Part shown: piece by piece, positions 1-64,000 of the stretch
Layout: every line of letters begins with the position of its first letter
Position numbering within the stretch: position 1 is the stretch's first letter
Translations under genes and position numbers: made by a program
NCBI RefSeq assembly: GCF_963921235.1
Contig: NC_086110.1
Span: forward strand, 15,004,001 to 15,068,000
Length of the DNA: 64,000 nt
Source: Mobula hypostoma
Lineage: Eukaryota
Reading direction: 5' to 3'
The notes under the pieces: model-generated
Told to the model about the DNA's origin: nothing
The model's input: only the letters and a program-made list of their open reading frames with translations
The model's database searches: none

Positions 1-1002
1 ATTGGGGCGGCAACACCTCCAGCCACAGACCTGCTCCCTTGGAGCTACCGCCAATATCAATGGCAGAAGGACTGCCGGGATTTCAGTCAGATCATTAACC
101 AGGAGGACAAGTGCCGCAAGGTGAACGGGGAGCCGCTGCTGCTGGTCTCCATCAAGTCAAAGGCGGAAGAGTTCGAGCGGCGGGAAGTGGCCCGGAAGAC
201 CTGGGCTCAGGAAGGCCGAGTCCGCGGGCTGCACGTCCGGAGGCTCTTCCTCCTGGCCATCCCCACCAACCAGAGCGCCCTGGCCTCCTGGAGCCGCCTG
301 CTGGAACTCGAGAGCCAGGTCTACCGCGACATCCTGCTGTGGGACTTCCAGGATACCTTCTTCAACCTGACGCTGAAGGAGATTCACTTCCTCAAGTGGC
401 TCGACCGGTTCTGCCCCACCGCCGAGTTCATCTTCAAGGGCGACGACGACGTCTTCGTTAACGTGGAGAACATTGCAGACTTCCTGCTCGACGCCGACCC
501 CATGGAGGACCTTTTCGTTGGGCACATTATTGACCAGGCTCTGCCCATCAGATCCAACAGGAGTAAATATTACATCCCCGAGATGATGTACGGTTCGGGC
601 GTTTACCCCGTCTACGCGGGTGGCGGCGGCTTCCTCATGAGCGGACACACGGCCAGGAGGCTGTATGGCGCCAGCAAGGAGGTGGACCTCTTCCCCATCG
701 ACGACGTCTTCCTCGGCATGTGTCTGCTCCGGATCGGCCTCAAGCCCCAAACCCACAAAGGGTTCCGAACCTTCGGCATCGTGCGGCCGTCCGCCGCCCC
801 TCACCTCCAGACCTTCGACCCTTGCTTCTACCGGGAGCTGATGGTGGTGCACAGCCTGAAGGTGCCCGAGATCTGGCTGATGTGGAGCTTGCTCCACGAC
901 CCCAGCCTCAACTGCGCCCGCAAAGAGTCGGCCAGGCGCGCGTTCCGGTGGAAAGCCAAGAGAAAGGCGAACCCCGGCTCGGCCAGGAAAACCAGGCACT
1001 GA
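1..1002 (+). CDS. B3GNT9: UDP-GlcNAc:betaGal beta-1,3-N-acetylglucosaminyltransferase 9-like (GT31), 5'-truncated by window edge
   Basis: Frame is open from base 1 (IGAATPP...KCRKVNGEPLLLVSIKS) to TGA at 1000-1002. GT31 motifs RR..RKTW, DTFFNLTLKEIHFL, KGDDDVF (DxD), YAGGGG and FPIDDVFLGMC are present. The C-terminal PSAAPHLQTFDPCFYRELMVVH matches B3GNT9 as I recall it. Tail-to-tail with PHAF1. Confidence 0.9.
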   Translation: MGAATPPATDLLPWSYRQYQWQKDCRDFSQIINQEDKCRKVNGEPLLLVSIKSKAEEFERREVARKTWAQEGRVRGLHVRRLFLLAIPTNQSALASWSRLLELESQVYRDILLWDFQDTFFNLTLKEIHFLKWLDRFCPTAEFIFKGDDDVFVNVENIADFLLDADPMEDLFVGHIIDQALPIRSNRSKYYIPEMMYGSGVYPVYAGGGGFLMSGHTARRLYGASKEVDLFPIDDVFLGMCLLRIGLKPQTHKGFRTFGIVRPSAAPHLQTFDPCFYRELMVVHSLKVPEIWLMWSLLHDPSLNCARKESARRAFRWKAKRKANPGSARKTRH

Positions 1003-1569
1003 CGGTGGGGGTGGAGGAGACCCTCCCACCTCAGCGGTACGGTCCCTCAAGAATTTTTCCAGAAGATCTATACTTGGAATGTTTTAACTGTTTTGTACGA
1101 TTTACGCTCACCAGTACTGATGGTATACTGGCGTGAGCGCATTGAGATACCACTGTGAATATGTTCTTGATAATGTTAATTTTGGTAAAAAAAAGCTGTA
1201 ATTTCTACGCCGAACTCTTAAAGCGTCTTTAATTCGAGTGGATATGAAAACCAAATCTTCGAACTCGTTTTTTTAATTAAATGGCTGACAGTGTTTACAC
1301 TACCATAAGTGATCTCTATATCAGCAAGACTAACAAGATCCATGGAAGATCCAAAACAATCACTGAACAGAGACCGACTCCCTGAACTAATAGAACCAGC
1401 TGATGAAATGCATGGCATACTCGCAATCAGAATCAGGTTTAGTATCACCTAAGTATGTCCTGAAATTTGTGTTACGGCAGCCGTACAGTGCAATACAAAC
1501 TATAAATTACAATAAGAAATTAAATTAAACAAGTGGTGCAAATCAGGAGGGACAATTAGGAAATCCTGT

Positions 1570-2070
1570 TCACTGAGTGTGTGTTTATGGTCTTCTGCAG
1601 CCATTCTGTGGCCCATCTGTTCAAGGTTCGACATGTTCTCCATTCAGAGATGCTCTTCTGCACACACTGTTGTAGTGTGTTGTTATTTGGGTTATTGTCA
1701 CCTTCCTATTAGCATGAACCAGTCTGGCCATTCTCCTCTGACTTCTTCCATTAGCAAGGCATTTTTACCCACAGAACTGCCATTCACTGGATTTTTTTGT
1801 TTGTTTTTCACACCATTCTCCTGTAAAGACAGTTGTGCATGAAAATCCCAAGAGAACAGTTTCTGAGACACTCAAATCACCCCGCCTGGCACGACAATCA
1901 TTCTTATAGTCAAATTCACTTAGATTGCATTTCTTCCCCATTCTGATGTTTGGTCTGATAAACAACTGAACTTCTTGACCTCTACATGCATTGAGATGCT
2001 GCCACATGATTGGCTGATTAGATATTTGTATTAATGAGCAGATGTACCGAATGAAGTGGCCACTGAGTGT
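1570..2070. mobile_element. Tc1/mariner-derived non-autonomous element (related copy ~40780-41088; TIR remnant ~51421-51445)
   Basis: Ends in TIR-like aagtggccactgagtgt; shares internal sequence (atgaaaatccc..., cttccccattctga..., ctgccacatgatt...) with the 40.8-41.1 kb copy. Confidence 0.6.
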
Positions 2071-2074
2071 CAGA

Positions 2075-2100
2075 GTCTCAGTCTCTCAGTCTCTCTCTCT

Positions 2101-2141
<41 letters not shown>

Positions 2142-2175
2142 CCTCCCTCTCTCCCCCCCCTCTCTCCCCCCCCCA
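2075..2175. repeat. (CT)n / C-rich microsatellite
   Basis: Direct reading. Confidence 0.95.
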
Positions 2176-2254
2176 CATATACGCGTGTGCTAAGTCATTG
2201 TAGCAGAACCTGCTCTCCAGTTCTCCTGGACCTCTTTGTCCACTGTTGATTCAT

Positions 2255-3040
2255 ATCAGATGGGAGGAGAAATGGCAGATGGAGTTTAATCCAGACAAAT
2301 GTGAGGTTGGGAGATCAAATAAAAAAGGAAAGTACACTGCTAATGGCAAAACCCCTAAAGGTGATGTGCAGAAGGATCTTAGAGTCCAAATCCATAGCTC
2401 CCTGAATGTGGTTATACAGGTTGATAGGGTAGCAAAGAAAACATATGGTGTGACTTGCACTTATTAGTTGAGACACTGAGTTCAGGAATTGGGGAGTTAT
2501 GCTTCAGTTTTATAAAACTCTCATTAGCTTGCATCTGGAGTATTGATTTCACTTCTGGTTGACTCATTGTAGGAAGAATGTGGAGGCTTTGGGCAGAGAG
2601 CAGGAGAGGTTTGCCACGATGCTGCCTGGATTAGAGGGCATGTGCCGTAAGGAAAGATTGAACAAACTTAGGCTGTTTTCTGTGAAGCAGCAGAGACTGA
2701 GTGGAGACCTGATAGAAATTTATAAGATGATGAGAGATATAGATAGACAGCTGATATTTTTGCTCCCAGATTCAAAATATCTAATAGTAGAGAACCAGCA
2801 TTTAAGGTGAGAAGGGTTAAGTTGAAAGGAGATGAGTGGGTGAGTGTCTGGGATGCCCTACTAGTGATGGTAGGGGAGGCAAATATGACAGAGGTGTTTA
2901 AGAAGCTTTTAGATAGGAATAGAAATATGCAGAACATGGAGGGATTAGTTTAGTTAGCCTTTTAATTACTAGTTTAATTAGTACAGCACATTAACATGGG
3001 CAGAAGCGCCTGTTTCTGTTCAGTACCATTCTATGTTCTA
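2255..3040 (+). mobile_element. Degenerate CR1 LINE 3' fragment
   Basis: WQMEFNPDKC and LPGLEG..ERL..L.LFS peptides homologous to the ORF2 C-terminus at 8.0-8.8 kb; ttctatgttcta tail. Confidence 0.8.
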
Positions 3041-3379
3041 GTTGACAGGGCATCTTAAATGTAATAATGCATTAGGAACCAGATTAAGGTGACAACAAAA
3101 TGGCAATATAACAATTGCCTCATCACCATCATAGCCGTTGTTTCAGCGCAGTGTTTGCAAAAGAGAAAAGTGAAACAACACACATCAAACTTAGAGAGTT
3201 TGACCATTGTAAAACAGGGAAATCTGTTAATGATCAATAGATGTGTAAATACAGAATTTAATCTAGAACCAGTGTATACACCTGAGCATCAAGAGCTGGG
3301 CTTTCCAAGAGGAAAGGTATAGACGACAAAAGAGGTGACGGACAACACAAAACTATTAAGAAAACTGTCTAAGTTTGTC

Positions 3380-3935
3380 AAAACTCTCCTTATAGCTAAT
3401 GCACTCTAATCCAGACAATATCCTGGTGAAACTTTTTCGCACCATCTCCAAAGCCTCCACATCCTTCCCGTAATGTGATTATTAGAACTACACATAATAC
3501 TCCAAATGTGGCCTAACCAAAGTTTTGCAACATGACGTACTGACTTTTATGCTCGGTACCTCCACTGATGAAGGGAAGCTGGTCATATGCCTTCTTTATC
3601 ACCTTCTCTTTGTGTTGCTACTTTGTGTGCTTGCAATCCTTCAGTAACATCAATGCTCCTAATGATCCTGCCACTTGCAGTGTATTGTTCCTTTATGCTT
3701 GATCTCTCAAAGTGCAACAACTCATACTTGTATGGATTATACTCTATTCACCATTACTCCACCCATGTGTCTAACTGGTCTATATCCTGCTGTATCCTTT
3801 GGCAACCTTCTTCACTATCCACAACTCCACAACATTTTGTGTCTTCTGACAATGTATATTTGTATCTACGCAACAGAAATAACAGAGATTTCAGCACTGA
3901 ACTCTGCATAACATCACTGGCCACAGACCTCCAGC
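3380..3935 (-). mobile_element. Degenerate CR1 fragment
   Basis: Reverse-complement similarity to CR1 ORF2 (e.g. tactccaaatgtggcctaacc). Confidence 0.7.
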
Positions 3936-4814
3936 CCGGTGGTGTTACTAGAACAATTCATAGCACCCTTCAGGCACAACTTGAGAATTATGTACAGTTC
4001 TGAGCACCGCACAGCACCATAGTTGTGTTTCACTGGAGAGGGGGCAGAGGAGATGTACAATTATGTTGTTGGACTGTAAAATTATAGCTATAAGGTAAGA
4101 TTGGACGGGTTCTATTTTTTGAAATAGAGGTAGCTACAGGTCACTTATATGAAGTGTTATTAACATTGCCAAATCTTTTGCTGTTGATATTCATGGGATG
4201 TGACTTAACTGGACTGGTGTGAGTAAGAAGAAAGCAGGTCGGAAGCTGCATCTTCTTGAGCAAATGAGCCCTCTGCTGATTATCAAAGACTTTCCATAGT
4301 TTACAAGACACAGGTCTGAAGCATGATGGAATCATCCCTAGTTTATCAATGAGTGCAGTTCCATCAATACAAAAGAAGCCACCCAAGACTAAGAAGGTTG
4401 CACCCTACCCACTCCATTGAGCCTCATCACCACCCACACAAAGCCACTACTGTGTGCAAAATGTTTCACATCAACCTGCCAGCTTTGCTTCGATAGGATG
4501 TCCTAAACCCATGACCTGGAAGTTGAGGGACAGCGGTCATATTGCAATGCCTCCTCCTTCAACCTTTGGTCAACATTCTGGGGTTGCCAACCTAACAGCA
4601 CTGTAACAGTAACTTCACCAGAAGAACTCCAATAGAAAAAGAAGGCAAATCACTGCCACCTTCTCCTACGGGCAGCGTAGTTTGCGGGTGGCAGAGTGAG
4701 CCGGGAGCAGAGTGAAGACTTAAGGGCTTCGGCTCACCGGGCTTAGGCGGAAGCGGGTGAGGCGAGGAAGGTTTGACATTAATTTTCTGTTGCTATTTGA
4801 GGAGAGGGGCATTA

Positions 4815-5747
4815 TGACTGTGAGGGCAGTTTGCTGTTCTCGGTGTCGGATGTGGGAGGCCCTGGAGTCTCCAAGCCTCCCGGACGTCTACATCTGCGCC
4901 GTGCATCGAGATGCAGCTCCTAAGGGACCGCGTTACGGAACTGGAGCTGCAGCTCGATGACCTTCGTCTGGTCAGGGAGAGCGAGGAGGTGATAGAGAAG
5001 AGTGGAAGGCAAGTGGTCACGCCTGGGCCACGGGAGGCAGACAAGTGGGTCACAGTTAGGAGGGGGAAGGGGAAAAGGCAGGTGATGGGGAGTACCCCGG
5101 TGGCTGTGCCCCTTAACAACAGGTACTCCTGTTTGAGTACTGTTGGGGGGGACAGCTTACCCGGGGGAAGCGACAGTGGCCGTGCCTCCGGCACAGAGTC
5201 TGGCCCTGTAGCTCAGAAGGGTAGGGCAAGGAAGAGGAGGGCAGTTGTGATAGGGGACTCCATAGTAAGGGGGTCAGATAGGCGATTCTGTGGACGCAGT
5301 CCAGAGACCCGGATGGTAGTTTGCCTCCCTGGTGCCAGGGTCCGGGATATTTCTGATCGTGTCCAAGATATCCTGAAGTGGGAGGGTGAGGAGCCAGAGG
5401 TCGTGGTACATATAGGTACCAATGACATAGGTAGGAAAAGGGATGAGGTCCTGAAAGGAGAATATAGGGAGCTAGGAAGGGAGTTGAGAAAAAGGACCGC
5501 AAAGGTAGTAATCTCGGGATTACTGCCTGTGCCACGCAACAGTGAGAGTAGGAATGCGATGAGGTGGAGGATAAATGCGTGGCTGAGGGATTGGAGCAGG
5601 GGGCAGGGATTCAAGTTTTAGGATCATTGGGACCTCTTTTGGCGCAGGCGTGACCTGTACAAAAAGGACGGGTTACACTTGAATCCTAGGGGGACCAATA
5701 TCCTGGCGGGGAGATTAGCGGGGGCTACTGAGGTGACTTTAAACTAG
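4815..5747 (+). pseudogene. CR1 ORF1 (zinc-finger-like N-terminus + SGNH/GDSL esterase), disrupted
   Basis: ATG at 4815 (MTVRAVCCSRCRMWE...YICA), frameshift near 4900, then VIGDSIVR and HIGTND. An in-frame TAG lies at 5619-5621, after which the frame continues DHWDLF...KDGLHLN...TLN to TAG at 5745-5747. Confidence 0.85.
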
Positions 5748-5752
5748 AATGG

Positions 5753-8700
5753 TTGGGGGGTGGGAATCAAATTAAAGAGGCTAGGCGTGAGGAGGTTAGT
5801 TCACAACAGAGGGATGGGAACCAGTGCAGAGAGACAGAGGGGTGTAAAGTGAGCATAGAAGCAAAAAGTACAAAGGAGAAAAGTAAAAGTGGCAGGCCGA
5901 CAAATCCAGGGCAAGCATTAAAAAGGGCCACTTTTCAACATAATTGTACAAGGGCTAAGAGAGTTGTAAAAGAGCGCCTGAAGGCTTTATGTGTCAATGC
6001 AAGGAGCATTCGTAATAAGGTGGATGAATTGAAAGTGCAGATTGTTATTAATGATTATGATATAGTTGGGATCACAGAGACATGGCTCCAGGGTGACCAG
6101 GGATGGGAGCTCAACGTTCAGGGATATTCAATATTCAGGAGGGATAGACATGAAGGAAGGGGAGGTGGGGTGGCGTTGCTGGTTAAAGAAGAGATTAACG
6201 CAATAGAAAGGAAGGACATAAGCCGGGAAGATGTGGAATCGATATGGGTAGAGCTGCGTAACACTAAGGGGCAGAAGACGCTGCTGGGAGTTGTGTACAG
6301 GCCACCTAACAGTGGTAGTGAGGTCGGAGATGGTATTAAACAGGAAATTAGAAATGTGTGCAATAAAGGAACAGCAGTTATAATGGGTGACTTCAATCTA
6401 CATGTAGACTGGGTGAACCAAATTGGTAAAGGTGCTGAGGAAGAGGATTTCTTGGAATGTATGCGGGATGGTTTTTTGAACCAACATGTCGAGGAACCAA
6501 CTAGAGAGCAGGCTATTCTGGACTGGGTTTTGAGCAATGAGGACGGGTTAATTAGCGATCTTGTCGTGAGAGGCCCCTTGGGTAAGAGTGACCATAATAT
6601 GGTGGAATTCTTCATTAATATGGAGAATGACATAGTTAATTCAGAAACAAAGGTTCTGAACTTAAAGAAGGGGAACTTTGAAGGTATGAGACGTGAATTA
6701 GCTAAGATAGACTGGCAAATGACACTTAAAGGATTGACGGTGGATATGCAATGGCAAGCATTTATAGGTTGCATGGATGAACTACAACAATTGTTCATCC
6801 CAGTTTGGCAAAAGAATAAATCAAGGAAGGTAGTGCACCCGTGGCTGACAAGAGAAATTAGGGATAGTATCAATTCCAAAGAAGTAGCATACAAATTAGC
6901 CAGAGAATGTGGCTCACCTGAGGACTGGGAGAAATTCAGAGTCCAGCAGAGGAGGACAAAGGGCTTAATTAGGAAGGGGAAAAAGGATTATGAGAGAAAA
7001 CTGGCAGAGAACATAAAAACGGACTGTAAAAGCTTTTATAGATATGTAAAAAAGAAAAGACTGGTAAAGACAAATGTAGGTCCCCTGCAGACAGAAACAA
7101 GTGAATTGATTATGGGGAGCAAGGACATGGCAGACCAATTGAATAATTACTTTGGTTCTGTCTTCACTAAGGAGGACATAAATAATCTTCCAGAAATAGT
7201 AGGGGACAGAGGGTCCAGTGAGATGGAGGAACTGAGTGAAATACATGTTAGTAGGGAAGTGGTGTTAGGTAAATTGAAGGGATTGAAGGCAGATAAATCC
7301 CCAGGGCCAGATGGTCTGCATCCTAGAGTGCTTAAGGAAGTAGCCCAAGAAATAGTGGATGCATTAGTGATAATTTTTCAAAACTCGTTAGATTCTGGAC
7401 TAGTTCCTGAGGATTGGAGGGTGGCTAATGTAACCCCAATTTTTAAAAAAGGAGGGAGAGAGAAACCGGGGAATTATAGACCGGTTAGCGTAACGTCGGT
7501 GGTGGGGAAACTGCTGGAGTCAGTGATCAAGGATGTGATAACAGCACATTTGGAAAGCGGAGAAATGATCGGACAAAGTCAGCATGGATTTGTGAAAGGA
7601 AAATCATGTCTGACGAATCTCATAGAATTTTTTGAGGATGTAACTAGTAGAGTGGATAGGGGAGAACCAGTGGATGTGGTATATTTGGATTTTCAAAAGG
7701 CTTTTGACAAGGTCCCACACAGGAGATTAGTGTGCAAACTTAAAGCACACAGTATTGGGGGTAAGATATTGGTGTGGGTGGAGAATTGGTTAGCAGACAG
7801 GAAGCAAAGAGTGGGAATAAACGGGACCTTTTCAGAATGGCAGGCGGTGACTAGTGGGGTACCGCAAGGCTCAGTGCTGGGACCCCAGTTGTTTACAATA
7901 TATATTAGTGACTTGGATGAGGGAATTAAATGCAGCATCTCCAAGTTTGCGGATGACACGAAGCTGGGCGGCAGTGTTAGCAGTGAGGAGGATGCTAAGA
8001 GGATGCAGGGTGACTTGGATAGGTTGGGTGAGTGGGCAAACTCATGGCAGATGCACTTTAATGTGGATAAATGTGAAGTTATCCACTTTGGTGGCAAAAA
8101 TAGGAAAACAGATTATTATCTGAATGGTGGCCGATTAGGAAAAGGGGAGGTGCAACGAGACCTGGGTGTCATTATACACCAGTCATTGAAAGTGGGCATG
8201 CAGGTACAGCAGGCGGTGAAAAAGGCGAATGGTATGCTGGCATTTATAGCGAGAGGATTCGAGTACAGGAGCAGGGAGGTACTACTGCAGTTGTACAAGG
8301 CCTTGGTGAGACCACACCTGGAGTATTGTGTGCAGTTTTGGTCCCCTAATCTGAGGAAAGACATCTTTGCCATAGAGGGAGTACAAAGAAGGTTCACCAG
8401 ATTGATTCCTGGGATGGCAGGACTTTCATATGAAGAAAGACTGGATGAACTGGGCTTGTACTCGTTGGAATTTAGAAGATTGAGGGGGGATCTGATTGAA
8501 ACGTATAAGATCCTAAAGGGATTGGACAGGCTAGATGCAGGAAGATTGTTCCTGATGTTGGGGAAGTCCAGAACGAGGGGTCACAGTTTGAGGATAGAGG
8601 GGAAGCCTTTTAGGACCGAGATTAGGAAAAACTTCTTCACACAGAGAGTGGTGAATCTGTGGAATTCTCTGCCACAGCAAACTGTTGAGGCCAGTTCATT

Positions 8701-8785
8701 GGCTATGTTTAAGAGGGAGTTAGATATGGCCCTTGTGGCTACAGGGGTCAGGGGGTATGGAGGGAAGGCTGGTACAGGGTTCTGA
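5753..8785 (+). CDS. CR1 ORF2: apurinic-like endonuclease + reverse transcriptase (intact)
   Basis: NARSI, ITETWL, YRPP, GDFN, SDH (APE); NYRPVS, QHGF, LDFQKAFD, GVPQGSVLGP, FADD (RT). No internal stops; the frame is open from 5732. Confidence 0.95.
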   Translation: MGGGNQIKEARREEVSSQQRDGNQCRETEGCKVSIEAKSTKEKSKSGRPTNPGQALKRATFQHNCTRAKRVVKERLKALCVNARSIRNKVDELKVQIVINDYDIVGITETWLQGDQGWELNVQGYSIFRRDRHEGRGGGVALLVKEEINAIERKDISREDVESIWVELRNTKGQKTLLGVVYRPPNSGSEVGDGIKQEIRNVCNKGTAVIMGDFNLHVDWVNQIGKGAEEEDFLECMRDGFLNQHVEEPTREQAILDWVLSNEDGLISDLVVRGPLGKSDHNMVEFFINMENDIVNSETKVLNLKKGNFEGMRRELAKIDWQMTLKGLTVDMQWQAFIGCMDELQQLFIPVWQKNKSRKVVHPWLTREIRDSINSKEVAYKLARECGSPEDWEKFRVQQRRTKGLIRKGKKDYERKLAENIKTDCKSFYRYVKKKRLVKTNVGPLQTETSELIMGSKDMADQLNNYFGSVFTKEDINNLPEIVGDRGSSEMEELSEIHVSREVVLGKLKGLKADKSPGPDGLHPRVLKEVAQEIVDALVIIFQNSLDSGLVPEDWRVANVTPIFKKGGREKPGNYRPVSVTSVVGKLLESVIKDVITAHLESGEMIGQSQHGFVKGKSCLTNLIEFFEDVTSRVDRGEPVDVVYLDFQKAFDKVPHRRLVCKLKAHSIGGKILVWVENWLADRKQRVGINGTFSEWQAVTSGVPQGSVLGPQLFTIYISDLDEGIKCSISKFADDTKLGGSVSSEEDAKRMQGDLDRLGEWANSWQMHFNVDKCEVIHFGGKNRKTDYYLNGGRLGKGEVQRDLGVIIHQSLKVGMQVQQAVKKANGMLAFIARGFEYRSREVLLQLYKALVRPHLEYCVQFWSPNLRKDIFAIEGVQRRFTRLIPGMAGLSYEERLDELGLYSLEFRRLRGDLIETYKILKGLDRLDAGRLFLMLGKSRTRGHSLRIEGKPFRTEIRKNFFTQRVVNLWNSLPQQTVEASSLAMFKRELDMALVATGVRGYGGKAGTGF

Positions 8786-10284
8786 GTTGGATGATCAGCC
8801 ATGATCATAATAAATGGCGGTGCAGGCTCGAAGGGCCGAATGGCCTACTCCTGCACCTATTTTCTATGTTTCTATGTTTTTCTCGAGGGTAGTTACGAAT
8901 ATTAGAGAATACTGCCTCTGATTGGAATTTATGAATTTAAAACCGAAGTGTTAAAAATTACATGACTGCTATACAAAACCGTGGCTGCACCATGGGATGA
9001 AAGGAAGGACCTATGATCTTAGAAGAGAATACAGCACAGATTTTTAGAGAAATATTTAAAATTAGGGTCTCTATGAAAATTCAAACTTTTGTATTACAGA
9101 ATGTAATTTTCCTCTTCATAAATCGATAAAATACCAGAGCAGCTTATTTTGCCCAATACCATACTGCTTCTCCCAAGTTCCAATTAAATGTACCATTTAC
9201 AATTGTTATCTTCCGGTTTTTAAAAAAATGCATAATTACTCAAGTAAACAGTTTTAATTAGCTTGTTCTGTTTTGCATTTGACTCACTTTGGGAGCAACA
9301 TTTTGAAGCAGCTTTTCATAATTACCACAGATCACTGCATTTACCACAAAAAAATAGTCTGTTCTAAAAAACAAAATTAAACTGTGATGGCAATACTCAA
9401 AGAATCTCTTAAAATAAATATTTCTAAAACTAGCATTCTGTCCAAATTGATGCGCCTACGATGTGGAAAACGACATTCTAGCAATCGGTGATTTTGATAT
9501 TAGAATGAAGACAATAGATGTGCCATGTGCCTCAAATGGCTTTGGGGTGTAAAAGCATCACCACAAAATCCATAATGTAACTTGCATTAAACTAGAACTT
9601 AGTATTATCCTTCGATAACATTTTCTGTGCCTTTTTTATCAGCATACAAACCCTTACATATACAAATACCCTTAGAGTTTGCAAATCTATATGCACGTTT
9701 TCCTTTCAGAGTTAAAACTGTCACTTTAATCTTATCAATACATCTATTCCCATCCATTTAACCATCTACAATAAATTTCTGAAATTGCTTAAGCTAATTG
9801 TTTGGAAACCTCAATGGTTTGGCATCTGGTTTATTCACGTGTAAAATGGGGTCCAGAGTATAAGCAGGATATGGGCTAGAGAGAGGGTCTGGACCAGGTG
9901 TTTTGACAATCTGAAGGTCACCAGGTTTTATTTCCCATTGCCTTGAAATTTGCACTGAAAAGTTATTATACTACTGCGTAATGCATTAAAAAGTTTAAAT
10001 ATAACTATCTGGATCGGAGCATTGGGTTATTAACAGGAGTAACATTGGATAGTGTGGAAAATCTGCTGGTCCCAAGGATGACACGTTATCAGTTTTACTG
10101 TAGTTAAAATTTCCATCCTGTTCTGGAATATAGTCAGTATAAGTATAGAGGCACTTTAAGTTGTTGTAGACATTCACATTTTTGTAGAAGTAAATTCTTC
10201 AAAATGAATGTATTTTTTCTTGCAACACACATCAAAGTTGCTGGTGAACGCAGCAGGCCAAGCAGCATCTCTAGGAAGAGGTGC

Positions 10285-10320
10285 AGTCGACATTTCAGGC
10301 CGAGACCCTTCGTCAGGACT
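10285..10320 (-). ncRNA. Hammerhead motif, inverted-arm copy (GAAATGTC variant)
   Basis: Reverse complement reads AGTC CTGACGA AGGGTCTCGGCCT GAAA TGTC GACT. Confidence 0.65.
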
Positions 10321-10938
10321 AACTGAAGGAAGAGTGAGTAAGGGATTTGAAAGTTGGAGGGGGAGGGGGAGATCCAAAATGATAGGAGAAGACAGGAGGG
10401 GGAGGGATAGAGCCAAGAGCTGGACAGGTGATAGGCAAAAGGGGATACGAGAGGATCATGGGACAGGAGGTCCGGGAAGAAAGACGGGGGGGGGGGACCC
10501 AGAGGATGGGCAAGAGGTATATTCAGAGGGACAGAGGGAGAAAAAGGAGAGTGAGAGAAAGAATGTGTGCATAAAACTAAGTAACAGATGGGGTACGAGG
10601 GGGAGGTGGGGCCTTAGCGGAAGTTAGAGAAGTCGATGTTCATGCCATCAGGTTGGAGGCTACCCAGATGGAATATAAGGTGTTCCTCCAACCTGAGTGT
10701 GGCTTCATCTTTACAGTAGAGGAGGCCATGGATAGACATGTCAGAATGGGAATAGGATGTGGATAAGTGCCAGGAGGGATGCGGATAAGTGCCAGGAGGG
10801 AGATCACTGGGGAGGGATGGGGGGGACGAATGGACAAGGGAGTTGTGTAGGGAGCGATCCCTGCGGAATGCGGAGAGAGGGGGGGAGGGAAAGATGTGCT
10901 TAGTGGTGGGATCCCATTGGAGGTGGCCTCTCTTTGCA

Positions 10939-11451
10939 TTTCCCTCCCCCCCCTCTGCATTCCACAGGGATCGCTCCCTACACAACTCCCTTGTCCATTC
11001 GTCCCCCCCATCCCTCCCCACTGATCTCCCTCCTGGCACTTATCCGTGTAAGCGGAACAAGTACTACACATGCCCTTACACTTCCTCCCTTACCACCATT
11101 CAGGGCCCCAAACAGTCCTTCCAGGTGAGGCAACACTTCACCTGTGAGTCGGCTGGGGTGATATACTGCGTCCGGTGCTCCCGATGTGGCCTTTTATATA
11201 TTGGCGAGACCCGACGCAGACTGGGAGACCGCTTTGCTGAACATTTATGCTCTGTCCACCAGAGAAAGCAGGATCTCCCAGTGGCCACACATTTTAATTC
11301 CACATCCCATTCCCATTCTGACATGTCTATCCACGGCCTCCTCTACTGTAAAGATGAAGCCACACTCAGGTTGGAGGAACCACACCTTATATTCCGTCTG
11401 GGTAGCCTCCAACCTGATGGCATGAACATCGACTTCTCTAACTTCCGCTAA
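10939..11451 (+). pseudogene. C-terminal part of PLE ORF: linker + GIY-YIG (Uri) endonuclease
   Basis: FHRDRSLHNSLV...FTCESAGVIYCVRCSRCGLLYIGETRRRLGDRFAEH...HF...GMN, typical of PLE endonucleases; RT absent (5' truncated). Confidence 0.9.
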
Positions 11452-11747
11452 GGCCCCACCTCCCCCTCGTACCCCATCTGTTACTTATTTTTATGCACAC
11501 ATTCTTTCTCTCACTCTCCTTTTTCTCCCTCTGTCCCTCTGAATATACCTCTTGCCCATCCTCTGGGTCCGGCCCCCCCCCTGTCTTTCTTCCCGGACCT
11601 CCTGTCCCATGATCTTCTCGTATCCCCTTTTGCCAATCACCTGTCCAGCTCTTGGCTCCATCCCTCCCCCTCCTGTCTTCTCCTATCGTTTTGGATCTCC
11701 CCCTCCCCCTCCAACTTTCAAATCCCTTACTCACTCTTCCTTCAGTT

Positions 11748-11783
11748 AGTCCTGACGAAGGGTCTCGGCCTGAAACGTCGACT
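11748..11783 (+). ncRNA. Minimal type-I hammerhead ribozyme motif (intact core)
   Basis: AGTC-CTGACGA-AGG(gtctcgg)CCT-GAAA-C-GTC^GACT: stem I AGTC/GACT, core CUGAnGA...GAAA, GUC triplet, palindromic ACGT stem III. Confidence 0.8.
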
Positions 11784-12714
11784 GCACCTCTTCCTACAGA
11801 TGCTGCTTGGCCTGCTGCGTTCACCAGCAACTTTGATGTGTGTTGCTTGAATTTCCAGCATCTGCAGAATTCCTGTTGTTTGTATTTTTTCTTCCTTATA
11901 TTCCTTCTATAAACAGAACCACAAGAGAGTAAAATCTCTTCTTTAGGAATCAGATTTTGCATCGAATTACTTAATCATTGTATCAGGTGAAGATATCAGA
12001 ATTTCTAAAGCAGTCTCTTCTATACCCCACTTTATAACTTGGTGATTTTGCCATCCTGTAGGAAGGATAGCTCTTTAAGTTTTCCCAAAGCTACACCAAC
12101 TGTTCAGAAAGTGACTAGAAATGACGTCTGTCTCCTAAACAAAGGGATAATGCAAAGTAAGTTTAATCACTTATATAATCAGTGCAGACAGGGAAAATTG
12201 CCCAGTTTGCAATGGAACTGGTTATAACAGGTTCATTCTCTCATTTGCTTCAATATTTCTGGAAACTTTCAATTGAACATATAAACCCAGGGACAAATAT
12301 AAATTAATCAAGCTCTTATCAAAGTACAATTTTTCACTTTGGGATATACACAGCTAGCTATTAGGATGTCTGTGCTGTGCAATCCCAACACTTCTTGGCT
12401 TTAAGATCAAGAGAAGAGGGAAGCTTGCCATTTATAAATTTGTGCTATTTTTGCAGACCAACTAATAAATTCAGCAGGAATCTCTCCACCTGCACTAGCC
12501 ATGATCTCGATCACACAGATATTATTCTCTTTCTGACAGAAGAGAAGGAAAAGCTGGAATGAGAGCATCCCCGAGCACACAGCAGGAAATATATTGTCTG
12601 GAATAACCTGGTTGCTGAGTATAGATGGTACGAATAGGGACAAATGGTTCCTTTCGCCCCTTCCATTTTCTTTTCTTAAGGGGTGTGGGGAGGAATTAAT
12701 CCTCAATTGACTAG

Positions 12715-13220
12715 ATCAAGTTCAAGTTTAATTATCATTCAACCATACATGGATATAGCCAAACAAAATAGTGTTCCTCTGGGGCCAAGATTCAGAACAC
12801 ATTACTAACAGCACACTGCACATATAGTATTGATTGCAGAAAAAGAAATCAATCACAACAAAAACATAGCCGAAGTTCCTGAGTGACTATAGATTGATGG
12901 TAAGTTGTCCTGGTCCAGCTTGATCTTCCACTGAGCAAACACTGGAGGGCAGCACCGATGGGAGAGACCAGCCTCCAACATAGTATGGATTTCAGCATAC
13001 CCAGTCGCCTCTACTCTCTCCCACTGTCTCTGGTGTCTTCTCCACTGGGCAACTGCAACAGGCAACCCAGTGTCAAGAGCCTAGACCTTACCACAACCAA
13101 GGCAACGCAGCTCCCCCACCATCAGTCTCGCCAATAAACCAGTGAATTGGATTTGCAGTATTCTACATTACCAATGTCCAACAGTCTTGTGATCACAATA
13201 AAAATGTCCAAGATGGCACA
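12715..13220 (-). mobile_element. Non-autonomous retroposon (Rex1/Babar-like 3' tail)
   Basis: tcaagttcaagttt tail-type repeat at the left end; TE-like composition; resembles other minus-strand tails in the window. Confidence 0.4.
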
Positions 13221-14169
13221 CAATAAGTCCAGCTCCACCACTATTAAGCACCTTGCTAATGGGGCAGACCTGCAGTTGATGTTCTTAGTATCCAGCAGTG
13301 AATTGTGATTGTAAAAACAACAAAGAATGAAAAACATACCCCGAGTGGCTGCTGTGTCTGAGCATGCCACCATCTTACCACACTTGGGCCCTGATTATGC
13401 ACCGGTCTGAAAGTGCACTCAGGCTCCAAAGCACTGCACATTGAAGGAAACTGACTCTGAGAAAAGTGTGTACACTTGCCATAACTTGACGCAACTATTA
13501 GTGAGATGGGTTGGTGAGATAGGGTTTGTTGTTTTATTCCTGTCATCCCAATCCCTGAGAAATCCGAGCAAGAGAAATGTCTGGGGCGGGGGGGAGGGTA
13601 TAGCGGGGATATGAACAGGAATGAAGCATGTAATAACAAAAAGAATGGGTTTGCATAAGGAAAGACAGAATATCTGATTCACAGATTCAGTTCCAATAAT
13701 CTGAAATATTTTTCACAGTGGGACACAAAATAAATTCAAGATATTATCAAAAATTTGCCATTTTTATACTACAACACCATTGAAGATAAAGTAAATTACT
13801 GCTTGTAATCTTGCCCTCTCCTCTATCATTTATATTCCATGGACTGTTCTTGCAATTTAGAAAGGCAGAAAGCCAATGACCAAACTTTATATTTATCTTG
13901 GAACAAGACTCAGTACTTGTGACTCAATGCAGATGTTTGCTTTGGAATCTCAGCTTCTCTCTCTACTGCACCAAGAATCAAAGATCTGAAACGTTTTCTG
14001 CAAATCATTCAAAATTCACCACTAGAGCCAAAGGCATTGTGAAACGAATAAAAATTTCTCCAATTTGGGTGTAGACAGCGAAGCATAATACACATTGCTA
14101 GTTAACAGCAGTCAATTCAAAGGTAACAGCAGACCCTTGCAAGATTACAGAGCAAGGCAACTGATGGGA

Positions 14170-14228
14170 AGAGTGAGAGAGTGAGAGAGGGAGGGAGAGA
14201 GTGTGAGTGAGGGAGTAAGGGAGGGTGG

Positions 14229-14261
<33 letters not shown>

Positions 14262-14300
14262 TGTGAGTGTGAGTGTGTGTGTGTGCGCGCGCGCGCGCGC
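14170..14300. repeat. Compound (GA)n-(GT)n-(GC)n microsatellite
   Basis: Direct reading. Confidence 0.95.
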
Positions 14301-14379
14301 TGCAGCGGTAGAGTGTACTACAGAGATAAAGTCAGGAACTGAACCTGAATGATGGTAAATGTGTTTAACAAAAGAAAAA

Positions 14380-14622
14380 AATTACTGCAAATGTTGCAAC
14401 TCTTGAACGGAAAATAATGAAACAGTCAACAGACCAAGAGGCATCCAGAGAGTAACAGAGTTAACATTTCACGACAATGAGGTTTTATCGGTCTTGATTG
14501 AGAGTCTCAGTCTGAAATGATGATTGTTATTCCTCTCCTTAGATGCTGCCTGACTTGCTGAGTTCCTCCAGCATTGTGTCTGTTGTTCTGGATTTCCAGC
14601 ATCAGCAGAATCTCTTGTGTTG
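14380..14622. mobile_element. Old degenerate PLE terminal-repeat copy, partly inverted (similar relic ~16925-17140)
   Basis: agatgctgcctgacttgctgagttcctccagcatt...gatttccagcatc matches the PLE 3' end; a reverse-complement-like half lies upstream. Confidence 0.6.
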
Positions 14623-14769
14623 TATTGGATCTTTCATCTGTTGTGATGAAAAGCCATCCATCTGTTAACCATTTTATTCTTTCAAAATAGAGAGAGAAGC
14701 TAATATTTTAGCTCAATGAGTCCTTGCCAACCAACAATCACACATTTACACCTATTCCATTTTAAAAAT

Positions 14770-15000
14770 TCTCCCCACATTCTCATCGACTTCCTCCAGA
14801 TTCTACCTCTCACCCAGACACGAGGGGCAACTTGCAGTGGCCAGTTAAGCTGCCAATGTTTGGGATGTGGGGGGAAACCAGAACACATGAAGGGAACTTA
14901 TTGAGTCAAAGGGAAATTGTGGAAACTCCACATGGCACCTGAGGTCAGGATTGACACTCAACTAGCTGTGTCAAAGTGTGACTCTGTTGAGTGGTGTCAC
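14770..15000 (-). mobile_element. SINE (V-SINE/HE1-like) fragment; related pieces ~27800-27935 and ~58770-58895
   Basis: tgggatgtgggg.gaaacc...aaactccaca...aggattga pattern recalled from fish/shark V-SINE cores. Confidence 0.5.
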
Positions 15001-18000
15001 TTACTTCTAGCATTCTGTTTTTATTCCAGATATCACTCTTATTTATGAGGCCAGAGAAATGGGTGGAAAGAACAAAAGTTAGGATGTGCGGTTGGATGAA
15101 AGACTGGAGGGATTTGTTGATGAAAAAATTATTACAATGCAATCAAAAGCATTGCCAATGAAGAAGGAACAACCAAAACAAGTTGAAAGATGCAGTTTTA
15201 CAATTTCAGTGATAGCATATTATCCAAGCACAGTGATCTTAGCCAATGTGAAGGAATTTAAATATGAAATGAATTCTGTTTTCACATAATGGGAACATTT
15301 AATATCACAGATAAACAAGCTTTAGCAGAGAACTTCAGGAATTAACAGTTATAATGAAGCAAATAGTGAGAGATTGGTTCAAATGTTAAGTGACAATTCA
15401 AGCCAAGAAATTTAGGAAAGTCTTAAAATTGAAGATATTATAAAGAATGCCTGACACATTGAATTCTTTCTGAAATATGCTTCATCATTTTTAGAGGGAT
15501 TAGTTTGATTGAAATAAACGGAATACCAAGCAAGTTGGGGGTTGGATAAAGTTGACTAAATGCATTGAGGGAATTATCTATCAGATTCCTCTATAAACAT
15601 GCAATTTAGTCTGCTTGATCTGTGTTGAGCTCTGCCAGGCAATCTTGTACATCTGTGCTTTCTGGGAAACGAACTGCTTATATACATGGCAGCACTAATT
15701 TTTCATTGTCTCAACTGTATTCGGTTTAGAAGCAAAGTAGCATCCCAATTTTACAGGTCTTGTCCTCCCTAAACACTTATCTTCTGACATAAATTGACCG
15801 TACCACTCTCTTGCCTCTTTACTGCTGTCTAGCTGGAATGAACCACACTCAAAAGCCTTAACTAACTAGCTACCATGAACAATATTTTCTTTGTCTTAAC
15901 TCTTTTTTCTTATATTTTGCCAGTATCAGCCAAAATCATTCCATAACTGCTTTACCATATTTTAGTGATGAGTTAAACTAGCACTGTAGGTCACTCTAAT
16001 GCTGCCTGTAAAAGATCCATAAGCATCACAATTTTCATTCGTGGGGATTAAAGAATGCTAGTTTTGGGTTTTCCTGTATAACATCACCTGATGATAGGTT
16101 GAAAATATTGCTGCTGCAATGATTTAAGTTGCATGTTCTCCCTGCTGCTGACATTTAGACTAGCAGCTGCAACCTCAGCAGCCATTTCTTAAAGAGACAT
16201 GACCATCAGCTGCAGCATTCCGCCAGCTGCAATGGATTGTTGCCACATAATGAATGGATGGACTAATGATAGGAAGGGATGAGCGGGTGTTCTCAGAGAT
16301 GTCAGAAAGATTCAACTTAATTGTTAAACAAATCCCTCCCATCTTCCACCCAACCACACATTCTCCCCTTTGTTCTTTCTATCTATTTTCCTGCCTTCAT
16401 CTAAAAACAAAGAACAGATGCAGGGGACCACAGACAACTCTCCAAGACTACAGCCAGCTACTCCTAGCAAGTGCTTGCTTAAGAGAATTCCATAATGAGT
16501 ACAATGAAGGCTTACACTTTGGGAAACTCTGAATGAATAAATTCTCGTGCCTAATTTGCCTGCTGCTATGAAGGCAGTGAGTGGAAAACTGTGAAATGCA
16601 CCACTAATTAGCTGGTCTGCAGATAGAAGGCTGTAAAAGTTATTGAAGCAGAGGAACATTTCACAATTTCCTGAAAGATCCTAATGAGGATCTCAACCCA
16701 GAGGTTGGTGTAATATTGCTTTACACTAATTTACTTTTTTCTTGAATTCTCAAACTCAGGATGGCTATAGATGCTCAGCCAATGACAGCAGTTAAGGCTG
16801 AGTCTGAGACCATGAGTGTTGGAGCTAGAGGGCGAGGAACAGTGAGCAAAATAAAAGAAAGGCTTAAGATTAGCATGATTTACTGGATGATTATTTCTGC
16901 TCCTTAGATGAAACAATGCAATACCAAACACAAAATGTTGGAAATGTTCAGATTAGGTAGCAACTGCAGAGAAGAAGCAGCTAACATTTCAGTTGGTGAC
17001 ATTTTTAAGTAATGGATGATAATGGAAATGTAACAGATTAAGCAAGTGCAAGGGATTTTCACAGAATCACACAGATGCAGCTGACATGTACACTTACCTT
17101 TTGTTTGCAGCTCAGTTTTCCAGCATCAGCAGCAATCTTTGCTCAATAAATGACCTTGATCAGTTTACAACTGATCAAAGTCAAACCGATTAAACTGCTC
17201 CACTGTTACAAACAGCTTCTATTTCAGAACCACGGATTTCTTTAATTTGTACCCAGTGTTGGTGAACTCCTTGGCTGGACCAGAGTCTATTTGGCAGGAT
17301 TCAATCACCACCAGCAGTCGCTTGTTTTGGTGAAACAGTGCAAAGATTTAAAAAGAGCTCTGGGCCCTTTGGGCAGGCTTCAGTCATTGCGATCTATTAA
17401 GCAGTTGGCCAAGGCCAATAAAAAGTAAGGTTTAAGAGGAGCTGCCATTGTGGGAACAAGGCAATGTTAGAGTGGTTAGTTTCAAGCTTTGGCTCAAGAA
17501 GCTTAGACTTATGCCCTTATAGGATTTAATGAATAGTATCTGCTCCTCACCTCTCCCTAAAATGGGAGTAAGAAATATGAATGTAGAGCAAATCACCTGG
17601 GCAAGCTGGGCACTACCAATAGAAAATTAGAGAACTTGGTTTGTTGTTTTGGAACAGCCAGCAACAGATACCCTGACAGCAATGGTAGGCACTGTCACAG
17701 TGTACATTTATCCAACACTCAAAGAAATCAAGAGAATTTCAGCAACAGGTCTTGAATTCATCACTTTCAAACCCTTAGCACAATGACCCCTACAAAATAG
17801 TATTGTAAAGCATTCTGTAGTTTAAGCACTAGGGAGAAAATCCCATTTTCCTCATTTAGTCTTCTTGAGGAAAAATCAATAATGTATAGGAAAGTGAAAA
17901 TAGGTGGCTCCAATTGTGTGGATATTCACATTATAGCACCATTGTGAGGATACATTGGCTTGTTTGGTGTAATCATTAGGTCACACTCTGAGAAAGAATG

Positions 18001-18044
18001 TGATTACCCCATAAAACTTTGTCAAATCTAGCTTCTTGTCTGGT

Positions 18045-18195
18045 TGGATAGATTTTTGCATAGTTCGGGAATTAAGGGTTATGGAGAATAAGTGGCGATG
18101 AGGCCATGGTCGGATCAGCCATGACCTTACTGAGCAGTGGAGCAGGCTCAATGGGCTGGACGGTCTACTCCTGCTATTTCATATGTTCTTATGTC
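18045..18195 (+). mobile_element. CR1 extreme 3' end
   Basis: gatcagccatga...gcaggctc...ctactcctgc and atgttcttatg tail, matching 8790-8879. Confidence 0.75.
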
Positions 18196-19587
18196 ATTCT
18201 TTTAATATAAACGTGGCTAAGTATGCCGATTGCCATTCCAGATGCAACCCAGTCACAACTCTTCTCTGCATTTGCATTTGATTGCTTTTCAGCTCTGCTT
18301 CCTGGCAGATCAAAAGGTACTGTAAGTAGTAATTAAAAGATCAAACTTGTGCAAGAAAACCTGCTACCATGAGGCACCTGGTCTGGAAACAATGTTGTAA
18401 CTGGCAGGCTGGCTCTCACCTGCCTGGAAGTTCAGTCCGCTGGTGGGATGGAATGTAGTCAAGGACTCTGCAGGAATTATCTGACATATTGGTCTTAAAG
18501 AGAGTGGTTGCAAAGATATTGTAATGAACTTTTACAATCTTATACCATTTTGGAATCAGATTGTCCAGAATTTAACTGGAAAGATGTATGATTTTTGGAA
18601 TATATCTATGACAAGTTGTAGTTTGACTTACCTGTGGGGCACCTCTTCTAATTTAGATATTAGTCTCTGGATGCTGGTGAGAAAGACTTTACAGACTACA
18701 TGAGCACTTCTGTGTTCAAATCTGGTAACTACATCAATAATAGATCCTTTGGTTTTACCCTTACTGTGTCTAGCAAGAATAAATTAAGACTATGAATGCC
18801 ATTTTGGAGGGCAGTTAAATCAATCTCAAAATTAACTTTCTTTAAGTTTAAGTTAAGTTTTCTTGCATTCTTTGTTAATAACTTTTTTTTTAAACTTTGT
18901 CTAACTGGCTGTAAATTGGAAATAAGCCTCAATATTCTACAACAATCTTCATTTTCAGCCTTTGCTAAATGCCATTTGTAGGTTGGAATCAAGCTATACC
19001 AATTGTTTAATGCAAGATTCTTTTTCCATTCATTACGACTAAGCCTCATAACTGCAATTTATTCCTTTCCCAGTTATCTCTAGGCTGCCTTCCTGTATTA
19101 ATCTCCCCATAAATTCCACAACTCAGCCACCCTTGCCTTCTACTTGCCCATCCTGATGGACATGTATAGTGTTTCTGTCGAATACCCTGTATATGGAAAG
19201 GCCAGGCACTCTGAAGTCTCCTGATAACGAACAATTGGAGAAACCATCACTTGAAACGCATACCATGCTTGATGGCTCATGCTTATACAAATGCATCGTA
19301 AATACCTCTTACTTAGCAAAGACGTCTCTGAACATTACTACAATGTGTACTTGCTCCACCTGCAGTGGCACTGTGGATGATGTAATGGCTCTGGTAAGCA
19401 AGGATGAGGAGTTGGAATAAATTCACATACAAATTAGTCTCTGTACAGAAAGCCACCGCATTGACATCCATGCGTGGGAGTTCTGCTAAATGACAGTGTG
19501 ACCATTCTCCCTTGACGGGCTTTTCTGCACACCCTGAGAAAAGAACCAGCCAACTCAAATTGTCACAAACAGGGAATTGGAGTCGGT

Positions 19588-19593
19588 TTTATT
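19588..19593 (-). terminator. Candidate PHAF1 polyadenylation signal (AATAAA on minus strand)
   Basis: tttatt on + strand about 1.55 kb downstream of the stop, in repeat-poor sequence; an alternative lies at 19058-19063. Confidence 0.35.
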
Positions 19594-21145
19594 TATGGTG
19601 CAGAATACATGCTCTTAATGTGCATCTCCCCCTTTTCCCCAAAAAGTTATGTTTTTTTTAAAAGAAAAGTCAGGACAGTGCAGTAAAAGTGAATGAAGAG
19701 GCACATATAGTTCCCATGGTTAAGCAAAGAGCACAGGAGACAGCACTAAACTCAGCTGTTCGGTTAAGAATTAACAGCTATCAGAGAACAGCAATAGCTT
19801 CGAAAGTAAACAGGAACAATAGTCTTTGAACAACATCCATGTGTATTGAGTATAACAGTCTGGAATCGCACAGCTCACACAGGAAGACAGAATGTGAAAT
19901 ATCACAAAAACACAAATCACATATCCCTGCTAGTGGTCCAGAGTGAAAACATTGATTACAATTCAAAATACGTCCTTCTCATTGTTCGGCATTAGACTAT
20001 ACAGGCACTCCCTGTACATTTTGTTAAAATTACAAAATGTATTATTTACAGAATTTTACACACAGTGTAAACACACAAAATTTGTCCATTTATTACAAGT
20101 TGCTACAACATGTGATGTAAAAATGTGTCATGGCTAACAGATTTAGTTAATTTAAAAAAAGGAAAACAATCACTAGTTTGACAAGGGAAAGGCCCGAGTA
20201 CCTTCACATCTTCCCGTGAACGAACATACCTCTCAAGAATACTGCAAACAACAGAAATCTCCACACTGAGCTTGTGTAGCATGCAATCTCTCCCGTGGGC
20301 CGACAAAATCGGCCAGTGGCCAGCATTGTCGCTGGGGCGTGTAGTTCCATCAAATGAAATAGCACTGAGAGATGATGAAACCAAGTGTGTTGAAGATATG
20401 TCTTTGGCATCAAATTAATAATATGCAATTCAAGAAATGGCAGACAGGATTGCATCTTGATTCAATTGAGTGGTGAAGTGACCAAGTCACCACTTCTCCA
20501 CCAAGCAGCAGGACCGGCTGTGTACATGGACTGGACTCCTCTCCACACCCCAGTCTCACCTAATTAGCTGGCACTATACCCTGACACTCCTCCGTGAATA
20601 AAACACATTAATCAAGTAATTAAAGTGTATGTAGTGCAATGATACAAGTTCAATAAAACAAGCTACCGTCTAAGCTACAGAGATAGGCTGTGGCTGAACT
20701 CACAAACAAACTTCCGTCTCTGCATACTGTGCTGGGACACAGAAATATGAGTGTATGGAGTATCACACCAAACAGTAACACATATTAACAGAAACCTGAA
20801 ACACTGCCCTTGAGGCTCAACAACTTGTGCTTCTTGTGTCTGCAGCTCCATTGCCCTCATCCTTGACAGACACAGGACAGGACAGGGCCCCCTTGGTCTG
20901 TGGCGTACGACTGAAGAGAGGAATCGGCGTGATGCAAGCAAGGAGCAACATACCCCATCGCCAGGGTCCCATCGCCAGCGATGAGGTCAGTGACAGACTG
21001 AACACCTCCCCCCCCCCACCCCCCGTACATGTGCGGCCAGGGCTGGTGTGGATCAGATCGTGCTGCTCTATACAATCGCGACAGCAAACCAAGGCACACT
21101 GTACTGAACCGGTTGCATCCTTGTTGGTTCAAATGAGGCAGAGGC

Positions 21146-21235
21146 TCACTGGATCATCTCTGTGTTTCGAGCCTGGCTGTCGGGCCTGGGAGGACTGTAC
21201 AACGTTACTGATGCTATGTGATTGTTCTGCATGAC
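21146..21235 (-). CDS. PHAF1: PHAF1 last coding exon: VMQNNHIASVTLYSPPRPDSQARNTEMIQ*
   Basis: tcgcag acceptor; 30 codons ending TGA at 21148-21146. Confidence 0.93.
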   Translation of the reverse strand, partial: VMQNNHIASVTLYSPPRPDSQARNTEMIQ

Positions 21236-21426
21236 CTGCGAAGGAGATACAGGAACACTTGATGATCTAAACACTTTTAAAATATACAGCAAGGAAAGTT
21301 ATATAACACTATCATATTCATGCTAACTTTGAATTTTCCTTGTGTGATTTTCTCCCCAGACTGGGGTATTTGTGGATATTGTGTACAGACATGTTGAGGT
21401 TCAGAAGGCACATTACTTATTACTCA

Positions 21427-22514
21427 ATCACGAGGAATTCTGCAGATGCTGGAAATTCAAGCAAAACACATCAAAGTTGCTGGTGAACGCAGCAGGCCAG
21501 GCAGCATCTCTAGGAAGAGGTACAGTCGGCTTTTCGGGCCGAGACCCTTCGTCAGGACTAACTGAAGGAAGAGCTAGTAAGAGATTTGAAAGTGGGAGGG
21601 GGAGGGGGAGATCCAAAATGATAGGAGAAGACAGGAGGGGGAGGATGGAGCGAAGAGCTAGACAGTTGATTGGCAAAAGGGATATGAGAGGGAGTACCTG
21701 GGATCCTCAGAAGGTCCAAATTGAGAGGCTCGAAAACGAATCCTAAAGCTAACTGGAGTAAGTTGGCGGCGGAGGCACATTCCAAGAAAGGATATATGGC
21801 TGTGATAGCGAGGCTGAGTCAAAATGTGGTTGAAAAGTTGAAGAGCCGAAGAAATTCCAGAAGGGGAGCAGTGAGAGATGGTTTCACTGAACTTCCGTCG
21901 AAGCGGAGATTTAAACTTCTTCAGTGTAGGCATCACCCGAAGAGGCTTTGCAGTAGTGAATTTAAAAATGCAAACACGAGGAGTTCTGCAGATGCTGGAA
22001 ATCCTCATGTTTGCATTTTTAAATTCACTACTGTGAAGCCTCTTCGGGTGATGCCTACACTGAAGAAGTTTAAATCTCCGCTTCGACGGAAGTTCAGTGA
22101 AACCATCTCTCCCTGCTCCCCTTCTGGAATTTCTTCGGCTCTTCAACTTTTCGACCACATTTTGACTCAGCCTCGCTATCACAGCCATATATCCTTTCTT
22201 GGAACGTGCCTCCGTCGCCAACTTACTCCAGTTAGCTTTAGGATTCGTTTTCGAGCCTCTCAATTTGGACCTTCTGAGGATCCCAGGTACTCCCTCTCAT
22301 ATCCCTTTTGCCAATCACCTGTCCAGCTCTTGGCTCCATCCCTTCCCCTCCTGTCTTCTCCTATCATTTTGGATTCCACCCCCCAACTTTCAAATCTCTT
22401 ACTATCTCTTCCTTCAGTTAGTCCTGACGAAGGGTCTCGGCCCGAAACGTCGACTGTACCTCTTCCTAGAGATGCTGCCTGGCCTGCTGCCTTCACCAGC
22501 AACTTTGATGTGTG
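21427..22514 (-). mobile_element. Internally deleted Penelope-like element, ~530-bp-arm palindrome, in last PHAF1 intron
   Basis: Arms ~21461-21982 and ~22002-22516 are reverse complements; tail ~21427-21460; imperfect TSD ttacttatt(a/g)ctc at 21413-21425 and 22515-22527. Each arm fuses a putative PLE ORF N-terminus (HISFLG.CLRRQLTPVSFRIRF) to the 3' repeat. Confidence 0.88.
22420..22455 (+). ncRNA. Minimal type-I hammerhead ribozyme motif (intact core)
   Basis: AGTC-CTGACGA-A-GGG(tctcgg)CCC-GAAA-C-GTC^GACT. Confidence 0.8.
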
Positions 22515-22659
22515 TTACTTATTGCTCGGTAGCTTTACAGAAATCTCCACAATATAATAACTACATCCAATGCCAGTGGGCAGCTGGCACTTGAGCAAGT
22601 ACATTATATTGTGGAGAGCTCTGGTAGGTAAAGTAACCATGTGGTAAGGAAGACACAGG

Positions 22660-22960
22660 AAACCGCAGATTATCATCTTCCTGATTTGTTAGATTTAGCT
22701 TTTGTAGACCCCTCCCCTACTTCCCACCCATTTGTCTGCTTTCACTTATCACCCACATACCTTTGCCTCCTAGCAGCACCCATCCTCACCATTCTTCACC
22801 CATCCTTGGCCCACCCATCACCCTCTGGCCTGTCTCACTTGGCCCCCTCTCCTTTTTTATGCTATCTTCCCACTGAGTCCTGGTGCAGGGTCTTGACCTG
22901 AGACGTTGACAGACGCTGCTTGACCTGCTGAGTTCCTCCAGCAGTTTTGTTTTTTTGCTG
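22660..22960 (+). mobile_element. Old PLE 3'-repeat copy with degenerate hammerhead
   Basis: agtcctggtgcagggtcttgacctgagacgttgac...gacctgctgagttcctccagca. Confidence 0.65.
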
Positions 22961-23005
22961 GTCGGAAGGTACACCCTGGCCTCGTTTGTCTGTGCACAGT
23001 ATCTA

Positions 23006-23221
<216 letters not shown>

Positions 23222-24481
23222 CTACTAACGGGATCCCCAATATCCCTCCAAACAGGCTTAATGCTTTCGCTGCATGTTCCGCTTAAAAAATCATGTGTTT
23301 TTGCTAAATAAAAGTAAGGTGGAAAATTTACAAATATTTGCAGTTTGCATATTTGTAACACAGAAGTTCTGCTAAACAAGTAAAGTTCCCAAAATGCTGA
23401 TGATTTTAGTATTCATGTTAAACAATGGGGCTTAAAAATTGCTTGAACAATTCCAAAAACAAGTATTGTGCAGTTAAATATTGCATACATTACTAGATTT
23501 GACTTCTGACTTTCTGGCCAGATTTTCTTAGCAACTATTTCCAGACATAAAACTCCAAATGACATTTACAGTGGTGTAAAATGTAGAATATGTCAGCAGT
23601 GAGATTTTCGACTTCACTATTCTGAAAAACAGCGTCTCTTATTTATTCAAAAGAACTAGTTTTGACTAAATATTTTCCGTGAAATAGTGCTGAGCAAAAG
23701 GCCAACACATACAGCCATTAATCTGCCAAATATTAGTTTGCTGCTCACTGCTGTACTCAGGAGATCAATCAAATACTTTCTTCAAGGAGAGGAGCCTTCA
23801 TTTAATTTTCTATTTGCAGAGGCTTTTTGCTGGCTGGTAGAATTCCTGGGTGTAGGATTTGATAGAGTGAACCCATGTCCTCACAGATTTTACCACCTGA
23901 CTTTATCCCTGGACAATTCCAACTCCTCTCATCTTCACTATCCTGTCCCAGTTCCTTTGGCCACTTGAGAGCAATCTTCACCAGATTCATTCAACAGCAC
24001 CAATTCCACTGTAGCTGCAAATAACTTGTTTGGATCATCACGTTTATCTTCAAGAGCCAGCTACAGAGATTAAACCTGCTCGGCTCAATTCTGGAAGCTG
24101 TTAGAATTTACATATATTTATAGAAAACACGACGCTTAATCTGACAATTCCCATTTTAGCACTGTGTCACCTATATTCTGGTTTGTAAACCTCACAACTG
24201 AAGAATTTTTATTTTTGTGTAATTTTCACCGATAAATAGTGAAGAAATTCCCACACTGTTCTAACATTATTAAAATGCACTAACCCAATTTCTGGTCCTA
24301 TCTTTTAAGCTAGTTCTGTGAGTCTAAACATCTAGGGTATATGCAGTAAGAAATCTGACTCAGTTGGCAAGTTTATTACATCTCAGTCTTGCTCCTCAGT
24401 TCCTGTGCTACACACATTCACACCGATCCCAGCCCTACGATCGAACTAGAACATTTTTTTAATCACATACACATACCATAC

Positions 24482-24540
24482 CTATGAAGGACCACTGGCT
24501 TCTCCATGGGGTGTCCAAGCAGCTCCTGAATTGCATCCCA
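24482..24540 (-). CDS. PHAF1: PHAF1 exon: WDAIQELLGHPMEKPVVLH(R)
   Basis: tttcag acceptor, GTATG donor, 59 nt, phase 0 to 2. Confidence 0.93.
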
Positions 24541-25099
24541 CTGAAAAATTTAAAACAGGTATCAGCCCTGATTAGCAGCTCACCAACACATCACCATGGT
24601 TTCTGCCTGGCATGGTACGATAGTGTTAAGTTTGCACAGTCACACTATTTTGACTTCTTGCATTTCCCTTCGTCCTTTATATTTGTGTTCAGAGGCTGAC
24701 CGAGGCTAGTTCAAACATCTTCGTGGTAAATGTGCTTCATTCAGATGAGGACATTGGAGTCGATCTGTGATGCATGGGCCCGGGAACCCTCAAGTAAATC
24801 TGATGAGGACCTTCGTGTTTGATTAGCTTCAGAACCTAACAAAGGTCAATGTCATTTCCAGCTGCTTACACAAGTACCATCCACCACGTACAATAAAAAA
24901 AGGAATTTAATAATCAATAGAAAATTCTATTAACTGTGCTGAAAGTCTGAAAGGAGCCAGATATATCACAGCACTTAAAAGTAAAGGAATAATATAAAGT
25001 GTTACTCTGAGTCCCAATCTTACAGTATGATGGGTTACCTTTTTCAGAGAGTTAATCTTCAGTTTTAAAATCATTAATGTTCTTTGAGGGAAAAGGGGA

Positions 25100-25947
25100 G
25101 GAGTCTGCCATAGTTGGATGCATCAGCAAGGGAGATGAGGCTGAGTACAGGGCTACGGTAGGAAACTTTGTCACATGGTGTGAGCAGAATTATCTGCAGC
25201 TTAATGTGAAAAAGACTAAGGAGCTGGTGGTAGACCTGAGGAGAGCTAAGGTACCGGTGACCCCTGTTTCCATCCAGTATGGACATGGTGGAGGATTACA
25301 AATACCTGGGGATATGAATTGACAATAAACTGGACTGGTCTAAGAACACTGAGGCTGTCTACAAAAAGGGTCAGAGCCGTCTCTATTTCCTGAAGAGACT
25401 GAGGTCCTTTAACATCTGCCGGACGATGCTGAGGATGTTCTACGAGTCTGTGGTGGCCACTGCTATCATGTGTGCTGTTGTGTGCTGGGGCAGCAGGCTG
25501 AGGGTAGCAGACACCAACAGGATCAACAAACTCATCCGTAAGGCTAGTGATGTTGTGGGGATGGAACTGGACTCTCTCACGGTGGTGCCTGAAAAGAGGA
25601 TGCTGTCTAAGTTGCATGCCATCTTGGACAATGTCTCCCATCCACTACATAATGTATTTGGGTGGGCACAGGAGTACATTCAGCCAGAGACTCATTCCAC
25701 CGAGATGCAGCACAGAGCGTCATAGGAAGTCATTCCTGCCTGTGGCCATCAAACTTTACAACTCCTCCCTTGGAGGGTCAGACACTCTGAGCCAATAGGC
25801 TGGTCCTGGACTTATTTCATAATTTACTGACATAATTTACATATTACTATTTAACTATTTATGGTTTTATTACTATTTATTATTTATGGTGCAACTGTAA
25901 CGAAAACCAATTTCCCCTGGGATCAATAAAGTATGACTATGACTATA
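25100..25947 (+). mobile_element. Rex1/Babar-type LINE 3' fragment
   Basis: WCEQNYLQLNVKKTKELVVD and MFYESVV..AI..AVVCWG RT C-terminal peptides; caataaagt + (gactat)n tail. Confidence 0.8.
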
Positions 25948-26859
25948 GTTGAATTTTTATTACCTTCAAGAAAATGGAAGTGAACTGTATTCTGTCTTGC
26001 AAACAATAATTTGAAGGTATTCTCATGAGGTATACAGGAACTTTTTAGTCGGTTTAGAAGAGTGATATTATATAACCTTAGTTCATTAAGTAGAACACAC
26101 ATGGAACAAACACTTTTAAATACTACACGTGGTAATGGCTAATGTGTTAAGAAGCTTAGTTAAAGCTAGAGTACTATAGTAATTTATGACGCAATGAGAT
26201 GGACTTGGCATGTGACAGGAAGTTGTTTGATCATGTGTATATCAGGAGATTTTCCACTACCAGAAAGAACTTCTTTTGACTGAAGCCAGAAGTTGACTGG
26301 AAGTCTAAAATTGAGATGATACACTTACATAAACTGTTACCAGGGCTGCAGAGCAGCAGAAGAGATGTAAGAGAATTGCCTTGTTTTATTTGGTTTCTGA
26401 CTCTGCTTCAAACTATGGTCTTAATTGAGTGGCTCAAGGATAATGAAGACTCGTACATTTGGTGTTAACAGGGACATCAAAATGTGGTAGGGCTGTTTAC
26501 TTGAATAGAGTAAACTTTGTTCGTTAATAATTTTGAAATTCAGCAACATTCTTGAACATATTAATTGAAGAAGAATCGTATTGTAATAAATGAATGCTTT
26601 GATAGGGAATATTTTTATCATGATAATGGCCAATCCATAGCTTGACTGCTATGGGTCTTGGAGAACTTGATGGCAAATGTGCTCTTGCCCTACTAGATAC
26701 TAGAGGCTGGGTGATGAGCAGGAAACTTTGGTAGGTTGCTGCTGTGCATCTTGTAATATATGCTCCAGAACAGTATGCCAGTGGTCAATATAATGAAGGA
26801 TTCAGGTGGTGGAGGGGATGCAAATAAAAGGACCATTTCCCTGGATGTTAAGCAAGGTA

Positions 26860-27050
26860 AGATTAAGGGGAAGCAGAGCTTCTTTCCCTTCACCATCAGA
26901 TTTCTGAATGGACAATGAACCCATATAGTATATTTACAAATAATATATTTCTTATTGAAATTTACAGTATATTTTATGTCTTGTACTGTACTCTGCCATA
27001 AAACAAGTCTCGTGACATATGTCAGCGATAATAAGCCTGGTTCTGATTCA
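26860..27050 (+). mobile_element. Rex1/Babar-type 3' UTR remnant (similar remnants ~32170-32510 -, ~40280-40520 -, ~59990-60215 +)
   Basis: Matches the 3' end of the 43.3-45.2 kb element (ccatc.gattt/cctaaatggaca.tgaaccca...gata.taa.cct..ttctga). Confidence 0.55.
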
Positions 27051-27530
27051 GAGAGGCTGCGGCATTTAGAGAAGGTAATGAGGAGAATGAAGACATGAAA
27101 AAATAGTTTTAGTATGAATTAAGACATTACACACATCAGTTTTTTGGAGAAGAGAAAGAGAGCTAATTTCACATTTATTAACTTGCATCTGAAACTGTTT
27201 TAGAAGTTAGCACCAGAGTAGCTCAAACTTGAAGGGATCTTCAAACACATGTTTGGAGCACTTGCATGCATCTCTCCCATGGGAGCTACTTTGAAACAGC
27301 CCTGTACTGGTTTGGTGCCAGATCAGTTTTCAGGTTAAATACAGGGATACTTTCCATTTGGCCAATCAATAGAGTGCAGTAATGCAGGTTGAAGATTCCA
27401 AAATCAACCGTAAAATATATGCAAATCAATAGTATTTGCATGGAACAGATTGGCATCCAGATATGGCTTGTATGCGCCTGAGTCTTGGGGGACATTGAAT
27501 TATTCAGTTATTTCAGTATCAATGGCTCAC

Positions 27531-27583
27531 CTTGCTGTAAGTAGTGACAATACATGGCTGCAATTGTGCATCAGTGCTTTCAT
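27531..27583 (-). CDS. PHAF1: PHAF1 exon: ESTDAQLQPCIVTTYSK
   Basis: tgacag acceptor, GTGAG donor, 53 nt, phase 1 to 0; ends in conserved TTYSK. Confidence 0.88.
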
Positions 27584-28039
27584 CTGTCAATAAAAACCCA
27601 AATCATCAGTAAGTGGGAGAACCAACAAAACAATTTCAGTTCTATCTAGTCAACTTGTTCAATCTTAATTTCAGTCCCAGCCTCCAGGGCAGTTTAGAGT
27701 TTATACTTCATTCCCTATGACCACACGAGTTCCCTATACGTAATTCTAACCCCCCCTGCCTCCACGCTCCTGCCACACCTCAAACATGTGGCATCTTAGA
27801 ATGCCCTGCTGTGTAGATAAGTGATAGAATAAGCAAATAGGAATGTGGGAAGAATAGAAATGGGATTAGTTTGAATGACTGCTTGATGGCTGGCATGGAT
27901 CTGATGAGCTATAGGGTCTGTTTTCGTGCTGTTTGACTCCAGCAAAACTCCAGCTGAAATCAGCAGAAATGAAACAGATCGTAATCTCAGCTTTAAAAAA
28001 GAAATCTACAGTGGACCAAAAGGTAAACATAGATGAAAC

Positions 28040-28387
28040 ATTCGTGGTCCATCCTCCTTCCCTTTCTCCCACGGTCCACTCTTCTCTCCTATCAGATTCC
28101 TTCTTCTTCCGCCCTTTACCTCTTCCACTTATCACCGCCCAGCTTCTCACTTCATTCCCCCCCCCCCCACCAAACTTGGTTTCACCTATCACCTGCTAGC
28201 TTGTACTCCTTCCTCTCCCCTCACCTTAGTCTGGCTTTGGCTCCCTTCCTTTCCAGTCCTATGAAGGCTCTCAGCCTGAAATGTCAACTGTTTTTTTATC
28301 TCCGTAAATGCAGCCTGACCTGCTGAGTTTCTCCAGCATTTTGTGCGTGTTGTTCTGGATTTCCAGCATATGCAAAATCTCTTGTTT
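28040..28387 (+). mobile_element. PLE 3'-repeat solo copy with degenerate hammerhead (28255-28289)
   Basis: agtcct-atgaaggctctcagcctgaaatgtcaact plus the PLE terminus; possible TSD atgaaac at 28033-28039 and 28388-28394. Confidence 0.7.
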
Positions 28388-29791
28388 ATGAAACCGCTTC
28401 TCATAATTGCAATAAGGCCATTCTATTGGGCAGGCCAGGTCACTGCACATCCAACACTAGACTCCTGAAGCAGAAACCAGCTTCAGAGCTGTCCTGGGAA
28501 GTGATTACAAGTTGGAGAGATGGCCAGATTCAAGGATTGCTAAAAGTATTAGTTGTAATAATTCTGGGACTGCTACAACCTCTGTCAGAGCATTGCCATT
28601 TGAAAATCTAAGACTTGAAATACATAGTGGAGCATGCTGACTTTTGTCAGATGACCTTATTCTGCTATGCCCATATGACTATTCCATCTTTCAAATAAAG
28701 AATTAATACACAAATAATTTCTACTACTCAAAGTGGAAATCTGGGACCTAAAGTTAGGGTCCCTATGGAAAAACCAACAACGGGATTTGAATGTCATTCC
28801 ACCATAATTGCTCAAACTGTATGTTGTGACATTAACCTCTCAGCCCCAAGTGTAGGGACCACAGTCCTGATGCATGTTTCAAACAGAACCACTGACAATC
28901 TCTTCAGCTTTTTCTTCCCTCTACAGAAACCGTTTGACCTGCTGAGTTCCTCCAACTGTTTGTTACTGCTCTGAGTGAGCTGTAACGAGTAATAGATTAC
29001 TAGCTCTAAACAACAACTGACTCCGTCTCTTCAAGAGCTAACTGGAAGGGTAAAGTTGTCTTGATTTGAGTATTATTTTTGCCATCAAGAATAACCTGGT
29101 CTGGTGTCCTAGAAACTGTCACCATCACATGACCACAAGATATAGGAGCAGAATTCAGCCATTTGGCCCATCAAGTCTGCTCAGCCATTTCACTATGGCT
29201 GATCCAATTTTCCTCTCAGCCCCAATCTCCTGCCTTCTTCTAATATCTCTTCATGCCCTGACCAGTCAAGAACCTATCAATCTCTGCTTTAAATATACAT
29301 AAAGACTTGGCCTCCACAGCTGCCAGAGGCAAAGAATTCCAGATTCACCATTCTCTGGCTAAAGAAATTCCTCCTCATCTCAATTCTAAAAGGACGCCCC
29401 TCTATTCTGAATTTGTGCCCTCTGTTCTTAGACCCTCTCCAGTTTCAGCAGATCCTTTCTAAGATAAGGGTCCCAAACCTGCTCACAATACTCCAAGTGA
29501 GGCCTCACCAGTGCTTTATAAAGTTTCAACATTACATCCTTGCTTTTATATTCTAGTCCTCTTGAAATGATGTTAACATTGCATTTGACTTCCTCGCCAC
29601 AGACTGAACCTGCAAATTAACCTTTAGGGAATGCTGCACAAGGACTCCCAGTCCCTTTGCACCTCAGTTTTTTTTGTATTTTCTCTCCATTTAGAAAATA
29701 GTCAATCTTTTCATTTCTTCTACCTAAATGCATGACCACGCACTTCCCAACACTGCATTCTATCTTCCATTTCTTTGCCCATTCTCCTCAT

Positions 29792-30534
29792 TGCTTGGGG
29801 GGGGGGGGGGGGGAAGCTCTGTTCAATGCAGGCTGGCACTTCCATTGTATCCTGGATAATGGACTACCTGATTGGCAGACCAGTTAGTGCGGCTTCAGCG
29901 CTGTGTGTCAGATGCGGCTATAAGCAGCACTAGGGCCCCACGGGGGCTTCCTTTCTACTCATCCTGTATATCTCGGACTTTAGATATAACACTGAGTCAT
30001 GTCATCTGCAGAAATCCTCTGATGACTCAGCAATAAATGGGTGCATAAAGGGAGAATGGGAGGATGAATACAAGATCCTGGTGGAAGACTTTGTCAAATG
30101 GTGCAAGCTAAATCATCTGTGGCTCAACACAGTTGATGCCAACAGGCTCAAAAAACTAATTAGAAAGGTTGTTTTTTATAAAGGAGTCAAAATGGACACA
30201 CTGGAGGCTGTGGTGAACAAAGAACCCTACGGAAAATCCTGCCAATTCTGGACAATGTTTCTCACCCTCTGCATGCCACTTTGGCTGAACAGAGGAGCAC
30301 TTTCAGTAATAGACTAAGACATCGGTGCTGCTCCAAAGAGCACTATATGAGGTCATTCTTACCCTCGGGTATAAAGCACTATAATGAGTAACCTATAGCT
30401 GGGGAAGTGATGAACCTCTCCTGTTAGACTGTTTAAGATAACTTATTCTTATTTATTCTTCTTACTTCTAATTTTGTAGATCCTTGAACTTGTAATGCTA
30501 CTGTGACAATGTAATTTCAATGATCAATGAAGTA
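29792..30534 (+). mobile_element. Degenerate Rex1/Babar fragment inserted in CR1
   Basis: FVKWCKLNHLWLN...DANRLKKLIRK peptide homologous to the 25.1-25.9 kb element. Confidence 0.7.
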
Positions 30535-31099
30535 CAGGTGTCCCCTGCTTTATGAAAGTTTGCTTTACGCCACTTCGCTTTGACGAAGACTTACATTAGT
30601 ACCTGTTTTCGCTAACCGAAAGAAATCCGAAGAGGATTTTCGCTTTTACGATAAAAGGCGCCTGCTTTAAACTTGTGTTTACCCCGAGAAAGGAACTTGT
30701 GTTTACCCCGAGAAAGACTACCATGACTGCGAAGCCTTGCACGGGCAGGTGTGTGCGCATGCGTGTACGTGCGCACACATACGTGCCGATTTTTTTCTAC
30801 AAATCGGTTTTGGCTAAATCTTCCCGGTTCTGATAAGTGAAACTACACTGTACATACATTATTTCTACTTTATATAGGCTCTGTATTTATCATATAATTC
30901 CTGCTTTTACTGTACATTAGTGTTATTTTAGGTTTTATGTGCTATTTGGTATGATTTGGTAGGTTATTTTTTTGGGTTTGGGAACGCTCAAAAATTTTTC
31001 TCATATAAATTATTGGCAATTGCTTCTTCACTTTATGCCATTTCGGCTTACGAAAGGTTTCATAGGAACGCTCTACTTTCAGATAGCGGGGGAACTCTG
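30535..31099. mobile_element. Tigger/pogo-type MITE
   Basis: TA|CAGGTGTCCCCTGCTTTATGAAAG ... CTTTCAGATAGCGGGGGAACTCTG|TA: imperfect TIRs with TA TSD. Confidence 0.75.
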
Positions 31100-33046
31100 T
31101 ATGTATCTAATCTGTCTAAGTCCTTCTGTAGCCTCTCTACTTCCTGAAAATTACCGGTCCCTCCATCTGTCTTCATATCGTCTGCAAACATTTCAACAAA
31201 GCCATCAACTCCATCATCCAAATCATTGACATATAATGTAAAAAAAATTGGACCAGAGACCCCTGTGAAACACAAGTCATTGGTAGCCAGCCAGAAAAGG
31301 CTCCCTTTATTCCCACTGTTGCCCATCAGCCCCTGCTCTATCCATGCTTGAATCTTTCCTGTAATACCATGGGCTTGTGGCTTGCATACCAGCCTCATGT
31401 GTGGCACTTTGTCAAAGGCCTTCTGAAAACCCAAGTACACCACATCAACTGATGTTTTTTTGTCTATCCTGCTTGTTGTTTCTAATAACCTACGAGCTCC
31501 CTCTAATGTAGAACCATATCCTGGAAGCTATGAATGTTGTCAAGGAAGATTTCTACTCTGAATTTAAACCCTGACCTGCATTCCCAATACTGAAGCCATG
31601 TTGAAGAATGAAACAACCATAAAGGTAGAAAGTGATCAAGATGGACTTAGGCAGGTCGTGATTTAGTAATTTATGCTCTCTCAGCTGCTGAAATCATGAT
31701 CAAAACTTCTGTTCTCTGGACTTGATTCTTATGATCTATAGAACGGACCTCTTATTTTCCACCCATCATAAAGCTTTGCTGCCTACATCCCACTTTGTAC
31801 TAGGTCCTGATCATCTATCAGCCACCCTATCCACTGGTACCCACATCAGCATTTAATGAAGTTCAAACACCTATATCTTTGGTCTTTCTCCAACTACTCC
31901 AACAATCTAGCAAGAGTTTTGATTTATTTCATTTTTTTTGTGCATCTCAAAACCTTCCTCCAGCCAACCACTGAAGAATACCTTCAGCTAATGTGGAACC
32001 AGATTCAGAAATTCCTTCTCCAAACCTATCTGTGCAACTTCCTCCTCCTCAAACCCTACCTTGTAGCAAGATTATAATCACTACTTCATGGGTGCAGATG
32101 ACTTCTGTTGGTGTTTCTATGAATTACCATAGTAGTTTTCCCAGTTGAAACCCCGAGATAAATAAAGGACCTACTTTATTCGCCAAATACATTTACATGT
32201 ATTAGGAATTTGCTGTGGTGTGTTGGTGCAACATGCAACAAAAATATTTATATAATTGTTTCTTTAAAATTGTTAAAAATGAACTTAGAACAGATATGGA
32301 ATAAAATATGCATAAATTCAAAAGTACAAGCATGTATTTACAATGTAAACAGCTTTTATAAAAAATGGTTTGAAGTGCTTACAGTGCAGTGTAGTGGCTG
32401 AGGTAAGAGACAGAGGGAGGTTGAGGGAGCTACCTAGAATGGTTTATCAGATTAACTGCTTGCGGGGTTAGAAATGCTTTTGATGGAGTGAAGTTTTTGT
32501 ATTAATAGCTCTGCTTTACAATGCACATAACATTCATTGATAGGTTATTTTCATAACCAAGTAACCCCTGCAGTTACTTCAATGTTAGAGTTCCTCTCAT
32601 CATGGAACCTGGGTAAGCAGAAGTGAGGGGAACAGGGTACATGAAATCCAAAAACAATTATGTTGGTTGGGCAGAGCAGACAATTGCCAAATATATACGG
32701 AAACCAGCAGTGTGCTATAATTAGATTCCAAAACAAATTTGTATGTACAGTGGTTTCTGATTAATTGAGCTATTGGTTAATCAGGGCAGCTGCTTATTTG
32801 GGACAACTTTTAAAGAACAAAAACTAATTGAGAAAATAGCCAGGATTCCCTTCATTTATTTGGACACAATTCCGCTTAATTGGGACAGGAGACTGTTGCC
32901 GAACAGTTTCTAACTAGCGTCTGTCACATCCACTTGCATAGAAAGACACTACACCATGTTTTGAGCAAACAGTTTTTAAATAGTGTCAATTACATGCGCC
33001 TGTGATCAAAAAGTAGTGATTTTTCTCAATTACAGTTAGCAAGGAG

Positions 33047-33121
33047 GCAACATACATCAAAGTTGCTGGTGCAACTTTGATGTATGTTGCTTGAATTTCC
33101 AGCATCTGCAGAATTCCTGTT
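33047..33121 (+). mobile_element. Minimal PLE fold-back insertion (20-bp perfect hairpin + tail)
   Basis: gcaacatacatcaaagttgc-tggt-gcaactttgatgtatgttgc followed by ttgaatttccagcatctgcagaattcctgtt; 15-bp TSD gttagcaaggaggca at 33035-33049 and 33122-33136. Confidence 0.9.
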
Positions 33122-33136
33122 GTTAGCAAGGAGGCA

Positions 33137-33765
33137 GGTGAGAGGAGAGAGTGCAGAGCACTGTGTGTGTGCAGCCCTCCGGTGAAAATGATAATCGTAT
33201 CCGTTAAATAGGGGCCGTGGACAATTCTGATTTGATGGAGACAGATGTGAAAGCACAGAAGAACATCTGGAGAAATTTCTGAAATGCCCGTTCGCTACTG
33301 TTGTTACTGCGTGATCGTGAATCTTCCGGAGGGAAGGCCTCAAAATCCCCGGCTTTGCCTGCTGTTGGCAACTGAGATTGAGGTCGAATCGCTCAGATAG
33401 AGGTGGTGCTCGGTAGTCAGTGTCGGAGAGCTGATCGGAGGCTCGAAGTTTTCCGACGACTCAGAGTCGGACTGTGGTCGGGCATGGCAGGGTGAGTTTT
33501 TCTTCCTTCTCCCATCTGCGTGAGATGTGGGACATTTGAGAGACTTTGAACTTTTACTGTGCTCATGGACTGTTCTTCATCAAGTTATGCTATTGTTGCA
33601 CTGTTGTAACTATATGTTATAATTATGTGGTTTTGTTAGTTTTTTCAGTCTTGGTCTGTCCTGTGTTTTGTGATATCACACCGGAGGAAATATTGTATCA
33701 TTTCTTAATGCATGTATTACTAAATGACAATAAAAGAGGACTGCGTGTCTTCATAATCTAAAAAA
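33137..33765 (+). mobile_element. Unclassified non-autonomous retroposon inside Tigger element
   Basis: Absent from the sister Tigger copy; CpG-rich 5' part, AT-rich 3' part with AATAAA at 33729-33734. Confidence 0.5.
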
Positions 33766-33963
33766 ATCGAAAGTAAAAAGCAGCAAGATAAATCAGAACT
33801 GTTTTGCTTACTGTGGTTTCAAGAGTTTGGGCCTGAAGGTGCCAGAAACTGCTGGGAGTGAAAATGAAATGATTTCAGTCCACGAAGAATTTGAAGGTAT
33901 CGACAATCATCTTGAATGTTACAATGAAAATGAAGATTTGGAGGATACAGTTGTTGAAAGCAT

Positions 33964-34060
33964 GTCCTGAAAAAGGTTCTTGGCCCAAAAAGTTGACCAT
34001 TTATTAATTTCCATTGACGCTGCCTAGCCTGCTGAGTTCCTCCAGCATTGTGTGTGCATT
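33964..34060 (+). mobile_element. PLE 3'-repeat fragment starting at the hammerhead
   Basis: gtcctgaaaaaggttcttggcccaaaaagttgac...cctgctgagttcctccagcatt; absent from the sister Tigger copy. Confidence 0.7.
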
Positions 34061-34548
34061 GCATTGTATGAAGGCAGGCAGCCCATTATTTACACTAGGT
34101 GTCTGTGCTAATTTTGTTCACTTACTCTCAATCAAATGAACACAGCAGCAAACACTGGATAAATTCCCCTGTTGGTAACTATAAGGAACTAATACAGTTA
34201 TATAGTAGCGTATTAGTATAGGCAGGCCACTTACATAAAACTTTGGCTAATTGGGGCAGCCGCTTATTGGGCCAAAATGTACTGGTCCTAATGTGTCCCA
34301 ATTAACCAGAATCCACTGTTAATGGTAACTGCTTAATGGTTTTGATCTTTTTAAAAATTTCCCACCAGATGTTTCCTTTGTCTCATCATTTGGGAACAAT
34401 GCCACACCAAGCAGTTCATTTAATCATTCAGCTTCAATAATTTCTTCCTAGAACATCTGTTTTGCATTCTCTAGAATTATCATCTTTCCAAGGCAAAAAA
34501 AACCTGATCATCTGCCACCCCCAGCTGTCCCACAGAAAGGGATTTCAC

Positions 34549-34592
34549 CTCGTTTTACTGCCAGTGGTATCTTGAAATCACAGCGATGGTAT
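34549..34592 (-). CDS. PHAF1: PHAF1 exon: YHRCDFKIPLAVKR(D)
   Basis: tgccag acceptor, GTGAA donor, 44 nt, phase 2 to 1. Confidence 0.9.
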
Positions 34593-34924
34593 CTGGCAAA
34601 AACAAATAAAATTACAGACAGTTAATTATATATTTGGAGTTATTCGCTCTGCTGAGTAACTAAGTCCACCCTGCCAATCCCATGCTTACGAGAGAAAATG
34701 CTAAAACTGGATGCAATACAGGAAATTAAATGGTGTTGCTAGGAGAGCTACAATCTCGTAGCAGCAGAAACTCTGGTCCTGTCCGTGTGGCTGTATCATT
34801 ACACCTACACTTTTACTTCATCTCCAAAAAAGCTTTCTGCTGGGGTGGGAATAATCTACTGGAGAAAGGGGAAATGTTTAACTCGTATTGTCTCTAGAAT
34901 TAATCAAAGTTAATCCTAGAGTAC

Positions 34925-35034
34925 AAAACGTCGACTGTACTTCTTCCTATAGATGCTGCCTGGCCTGCTGCGTTCCACCAGCATTTTGTGCGTGTTGCTT
35001 GAATTTCCAGCATCTGCAGATTCTCTCGTGTTTG
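34925..35034 (+). mobile_element. PLE 3'-repeat fragment starting inside the hammerhead (AAACGTCGACT)
   Basis: Close match to 11773-11880. Confidence 0.8.
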
Positions 35035-35049
35035 CCCTGACAGTAAAGA

Positions 35050-35735
35050 TTCATTTCAAGACACTGGGAAAAGTAGAGCACTCCCCAAAGCTCAGGAGCC
35101 ACTTCAAAATCAGAGAACAGTGTCAAAACTTATCGTGTCAGCACACTAGCACAACTTGAGAGAAAGAGTGCTTAAAAATCAAGTTTTTAAAATGCATGAA
35201 AACCTGATCTACTGGGGCGCAGTGAGATGCGACCTGCTTTATATTGTTGAGGCATGGACTGCTGTTGCAGGCACCCAAAGACAGCAGAGATCTACCACGA
35301 GGGCCGACTGCATAATCCTCGAAATCCACTGGGAGGATGGATGAATCTCCCTGGCCCACACCCCCATAATCGAGGCCCTGATTACACACAGTTGACTCCA
35401 GTTGTCCACATATGTTCCTTGAGCAGGCACCCTATTCCAAGTTTAATCACAGAAAGAGTTTACCAAGTGGACAAAAGAAAAGATTCAAATGCAATCTCAA
35501 AGCCTCCTTGGGAGCACCACAATGCCTACGTCATGACTGTGAAAAATGGAGGACTGTTGGAATAGTCACATATTGGAACACAAAGAGCACACAGACCATG
35601 CACCCACTCATCCTGTCAGGCACTTCCTGCCTCATCTGTCTGCGAATACAGCATTGGCCTCATCACTGACCTCAGAAGCTATAATTGCTGGAGTAGGAGT
35701 CATTCTCAAACTCAGGAGACCACCAAAGTAGTAAA
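35050..35735 (+). mobile_element. Highly degenerate RTE-type LINE fragment
   Basis: LIY.GAV...LLY.VEAWT and IL.IHWED peptides typical of the RTE RT C-terminus. Confidence 0.5.
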
Positions 35736-36339
35736 AGAAACTTTTACTCAAGTTGTTTTTTTTTTTTGGAATTTTCAAGAACTGCAAAAAGAGCTACATG
35801 ACTCACTTCAGACCATGGATAAAAATATACATCTTCATATTAAGTGACAGAAGTCATTAATGTAAACACCATACCAGAGAATAGCTGTGCTCAATGCCTC
35901 TCACCCTATGTGGCAATGGTCCCAACAAGACTGAATCCCAGTTTCGATGCTGCAATGTGCATGTAGGGTAAAACAAAGAGCAAACAGTCACCTAGTGGTT
36001 GCTCTCCAGAACCCACCTCCTGAATAGACTAATTTCAGGAAACTCAAACTTTATATATACAGAGCAGTGACTATTCTGAAGAGAACCTGGTACCATGAAC
36101 GGGCTTCTGCCAATATTCTGCATCATTAACTTGTCCTGTTGTGATTTAATTAAAGACTGTTATGGTTCCCTGATGATTGATCAGAATACACAGATATCCA
36201 GGTTACATTTACTTTCAACTCTGCCTCTCTAACATAGGACACTCCCGTCAGTCAGAACAGAGATAGTGACTGAGAGATCTTTGGAGTCGAAGAATATGGG
36301 GTCAGTGCAGGATGGTAGGCATTAGGTAAAAGAGCAGCC

Positions 36340-36990
36340 ATCACTGAACATGGGGCAGTACAGAACAAGAACAGGCCCCCTCAGCCCATGACGTCAGATG
36401 CCAATCTAAAGAAATCCCACCTGCCTGCACACGGTCTGAATCCCTTCACTCCCTGCTTGATCACAGGCCTGTCAAAATGCCTCTTCAGCGTTACTTTGGT
36501 ATCAGTTACCACCACTATCCCTGTCAGTGTGTTCTTCCGCCTACCACTCTGTGTAAATAAAAACTTGCTTCGTAAATCTCTATTAGACTCCCCCACCTCA
36601 CACCTCAAGTGCATGCCCTCTAGCATTTGACATTTCTACCTAGGAAAATGATCTATGCCTTCCATAATTTTATAAGCTTCCATCAGGTCACCCCTCACCC
36701 TCTGTAACTTCAGAGAACAATCTAAGTTCGTCCAACCATTCCTTACAACTAATACTTTCAAATCCAGACAACATCCTGCTGAATGTCTTCTGCACCCTCT
36801 CCAAAGACTCCACATCCTTCTTGTAACATGGTGACCAGACATACACCCTGTACTCCAAATGTGGCCCAACCAAAGTTTTATATAACTACAACATGACTTC
36901 CAGACCCGGACTGATAGGGGAAATGTGTAGTACGTATGGCTTCTTCACCCTCCTATCCAGTATTGTTGCCATTTTCAAGGAAGTATGGAC
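36340..36990 (-). mobile_element. CR1 3' fragment
   Basis: VGPHLEY.V.VWSP.YKKDV.SLERVQK.F.RML peptide. Confidence 0.8.
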
Positions 36991-37294
36991 TCGCATAATC
37001 CATAATCTGAAACGGCACTGCATTCCTGTGGAGCCTGTTGGCCCAGTCCTGGTTCTGTTTCTTCAGCATGCAGTTGTGACCAGGAACACACCAGCTGAAA
37101 ATTTTGTCAATGCAGATTCAATTTTGCTTTTCAAAGGAGAATTGAATAAATATTTTAAAACATAAAAGTTTGCAGATCTGTGGGGAACTGGACTGAACGG
37201 CTTGCTATAAAGAGCCAGAAGACACACAACCCTCTCTGGTGTGTGGTTCACTCTCTGACTGAATGTAATGTTTACTGCTGAGGTTGACACTCAC

Positions 37295-37377
37295 ATATTG
37301 AAGTTGTAATGACCTGGGTAGTTGGTATGAAGCACAAATTTCTTCACCTGATGTGTTGTGGCATCAAACAGAACATC
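37295..37377 (-). CDS. PHAF1: PHAF1 exon: DVLFDATTHQVKKFVLHTNYPGHYNFN(I)
   Basis: tgacag acceptor after an 88-nt intron, GTGAG donor, 83 nt, phase 0 to 2. Confidence 0.95.
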
Positions 37378-37438
37378 CTGTCAAAGAGAGACAGAAAGAA
37401 ATTAAAGCTGAGGTGACTGGTATAACACCAGCTTGTCA

Positions 37439-37630
<192 letters not shown>

Positions 37631-37847
37631 TCACACTCAAAAAATTCATGGTCAATACAGACATATACAGTATCTGTGCTGCTGAGTCCACAGATGGGGT
37701 GTTCATGACATGAAATAATGATGTACTCACTACTGAAATGTCACTGGTGTTAAGCAGTAGATGGGAACTGGCTAACATGAAATATGCAGAACTTGTTTTT
37801 AAGCAAGTTGTACTGGAAATAACAATCGGTAAGGAAGATTAACATTA

Positions 37848-38105
<258 letters not shown>

Positions 38106-38205
38106 TTAGAGTCAGCTCACAAGTCTGCATGTTGGCGAAGCAGAGAACATCACACTTTATTCAAGCGAGTACGTATTGATTATTCAAGTAAGTTAATAAA
38201 ACCTT

Positions 38206-38991
38206 AGTAACACACACAAAATGCCTGAGAAACTCAGCAGGCCAGGCAGCATCTACGGAAAAAAGTACAGTTGACGTTTTGGGCTGAAATCGTTCGGCAG
38301 AACTGGAGAAAAAAAGCCGAAGAGTACATTTGAAAGGTGGGGGGAGAGGAGATAGAAATGCCAGGCAATAGGTGAAACCTGGAGAGGGAGGGATGAAGCG
38401 AAGAGCTAGGAAGTTGATTGGTGAAAGAGACAGAAGACCATGGAAGAAAGAAGAAAGGTGAGGGTGTGCAGGAGCAGTAGAGGGAGGTGATGGGCAGGCA
38501 AGGACAAAGGAAGGACGAGGGGATGGGAAATAGTGAAGGGGGGAGGTGGAGGCATTACTGGAAGTTTGAGAAATCGGTGTTCATGCCATCAGGTTGGAGG
38601 CCATGGATGGACATATCGGAATGTGAATGGGAAGTGGAATAATGGGTGGGCACTGGGAGATCCGCTTGTTCTGGTGGACATTCCCTCTACACCTACACAC
38701 CTTCCCCTTTCTTCTTTCCTCCATGGCCACTGTCTCTTTCACCAATCAACTTCCTAGCTCTTTGCTTCATCTCTTCCCATCCAAGTTTCACCTATCGCCT
38801 GGAGTTTCTCTCTCCCTTCCCCCCACCTTTCCAATCGACTCCTCGGCTATTTTTTCTCCAGTTCTGCTGAAGGGTCTCAGCCCGAAACGTTGACTGGACT
38901 TTTTTTTCCCATAGATGCTGTCTGGCCTGCTGAGTTCCTCCAGCATTTTGTGTGTGTTGCTCGGATTTCCAGCATCTGCAGACTCCCTCTT
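38206..38991 (+). mobile_element. Older PLE fold-back insertion
   Basis: Inverted arms (~38206-38460 vs ~38700-38960); unpaired tail 38961-38991; 14-bp TSD gttaataaaacctt at 38192-38205 and 38992-39005; degenerate hammerheads at ~38268-38305 (-) and ~38860-38895 (+). Confidence 0.85.
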
Positions 38992-39114
38992 GTTAATAAA
39001 ACCTTGTTTACTTACATTGCGGACTTACCAGTGCTACGCATCATGAAAAGACTTCAAATAAACATACATCCCTCAGCAAATGGAAACTGGGTTCGCAATA
39101 CCAGGCTATTGATA

Positions 39115-39314
39115 AACACAAGAGATTCTGCAGATGTTGGAAATCCAGAAGAATACACAGAAAATGCTGGAGGATCTCAGTAGATCCAGCAACATCAATG
39201 GATCGGACCCGAGCAACACACACAGCGGTCTCGACCTGAAACCTTGACTGTTTCTAACTCTCCATAGATGCTGGCTGACCTGCTAAGTTCTTCCAGCATT
39301 ATGCGTGTGTTGCT
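39115..39314 (-). mobile_element. Short PLE fold-back insertion
   Basis: Tail on the left, inverted copy on the right; TSD caggctatt(g/a)ata at 39102-39114 and 39315-39327. Confidence 0.75.
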
Positions 39315-40519
39315 CAGGCTATTAATACACCAGCTTTAGGTAAACCTTAGCAGTAAATGAAAACTGGCAACGTTATCGTACAGAAGCTGCGTCTGACAGT
39401 ATGTGCTAATATTGGAAAAATTAGTACGAATGAAAGTAAATTCCTTCTGCTTTGTTCTAACAATCCTGGAATTCAGTTAAATCTGTGGATAGCTCAAAAT
39501 AAATTATAACTTTGTTTTATGTGTTTCCTTACCAACAGCTTAGATATCAGATTCTGCAACTAACTTTTCACAATCAGGCCAACAAGTGCAGTGCGTTTAA
39601 TTAAATCAAATGGTGTTTCAATAAGTGATTGTCATCATTAATTATTTTGCAACTGTAGTCTGTAATCCTTTCATCTTTTTCAATGCAAGTCACAAATTAA
39701 TGATCCTCACCATAGAAATAGTTTGGTGTGTGAATGGTGTGTATCACAGGCTCTGTGAGATAACGTGCTAAGATTTCTGCGGAGCTTCCCAGTAGCTTTG
39801 TGGCCAGAGCCAGATAGGACCAGGTGTTCAAAGGTCAGTGCAAAATTACAGGCTCTAATCTGAAATGACTGTACAGCAAGTGCAAGTTGGATCAGTGTAC
39901 AGAATAATAGATAAAATATTTACTTATGCTTTACCCTATCACACTAATGGCACTGCTTCCAACTCGTTTCTCCTCTTCTTTCACAAACCAAACCATCTAA
40001 AAACTCTGATGCTTATAATATAATCAATACCAAGTCCTACTCTATAGCAACTCCATGCTTATTAATTTACATTGATCTACCTCTGCAATTTAACCAAATT
40101 TAATATTTTTTCATCATGTTCAAATATGCCTACAATAGTCTCTTTCCTCCCAATGTAGCAACCAGAGATGAGTTCAAATTCCACCACTGCTGCTTTGGAA
40201 ATTTAAATTCAACTAAACATTCATTCCCTTCACTGCACCAAGAGTGGTAGCATTTACCATCTACAAAATGCATTCGACATCCATAGTTCAATGTACACAC
40301 GTTACCAAAAACTATCTTGAGATTCATTTCCATGCAGGCATTCACAGGAAGTAAATAAACGTAATGAAATTCTAGAAAAACCATACATAAACAAAGAAAG
40401 AACGAGAAACAACTAATGTGCAAAAGACACTGCAAATAAAAATAATACTGTGAACTTGAGTTGTAAGAGAGTCCTTGAAAGTCAGTCTGTAAGTTGTAGA
40501 ATTAGCCCAGAGTGGTGGA

Positions 40520-40778
40520 TAGCCAGAGGCTTTTTCCCAGGGCTGAAATGGCTAACACGAGGGGACAAAGTTTAAAGGTGCCTAGAAGCACACTTTTCCA
40601 CACAGAGTGGTGGGTGTGAGGAAAGCACTGCCAGCGAAGGTAGTAGTGGCAGATACAATAGGGTATTTCAAAAGACTCTTAGGTAGGTACATGGAGCTTA
40701 GAAAAATGGAGGGCTACGTGGTAGAGAAATTTTAGGCAGTTTCTAGAGTAGGTTGCATGGTCGGCACATTGTGGGCCA
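40520..40778 (+). mobile_element. CR1 3' fragment
   Basis: tttttcccaggg...ttccacacagagtggtggg...gcagatacaataggg, similar to the CR1 ORF2 end. Confidence 0.65.
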
Positions 40779-41667
40779 AACTGCCGCACACTGGATGATT
40801 TTTTGTTTTTCACATGTCTCTGTAATCTCTAGCGACTGCTGTACATGAAAATCCCAGGAGATCAGCAATTTCTGAGATACTCAAAGCAGCTTATCTGGCA
40901 TCAACAATCATTCCAGTGATATAGTCACTTAGATCACGTTTCTTCCCCATTCTGAAGTCTGGTCTGAACAACAACTGAACCACTTCTGCATGCCTTTAAA
41001 TACTGAGTTGCTGCCACATGATTAGCTGATTAGATATTTGCATTAATGAGGTGTACAGGTGTATCTAATAAAGCAGCCATTGAATGTACAATGTGATTAA
41101 TTTCTCCAAGAAGTTGCCATCTTATTTCTAAATAACCACAGGAGCTGTTCCAGCGATGTCAAATCCAACCTAAGTCATGCTTGTTGATTTGCATCTGGGT
41201 TCACCAGATCTGCAAAAAACTGCAAGAGAGATGTGTTTTTATACCTCTAAAGCAGAGGCACAAATTAATTATTGCACCTACACTGCTAACCTTTACAAGG
41301 AGAGCATATTTCAGCGTAGACTGGTAATAAACATCCCTGCTTTTTAAAGATATGATGCATTTGACCCCACACAATAGTTACTCACCTGAACCAGCAGGGG
41401 GACCCAAGGCAACACTTCCAGAGAAATTCTAAATCTCAGCCACCAGTTCAAAAGTCACTATGGATTTGTGAATTATTACAGAAAGACTTATAGAAACTTT
41501 CCCTCTAAAGACTGGCTGAAACTATTCAAACATACCTAGGCAACATGCCTTGATTTTTTTTTTTTTTAGCAACATAAGCTCATGGAACTGAGGAAGTTGT
41601 GGTGAGGCAAGGGTTAGCATAACATCCAGACAAGGATACATTGCAAATAGAACGCAGACAGCTCAGG

Positions 41668-42923
41668 TATTACGTACACGCAACCCTGTAAAAGTATCAG
41701 CAGCAATACAGCACACCTGGAGTCTGGTTTTGCTGTTAACAATCACTATTTCATTAGTAACTACGTAATATAATAACTTAAACCGGGTAAACCAAGAGTG
41801 AGCAGTGCTATTCATATATAGTGTAAGAAAATAAAGTTCCCAAACTCATTCAAGCCCATGTGGCAAGAGTTCAGTCTTACGATGGTATGTAAGGAAGTTC
41901 CGTTCAATGCTCGGAGTTGGTGGCGGGGGAGAGGGATATTTGTAAGCCAAGGTGAAATCCACGATAGGAGAAGAACAAGTAAACAGTTGGTCTTCTGTCA
42001 TCAGCTCCGAATCCACTCACAAAGTATCACCGACAGTGATCTTCACAGAAATATCCTTTCTCACAAGTGGTTACCACAATCCCACGCCCGAATTCAGCTA
42101 CGGGTCATCCCAAAGTGGTGGCCACAGGATACTCAAACCGAACCCACGTATGGATTATCACCAACAGTAGCTTATCACAAGGGGACCCTCTTCAAGGGAA
42201 AACTACCACCCAGGCAAGGGTAGACACGCTGGTAGATTCCACAAGGTTACCCCAATCACACAACGTGATAGCCACTTATCCAGTTCCATGACATATGAAG
42301 TAACCCCAACAGTGATTTGCCACAGGGGTGCCTTCTTCAGTGAACTACCACACCCAGACAAGGGTTAAAACACATGTTAACACACATGTGGTATTCACAA
42401 AGGTTTTCCCTCACCAGAGAACCCACTCTTGTGGATTAACTATGTGACAACCACACTTTCGTATTCCAATGGAATCAAACTCACCCTTACGGGCTACTTG
42501 GAGAGAGTCCAAATAGTGATCTCTTTGTCACTAGGTTTCTTCTATTTCAAACCTTTCTCTCCCCTCTTCTCTGCACCTGCTTCCAGATGCAGCAACTTAT
42601 GAGAGTCATTTATCAATACTCTGGATCAATACTCAACTCACCCCTTGTGGGCTACTGAAAGTTTAAACCAGCGACCCCACTCACTGGTGTCTTTCCATGA
42701 TTGAAACCATCTCAACTCTGACTGTGAAAACGAGAGTGTCCTCGTAAAAATCCAAACACGCTGCAGAGAGATGTAAACAAGCTGACAGCGAAGAATGGCT
42801 CCGCCTCTCTCCCTCAGTCAGTTAGCAGTAGAAGACAGCTGCTTTTCCTAACGCTGTATTCAGTCTCTCTCTTTCTCCTTAAAAGCATAGTCCATAACGA
42901 ATGAAACTTAAGATCCCATCACA
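41668..42923. mobile_element. Probable solo LTR (~1.26 kb)
   Basis: cagg|TATTAC...ATCACA|cagg (4-bp TSD, near TG...CA ends); internal imperfect repeats (cacaagggg...actaccac...aggg); no ORF similarity. Confidence 0.45.
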
Positions 42924-43329
42924 CAGGCAAGAAAAGTCTTTGAAGAGACAATTACTTTACTAGCTTTAAAATATCCTTGGTTGTTAGTTTGTAGTTTCTA
43001 TTGACTTTAACAGCTCCATTGTGAATGGTGAAAGTAAAAAATTCAAACATAGTTTACCAATCTATAAGTGCTAGTCAATTCTATATAAGAATAGTATTTT
43101 TCTTTTCTGACTTCAGAACAGTGACTCCTTGAGCACATGTAAAGTATGATTGAAGAATGAGTGCATGTGTTCAGAGTCCAGTTAATGACGACAGAACTCC
43201 ATCTCATCTTCTGTCTAGGCACATTGCAACCCTTGGGAGCCTCGGGACTCAATGATGAATTCAGCAATTTAGGATAGTCAGCTTTTCCTACTTGTGTTAG
43301 AATTGATCATCCACCTCAAGGTCACCCAC

Positions 43330-45190
43330 CTTAGTTGTTACCAACTGCATTGAAACCTGTGTGAATGAGTGTGTGCCTACAAAAACTTGCTGTACATTCC
43401 CACCAAAAGCCGTGGATAACCCAGGAGATTTGTCGCCTGCTGAAGGCTAGATCTGTGGCATTCAAGGCTGGCGACCCAAGTCTGTACCAGAAAACCAGGT
43501 ATGACTTGCGGAGGGCTATTTCAAGAGCGAAGAAACAACCCTGAGCGAGGTTGTAGGTGACATCAGATACACGCCAACTCTGGCAGGGTTCGCAGGACAT
43601 TATTTGCTACAAAGCGAAACCCAACATCATGAATGACAGTGATGCTTCATTATCAGATGAGCTCAACACCTTCCATGCCTGCTTGAAATGGAGAATATAA
43701 CTACAGCTGTGAAGATCCCTGCTGCATCCAGTGACCCTGTGATCTGTCTCAGAGGCCAATGTCAGGCTGTCTTTCAGGAGGATGAACCCTCGCAAAGCAG
43801 CAGGCCCCTATGGAGTACCTGGTAAGGCTCTGAAAACTTGTGCCAACCAACTGGTGTGAGTACTCAAGGACATTTTCAACCTCTAACTGCTACGGTCAGA
43901 AATTCCCACCTGCTTCAAAAGGGGAATAACTATACCAGTGCCCAAGAAGAGTGGTGTGAGCTGCCTTAATTTCTATTGTCCAGTAGCACTCACATCTACA
44001 GTGACGAATTGCTTTGCGAGGTTGGTCATGGCTAGAATCAACTTCTGTCTCAGCAAGGAGCTGGACTCTCTGCAATTTTCCTATCGCCACAACAGCTCTA
44101 CAGCAGATGTAATCTCAATGGCTCTTCATGCGGCCGTAGCTCACCTGGGCAATATCAATACCTATGCAAGGATGCTGTTCCCAATTGATAAGTTACAGAA
44201 CCTGGGCCTCCATACCTCCCTCTGCAATTGGTTCCTCAACTTCCTAACCGGAAGACCACGATCTGTACAGGTTGTTGATAATATCTCCTCCTCGCTGATG
44301 ATCAACACTGACGCACTTCTGGGATGTGTGCTTAGCCCACTGCTCTACCCTCTCTATATCCATGTCTGTGTGGCTAGGAGTAGCTCAAAAATTTGCTGAT
44401 GATACAACCATTGTTGGTAGAATCTCAGATGGAGACAACAGGGCGTACAGGATCGAGATATACCAGCTAATTGAGTGGCATCGCAGTAACAACCTTGCAC
44501 TCAATGTCAGTAAGATGAGGGATCAGCAGTGGAGAGAGTGAGCAGTTTCAAGTTCCTGGGTGTCAGGATCTTTGAGGATCTAACCTGGTCCTAACATATT
44601 GATGCAACTATAAAGAAGGCAAGACAGTGGCTATATTTCATTCGGAGTCTGAGGAGATCTGGTTTTTCACCCAAGACACTCAAAAACTTCTACAGATATA
44701 CATTCTGACAGGCTGCATCACTGTGTGGTATGGGGGGGGGGCTACTGCACAGAATCAAAAGCTACAGAAAGTTGTAAAATTAGTCAGCTCCATCTTGGGT
44801 ACTAAACTCCATGGTATCCAAGACATCTTCAAGGAGCAGTACCTCAGAAAGGTGGCATCCAATATTAAGCCACCCCCATCACTCAGCACATGCCCTCTTC
44901 TCATGGTTACTGTCAGAAAGGAGGTACCGAAGCCTGAAGGCACAGACTCAGCGATTCAGGAACAGCTTCTTCCCTTCTGCCATCCGATTCCTAAATGGAC
45001 ATTGAACCCATGAACACTACCTCACTGTTTTATATACTATTTCTGTTTTTGCACCATTTTAATTTAACTAATATATAAATTTGCTGTAATTGATTTACTT
45101 TTTTTCATAATATCATGTATTGCATTGTACTGCTGCCACAAAGTTAACAAATTTCACGACATATGCTGGTGATATTAAACCTCATTTTGA
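43330..45190 (+). mobile_element. Rex1/Babar-type LINE, 5'-truncated, degenerate
   Basis: PVPKKS..SCLN.YCPVALTS...LDSLQFSYRHNSSTAD, KFADDTTIVG, RFRNSFFPSAIRFLN; gatattaaacct tail. Confidence 0.85.
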
Positions 45191-45199
45191 TTTTTAGCT

Positions 45200-45545
45200 C
45201 AATTTTTCCTCTTTCCACAGGTACTGCCTGATATTCTAGGTGTCTTAAGCATTGTTTTCTGTTTTAGGTTCCCAGCAACTGCTACGCTCTGCATCCTTTT
45301 TTTTTGCTGCAATCACCATTTACCCATTAAGCAGAAGGTTCAGTAGCATTGTGTTTGCCAAAGTTCCCTCTCTCCTTCTCTCTCTCTTCCCCCCCCCCCA
45401 ACACTTTGCAACTGGAAACATACTTGTTTCCTCAATTTTGCTGTCCTGATGTGGGATTATTAGCCTGAAACATTAACTCTGCCTTTCTCTCCAGAGATGC
45501 TGCCTGGCCTGCTGAGTATTTCCAGTACATTCTGCTGTAATTTAA
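45200..45545 (+). mobile_element. Two old PLE 3'-repeat relics
   Basis: gtcctgatgtggga...cctgaaacattaac...gatgctgcctggcctgctgagtatttccag. Confidence 0.55.
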
Positions 45546-46734
45546 CTGTTCAATATATGCAGTTTTTTAAAACTTCAATTTCAATTTGGAGCCACTTTGC
45601 AAGGAATTGTGTTTCCAGGGGAATTTGTATACTAATTTCACAAGACAATAGCAGTTGGCCCATTAATAGAATCATTTATTAACCAAGCTCTCAAATGGCC
45701 TTCTTTATGCCAACATTTCATTCTAACATGGAATGATGGGAAACTAATCTGTGAGTAGGTAAAGGATGGTATGGTGTAAATAGCAAAACAAGCCCATGAA
45801 GAGCAGGAAATCTTCAAAGGATGACAGCTTTCAGAATATGATGCTCCTTTAGTACTTCACCGAAGCCAATCGATATTAAGCACTCAAGTTTGGCACCAGA
45901 GTTCAGGTCTCAAACATCTGATTGAAAGTTATCAACTGAACCAAGCTGATTCCCAAGTCATGCAAGACCCTCATCCTAACCCTGAAAATAACTAGACCCA
46001 AGATTGATAATTGATCTGTAGCCACTAACTTACAATTTTTACTCTATTGCAGCCAGTTGTACAAAAAAAAGTTGAATAACCATTTATCAGGTAGATTCCA
46101 TCCATCTAAGACAACATCCATGATTTGTTTAAAATCATAGGTCTGTTTCACTGGCTCTCCACTCAGCCTTGGACAACCTGGACAACAGCAATACCCACGT
46201 CAGACTGTTTATTGATTACAGCTCACCATTCAACATCACATTCCTTCAATACTAATCAACATTTTCAGCATCATTACATGACAGAAACGGACTTACCACT
46301 GTAATATTCCTTAAGTGTAGAAATGCTGCACTGGTCACTCACTCTCTTTATGTGGGAGTTAAAATTCAAATGTGAATCGAGGTTAACACCCAGGCTAGAT
46401 TCTTCTGATTTTACAAGGAGAACCAAAGTCCAAAGTTTATCAAGAAGTCTTTTTTTTAAAATATATACACATGTTGCACAGTACTGGATGCCACAAAACA
46501 ATGAATTTCATGACATATGTCTATAGTGAATAGTAATGTCTACAATAAGCGGATTCTGATTCTAAAGCAGTATAGGTAAGTTTGGTGATTGACACCACTG
46601 CTCTCACTATCATCCTGTGCCATTCTAGTTTGTATTAAAATGATACAAATTTACAACCTCAGTGTTTCAACATCCATACATACACGGGGAGTAATTTCTA
46701 ATCATAATGCACTAAGCAGAGCAAATCAGTATTA

Positions 46735-46932
<198 letters not shown>

Positions 46933-47993
46933 TCACTGTGCAGGCATTTCAAGAAACCACACTGATAAATAAATTATTCCCCTTCAGATGGTATTGACAC
47001 TGTACAGTTCCATCATTTTGCTTTTAGTAGACCATGCTGCCCAGGGACCAGTTTTAATGAATATTAGTGTCAATAGTGAGCATTCAGCACTACAGACCTT
47101 GCTCTTAATTGGCATGTAATGTTTTACTGGCAAGACTCATCAAAGTGCAATCCAAGCAACTAGGATCTACCAAGGCTGGGTTTTAATTGCTGTCTTGTAG
47201 CTGTGGGACTGTCATAAGACACACTGCAAGGACAGTGCCAATTAAAGGAGCACCCAGCCAGCACATACAATCCAGGTTTCTAAAGCAATCTGGATCACAC
47301 AATTGCCGCCAGTTTCGAGTATTTATGTTAAAGATGTAAATTTCTCCTCACCAGCATTCAATTCAGTTGCAAATTCTGCAGCAAGAGGTGCCCATCCAAT
47401 TGGATATTACTAAAAGGCTTTTGCCTGCTTGTCTTTGTAAACTGTGGCCACCTCGGGTAGATACTGGTATGGACTGGGTGCAATATCTGAGCAGGGCTTG
47501 GGGACAAGAGAGTTATGAATTGGGGTTCTGATTTGGGAGAGGTGGTTAGGGAGTTGATATGGTGATGGGGGAATCATTGGGTCAGGTTGGGGGCCCAGAC
47601 AATAAATTACATTACAGGGGACTTTTCTGAGACAGGCTCTTAGCATGTGGCTGGGGTCTATTTGGGGACCCTGTGTAAAATGTACCACTGTGGCTGTACA
47701 TCTGAGGCAGAAATTGTTGTACTGCCACAACTGTGATTCAGAGCCAAACTGCTCCATTAGATTTCTGTGCAGGCAGCGTACAACTTCAAAGTGAGCTTCA
47801 CTGCAGAAAGACCCTGATATTACTCGTCTACTGCTGAATAATAAAAAGGCAAATGACTGAGCCAAAGACATTTTGACAATTACTAAATTCATCTCTAATA
47901 CTCTTCTTGTCAATGAGCATTTGATGGTCAGTAGAAGCTAAGCCAATCTGGGGGAAAAGAAAACATGGCACCTTCTGTCTGGCAGTTTTCTTA

Positions 47994-48110
<117 letters not shown>

Positions 48111-48569
48111 TTAAACATCTATAGTCATCAGCAAGGACAAATCATGGATAAAGAGAGAAACAGAAAATCATTCTAGTAATGTATCCATACATCCTCATTT
48201 CAAGCAAATCAATTTCCATCCACTTCCAATCCACACCTCCCACTGCACAGATTCCATAATGCCTTTTGGTTCCATTCACTTCTCCAATACTATTTCAACT
48301 AACATTAATTTTTTTCAGTCACATACATAAAACATTGCAGCACAGTACAGACCCTTTGGCCCAAAATGTTGCACTGACCTTTTAACCTACTCTAAGATCA
48401 ATATAACCCTTCCTTCTACATAGCCTCTATTTTTCCATCATCCATGGGCCGAGCTAAGACTTTCTTAAATGTCTCTCAGTTGCTCATTCAATCTTGATCC
48501 AGCTCTCTCCATTATTTCTAGGCTTTCCGTGCTTTTTCTCTCAAGATGGGCACTAAATTTTCAGTTAAC

Positions 48570-49372
48570 TGGGTTATCGGTTAATCAGGGCAACCGCTTA
48601 CCTGGGACAACTCTTAAAAGAACAAAAACTAATCGAGGAAACACCGGGATTCCCTTCATTTATTTGGGACACTATGCTGCTTAACCGGGCAGGAGACTAT
48701 TGCCAGATAGGTTCTAACTAGCATCAGATGCGTGGACCGGTATGGTCATAAGACCATGCTTATTTTGGACAGTTTTTAAATAGTGTCAGCTGCATTTGCT
48801 TGTGTTCAAAAAGCAGTGATTTTTGTCACCGATAGTAGGGGAGAAGTAAGCAGAAAGACAATTCAGAACTGTTTTGCTCACTGCAGTTTCAAGCATTCAG
48901 GCTTGGAGATGCCGGAAATGGCCAGCAGCGAAAATGAAATGATTTCATTACTTCTGACAAGTTAGGGTCACCGAAGAATTTGAAGGCATCAACTATCATC
49001 TTGAATGTTATAATAAAAATAGAGATTTGGAGGATGCAATTGTTGACAGCACTGTATGATGGCAGTCCATTTTCTACACTAGGTGTCTGCACAGATTTTG
49101 TTCATTTACAGTCAATCAAACGAACTTGGTAGTGTACACTCAACAAAATCCTGAGTCAATTTCTATTAGGAACTAATGCACAGTTTTATAGTATTGTAGT
49201 AGTATTGATAGTGTTCTCATTTGTTCTGTATTTCATTTAAATACTTAAATTGTTACTCAGTTAAAATGCAGTTTGTCTTTTTTTTTATATATTTTTAACT
49301 ATTTCAGCTAATTGTGGCAGCCGCTTAACAGCACCAAAATGTACTGGTCCTGATGTTTCCTAGTTAACTGTA
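48570..49372 (+). mobile_element. Tigger/pogo-derived element with transposase remnant
   Basis: EVSRKTIQNCFAHCSF resembles the pogo/Tigger C-terminal TI.NCF motif; colinear with 32748-34318. Confidence 0.7.
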
Positions 49373-50066
49373 TTTGCTTAATTTCCTTCACCATTTCTTT
49401 ATTTACCAGTATAATATCCCTTGCTCCTGTCTTTTAGTAACCCACATTAAGTTTAAGAATCTTTTCCTTCTTTCCATATTGACAGAAACTTTTGCAGTCT
49501 GTTTTCTCACTGGATTACAAATTTTGTTTAATCTTAAGGCAATTACTTTTTTGACAAAACTCTTCATCCCTTTCTTTCATACTATGTTTAACTCATCAAT
49601 AGTTAAGCTCAAACAGCTTTCCTCCCCATGGTACCTTAAAAGGATATTTATTTGTTAAAACCTATATATTAATTCCATTAACATTGGACATGGCTTGTTC
49701 ATTGTCCTATTTTTTAACTTGGTTTCCATTCTATCAGAGGTAACTCACACCTGAAGCCTTTTTACTTAACTTTATTTAGCTTCAAAACCCTGGTTTCAGG
49801 TTGAACTAAATAATTTTCTATCTTTAACAAAAACAAAATTACATTAAGATTGCTCTTCTGTATCGGCCTTTGTAACTGTTCAAGCTACTCTTTCATTCTG
49901 GACTCTGTCTGCAGGATTAGTTTCTTAGCACTTACCCCTCTCAGAACCTTGCCTATCTCACAGATATAATTCTAAACACCAATAAGCATCGGACACATGC
50001 AAGTTGAAGTTGTCCACTGCAGTCCAAGCAGAAGCAAAGTCATTGCTCTCTATAGCTTGGAACTCA

Positions 50067-50204
<138 letters not shown>

Positions 50205-53200
50205 TCAAGCTAGCATGTTTCAATTCCTGACTAATGCAGACTACAAACTTTCTTTTACAACCTTCCCAACTATCTTGCATCCCCAGGTTATGACAGAGTT
50301 CTGTTCCCTTGAACTGTCTGTAACCGGAACAGTTGGCAAATCGGAAATGTGTCAGTGTATCGAATTCCCACGTTGCAGGAGATGCCGACAGCCTTGCAGC
50401 AGCTTACAAAACCATAGCACCACTCTCCAAAGTGCTCACTCGTATGTATGGCTTATTACAAGCTGGGGACCTGCACGTCAATGCTCATTCAACCCTGTTA
50501 ATTCACACTTTACTGTGCACTTTTCTTTTGTGTGTGTACTCTCTCCTAGAGCTTCCACACTGTATTAATCAGAAAATCCAACCAGAAGAGCTTTAGCTGT
50601 TATTAGGAGTGTCATGCCTATTGCTTCTATCGTTGTGACAAACTTAGTATAATTGCACTGCCTCAAAGCACAGTTTACTTGGTGAAGAAGGAAGAGGGAG
50701 AAGCTAACAACGGCATTAAAGGGGTTAACAAGCAATGTAAACTGTTAAGCAACAGCCGAAGGGAGAGATTAACCAATGGAGAAAAGCCCAAGAGCATGGG
50801 TGCAGTGCTGCAAAAAAAACCTTCACGTGCTTGGTCAAGGTCACTGAAGGCTCATGTCTCAGGAATGATGTCACTACCTTACACAGAAATCCATATGATA
50901 CAGCCACCCTATTTACCCAGCAACAGTCTTTTACAATCCATCTACCTCATCACACGCTCAATCATTACTCATCGGGCCCCCCACTCACACCACACAAGCC
51001 CCATGAAATGCCAGCCGTTCAGTAATGGCAGGCGCATCATGCAGGCATTCACTGATGGTTAAAACTCATTTAAACTTTACAACACAGGGAGCACCCGGTG
51101 TGGCTGCTCTGTAGCAGTCAGTAAAATGCCAGCAGCCTAATCTCCATTCCAGCACAGGATCCACGGTCCCACAAGTCACCACTTTACGAGAATACATCAC
51201 AAACTTTTAAAATATAACGAGGGTCTCTGCTGCCACGGCCTGTGAGTTCTAAACCATCATCACCATTTGGATTTTCTTTCCCACTTCCGTACTTCCAAAA
51301 ATTGTTTTAAATCCGCACCCATGATCTTATCCCACAGCTGAGAGAAGTAAAGGTACAAGCCTTTCCCCTTTACTCCATCTATTTCCCTGAAGGGGAACCT
51401 GAGGGGGAACTTCTCCACTCCAATAAAGTGGCCACTCGGTGTATAAAAGCACACCTGAGGCAAGCATTTTCAATTACAGAACCATATTCACATGGTATGG
51501 AAACAGGCCCTGTAGCCCAATAATCCAACACTACTCCCATTTTATTTTCCTATCTTAACATCAAGTTCTTCCAAATTCTACACTCATCTGCACACACAAA
51601 GGCCAATTAAACTACCAACCTGCACATCCCAGCAGAAAGTTCAAAGTAAATTTATTATCAAAGTACATATATGTCATCATAAATAACTCAGCAGGCATTC
51701 ACAGTAAATACAATAAACACAATGGAATCAATGAAAGACCGTCCCCAATAGGATGGAAAAACAATCAATGTGCAAAAGACAAAAACTATAAGTACATGAA
51801 GAGAAAAAATAATAACCCATGAGGGGATTTCTGCAGATATGCTGGGCAGAGAGGGAATAAAATACCACCCGTGGACCAAAACAGAAAGAAATCCAGGCAC
51901 GTCTGTACCCAGACTGGGTGGTGCTGGTCAGCGTCTGTTCTCTATTTTAGGGGCGGCTGAAACAAAATACCTCACTGTAGGAATAAAAAGCAATACCCTG
52001 TCACTTTATTACAGCACAATATACAATTATGCAAGTAAATGCACAACGAATAGCAAATCAACATAGTGATAATGCAATAACTTAATCCCTATAGACATGC
52101 TAAAGCAAATAAACCACCACAGTTGCACAAGAGCTAGAAAGAAACCAACTTAAAGACCACAACAATGCTAAACAAGAAAATCATGAAGATGCTGATGAAC
52201 TTTTGGCCTAAAATCTGGCACAATCAAGAAACAAGCTGGATTAGAGAGGACAAAGAACACACTCGCACAATTGAGGACATACAAACACCTGGTTACAATG
52301 GTTATGATGAAAATAGTTATACAAAAAACCCTCAACTGAAAACATACCAGCAGTGATATTATTCATAATTATTGGTATAAAATATTTACTTATCTTCATC
52401 CGTATCTATTAATACATATCAACAATTTTCTTAAAAATCACGAAAAAGTGCCTGAATTTTTAACAGCAGGTAAACATTATCTCTTGCCTGAAAGAGAAAT
52501 CACAATGACCCATCAAAATGTCATCCCATTACTTGTTTACAAGCTATATATAAAAAATTATAACATGCATCTTGCATCTAATCACCCCTCACTTAGATAA
52601 CCACAATATACTTACAGAAGAGCAGAAAGGATGCTGTAAGGGTATGAAAGGGTGTAAAGAACTGATAATAGATTCCGTAATTTCAAATCAAGCTCCGAGG
52701 AAAAGCAGAAAATTTTCATGTTGTCATATTGACTACTAAAAAGTATTTGATTCAGTTCCACACATGGAAAATAGAAGCTCTTAATATATATATATATATA
52801 TAAATAAAAATTTCATCCAATACTTGTGAAATTCCTACAAAATCTGATGAAGCATTAGCATACTACAATCATCTATTTATAAACAACCAAAATAGAAGCA
52901 CCGTTATCAAAATAAACCGAGGCACTTATCAGGGTGATTCTCTATGCCCACTGTGGTTTAGTCTAGCTTTCAACCCACTCTCTAATTTACCAAATCAGAC
53001 GACAATAGAGTATCAAATCAGAAACAACCAAATGAATTACTGTATACCTTGATACACCTTCTATGCATGGATGATTTGAGATTATACACTCCTTCATTAG
53101 TAAAGCTAAAGCAATTAATTCAAAGGATTTAAAGCACAATTATTAACAAAGTATGTAAGCAGTACACAACCGAGATTCATCTTCTCCACAGACAGCCACG

Positions 53201-53577
53201 AAACAAAAAAACAATGGAACCCATTCAAAGCCCCCTCCAAAAAACAAATCACACAAATGGCAAGAACATCGACCAATCCCTCAGGCAAAAAACAAGAACA
53301 AACGAACGAAAATACAAAATCCAAGAGTCCACATTCAGTTCCGCTCAGTGTTCATTATCTGCAGACCACCCTGATTCAAGGTTGCCCAAAAATAGCAATA
53401 GAAAAAGGAATGACCATAAACCAGAAAAACACATCATGTGAACTACAGTCCAATCCATAAATAGTGTTGATTAAACCTTGCTCCAGCACCATTCTCTAAC
53501 AGCATCGAGGAAGGAGGGAGGGAGGGAGGGAGAGAGAGATAGATAGAGGGGGGGAGGGGGGGAGGGGAGAGAGGGGG

Positions 53578-53717
53578 NNNNNNNNNNNNNNNNNNNNNNN
53601 NNNNNNNNNNNNNNNNNNNNNNNNNNNNNNNNNNNNNNNNNNNNNNNNNNNNNNNNNNNNNNNNNNNNNNNNNNNNNNNNNNNNNNNNNNNNNNNNNNNN
53701 NNNNNNNNNNNNNNNNN
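53578..53717. other. Assembly gap (N run)
   Basis: Direct reading. Confidence 1.
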
Positions 53718-54001
53718 CACACATAGACATCAGCCTTCAGCAGCAGCGAGAGGCTGATAGACAGAGCTGAACACTCGCCCGCCTTCTGCGCCTGTCTCGA
53801 TGTTTTCAATCTTCCTCGATCCTTTAATCAGTGAGATCAGCGAGAAATAGTCAATTATGGGATTGCCCCCCATCTCCAAGCTTCTTGGCCTTGAGGTTGC
53901 TCGCCTGCCAGGAGCTTCTCGGAGGCAGCAGAGTGCCAGATCTCTCAATTGACCCAAAAACACACCATCAGACTGTAGATCACAGGCTGCAACAGTACCA
54001 G

Positions 54002-54619
54002 TGATGAAGTTTTAAGGGTGTTGGGGAAGTAAGAAATGATTCTTGGACTCTTGTAAATAACTGGTTAAAATTAAGTGCCAACTTATGCGTGCTCTGTTCT
54101 GAATAGTGTACAATTTCTGTTTGTCCTTCACTGAGGAATCTGCCTTTGGCTTGTTTAGATTAACGACTCACAAGTGTCTCTTGAGAATGATATGGGGGCT
54201 GGGTTCACACATGTTACACACACCGTGCCTTACGGTTTCGCACCACTGATCTAAGTTCCCTCATTTGTTTCAGGAAAAAGGGAGGACTCACTGATAAGGA
54301 CAAGAATGAACATCTGTCTGTAATTAAAACTTTGATTTAGTGGGCTCTCTTATCTAAGTAATTAAGTTTTGCTCCAACAGACTTGGTGGGAATACCAGTT
54401 TATCTAAGTGCTCTTTGTTTCACTAGTTCTATAAATTGTAACGTTTCTGCATGTTAGACAGAAGTTCGTCACGAGCCACCTAAGGGACAGGAACCCTGTC
54501 CCTATGGTGTTGGGCTTTGAACTTCTCGTCGGCTGAGTTCGAACAAATAAACTGGTAAAAAGAATAAAGTAAACAACTGTTTGTGGTGTGGTTATTGGTC
54601 TGGCGAATTTAAGTTTACA
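54002..54619 (+). mobile_element. Solo LTR (618 bp)
   Basis: ccag|TGATG...TTTACA|ccag: TG...CA ends, 4-bp TSD, AATAAA motifs near the 3' end. Confidence 0.65.
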
Positions 54620-56921
54620 CCAGAACCACGTTTAAAAGAAAAAGACATAAAAGATGTGAAAGAAACAGTTTTGTGGACCATCTGAAGAATGTCACCTGTC
54701 AAATAGTGCTGAACTATTTTCAAAGGATATATATGTGAACTTTGAATTAGACAACTGCACAACCTTAAACATAATAAGGTGCAATAGAGCTAGCAGAACA
54801 TAAAACAGAGCAAGAGGGTAGAGCAGAATCGATGGATGAGTATGAAACATAAGTATTTGGGACATTAACAAGCAAAAAAGATCATACTGTGATAGAAGGA
54901 AAACTTTTGACAGAATTTGCTTCAAGGCTTAAGAAAATCTGCTAGAGCTCCATAGTGAAAATATAACAAAGGCAATAACCACGTTTGCTATACCCATAAT
55001 AACATATTCTTTTGGCATAATATCTTGGTCTGAAACCGATCTAGAAAACTTACAAAGAAAAATAAGAAATGAAGTGACAAATCTTAGAAATCACTATGTA
55101 CACTCGAACACACTTAGATTAACACTACCTAGGGCAGAAGGAAGAAGAAGAATAATAGACATAAAAATTTACACAACAAACAGATAACATCTAAGGATAT
55201 ACTTTCATCAATGAAAACAAGATTCAGCACTCCAGGTGAACATATGCAATTCTGATAAAGTAGCACACACCACTAAACTTAAACGAAAGCAGAACCCAGA
55301 CAAATGAAGAAACTATCACTATATCCATGGAAGACATCCCCACGATCTGAGCAGACTAGATGTCAACGAGGACGTGTGGAACACCTGGCTCAGATATTGG
55401 AGACATCTTCCCAGAAACAGGGGGGTTCCTTGTGGCAATACAGGACCAGGTGGTTAACACCAAAAATTATCAAAAATACATAGTAAAGGACCAACAAGTT
55501 CAAGACAATTAATGTAGAAAGTGCCAAGAGAAACCAGAAACAATCCAACACTTTAGAGGATCCTGCAGCAGTTTAACTCAATCTGATTACTTACACAAGC
55601 ACAATTAAGAGGCAAACATTATGCACCAAAATCTTGCTTTAAAATACAAACTCATAAAAGACACCATACTTCACTATAAAAACAAGCCTGATCCAGTTTT
55701 AGAGTCAGAGTCATTCAAATTATACTACAACCAATTCATTAATATGGTTAGGACAATCCATAATAACCGTCTGGATATAATAATACAGGAAAACAAGCAA
55801 GAACTCACAGAACTCAGTAAGTGTAAAACACAAGAAATATGCTGAATTACAAACAGTAAAAAGAGGAAATTGAAACATTGGCCCGATAGTAACATCTACA
55901 ACTGGTATCATCCCAAAGTCATTACATAATAGCATTAAACAATTAGGCCTACACAGGAATATTTATCTAAATCTCCAGAAAGCCACAATACTAAACACCA
56001 CTAGAATAATCTGAAAGCTCTTAGCAATTGAGAAATGAGTGAACTTGGCTATGCTCATACCACAGGTTTTACCAGCTTAAGCTGAAAAAAATACAGCCAT
56101 AATAATAATAATAATAATAAGTAATATATATCTAGAACATGAGAGAGTGAATCCATAGGTTGTGGTAACAGTTCAGTGATGGGGCAAGTGAAGTTACCCC
56201 CTCTGGTTCAAAGCCTGATGATTGAGGGGCAATAACTGTTCTTGAACCTGGTGGTGTGAGCCCTGAGGCTCCCACACCTTCCTCCTGATGGAAACAGTGA
56301 GAAGGGAGCATGGCCTAGATAGTGGGGTCCTTACTGATGAATGCTGACTTCCTGCAACACCGCTCTGTGTAGATGTGCTCAACGGTGGGAAAGCTTTGCC
56401 TGTGATGGACTGGGCTGTACCCATGACTTTTTGTTGGTTTTTCTGCTCAAGGGCATTGGTGTTTCAATACCAGTCACACAGCTAAAGAAGTTTGTCAAAG
56501 ATTAAGATGACAAGCTGAACCTTTGCAAACTTCTAAGAAAGTAGAGATGCTGGCATGCTTCCTCCACAATGGCACTTTGCAGGACCCAGAACAGATCCCC
56601 TGAAATAATAATGGGGATCTGAAAGTGAGGAAATGAAGAATACAGTTGCACGAGGAGGTATTGAGACCAAGATCTTGAAGCATTGATTCGTTTTGAGGGA
56701 ATGATAGTATTGAATGCCAAGCTGTGGTCAATGAAGAGCATCTTGATGTATGTATCTTTGCTGTCCAGGGTTGAATGAAATGGCATCTACCATTGACCTG
56801 TTATGACAGCAGGTGAATTGGAGCAGATCCAAGTCACTTCTCAGGCAGGAGTTGATATGCTTCATCACCAACCTTTCAAAGCACTTCATTGTTGTAATGT
56901 AAGTGCTACTAGACAATAGTC

Positions 56922-57053
56922 CTGTTGAAGGGTTTCAGCCTGAAACGTAAACTGTACTTTTTTCCCCATAGAGGCTGCCTGGCCTGCTGAGTTCCTCCAG
57001 CACTTTGTCTGTGTTGCTTGGATTTCTAGCATCTGCAGATTTTCTTTTGTTTG
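56922..57053 (+). mobile_element. PLE 3'-repeat fragment with degenerate hammerhead inserted in Rex1 RT
   Basis: Interrupts NDY|CLVALT; 6-bp duplication atagtc at 56916-56921 and 57054-57059. Confidence 0.8.
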
Positions 57054-59094
57054 ATAGTCATTGATGCAAGTTACCATGTTCTTCTTAGGTACCAGTAGAA
57101 TTGAAGCCTGCTTGAAGCAGGTGGGTACCTCAGAATGCCGAACCGAGAGGTTACAGATATCAGAGAACACTCCAGCCAGTTGATCTACACAGATCTTTAG
57201 TGCTTGGCCAGGCAACCCTTCTGGGCCAGATGCTTTATGTAGGTTCGCTCTGCTGAAGGATGCTCACACGTCAGCCTCAGAGACTGAAATCACAGGATCA
57301 CTGGGGGCAGTTGGAGTTTGTGAGGGCGTCTCCATGTTTTGGCAGTCAAAGCGAGCATAAAAGACATTGAGCTCACCTGTGTGTGAAGCCCTGTTGTCAC
57401 CTATGTCACTTGGTTTTACTTTGCAGGAGGTGATGGCATTCAAACCCTGTCACGGCTATTGAGCATCCTTCAGTGATTCAAGTTTGGTCCGCAATTGCCA
57501 CTTTGCACTAGGTGGCTTTCTGGAGATCATACCTGTACCTTTTGTGTTTTACTTTGTTGCCAGACCTGAAAGCCACTGATCTGACCGTCAGCAGATTGTG
57601 GATCTCACGACTCATCCAGGGCTTCTGGCTAGGGAAGACTCTGAATGATATTGTGTAAAGGCACTTGTCTACAACTGTTTTTATAAGGTCCGTGACAACC
57701 GTCGTATATTCATTCAGCTCCTCTGAACACAGCCCAGTCCACTGACTTGAAGCAATTCTATAGCCGCTCCTCCGCCTCCCACAATCACCTCTTTGTTGTC
57801 TTTATCCTGAGAGCCTTGCTCTTTAGCCTCTGCCTGTATGCAGGCAGAAGGACAGCCAAGTGACCAGATTTCCTGAAATGCTGTCTTGGCATGGAACAGC
57901 AGGCATTCCTTATCACAGTGCAGTAGATTCAATGTGTTGGAACTGCTGGTGCCGCAGATGGTATGCTGATGATAATTGGAAAGAAATTTCTGCAAACAAG
58001 CCTGATTGTAGTCCCTGACAATGATTTGAAAGGCATCAGGGTAGGCTGTTTCTTGTTTGCTCATGGCAGCACTCAATACCTCGAGTGCCTGCTTAACATT
58101 GGCTTTTGCCGGTAAGTAAACTACAGTCAGGGTCACAGAAAGAACTCTCTTGGTAAGTAGGACAGTCAGCACTTAATCATTAGATGTTCCAGGTCAAGGG
58201 AACAAGAGTGCGGCAAGACTGCTATGTTTGAGCACCACAAAGACTTTATCATGAAACATAGACCCCACCTTTTGCCTTCTCTGAGACAGAAGGCCAGTCA
58301 ATCCTGTGTACCAAGAAGCCCTCAGACCTTACCAATGTATCCAGTGTGTCCAGAGTGAGACATGTCTCCATGAAACAGAGAACACAGCAATTCCACATTT
58401 CCCTCCGATACAGCAATCTTGCCCTTAGATCCTCAATCTTGTTCTCCAGCAATTGTACATTTGTTAACAAGATGCTGGATGGAGGAAGTTTCATGCCCTT
58501 CGTTTTAGCCTGGCTTGGAGCCCATCCCTCCTCCCTCTCTTTTGGCAGCAGTGATGTACTTTTGTCCGTTTAAACCAAGCCTGAAAGTTAAGTCCGCCAA
58601 ACCCTTCAGAAGATTGTGACATCGCTAGTTCGTTAAGACAGTTCAAAAGTATGCTACTTATACGGAAATTACAGGCTGTAGATTGCAGTGAGAGCAGTTC
58701 AAAAGAATTATATTTATAAGTTTTGTAAGCTGCCCACAACATGTTGCCAAGATTCACCAGTGCCATCTGAATGTTGGGAGTAAACCCATGCAGTCAAAAG
58801 GAGAATATGCTAACTGCATATGGATGCAACCTGGGATTCAGGGCAGAATCTGGGTCACTGGAGCTATGAGGAAGCAGTTGGACAGGCTGTACCACAGTGA
58901 TAACAGATTCAATATTCAAAGCTGACACTGTTGCACAACCCTACAACGGAAGCATTTAGAGTCCCTGTCACTTTCACCACTGCAGCGGAGTAATTCACGT
59001 TCAACTTTGTAACTACAATTGTAGGAGCAACACACGACAGAACCATCACTCCTTCCAAAGTAGGGTCTTGCTCTTCAGTCAAGTGATCACCTGG

Positions 59095-59570
59095 TTAGAA
59101 CACAGAGCGGTACAGCACAGGAACACGCTCTTCGGCACACGATACCCATGCCGAATAGAATGCCAAATTAAGCTAAATCTCTTCTGCCTGCCCATGATCT
59201 ATATCTGTGGCATATTCATCTAAAAGCATATTAAATACCTCTACCATATCAACTTCTACCACTAAGCCTGGACACCTGTTCCTGGTACCTATCACTCGCC
59301 GAATAAAAAGTTTGACACTCACAATTCCTTTTAAAATATTACCGTCACAGTTTAAATGCATGTCCTCCAACACTTGACATTTTTACCCGGGGAGAAAGAT
59401 TTTGACTAACCACACGATCTATGCCCCTGGTCATTTTATAAATTCTTCTCAGCCTCTGACACTCCAGAGGAAACAACCCAAGTTTTCCCAACCTCTCCTT
59501 GTACATCATGCCTCTAGTCCAGCGGCATCCTGGCAGACGTCTTTGGTATCCTTTCCAAAGCCTTACTGGT
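59095..59570 (-). mobile_element. CR1 3' fragment
   Basis: tacagcacaggaaca..ctcttcggc 3' hairpin region and CR1 C-terminal similarity. Confidence 0.65.
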
Positions 59571-59580
59571 CACTTCATCA

Positions 59581-59709
<129 letters not shown>

Positions 59710-61689
59710 TCAGACACGCTCATTATAGAACGGGCTTGGTACAGAATATAGAGTCTTAGTCAATAAGGTACAATGAGATTATATCCACTGGAGAGGGTGC
59801 TTTCCCACACCTCTCCAGTCCTCAAAGGTCACTCTGGGCCTTAATTTAATGTATTACAGCCCATAGTCACACAGAAGCAGAGCTAAGCAATTTCTTTCTG
59901 TAGCTCACTGGCAAAAAGCTAACAATTAGATTATGTTCTACTGCACTCCTTTCTACAAGAAACAGCCCATCACCGAACATATCAACTCACTTTCAAGGAC
60001 TTTTCATCTCATGTTCTTGATATTCATTGGTTATTTATTTATTATTTTCTTTTGTATTTGCGCATTTTATTGTCTTTTGCATACTGGCTGCTTGTCTATT
60101 CTGTTGGGTGCAGTTTTTCATCGATTCTTTTGTGTTACTGTGTATGCCCATAAGAAAATGAATTTCAGAGCTGTGTATGGTGACATACATGTACTTTGAT
60201 AATAAAATTTCGTTGAACACTGAACAAGAATTCCTTATACATGTTTCCCAATTGGTCATAATAATAACTGCTAATCATCCATTCTTCATGTTGTAGGAAG
60301 AGCCCAATGGAGAAAAGACTAACCTTACAGTTGTCAGAATATATTGCAGTTTCAGCTAATGGCACACAAAACACAGACTACGGGACCCACCCTGGGGAAA
60401 ATTAGCACTGCCTCATTCACATTAGCCTGGAACTACCAATCATGATCTCAAAGCAAAATCAAGCTGTAATTAGCAGAAAGATGCACTGCAGCAATGAAAT
60501 GTGCCTCAGTGGAAATAAAGTGGTAGCTTTACGAAGGAGTAAGATTTGCTAGTGTATGTGACATTGCATTGCTGAGGACCGTCTTTTCTGTGATATAAAG
60601 TGCTTTGGATGAATCTTTGCTCCCCATGTGATCTACTGTACTAAGTCAAAAACAATTCCTAATTTTTAAAAGCAATAGCAAAGCTATTCATTTTCTATGG
60701 TGAACTATTAAGTCTGCCTTTTAATAACAACTTATTGCATCACATTGGTGAAATTGCCTTGCAAAAATAATCTGAAGGCAGCTGAAAGGTGTGTGGAGCT
60801 TGGAGCAGAAACTGCTGGTTTCAATTTCAATGAAACCTTCTTGAAATCCAGACTCAATGTAAATGCAGAGGCTGGGCTAAGACATTGTGAGTCTAACTTT
60901 AATTAGAACTGGAAAATTTATAAGGGAGAAACAGATGGGCTGGAGACTAAAGCAAAAGTACTAACAGGTTATAAAATTTTTAGAAGCACAACTCGTGGAA
61001 TCACTGAAAGCATCCCCCACACAAGAATTTACTGAAGTTGAGAACTGTAATTTTACTTTGAAGCATAATGAGATGTCTGGCTATGTGTTGTGGCATTTGA
61101 ACTTATGGTTTGCATTACCAGACAACAATGGACTGTTCTATTCTAGGAACCATTTAACTCAGTCAGCCAATTGCATGCTGTATAGTTTGCTCTTAGTTCA
61201 TGCAGTTAATGCTCCAAGGCTACATCACAGAACCAAACTTTGCATGCTCCAATTCTTTGATTTACAAATATGAAAAATATTTATTGGTGTACTTCCAGAT
61301 TGTTGTTGACAGAGAAGAGATGCTTATATCACATATTCTAGAATTTTAGGTTACGGCAAACACAAGTTCTGCTGTAGTATTCACAAGGAGTTACCTTTCC
61401 ATTGAACCCACAGACATTAAGTTAATTTCTGCTCAGCAAAATAGGACCAATCCATGATTTGTAACCATGAAATATCAGTGCTAACTGCCATTCTGTTTAA
61501 TAAAGTGCAATTTTTTATTTTACCATTACAAATCTGGATATAGGCTGCTACTGGGATATTTCCAAGTTACTCAAAGGCTTTGAACTATGGGTGAGAATGG
61601 AACTTAGTATTGAACATTAGAATTACCAAGCCACAAGAATATAGATTTAGGATTGCAACAACGAGCTAGCACAAAACTTTCTCACACTG

Positions 61690-62170
61690 ACAAGTTGTGA
61701 AGAGTAGGGTGCCACAGTGATCAATGTGTTGGCTCTAGTTATTCAAATATTATCAAAGAGTTGACCAAACATCGTGGTACTTGATGTTGATGTTTGATAG
61801 CGATACAAAACTCAGAGGGATTGAGAGTGGGGAGGAGGAAGTTATGCGGCTTTAAGGTGATACAGAAAATCTGAGTGAGCAGATGAAACTATGACAGATA
61901 TAAATAATGTGGAAACATATGAAGTTATCTACTTTGGTGCACAAAACAGAAAAACGGTATTTTTTTAAATGCTGAGATTGGGTAATGTTGATTTTGAAGG
62001 GTCCTAGATATCCACGTACAAGAGTCATTGAAACCCAGTAAGCAGGTGCACCAAGGGATTTAGAAGCTGAATGGTATATTGCCGGTTATTCCAAGAAGAT
62101 TTGAGTACAACAGTAACAACGTCTTAATGCAATTATTATTGGGCATCGGTGATATTGTTCCTGGTGTGTT
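61690..62170 (+). mobile_element. Degenerate CR1 RT fragment
   Basis: gatacaaaact..gaggg, tgaagttatctactttggt and aagctgaatggtatattgg match 7950-8270. Confidence 0.65.
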
Positions 62171-62189
62171 GTGTATGATTTCCATCTCA

Positions 62190-64000
62190 GAGTTGTACAA
62201 CACAGAAATAGGCCTTTCATTACAACATGCCCAAATTGACACTAATCTCACCTGCCCACATTAGGCCCATATCATTCTATGCCTTGCCTGTCTAAATGTC
62301 TCAAATGTGCTGATTGTACCTAATTTCACCACTCCAATTATCAATCACTTCCTTCAGTGTAGCATGTGGAACCAGACACAGCACTCTGAGTGTGTTCTAA
62401 TCAGTGTTTTGCAAAGTTGCAACATAATGTCCAACTTTTAGATTCTATACCCTGACCTTTGAAGGCAAGCACATGACATGCCCCCTTCACCACCTTATCT
62501 TCCTATGTTGTCACTCTCAGGGAACTACGGACTTGACATTGCCTAGTGTCCCCTATCATTTACTGTGCATATTCAACCTGTTTGACTTCTCAAATATATC
62601 ACCACACACTTCTCAGGATTAAATTTCAGCTGTCAACACCACCCAACATTCCATCTGATCTATATTCTGCTGTAGCCTGAGACAATCTTCCTCACTATTC
62701 AAAACACTAACAACTTTTCTGTCATACATTTTGCTACATTTACATCCTGGTCTCCAACAAATATCCCGCAACGATAACTGCAGCACAGCAGAGTTCACAG
62801 ACTTCCAGCCAGAGAAAAACAACCTTTCACCTTCTGCCTCTCATCACCAAGCTAATTTTGGATCCAAATAGTTAGGTTACATTGGTTCCCATTAGCCTTA
62901 ACCATCTGAACCAGACTACCATGCAGTACTTTGTCAGATGTATTTAGGTAAAGTTCTACTGCCTTACTTGTCAGTCCTCATCATTTCTCTTCAAAAATGA
63001 CACTCAATTAAATTTGAGGGGCTAACTATCCCTGATCAGCTCCCTACCCTTAGAATTTTCTCCAATAATCCCCCTAGCATTGATGCAAAACTCACCGGCT
63101 CATTGCTGCTGCCTTTTCTAAGTAAAGAAACTACTTCAGCTATCGTCTCTCCTAAAGGAACAGTCTCAACTATCCTGTCCTAAAGGAACAGTCTCAATTA
63201 TCCTCTGTCCGAAAGGAACAGTGTCAACTATCCTCTGTCCTAAAGGAACGGTCTCAGTTATCGTCCCTCCTAAAGGAACAGTCTCAACTATTCCCTGTCC
63301 TAAAGGAATGGTTTCAGCTATTGTTTATCCGAAAGGAACAGTCTCAACTATCCTCTGTCCTAAAGGAACGGTCTCAGCTATTGTTTATCCGAAAGGAACA
63401 GTTTCAATTATCCTCTGTCCTAAAGGAACAGTCTCAACTATCCTCTGTCCTAACGGAACGGTCTCAACTATCCTCTGTCCTAAAGGAATGGTCTCAGCTA
63501 TTGCTTATCCGAAAGGAACAGTCTCAACTATTCTCTGTCCTAAAGGAACGGTCTCAGCTATCCTCTATCCTAAGGGAACGGTCTCAGTTATCGTCTATCC
63601 TAAAGGAACGGTCTCAACTATCCTCTGTCCTACAGGAACGGTTTCAGCTATCCTCTACCCAAAAGGAACAACTTCACCTGTCCTCCATCTTAAAGAAATA
63701 ACCTCAGCTATTCTCTATCCCAAAGAAACAACCTTAGCTAACCTCTGTTCTTGCAGCACGTGTGGCGAACAAAGATTTCTCCTCCTTTGTTTTCCATAGC
63801 AATCTGAGAAAGCTATCATCAGACACTAGGGATTTGTTAACTCTTGTGTCCCCTATCACTTGACACCTTCACATCTCTCTGCTTGCAGAATCCAGAAGTA
63901 TTCATTTATCACCTTGCCTACAGCTCCTGCCTCCACTTTAGGAACTCATTCTTTCCCTGGCTACCCTCTTGTGCCTGATATACTAATGGAACATCTTGGA
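62190..64000 (-). mobile_element. Degenerate CR1 fragment containing a minisatellite
   Basis: SGWKSVNSAVLQ...SEEDCLRLQQNIDQM peptide; CR1-like 3' end at ~62190. Confidence 0.65.
63121..63750 (+). repeat. 30-bp minisatellite, ~20 units (TAAAGGAACRGTCTCARCTATCCTCTGTCC)
   Basis: Direct reading; head-to-tail units without spacers. Confidence 0.95.

What the first reader, a model, noticed from the sequence alone, without database searches (positions are those of the whole stretch)
11748..11783. Minimal hammerhead ribozyme in the terminal repeat of an abundant Penelope-like family
Seen: AGTC-CTGACGA-stemII-GAAA-C-GTC-GACT is intact at 11748-11783 and 22420-22455. Variant or decayed copies lie at ~10285, 21524, 22876, 28255, 33964, 34925, 38268, 38860, 39225, 45443 and 56918. 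Stem I (AGTC/GACT) closes the core, and stem III is reduced to the palindrome ACGT. Known: Penelope-like elements carry such minimal type-I hammerheads, which are thought to cleave as dimers. Inference: one of the most frequent short repeats in this window, which looks like a SINE, is a ribozyme-bearing PLE terminus, i.e. a retrozyme-like non-autonomous family driven by the GIY-YIG/RT element at 10.2-11.9 kb.
Basis: partly seen in the sequence, partly recalled or inferred. Interest (0 to 1): 0.85.

Follow-up and report, generated by a model that had tools for sequence, protein, structure and literature searches.

The report
Hammerhead motif in Penelope-element tails
A 36-base sequence with every hallmark of the minimal hammerhead ribozyme known from Penelope-like retrotransposons sits near the 3' end of a very abundant devil-ray retrotransposon; this is an expected feature of that element class, and most copies here are dead, truncated tails, not a separate SINE-like family.

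Summary
It matches the minimal hammerhead of Penelope-like elements (PLEs): both catalytic boxes, an extra A after A9, a G10.1-C/U11.1 pair, a 4-5 bp helix I, and helix III reduced to the palindrome ACGU. It lies 297 nt downstream of a GIY-YIG open reading frame, and 67 and 103 nt upstream of the family's two alternative 3' ends. Four independent full-length PLE relatives carry the same architecture at the same place with different helix sequences, two of them with the known U3-A8 core variant.

The SINE/retrozyme reading is mostly not supported. The short copies have variable 5' ends (5' truncation), come as inverted pairs with one tailed arm, and never form tandem arrays. The 10.2-11.9 kb element has no reverse transcriptase and is itself a dead truncated pair. 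One element (21421-22559) is an internally deleted, non-autonomous PLE.

Self-cleavage is inferred, not shown. The predicted lowest-energy fold is an inactive hairpin, Rfam models miss the motif, and only assembled contigs were available.

This is a known kind of element. The scan has already noted it many times elsewhere in this genome (404 notes).

The parts
11748..11783 (+). Intact minimal hammerhead, copy A+. Helix I 5' strand 11748-51; core CUGACGA 11752-58; bulged A 11759; helix II 11760-63/11768-71 (closing pair G-U) with loop CUCG; GAAA 11772-75; C-G-U 11776-78; C17 at 11779 (predicted cut after it); helix I 3' strand 11780-83.
22420..22455 (+). Intact minimal hammerhead, copy B+, with the canonical G10.1-C11.1 pair; predicted cut after C22451.
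10281..10316 (-). Hammerhead of the inverted arm A-. The core is intact; C15.2>U changes the palindrome ACGU to AUGU.
21520..21555 (-). Hammerhead of arm B-, broken in helix III (C15.2>A, U16.1>C).
10915..11451 (+). Remnant of the PLE ORF: the RT-EN linker (CX4CX2C motif with the middle Cys mutated to Tyr) plus the GIY-YIG endonuclease, ending at the stop codon. No reverse transcriptase.
11452..11747 (+). 3' untranslated region (pseudo-LTR part) between the stop codon and the hammerhead. 11697-11747 is a variable pyrimidine-rich linker.
11784..11846 (+). Segment from the hammerhead to the first (tail-less) 3' end at 11846. It contains the conserved box CAGAUGCUG (11797-11805), which can pair with the tail.
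11847..11882 (+). 36-nt 'tail', present on one arm of each inverted pair. 11882 is the second 3' end, used genome-wide.
10193..10914 (-). Inverted, 5'-truncated, tail-less partner arm of element A (447 bp at 97.5% identity to the + arm, with an internal deletion of about 240 bp).
21421..22004 (-). Element B, minus arm: tail copy at its 5' end (palindrome centre), PLE N-terminal coding stub, hammerhead tail, 3' tail.
22005..22520 (+). Element B, plus arm (tail-less). 22048-22281 encodes the PLE N-terminal motif, joined directly to the last ~285 bp that carry the hammerhead. This is an internally deleted, non-autonomous PLE.
38201..38998 (.). Older inverted pair C (arms 38201-38477 minus, 38687-38998 plus). 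Both hammerheads share A6>C; the minus arm keeps an endonuclease C-terminal remnant.
14491..14618 (+).
22860..22951 (+). Decayed tail fragment.
28130..28382 (+). Old tail copy; G5 of the core is deleted.
33044..33126 (.). Minimal inverted pair made of the last 29 and 56 nt only, with no hammerhead, flanked by a 12-15 bp target duplication.
33964..34062 (+). Decayed tail that starts at the hammerhead.
34924..35033 (+). Young tailed copy, 5'-truncated inside the GAAA box, so it lacks the core.
39117..39316 (.). Old inverted pair (39117-39199 minus, tailed; 39227-39316 plus, truncated inside helix II).
45389..45517 (+). Decayed tail (A9>U).
56866..57052 (+). Old tailed copy (A6>U).

Best explanation
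The 36-nt motif is a genuine member of the minimal type-I hammerheads carried by Penelope-like elements. It belongs to the last ~270 nt of a Neptune-like PLE family that is extremely abundant in this devil-ray genome.

Shown: the motif sits on the sense strand, 297 nt after the GIY-YIG stop codon and 67/103 nt before the two alternative 3' ends of inserted copies (without and with the 36-nt tail). In the source RNA the tail runs straight on into the N-terminal coding region, so the hammerhead marks the pseudo-LTR/ORF junction, as in the Anolis element PAc and in the relative L001.

Inferred: in transcripts that hold two sense copies (tandem or pseudo-LTR arrangements), or between two transcripts, the ACGU palindromes pair to build helix III of a double hammerhead that cuts after C17 (11779, 22451). 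This probably needs help from the element's own protein, because the naked monomer prefers an inactive hairpin. Cleavage would trim read-through or multimeric transcripts just upstream of the ORF start.

Nearly all copies in the window are by-products of retrotransposition. They are 5'-truncated, often laid down as inverted pairs with one tailed arm, and they carry the motif only because it lies close to the 3' end. They then decay, fastest at its four CpGs.
For: Motif: exact descriptor matches at 11748 and 22420 against 0.00 expected. A structural descriptor gives 3 hits in the window against 0.05 in random sequence.

All features that Cervera & de la Pena (PMC4209133) list for PLE min-HHRs are present: an extra nucleotide between A9 and G10.1, the G10.1-C11.1 pair, the palindromic 15.2-16.2 positions, and a 4-5 bp helix I.

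Element identity: GIY-YIG ORF. 5842 protein relatives, including proteins of 816-927 aa with RVT_1 plus GIY-YIG. A CX4CX2C linker in the relatives. Inverted 5'-truncated partner arms and a 36-nt tail on one arm in five pairs, as described for PLEs (PMC8557442).

Positional homology: four independent full-length relatives (L001, L003, L006, L007) carry the same architecture in their non-coding flanks, on the sense strand. That is 5 hits in 28 kb against 0.01 expected. L001 has one in each pseudo-LTR, with its cut ~69 nt before the ATG and ~74 nt before the end of the repeat.

The helices differ between lineages but always pair: 9 pairs, 100% paired, 7 with changes on both sides, and C3-G8 replaced by U3-A8 in two lineages.

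Within the ray genome (41,089 DNA contigs): the only variants at 6% or more inside the motif are transitions at three of its four CpGs (7-12%) and U/C at 11.1 (28%), which keeps the pair. Flanking non-CpG sites vary at 19-57%. Alignments of diverged subfamilies break exactly at 11748-50 and 11783-84.

Genome-wide 3' ends fall at 11845-47 and 11882-83.
Against: No catalysis was observed. Only assembled contigs were available, so RNA ends at the cut site could not be seen.

Rfam hammerhead models give no hit, even at E<=10. They also miss the motifs in the other PLEs.

The predicted monomer fold is an inactive rod in which GACG of the core pairs with CGUC (-11 to -12.9 kcal/mol). It is no more stable than shuffled sequence (z 0.03). 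The double-hammerhead secondary structure (-11.5/-16.7) is weaker than two such rods.

Helix II has 4 bp, shorter than the 6-8 bp typical of min-HHRs.

Both arms of pair C share A6>C, so a template with a broken core was still inserted.

In Anolis PAc the hammerhead is dispensable for insertion in vitro, and no RNA-seq ends map to its cut site (PMC11167929).

The count of variable non-CpG positions alone (1 of 28 inside the motif against 7 of 56 beside it) is not statistically decisive.

The cross-lineage helices were collected with a descriptor that demands pairing, so the 100% pairing is partly by construction.
Confidence: 0.75

Rival explanations
1. The conserved 36-nt block is a structured RNA element without catalysis, for example a hairpin bound by the PLE protein near the reverse-transcription start. 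Its likeness to a hammerhead would then be a relic.
For: The lowest-energy fold is a 13-bp interrupted hairpin, not the three-way junction. Min-HHRs cleave poorly in vitro (PMC4209133). The PAc hammerhead needs protein and is not required for insertion (PMC11167929). Other conserved blocks and a 9-bp long-range helix lie just downstream.
Against: The extra pairs of the rod (G5-C17, A6-U16.1, C7-G16.2, G8-C15.2) are not kept in L001, L006 or L007, whereas the hammerhead core nucleotides are. The C3-G8 to U3-A8 exchange is a tertiary pair specific to the hammerhead fold.
Confidence: 0.15
2. The short copies are a distinct SINE- or retrozyme-like non-autonomous family that borrows the PLE terminus.
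For: Element B joins a ~300-bp N-terminal stub directly to the hammerhead tail. Its minus arm reads tail-unit-tail, more than one unit. A 2026 preprint argues that animal retrozymes derive from PLE pseudo-LTRs.
Against: The 5' ends of the copies fall at about ten different positions, two inside the ribozyme. Arms A and C keep endonuclease coding sequence. There are no head-to-tail arrays and no tRNA-like heads. The motif is the minimal PLE form, not the canonical loop-loop type I of retrozymes (PMC7229834). A protein search with the B fusion found no second B-type copy.
Confidence: 0.08
3. A chance resemblance multiplied by transposition, with no constraint on the motif.
For: Repetition within the window comes from copying, not from independent origin. 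Most copies are decayed.
Against: The motif matches at every invariant hammerhead position plus four PLE-specific idiosyncrasies. The same architecture sits at the same place in four PLE lineages at 39-49% protein identity, 5 hits against 0.01 expected. The only common non-CpG variant inside the motif keeps its base pair.
Confidence: 0.02

Closest known systems
Minimal hammerheads (min-HHR) of metazoan Penelope-like elements (Cervera & de la Pena 2014, PMC4209133)
   Same: Catalytic boxes CUGANGA and GAAA, H17, an extra nucleotide between A9 and G10.1, the G10.1-C11.1 pair, a helix III reduced to a palindrome, and a 4-5 bp helix I. Location in the terminal repeat region. Many solitary copies from truncated elements, and pairs 100-700 bp apart on opposite strands.
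   Different: Helix II has only 4 bp with a tetraloop (6-8 bp is typical). The closing pair is G-U in copy A. The host is a batoid ray, a group not named in that paper. Copy number appears far higher (17 fragments in 64 kb), but this was not measured genome-wide.
Poseidon element PAc of Anolis carolinensis (Frangieh et al. 2024, PMC11167929)
   Same: The hammerhead lies at the pseudo-LTR/ORF junction. There are two adjacent 3' ends bounding a 30-40 nt tail, some 70-100 nt downstream of the cut. The template RNA continues past them into the ORF.
   Different: In PAc the ORF starts inside the hammerhead. Here, as in L001, the ORF seems to start about 70 nt after the cut. The ray element has the Neptune-type CX4CX2C linker. 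No biochemistry exists for it.
Non-LTR retrozymes of animals (Cervera & de la Pena 2020, PMC7229834; Li et al. 2026 preprint)
   Same: Type-I hammerhead topology, a need for dimers in vertebrates, and a likely dependence on PLE enzymes.
   Different: Retrozymes are head-to-tail arrays of 150-450 bp units with canonical loop-loop hammerheads, expressed as circular RNAs. Here the copies are dispersed or inverted, 5'-truncated, and carry the minimal form.
HDV-like ribozymes at the 5' ends of R2 and other LINEs
   Same: A self-cleaving ribozyme placed just upstream of a retrotransposon ORF, thought to trim co-transcripts.
   Different: A different ribozyme class and a different retrotransposon class. 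Those ribozymes act efficiently as single copies.

Membership tests
PLE minimal hammerhead (min-HHR) | Catalytic boxes CUGANGA and GAAA, with U16.1 and a non-G at position 17 | tested here: met
   Exact in A+ and B+.
PLE minimal hammerhead (min-HHR) | One unpaired nucleotide between A9 and G10.1 | tested here: met
   A at 11759/22431. The same A is present in L001, L003, L006 and L007.
PLE minimal hammerhead (min-HHR) | G10.1-C11.1 closing pair of helix II | tested here: met
   G-C in B+ and G-U in A+. Genome-wide U/C is 72/28% at 11771.
PLE minimal hammerhead (min-HHR) | Helix III reduced to a palindrome (15.1-16.1) with no loop, allowing a dimer | tested here: met
   ACGU at 11775-11778. The relatives have ACGU, AAUU and AGCU.
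PLE minimal hammerhead (min-HHR) | Sense-strand location in the terminal or pseudo-LTR region of a PLE | tested here: met
   297 nt after the GIY-YIG stop. Same place in relatives, and in both pseudo-LTRs of L001.
PLE minimal hammerhead (min-HHR) | Self-cleavage, as a dimer or with protein help | not testable with these tools
   Only contigs were available, with no pile-up of ends. Energy calculations do not favour the active fold.
Canonical type-I hammerhead (Rfam Hammerhead_1 and relatives) | Match to the Rfam covariance models | tested here: not met
   No hit at the gathering threshold or at E<=10. The models also miss the motifs of four other PLEs, so the miss says little.
Penelope-like element, Neptune-like | Single ORF with a telomerase-like RT followed by a GIY-YIG endonuclease | tested here: inconclusive
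   GIY-YIG is present (21.9 bits, just under the Pfam cut-off of 22.6). There is no RT anywhere in the window. Full-length relatives have both domains.
Penelope-like element, Neptune-like | Extra Cys motif (CX2-5CxxC) in the RT-EN linker | tested here: met
   CX4CX2C in all 12 aligned relatives. Copy A has the middle Cys mutated to Tyr. The assignment to Neptune rather than Nematis rests on the vertebrate host and is an inference.
Penelope-like element, Neptune-like | 5' truncation, an inverted 5'-truncated partner copy, and a 30-40 bp tail at one end | tested here: met
   Five inverted pairs, each with one tailed arm; the tail is 36 nt.
Non-LTR retrozyme | Head-to-tail tandem repeats of 150-450 bp units, each with a hammerhead | tested here: not met
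   No such array in the window.
Non-LTR retrozyme | Abundant circular RNAs of unit length | not testable with these tools
   Contigs carry no such information.
SINE | A fixed 5' end with a pol III-type head (tRNA, 5S or 7SL) | tested here: not met
   Variable 5' ends, no tRNA-like sequence, no Rfam hit.

The most novel reading that the evidence does not exclude
Element B (21421-22559) may be one copy of a ~0.55-kb non-autonomous PLE family: an N-terminal coding stub fused to the hammerhead tail. Its minus arm reads tail-unit-tail, which means it was copied from a multimeric or circular RNA. That would make it a dispersed, minimal-hammerhead counterpart of a retrozyme, a living intermediate between autonomous PLEs and non-LTR retrozymes. 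By naive extrapolation from this window, the genome may hold 10^5-10^6 hammerhead-derived tails.
Probability: 0.15. Interest if true: 0.55.

Novelty: new member of a known kind. Interest (0 to 1): 0.3.

Why it matters
It extends the known link between Penelope-like elements and minimal hammerheads to a batoid ray with a very large, recently active family. That gives plenty of material for asking what the ribozyme does: cut-site ends, the dependence on dimers or protein, and whether broken cores still transpose. It also corrects the annotation. Repeats that look like a SINE are truncated PLE tails, and some are exonised into predicted host proteins. The principle itself has been in the literature since 2014.

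Tried and rejected
Rfam at the gathering threshold and at E<=10: no hammerhead hit. Rejected as evidence against, because the same models miss the motifs of a textbook pseudo-LTR-ORF-pseudo-LTR relative.

Raw DNA reads of two 2026 runs (organisms E and F): no read laid, so they gave no read-level variant profile.

RNA ends at the cut site: only contigs were available, so there is no verdict.

Summed contig depth as a measure of conservation: partly rejected. The peak over the motif is confounded by the geometry of the stretch. In the wide stretch the 3'-most block (11808-11844) is deeper than the motif, as 5' truncation predicts. Only the local troughs on either side of the motif and the alignment break-points are used as evidence.

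Rod-hairpin alternative: considered, then rejected on cross-lineage data.

An ORF start at the ATGs 11800 or 11836: not conserved across subfamilies, or followed by a stop in the tail, so left open.

A second B-type copy was sought by protein search and in earlier notes: none found, which does not show absence.

Earlier notes on full-length tandem elements: nothing.

Full report
**Observation**

The sequence at 11748-11783 reads helix I 5' strand AGUC, core CUGACGA, one extra A, helix II GGGU/GCCU around loop CUCG, GAAA, C-G-U, C17, then helix I 3' strand GACU. The copy at 22420-22455 is the same except for C instead of U at 11.1. An exact search with the 36-nt descriptor finds these two places and nothing else, with 0.00 expected in shuffles. 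The looser core pattern gives 7 matches with up to 2 mismatches against 0.29 expected.

A profile of the surrounding ~270 nt finds 17 fragments of the same tail in the window.

In the alignment only A+ and B+ are fully intact. A- differs by C15.2>U. B- has lost the A15.1-U16.1 pair. Two copies are truncated inside the motif. The rest have core-breaking changes, many of them CpG transitions.

**What the element is**

Upstream of copy A lies an open frame (10915-11451) that matches the GIY-YIG domain, just under the Pfam cut-off. An exhaustive protein search gave 5842 relatives. In the proteins of 816-927 aa the query aligns to the C-terminus, and those tested carry RVT_1 plus GIY-YIG. That is the architecture of Penelope-like elements.

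All aligned relatives have a CX4CX2C motif in the linker before the endonuclease. Copy A has its middle Cys mutated. According to PMC8557442 this extra motif marks the Neptune and Nematis clades. Neptune is the likely one in a vertebrate, but that is an inference.

tblastn with twelve relatives finds no PLE reverse transcriptase anywhere in the window. The 1010-aa RT at 5753-8785 is an unrelated LINE with an AP endonuclease.

Element A is a head-to-head pair of 5'-truncated copies meeting near 10914. Its arms are 97-98% complementary, and the plus arm is 36 nt longer at its outer end. The same design recurs four more times: inverted arms, one ending at the position of 11846, the other carrying a 36-nt tail to the position of 11882. 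Contigs from public runs of two ray species confirm both ends genome-wide. Depth falls to zero after 11882, and junctions to unrelated sequence pile up at 11845-47 and 11882-83.

High 5' truncation, an inverted truncated partner and a 30-40 bp tail at one end are the published signature of PLE insertions (PMC8557442). The tail has been traced to two internal start sites of reverse transcription in the Anolis element PAc (PMC11167929).

**Is the motif the PLE hammerhead?**

Cervera and de la Pena (PMC4209133) list four features that emerged from their minimal hammerheads beyond the search descriptor:
- families rich in compensatory changes;
- a G10.1-C11.1 pair;
- palindromic 15.2-16.2 positions.

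They also describe a short helix I of 4-5 bp, and pairs of motifs 100-700 bp apart on opposite strands. Compensatory changes appear in the between-lineage comparison below; the other features are all present here.

To get evidence that does not depend on this genome, I fetched contigs encoding seven full-length relatives at 39-49% protein identity. I scanned them with a structural descriptor. Four of the seven carry a motif of the same architecture, always on the sense strand and in non-coding flanks. That is 5 hits in 28 kb against 0.01 expected in random sequence of the same composition. The same descriptor gives 3 hits in the window against 0.05 expected.

L001 is a textbook pseudo-LTR-ORF-pseudo-LTR element with one motif in each repeat. 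Its cut site lies about 69 nt before the ATG and about 74 nt before the end of the downstream repeat. In the ray the two 3' ends lie 67 and 103 nt after the cut.

The centre of palindrome B shows a tail copy running straight on into sequence that encodes the conserved PLE N-terminal motif. So in the source RNA the order is hammerhead, tail, ORF start, as in L001 and close to PAc.

Across the five lineages (six sequences) all nine pairs tested are always formed, and seven show changes on both sides. These include the C3-G8 to U3-A8 exchange already described for schistosome PLEs. One caveat applies. The relatives' motifs were collected with a descriptor that requires pairing, so the 100% pairing is partly by construction. 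The weight lies in the enrichment, the constant position and strand, and the different helix sequences.

**Constraint within the ray family**

About 41,000 DNA contigs of one ray run lie on 11696-11835. Inside the motif, the variants reaching 6% are transitions at three of the four CpGs (7-12% each). The only other one is U/C at 11.1 (28% C), which switches G-U to G-C. Non-CpG sites just outside vary at 19-57% (11725, 11732, 11733, 11740, 11785, 11797). Several hundred contigs of diverged subfamilies align only from 11748-50 onward or only up to 11783-84, exactly the outer ends of helix I.

This evidence is suggestive rather than decisive. The count of variable non-CpG sites (1 of 28 inside against 7 of 56 outside) is not significant alone. 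The depth peak over the motif is confounded by the geometry of the stretch. In one search the 3'-most block is deeper, as 5' truncation predicts. The motif is one of several conserved blocks separated by variable linkers.

**How it probably works**

The active fold is not what the naked RNA prefers. The monomer's lowest-energy structure is a rod in which GACG of the core pairs with CGUC, and it is no more stable than shuffled sequence. The secondary structure of a double hammerhead built through the ACGU palindrome is weaker than two such rods.

This agrees with the literature. Min-HHRs cleave weakly and only as dimers or with an extended helix III. The PAc hammerhead cleaves only with the element's protein present, is not needed for insertion in vitro, and leaves no RNA-seq ends at its cut site. 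In the window, both arms of pair C share A6>C, so a template with a broken core was still inserted.

My reading is therefore a conserved, dimer- or protein-assisted ribozyme that trims multimeric or read-through transcripts at the pseudo-LTR/ORF junction. Its position and identity are shown. Catalysis and its role are inferred.

The rival reading is a non-catalytic protein-binding hairpin. It is weakened because the rod's extra pairs are not kept in L001, L006 or L007, while the hammerhead core is.

**The SINE/retrozyme inference**

The copies start at about ten different positions of the tail, two of them inside the ribozyme. Arms A and C keep endonuclease coding sequence. There are no head-to-tail arrays, no tRNA-like heads and no Rfam match. 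They are truncated PLE insertions, which is also how the 2014 paper explained its solitary motifs.

Retrozymes, as defined in PMC7229834, are tandem arrays of 150-450 bp units with canonical type-I hammerheads, expressed as circles. That definition is not met here.

One element is different. In B, about 300 bp encoding the PLE N-terminal motif are joined directly to the last ~285 bp. This makes it an internally deleted, non-autonomous PLE. Its minus arm has a tail at both ends. I could not establish whether it represents a family. A protein search with the fusion found only the separate parts.

**Novelty and context**

Hammerheads in PLE termini have been known since 2014. Rays are not named in that paper, and a 2026 preprint sampled a single chondrichthyan. 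Earlier notes of this scan name the genome as a devil ray, and 404 of them mention hammerhead and Penelope together. So the scan has found this many times on other pieces of the same genome.

The finding is a sound, well-placed new member of a known kind. The extras worth keeping are the very high density (17 fragments in 64 kb), the clean match to the internal-initiation model, and the deletion derivative B.

Noticed in passing
window 21421-22559: Near-perfect palindrome whose arms are an internally deleted PLE: an N-terminal coding stub (22048-22281) fused to the hammerhead tail. The central loop (22007 down to 21977 on the minus strand) is a tail copy followed directly by the N-terminal coding region.
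   Followed up: partly
window 11797-11805 with 11856-11864: The conserved box CAGAUGCUG just after the hammerhead is perfectly complementary to CAGCAUCUG in the tail. It pairs at 7-9 of 9 positions in all 8 tailed copies, with one compensatory C-G to U-A change in copy 39117. The helix brackets the first 3' end (11846) and may correspond to the stem-loop where PAc starts reverse transcription.
   Followed up: partly
proteins P0152, P0153: The translation of the hammerhead tail (VSPDEGSRPETS...) sits inside a predicted STARD3NL isoform X3 of Mobula hypostoma and an uncharacterised Mobula birostris protein. These are exonised or mis-annotated PLE tails, which would carry an uncleaved hammerhead in an mRNA model.
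   Followed up: partly
window 5753-8785: Intact 1010-aa LINE ORF2 (AP endonuclease plus RT), unrelated to the PLE.
   Followed up: no
window 33035-33136: Minimal inverted insertion made of only the last 29 and 56 nt of the tail, flanked by a clean 12-15 bp target duplication. It shows the fold-back step needs no hammerhead in the copied part.
   Followed up: partly
window 10193-11885: Arms about 700 bp long and 97-98% complementary. Any transcript through the locus would form a long double-stranded hairpin, a plausible source of small RNAs against the family.
   Followed up: no
window 11847-11850 and equivalent positions: In the frame that continues into the N-terminal coding region, young tails start with a TGA codon, whereas older tails have TGG or CGG. 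The position of the true start codon of the family remains open.
   Followed up: partly
window 63136-63748: A 30-bp minisatellite, 20.5 copies, 79% matches.
   Followed up: no
L001 1120-1156 and 5071-5107; L006 2975-3011: PLE hammerheads from metagenome-derived contigs that use the U3-A8 core variant in place of C3-G8.
   Followed up: yes
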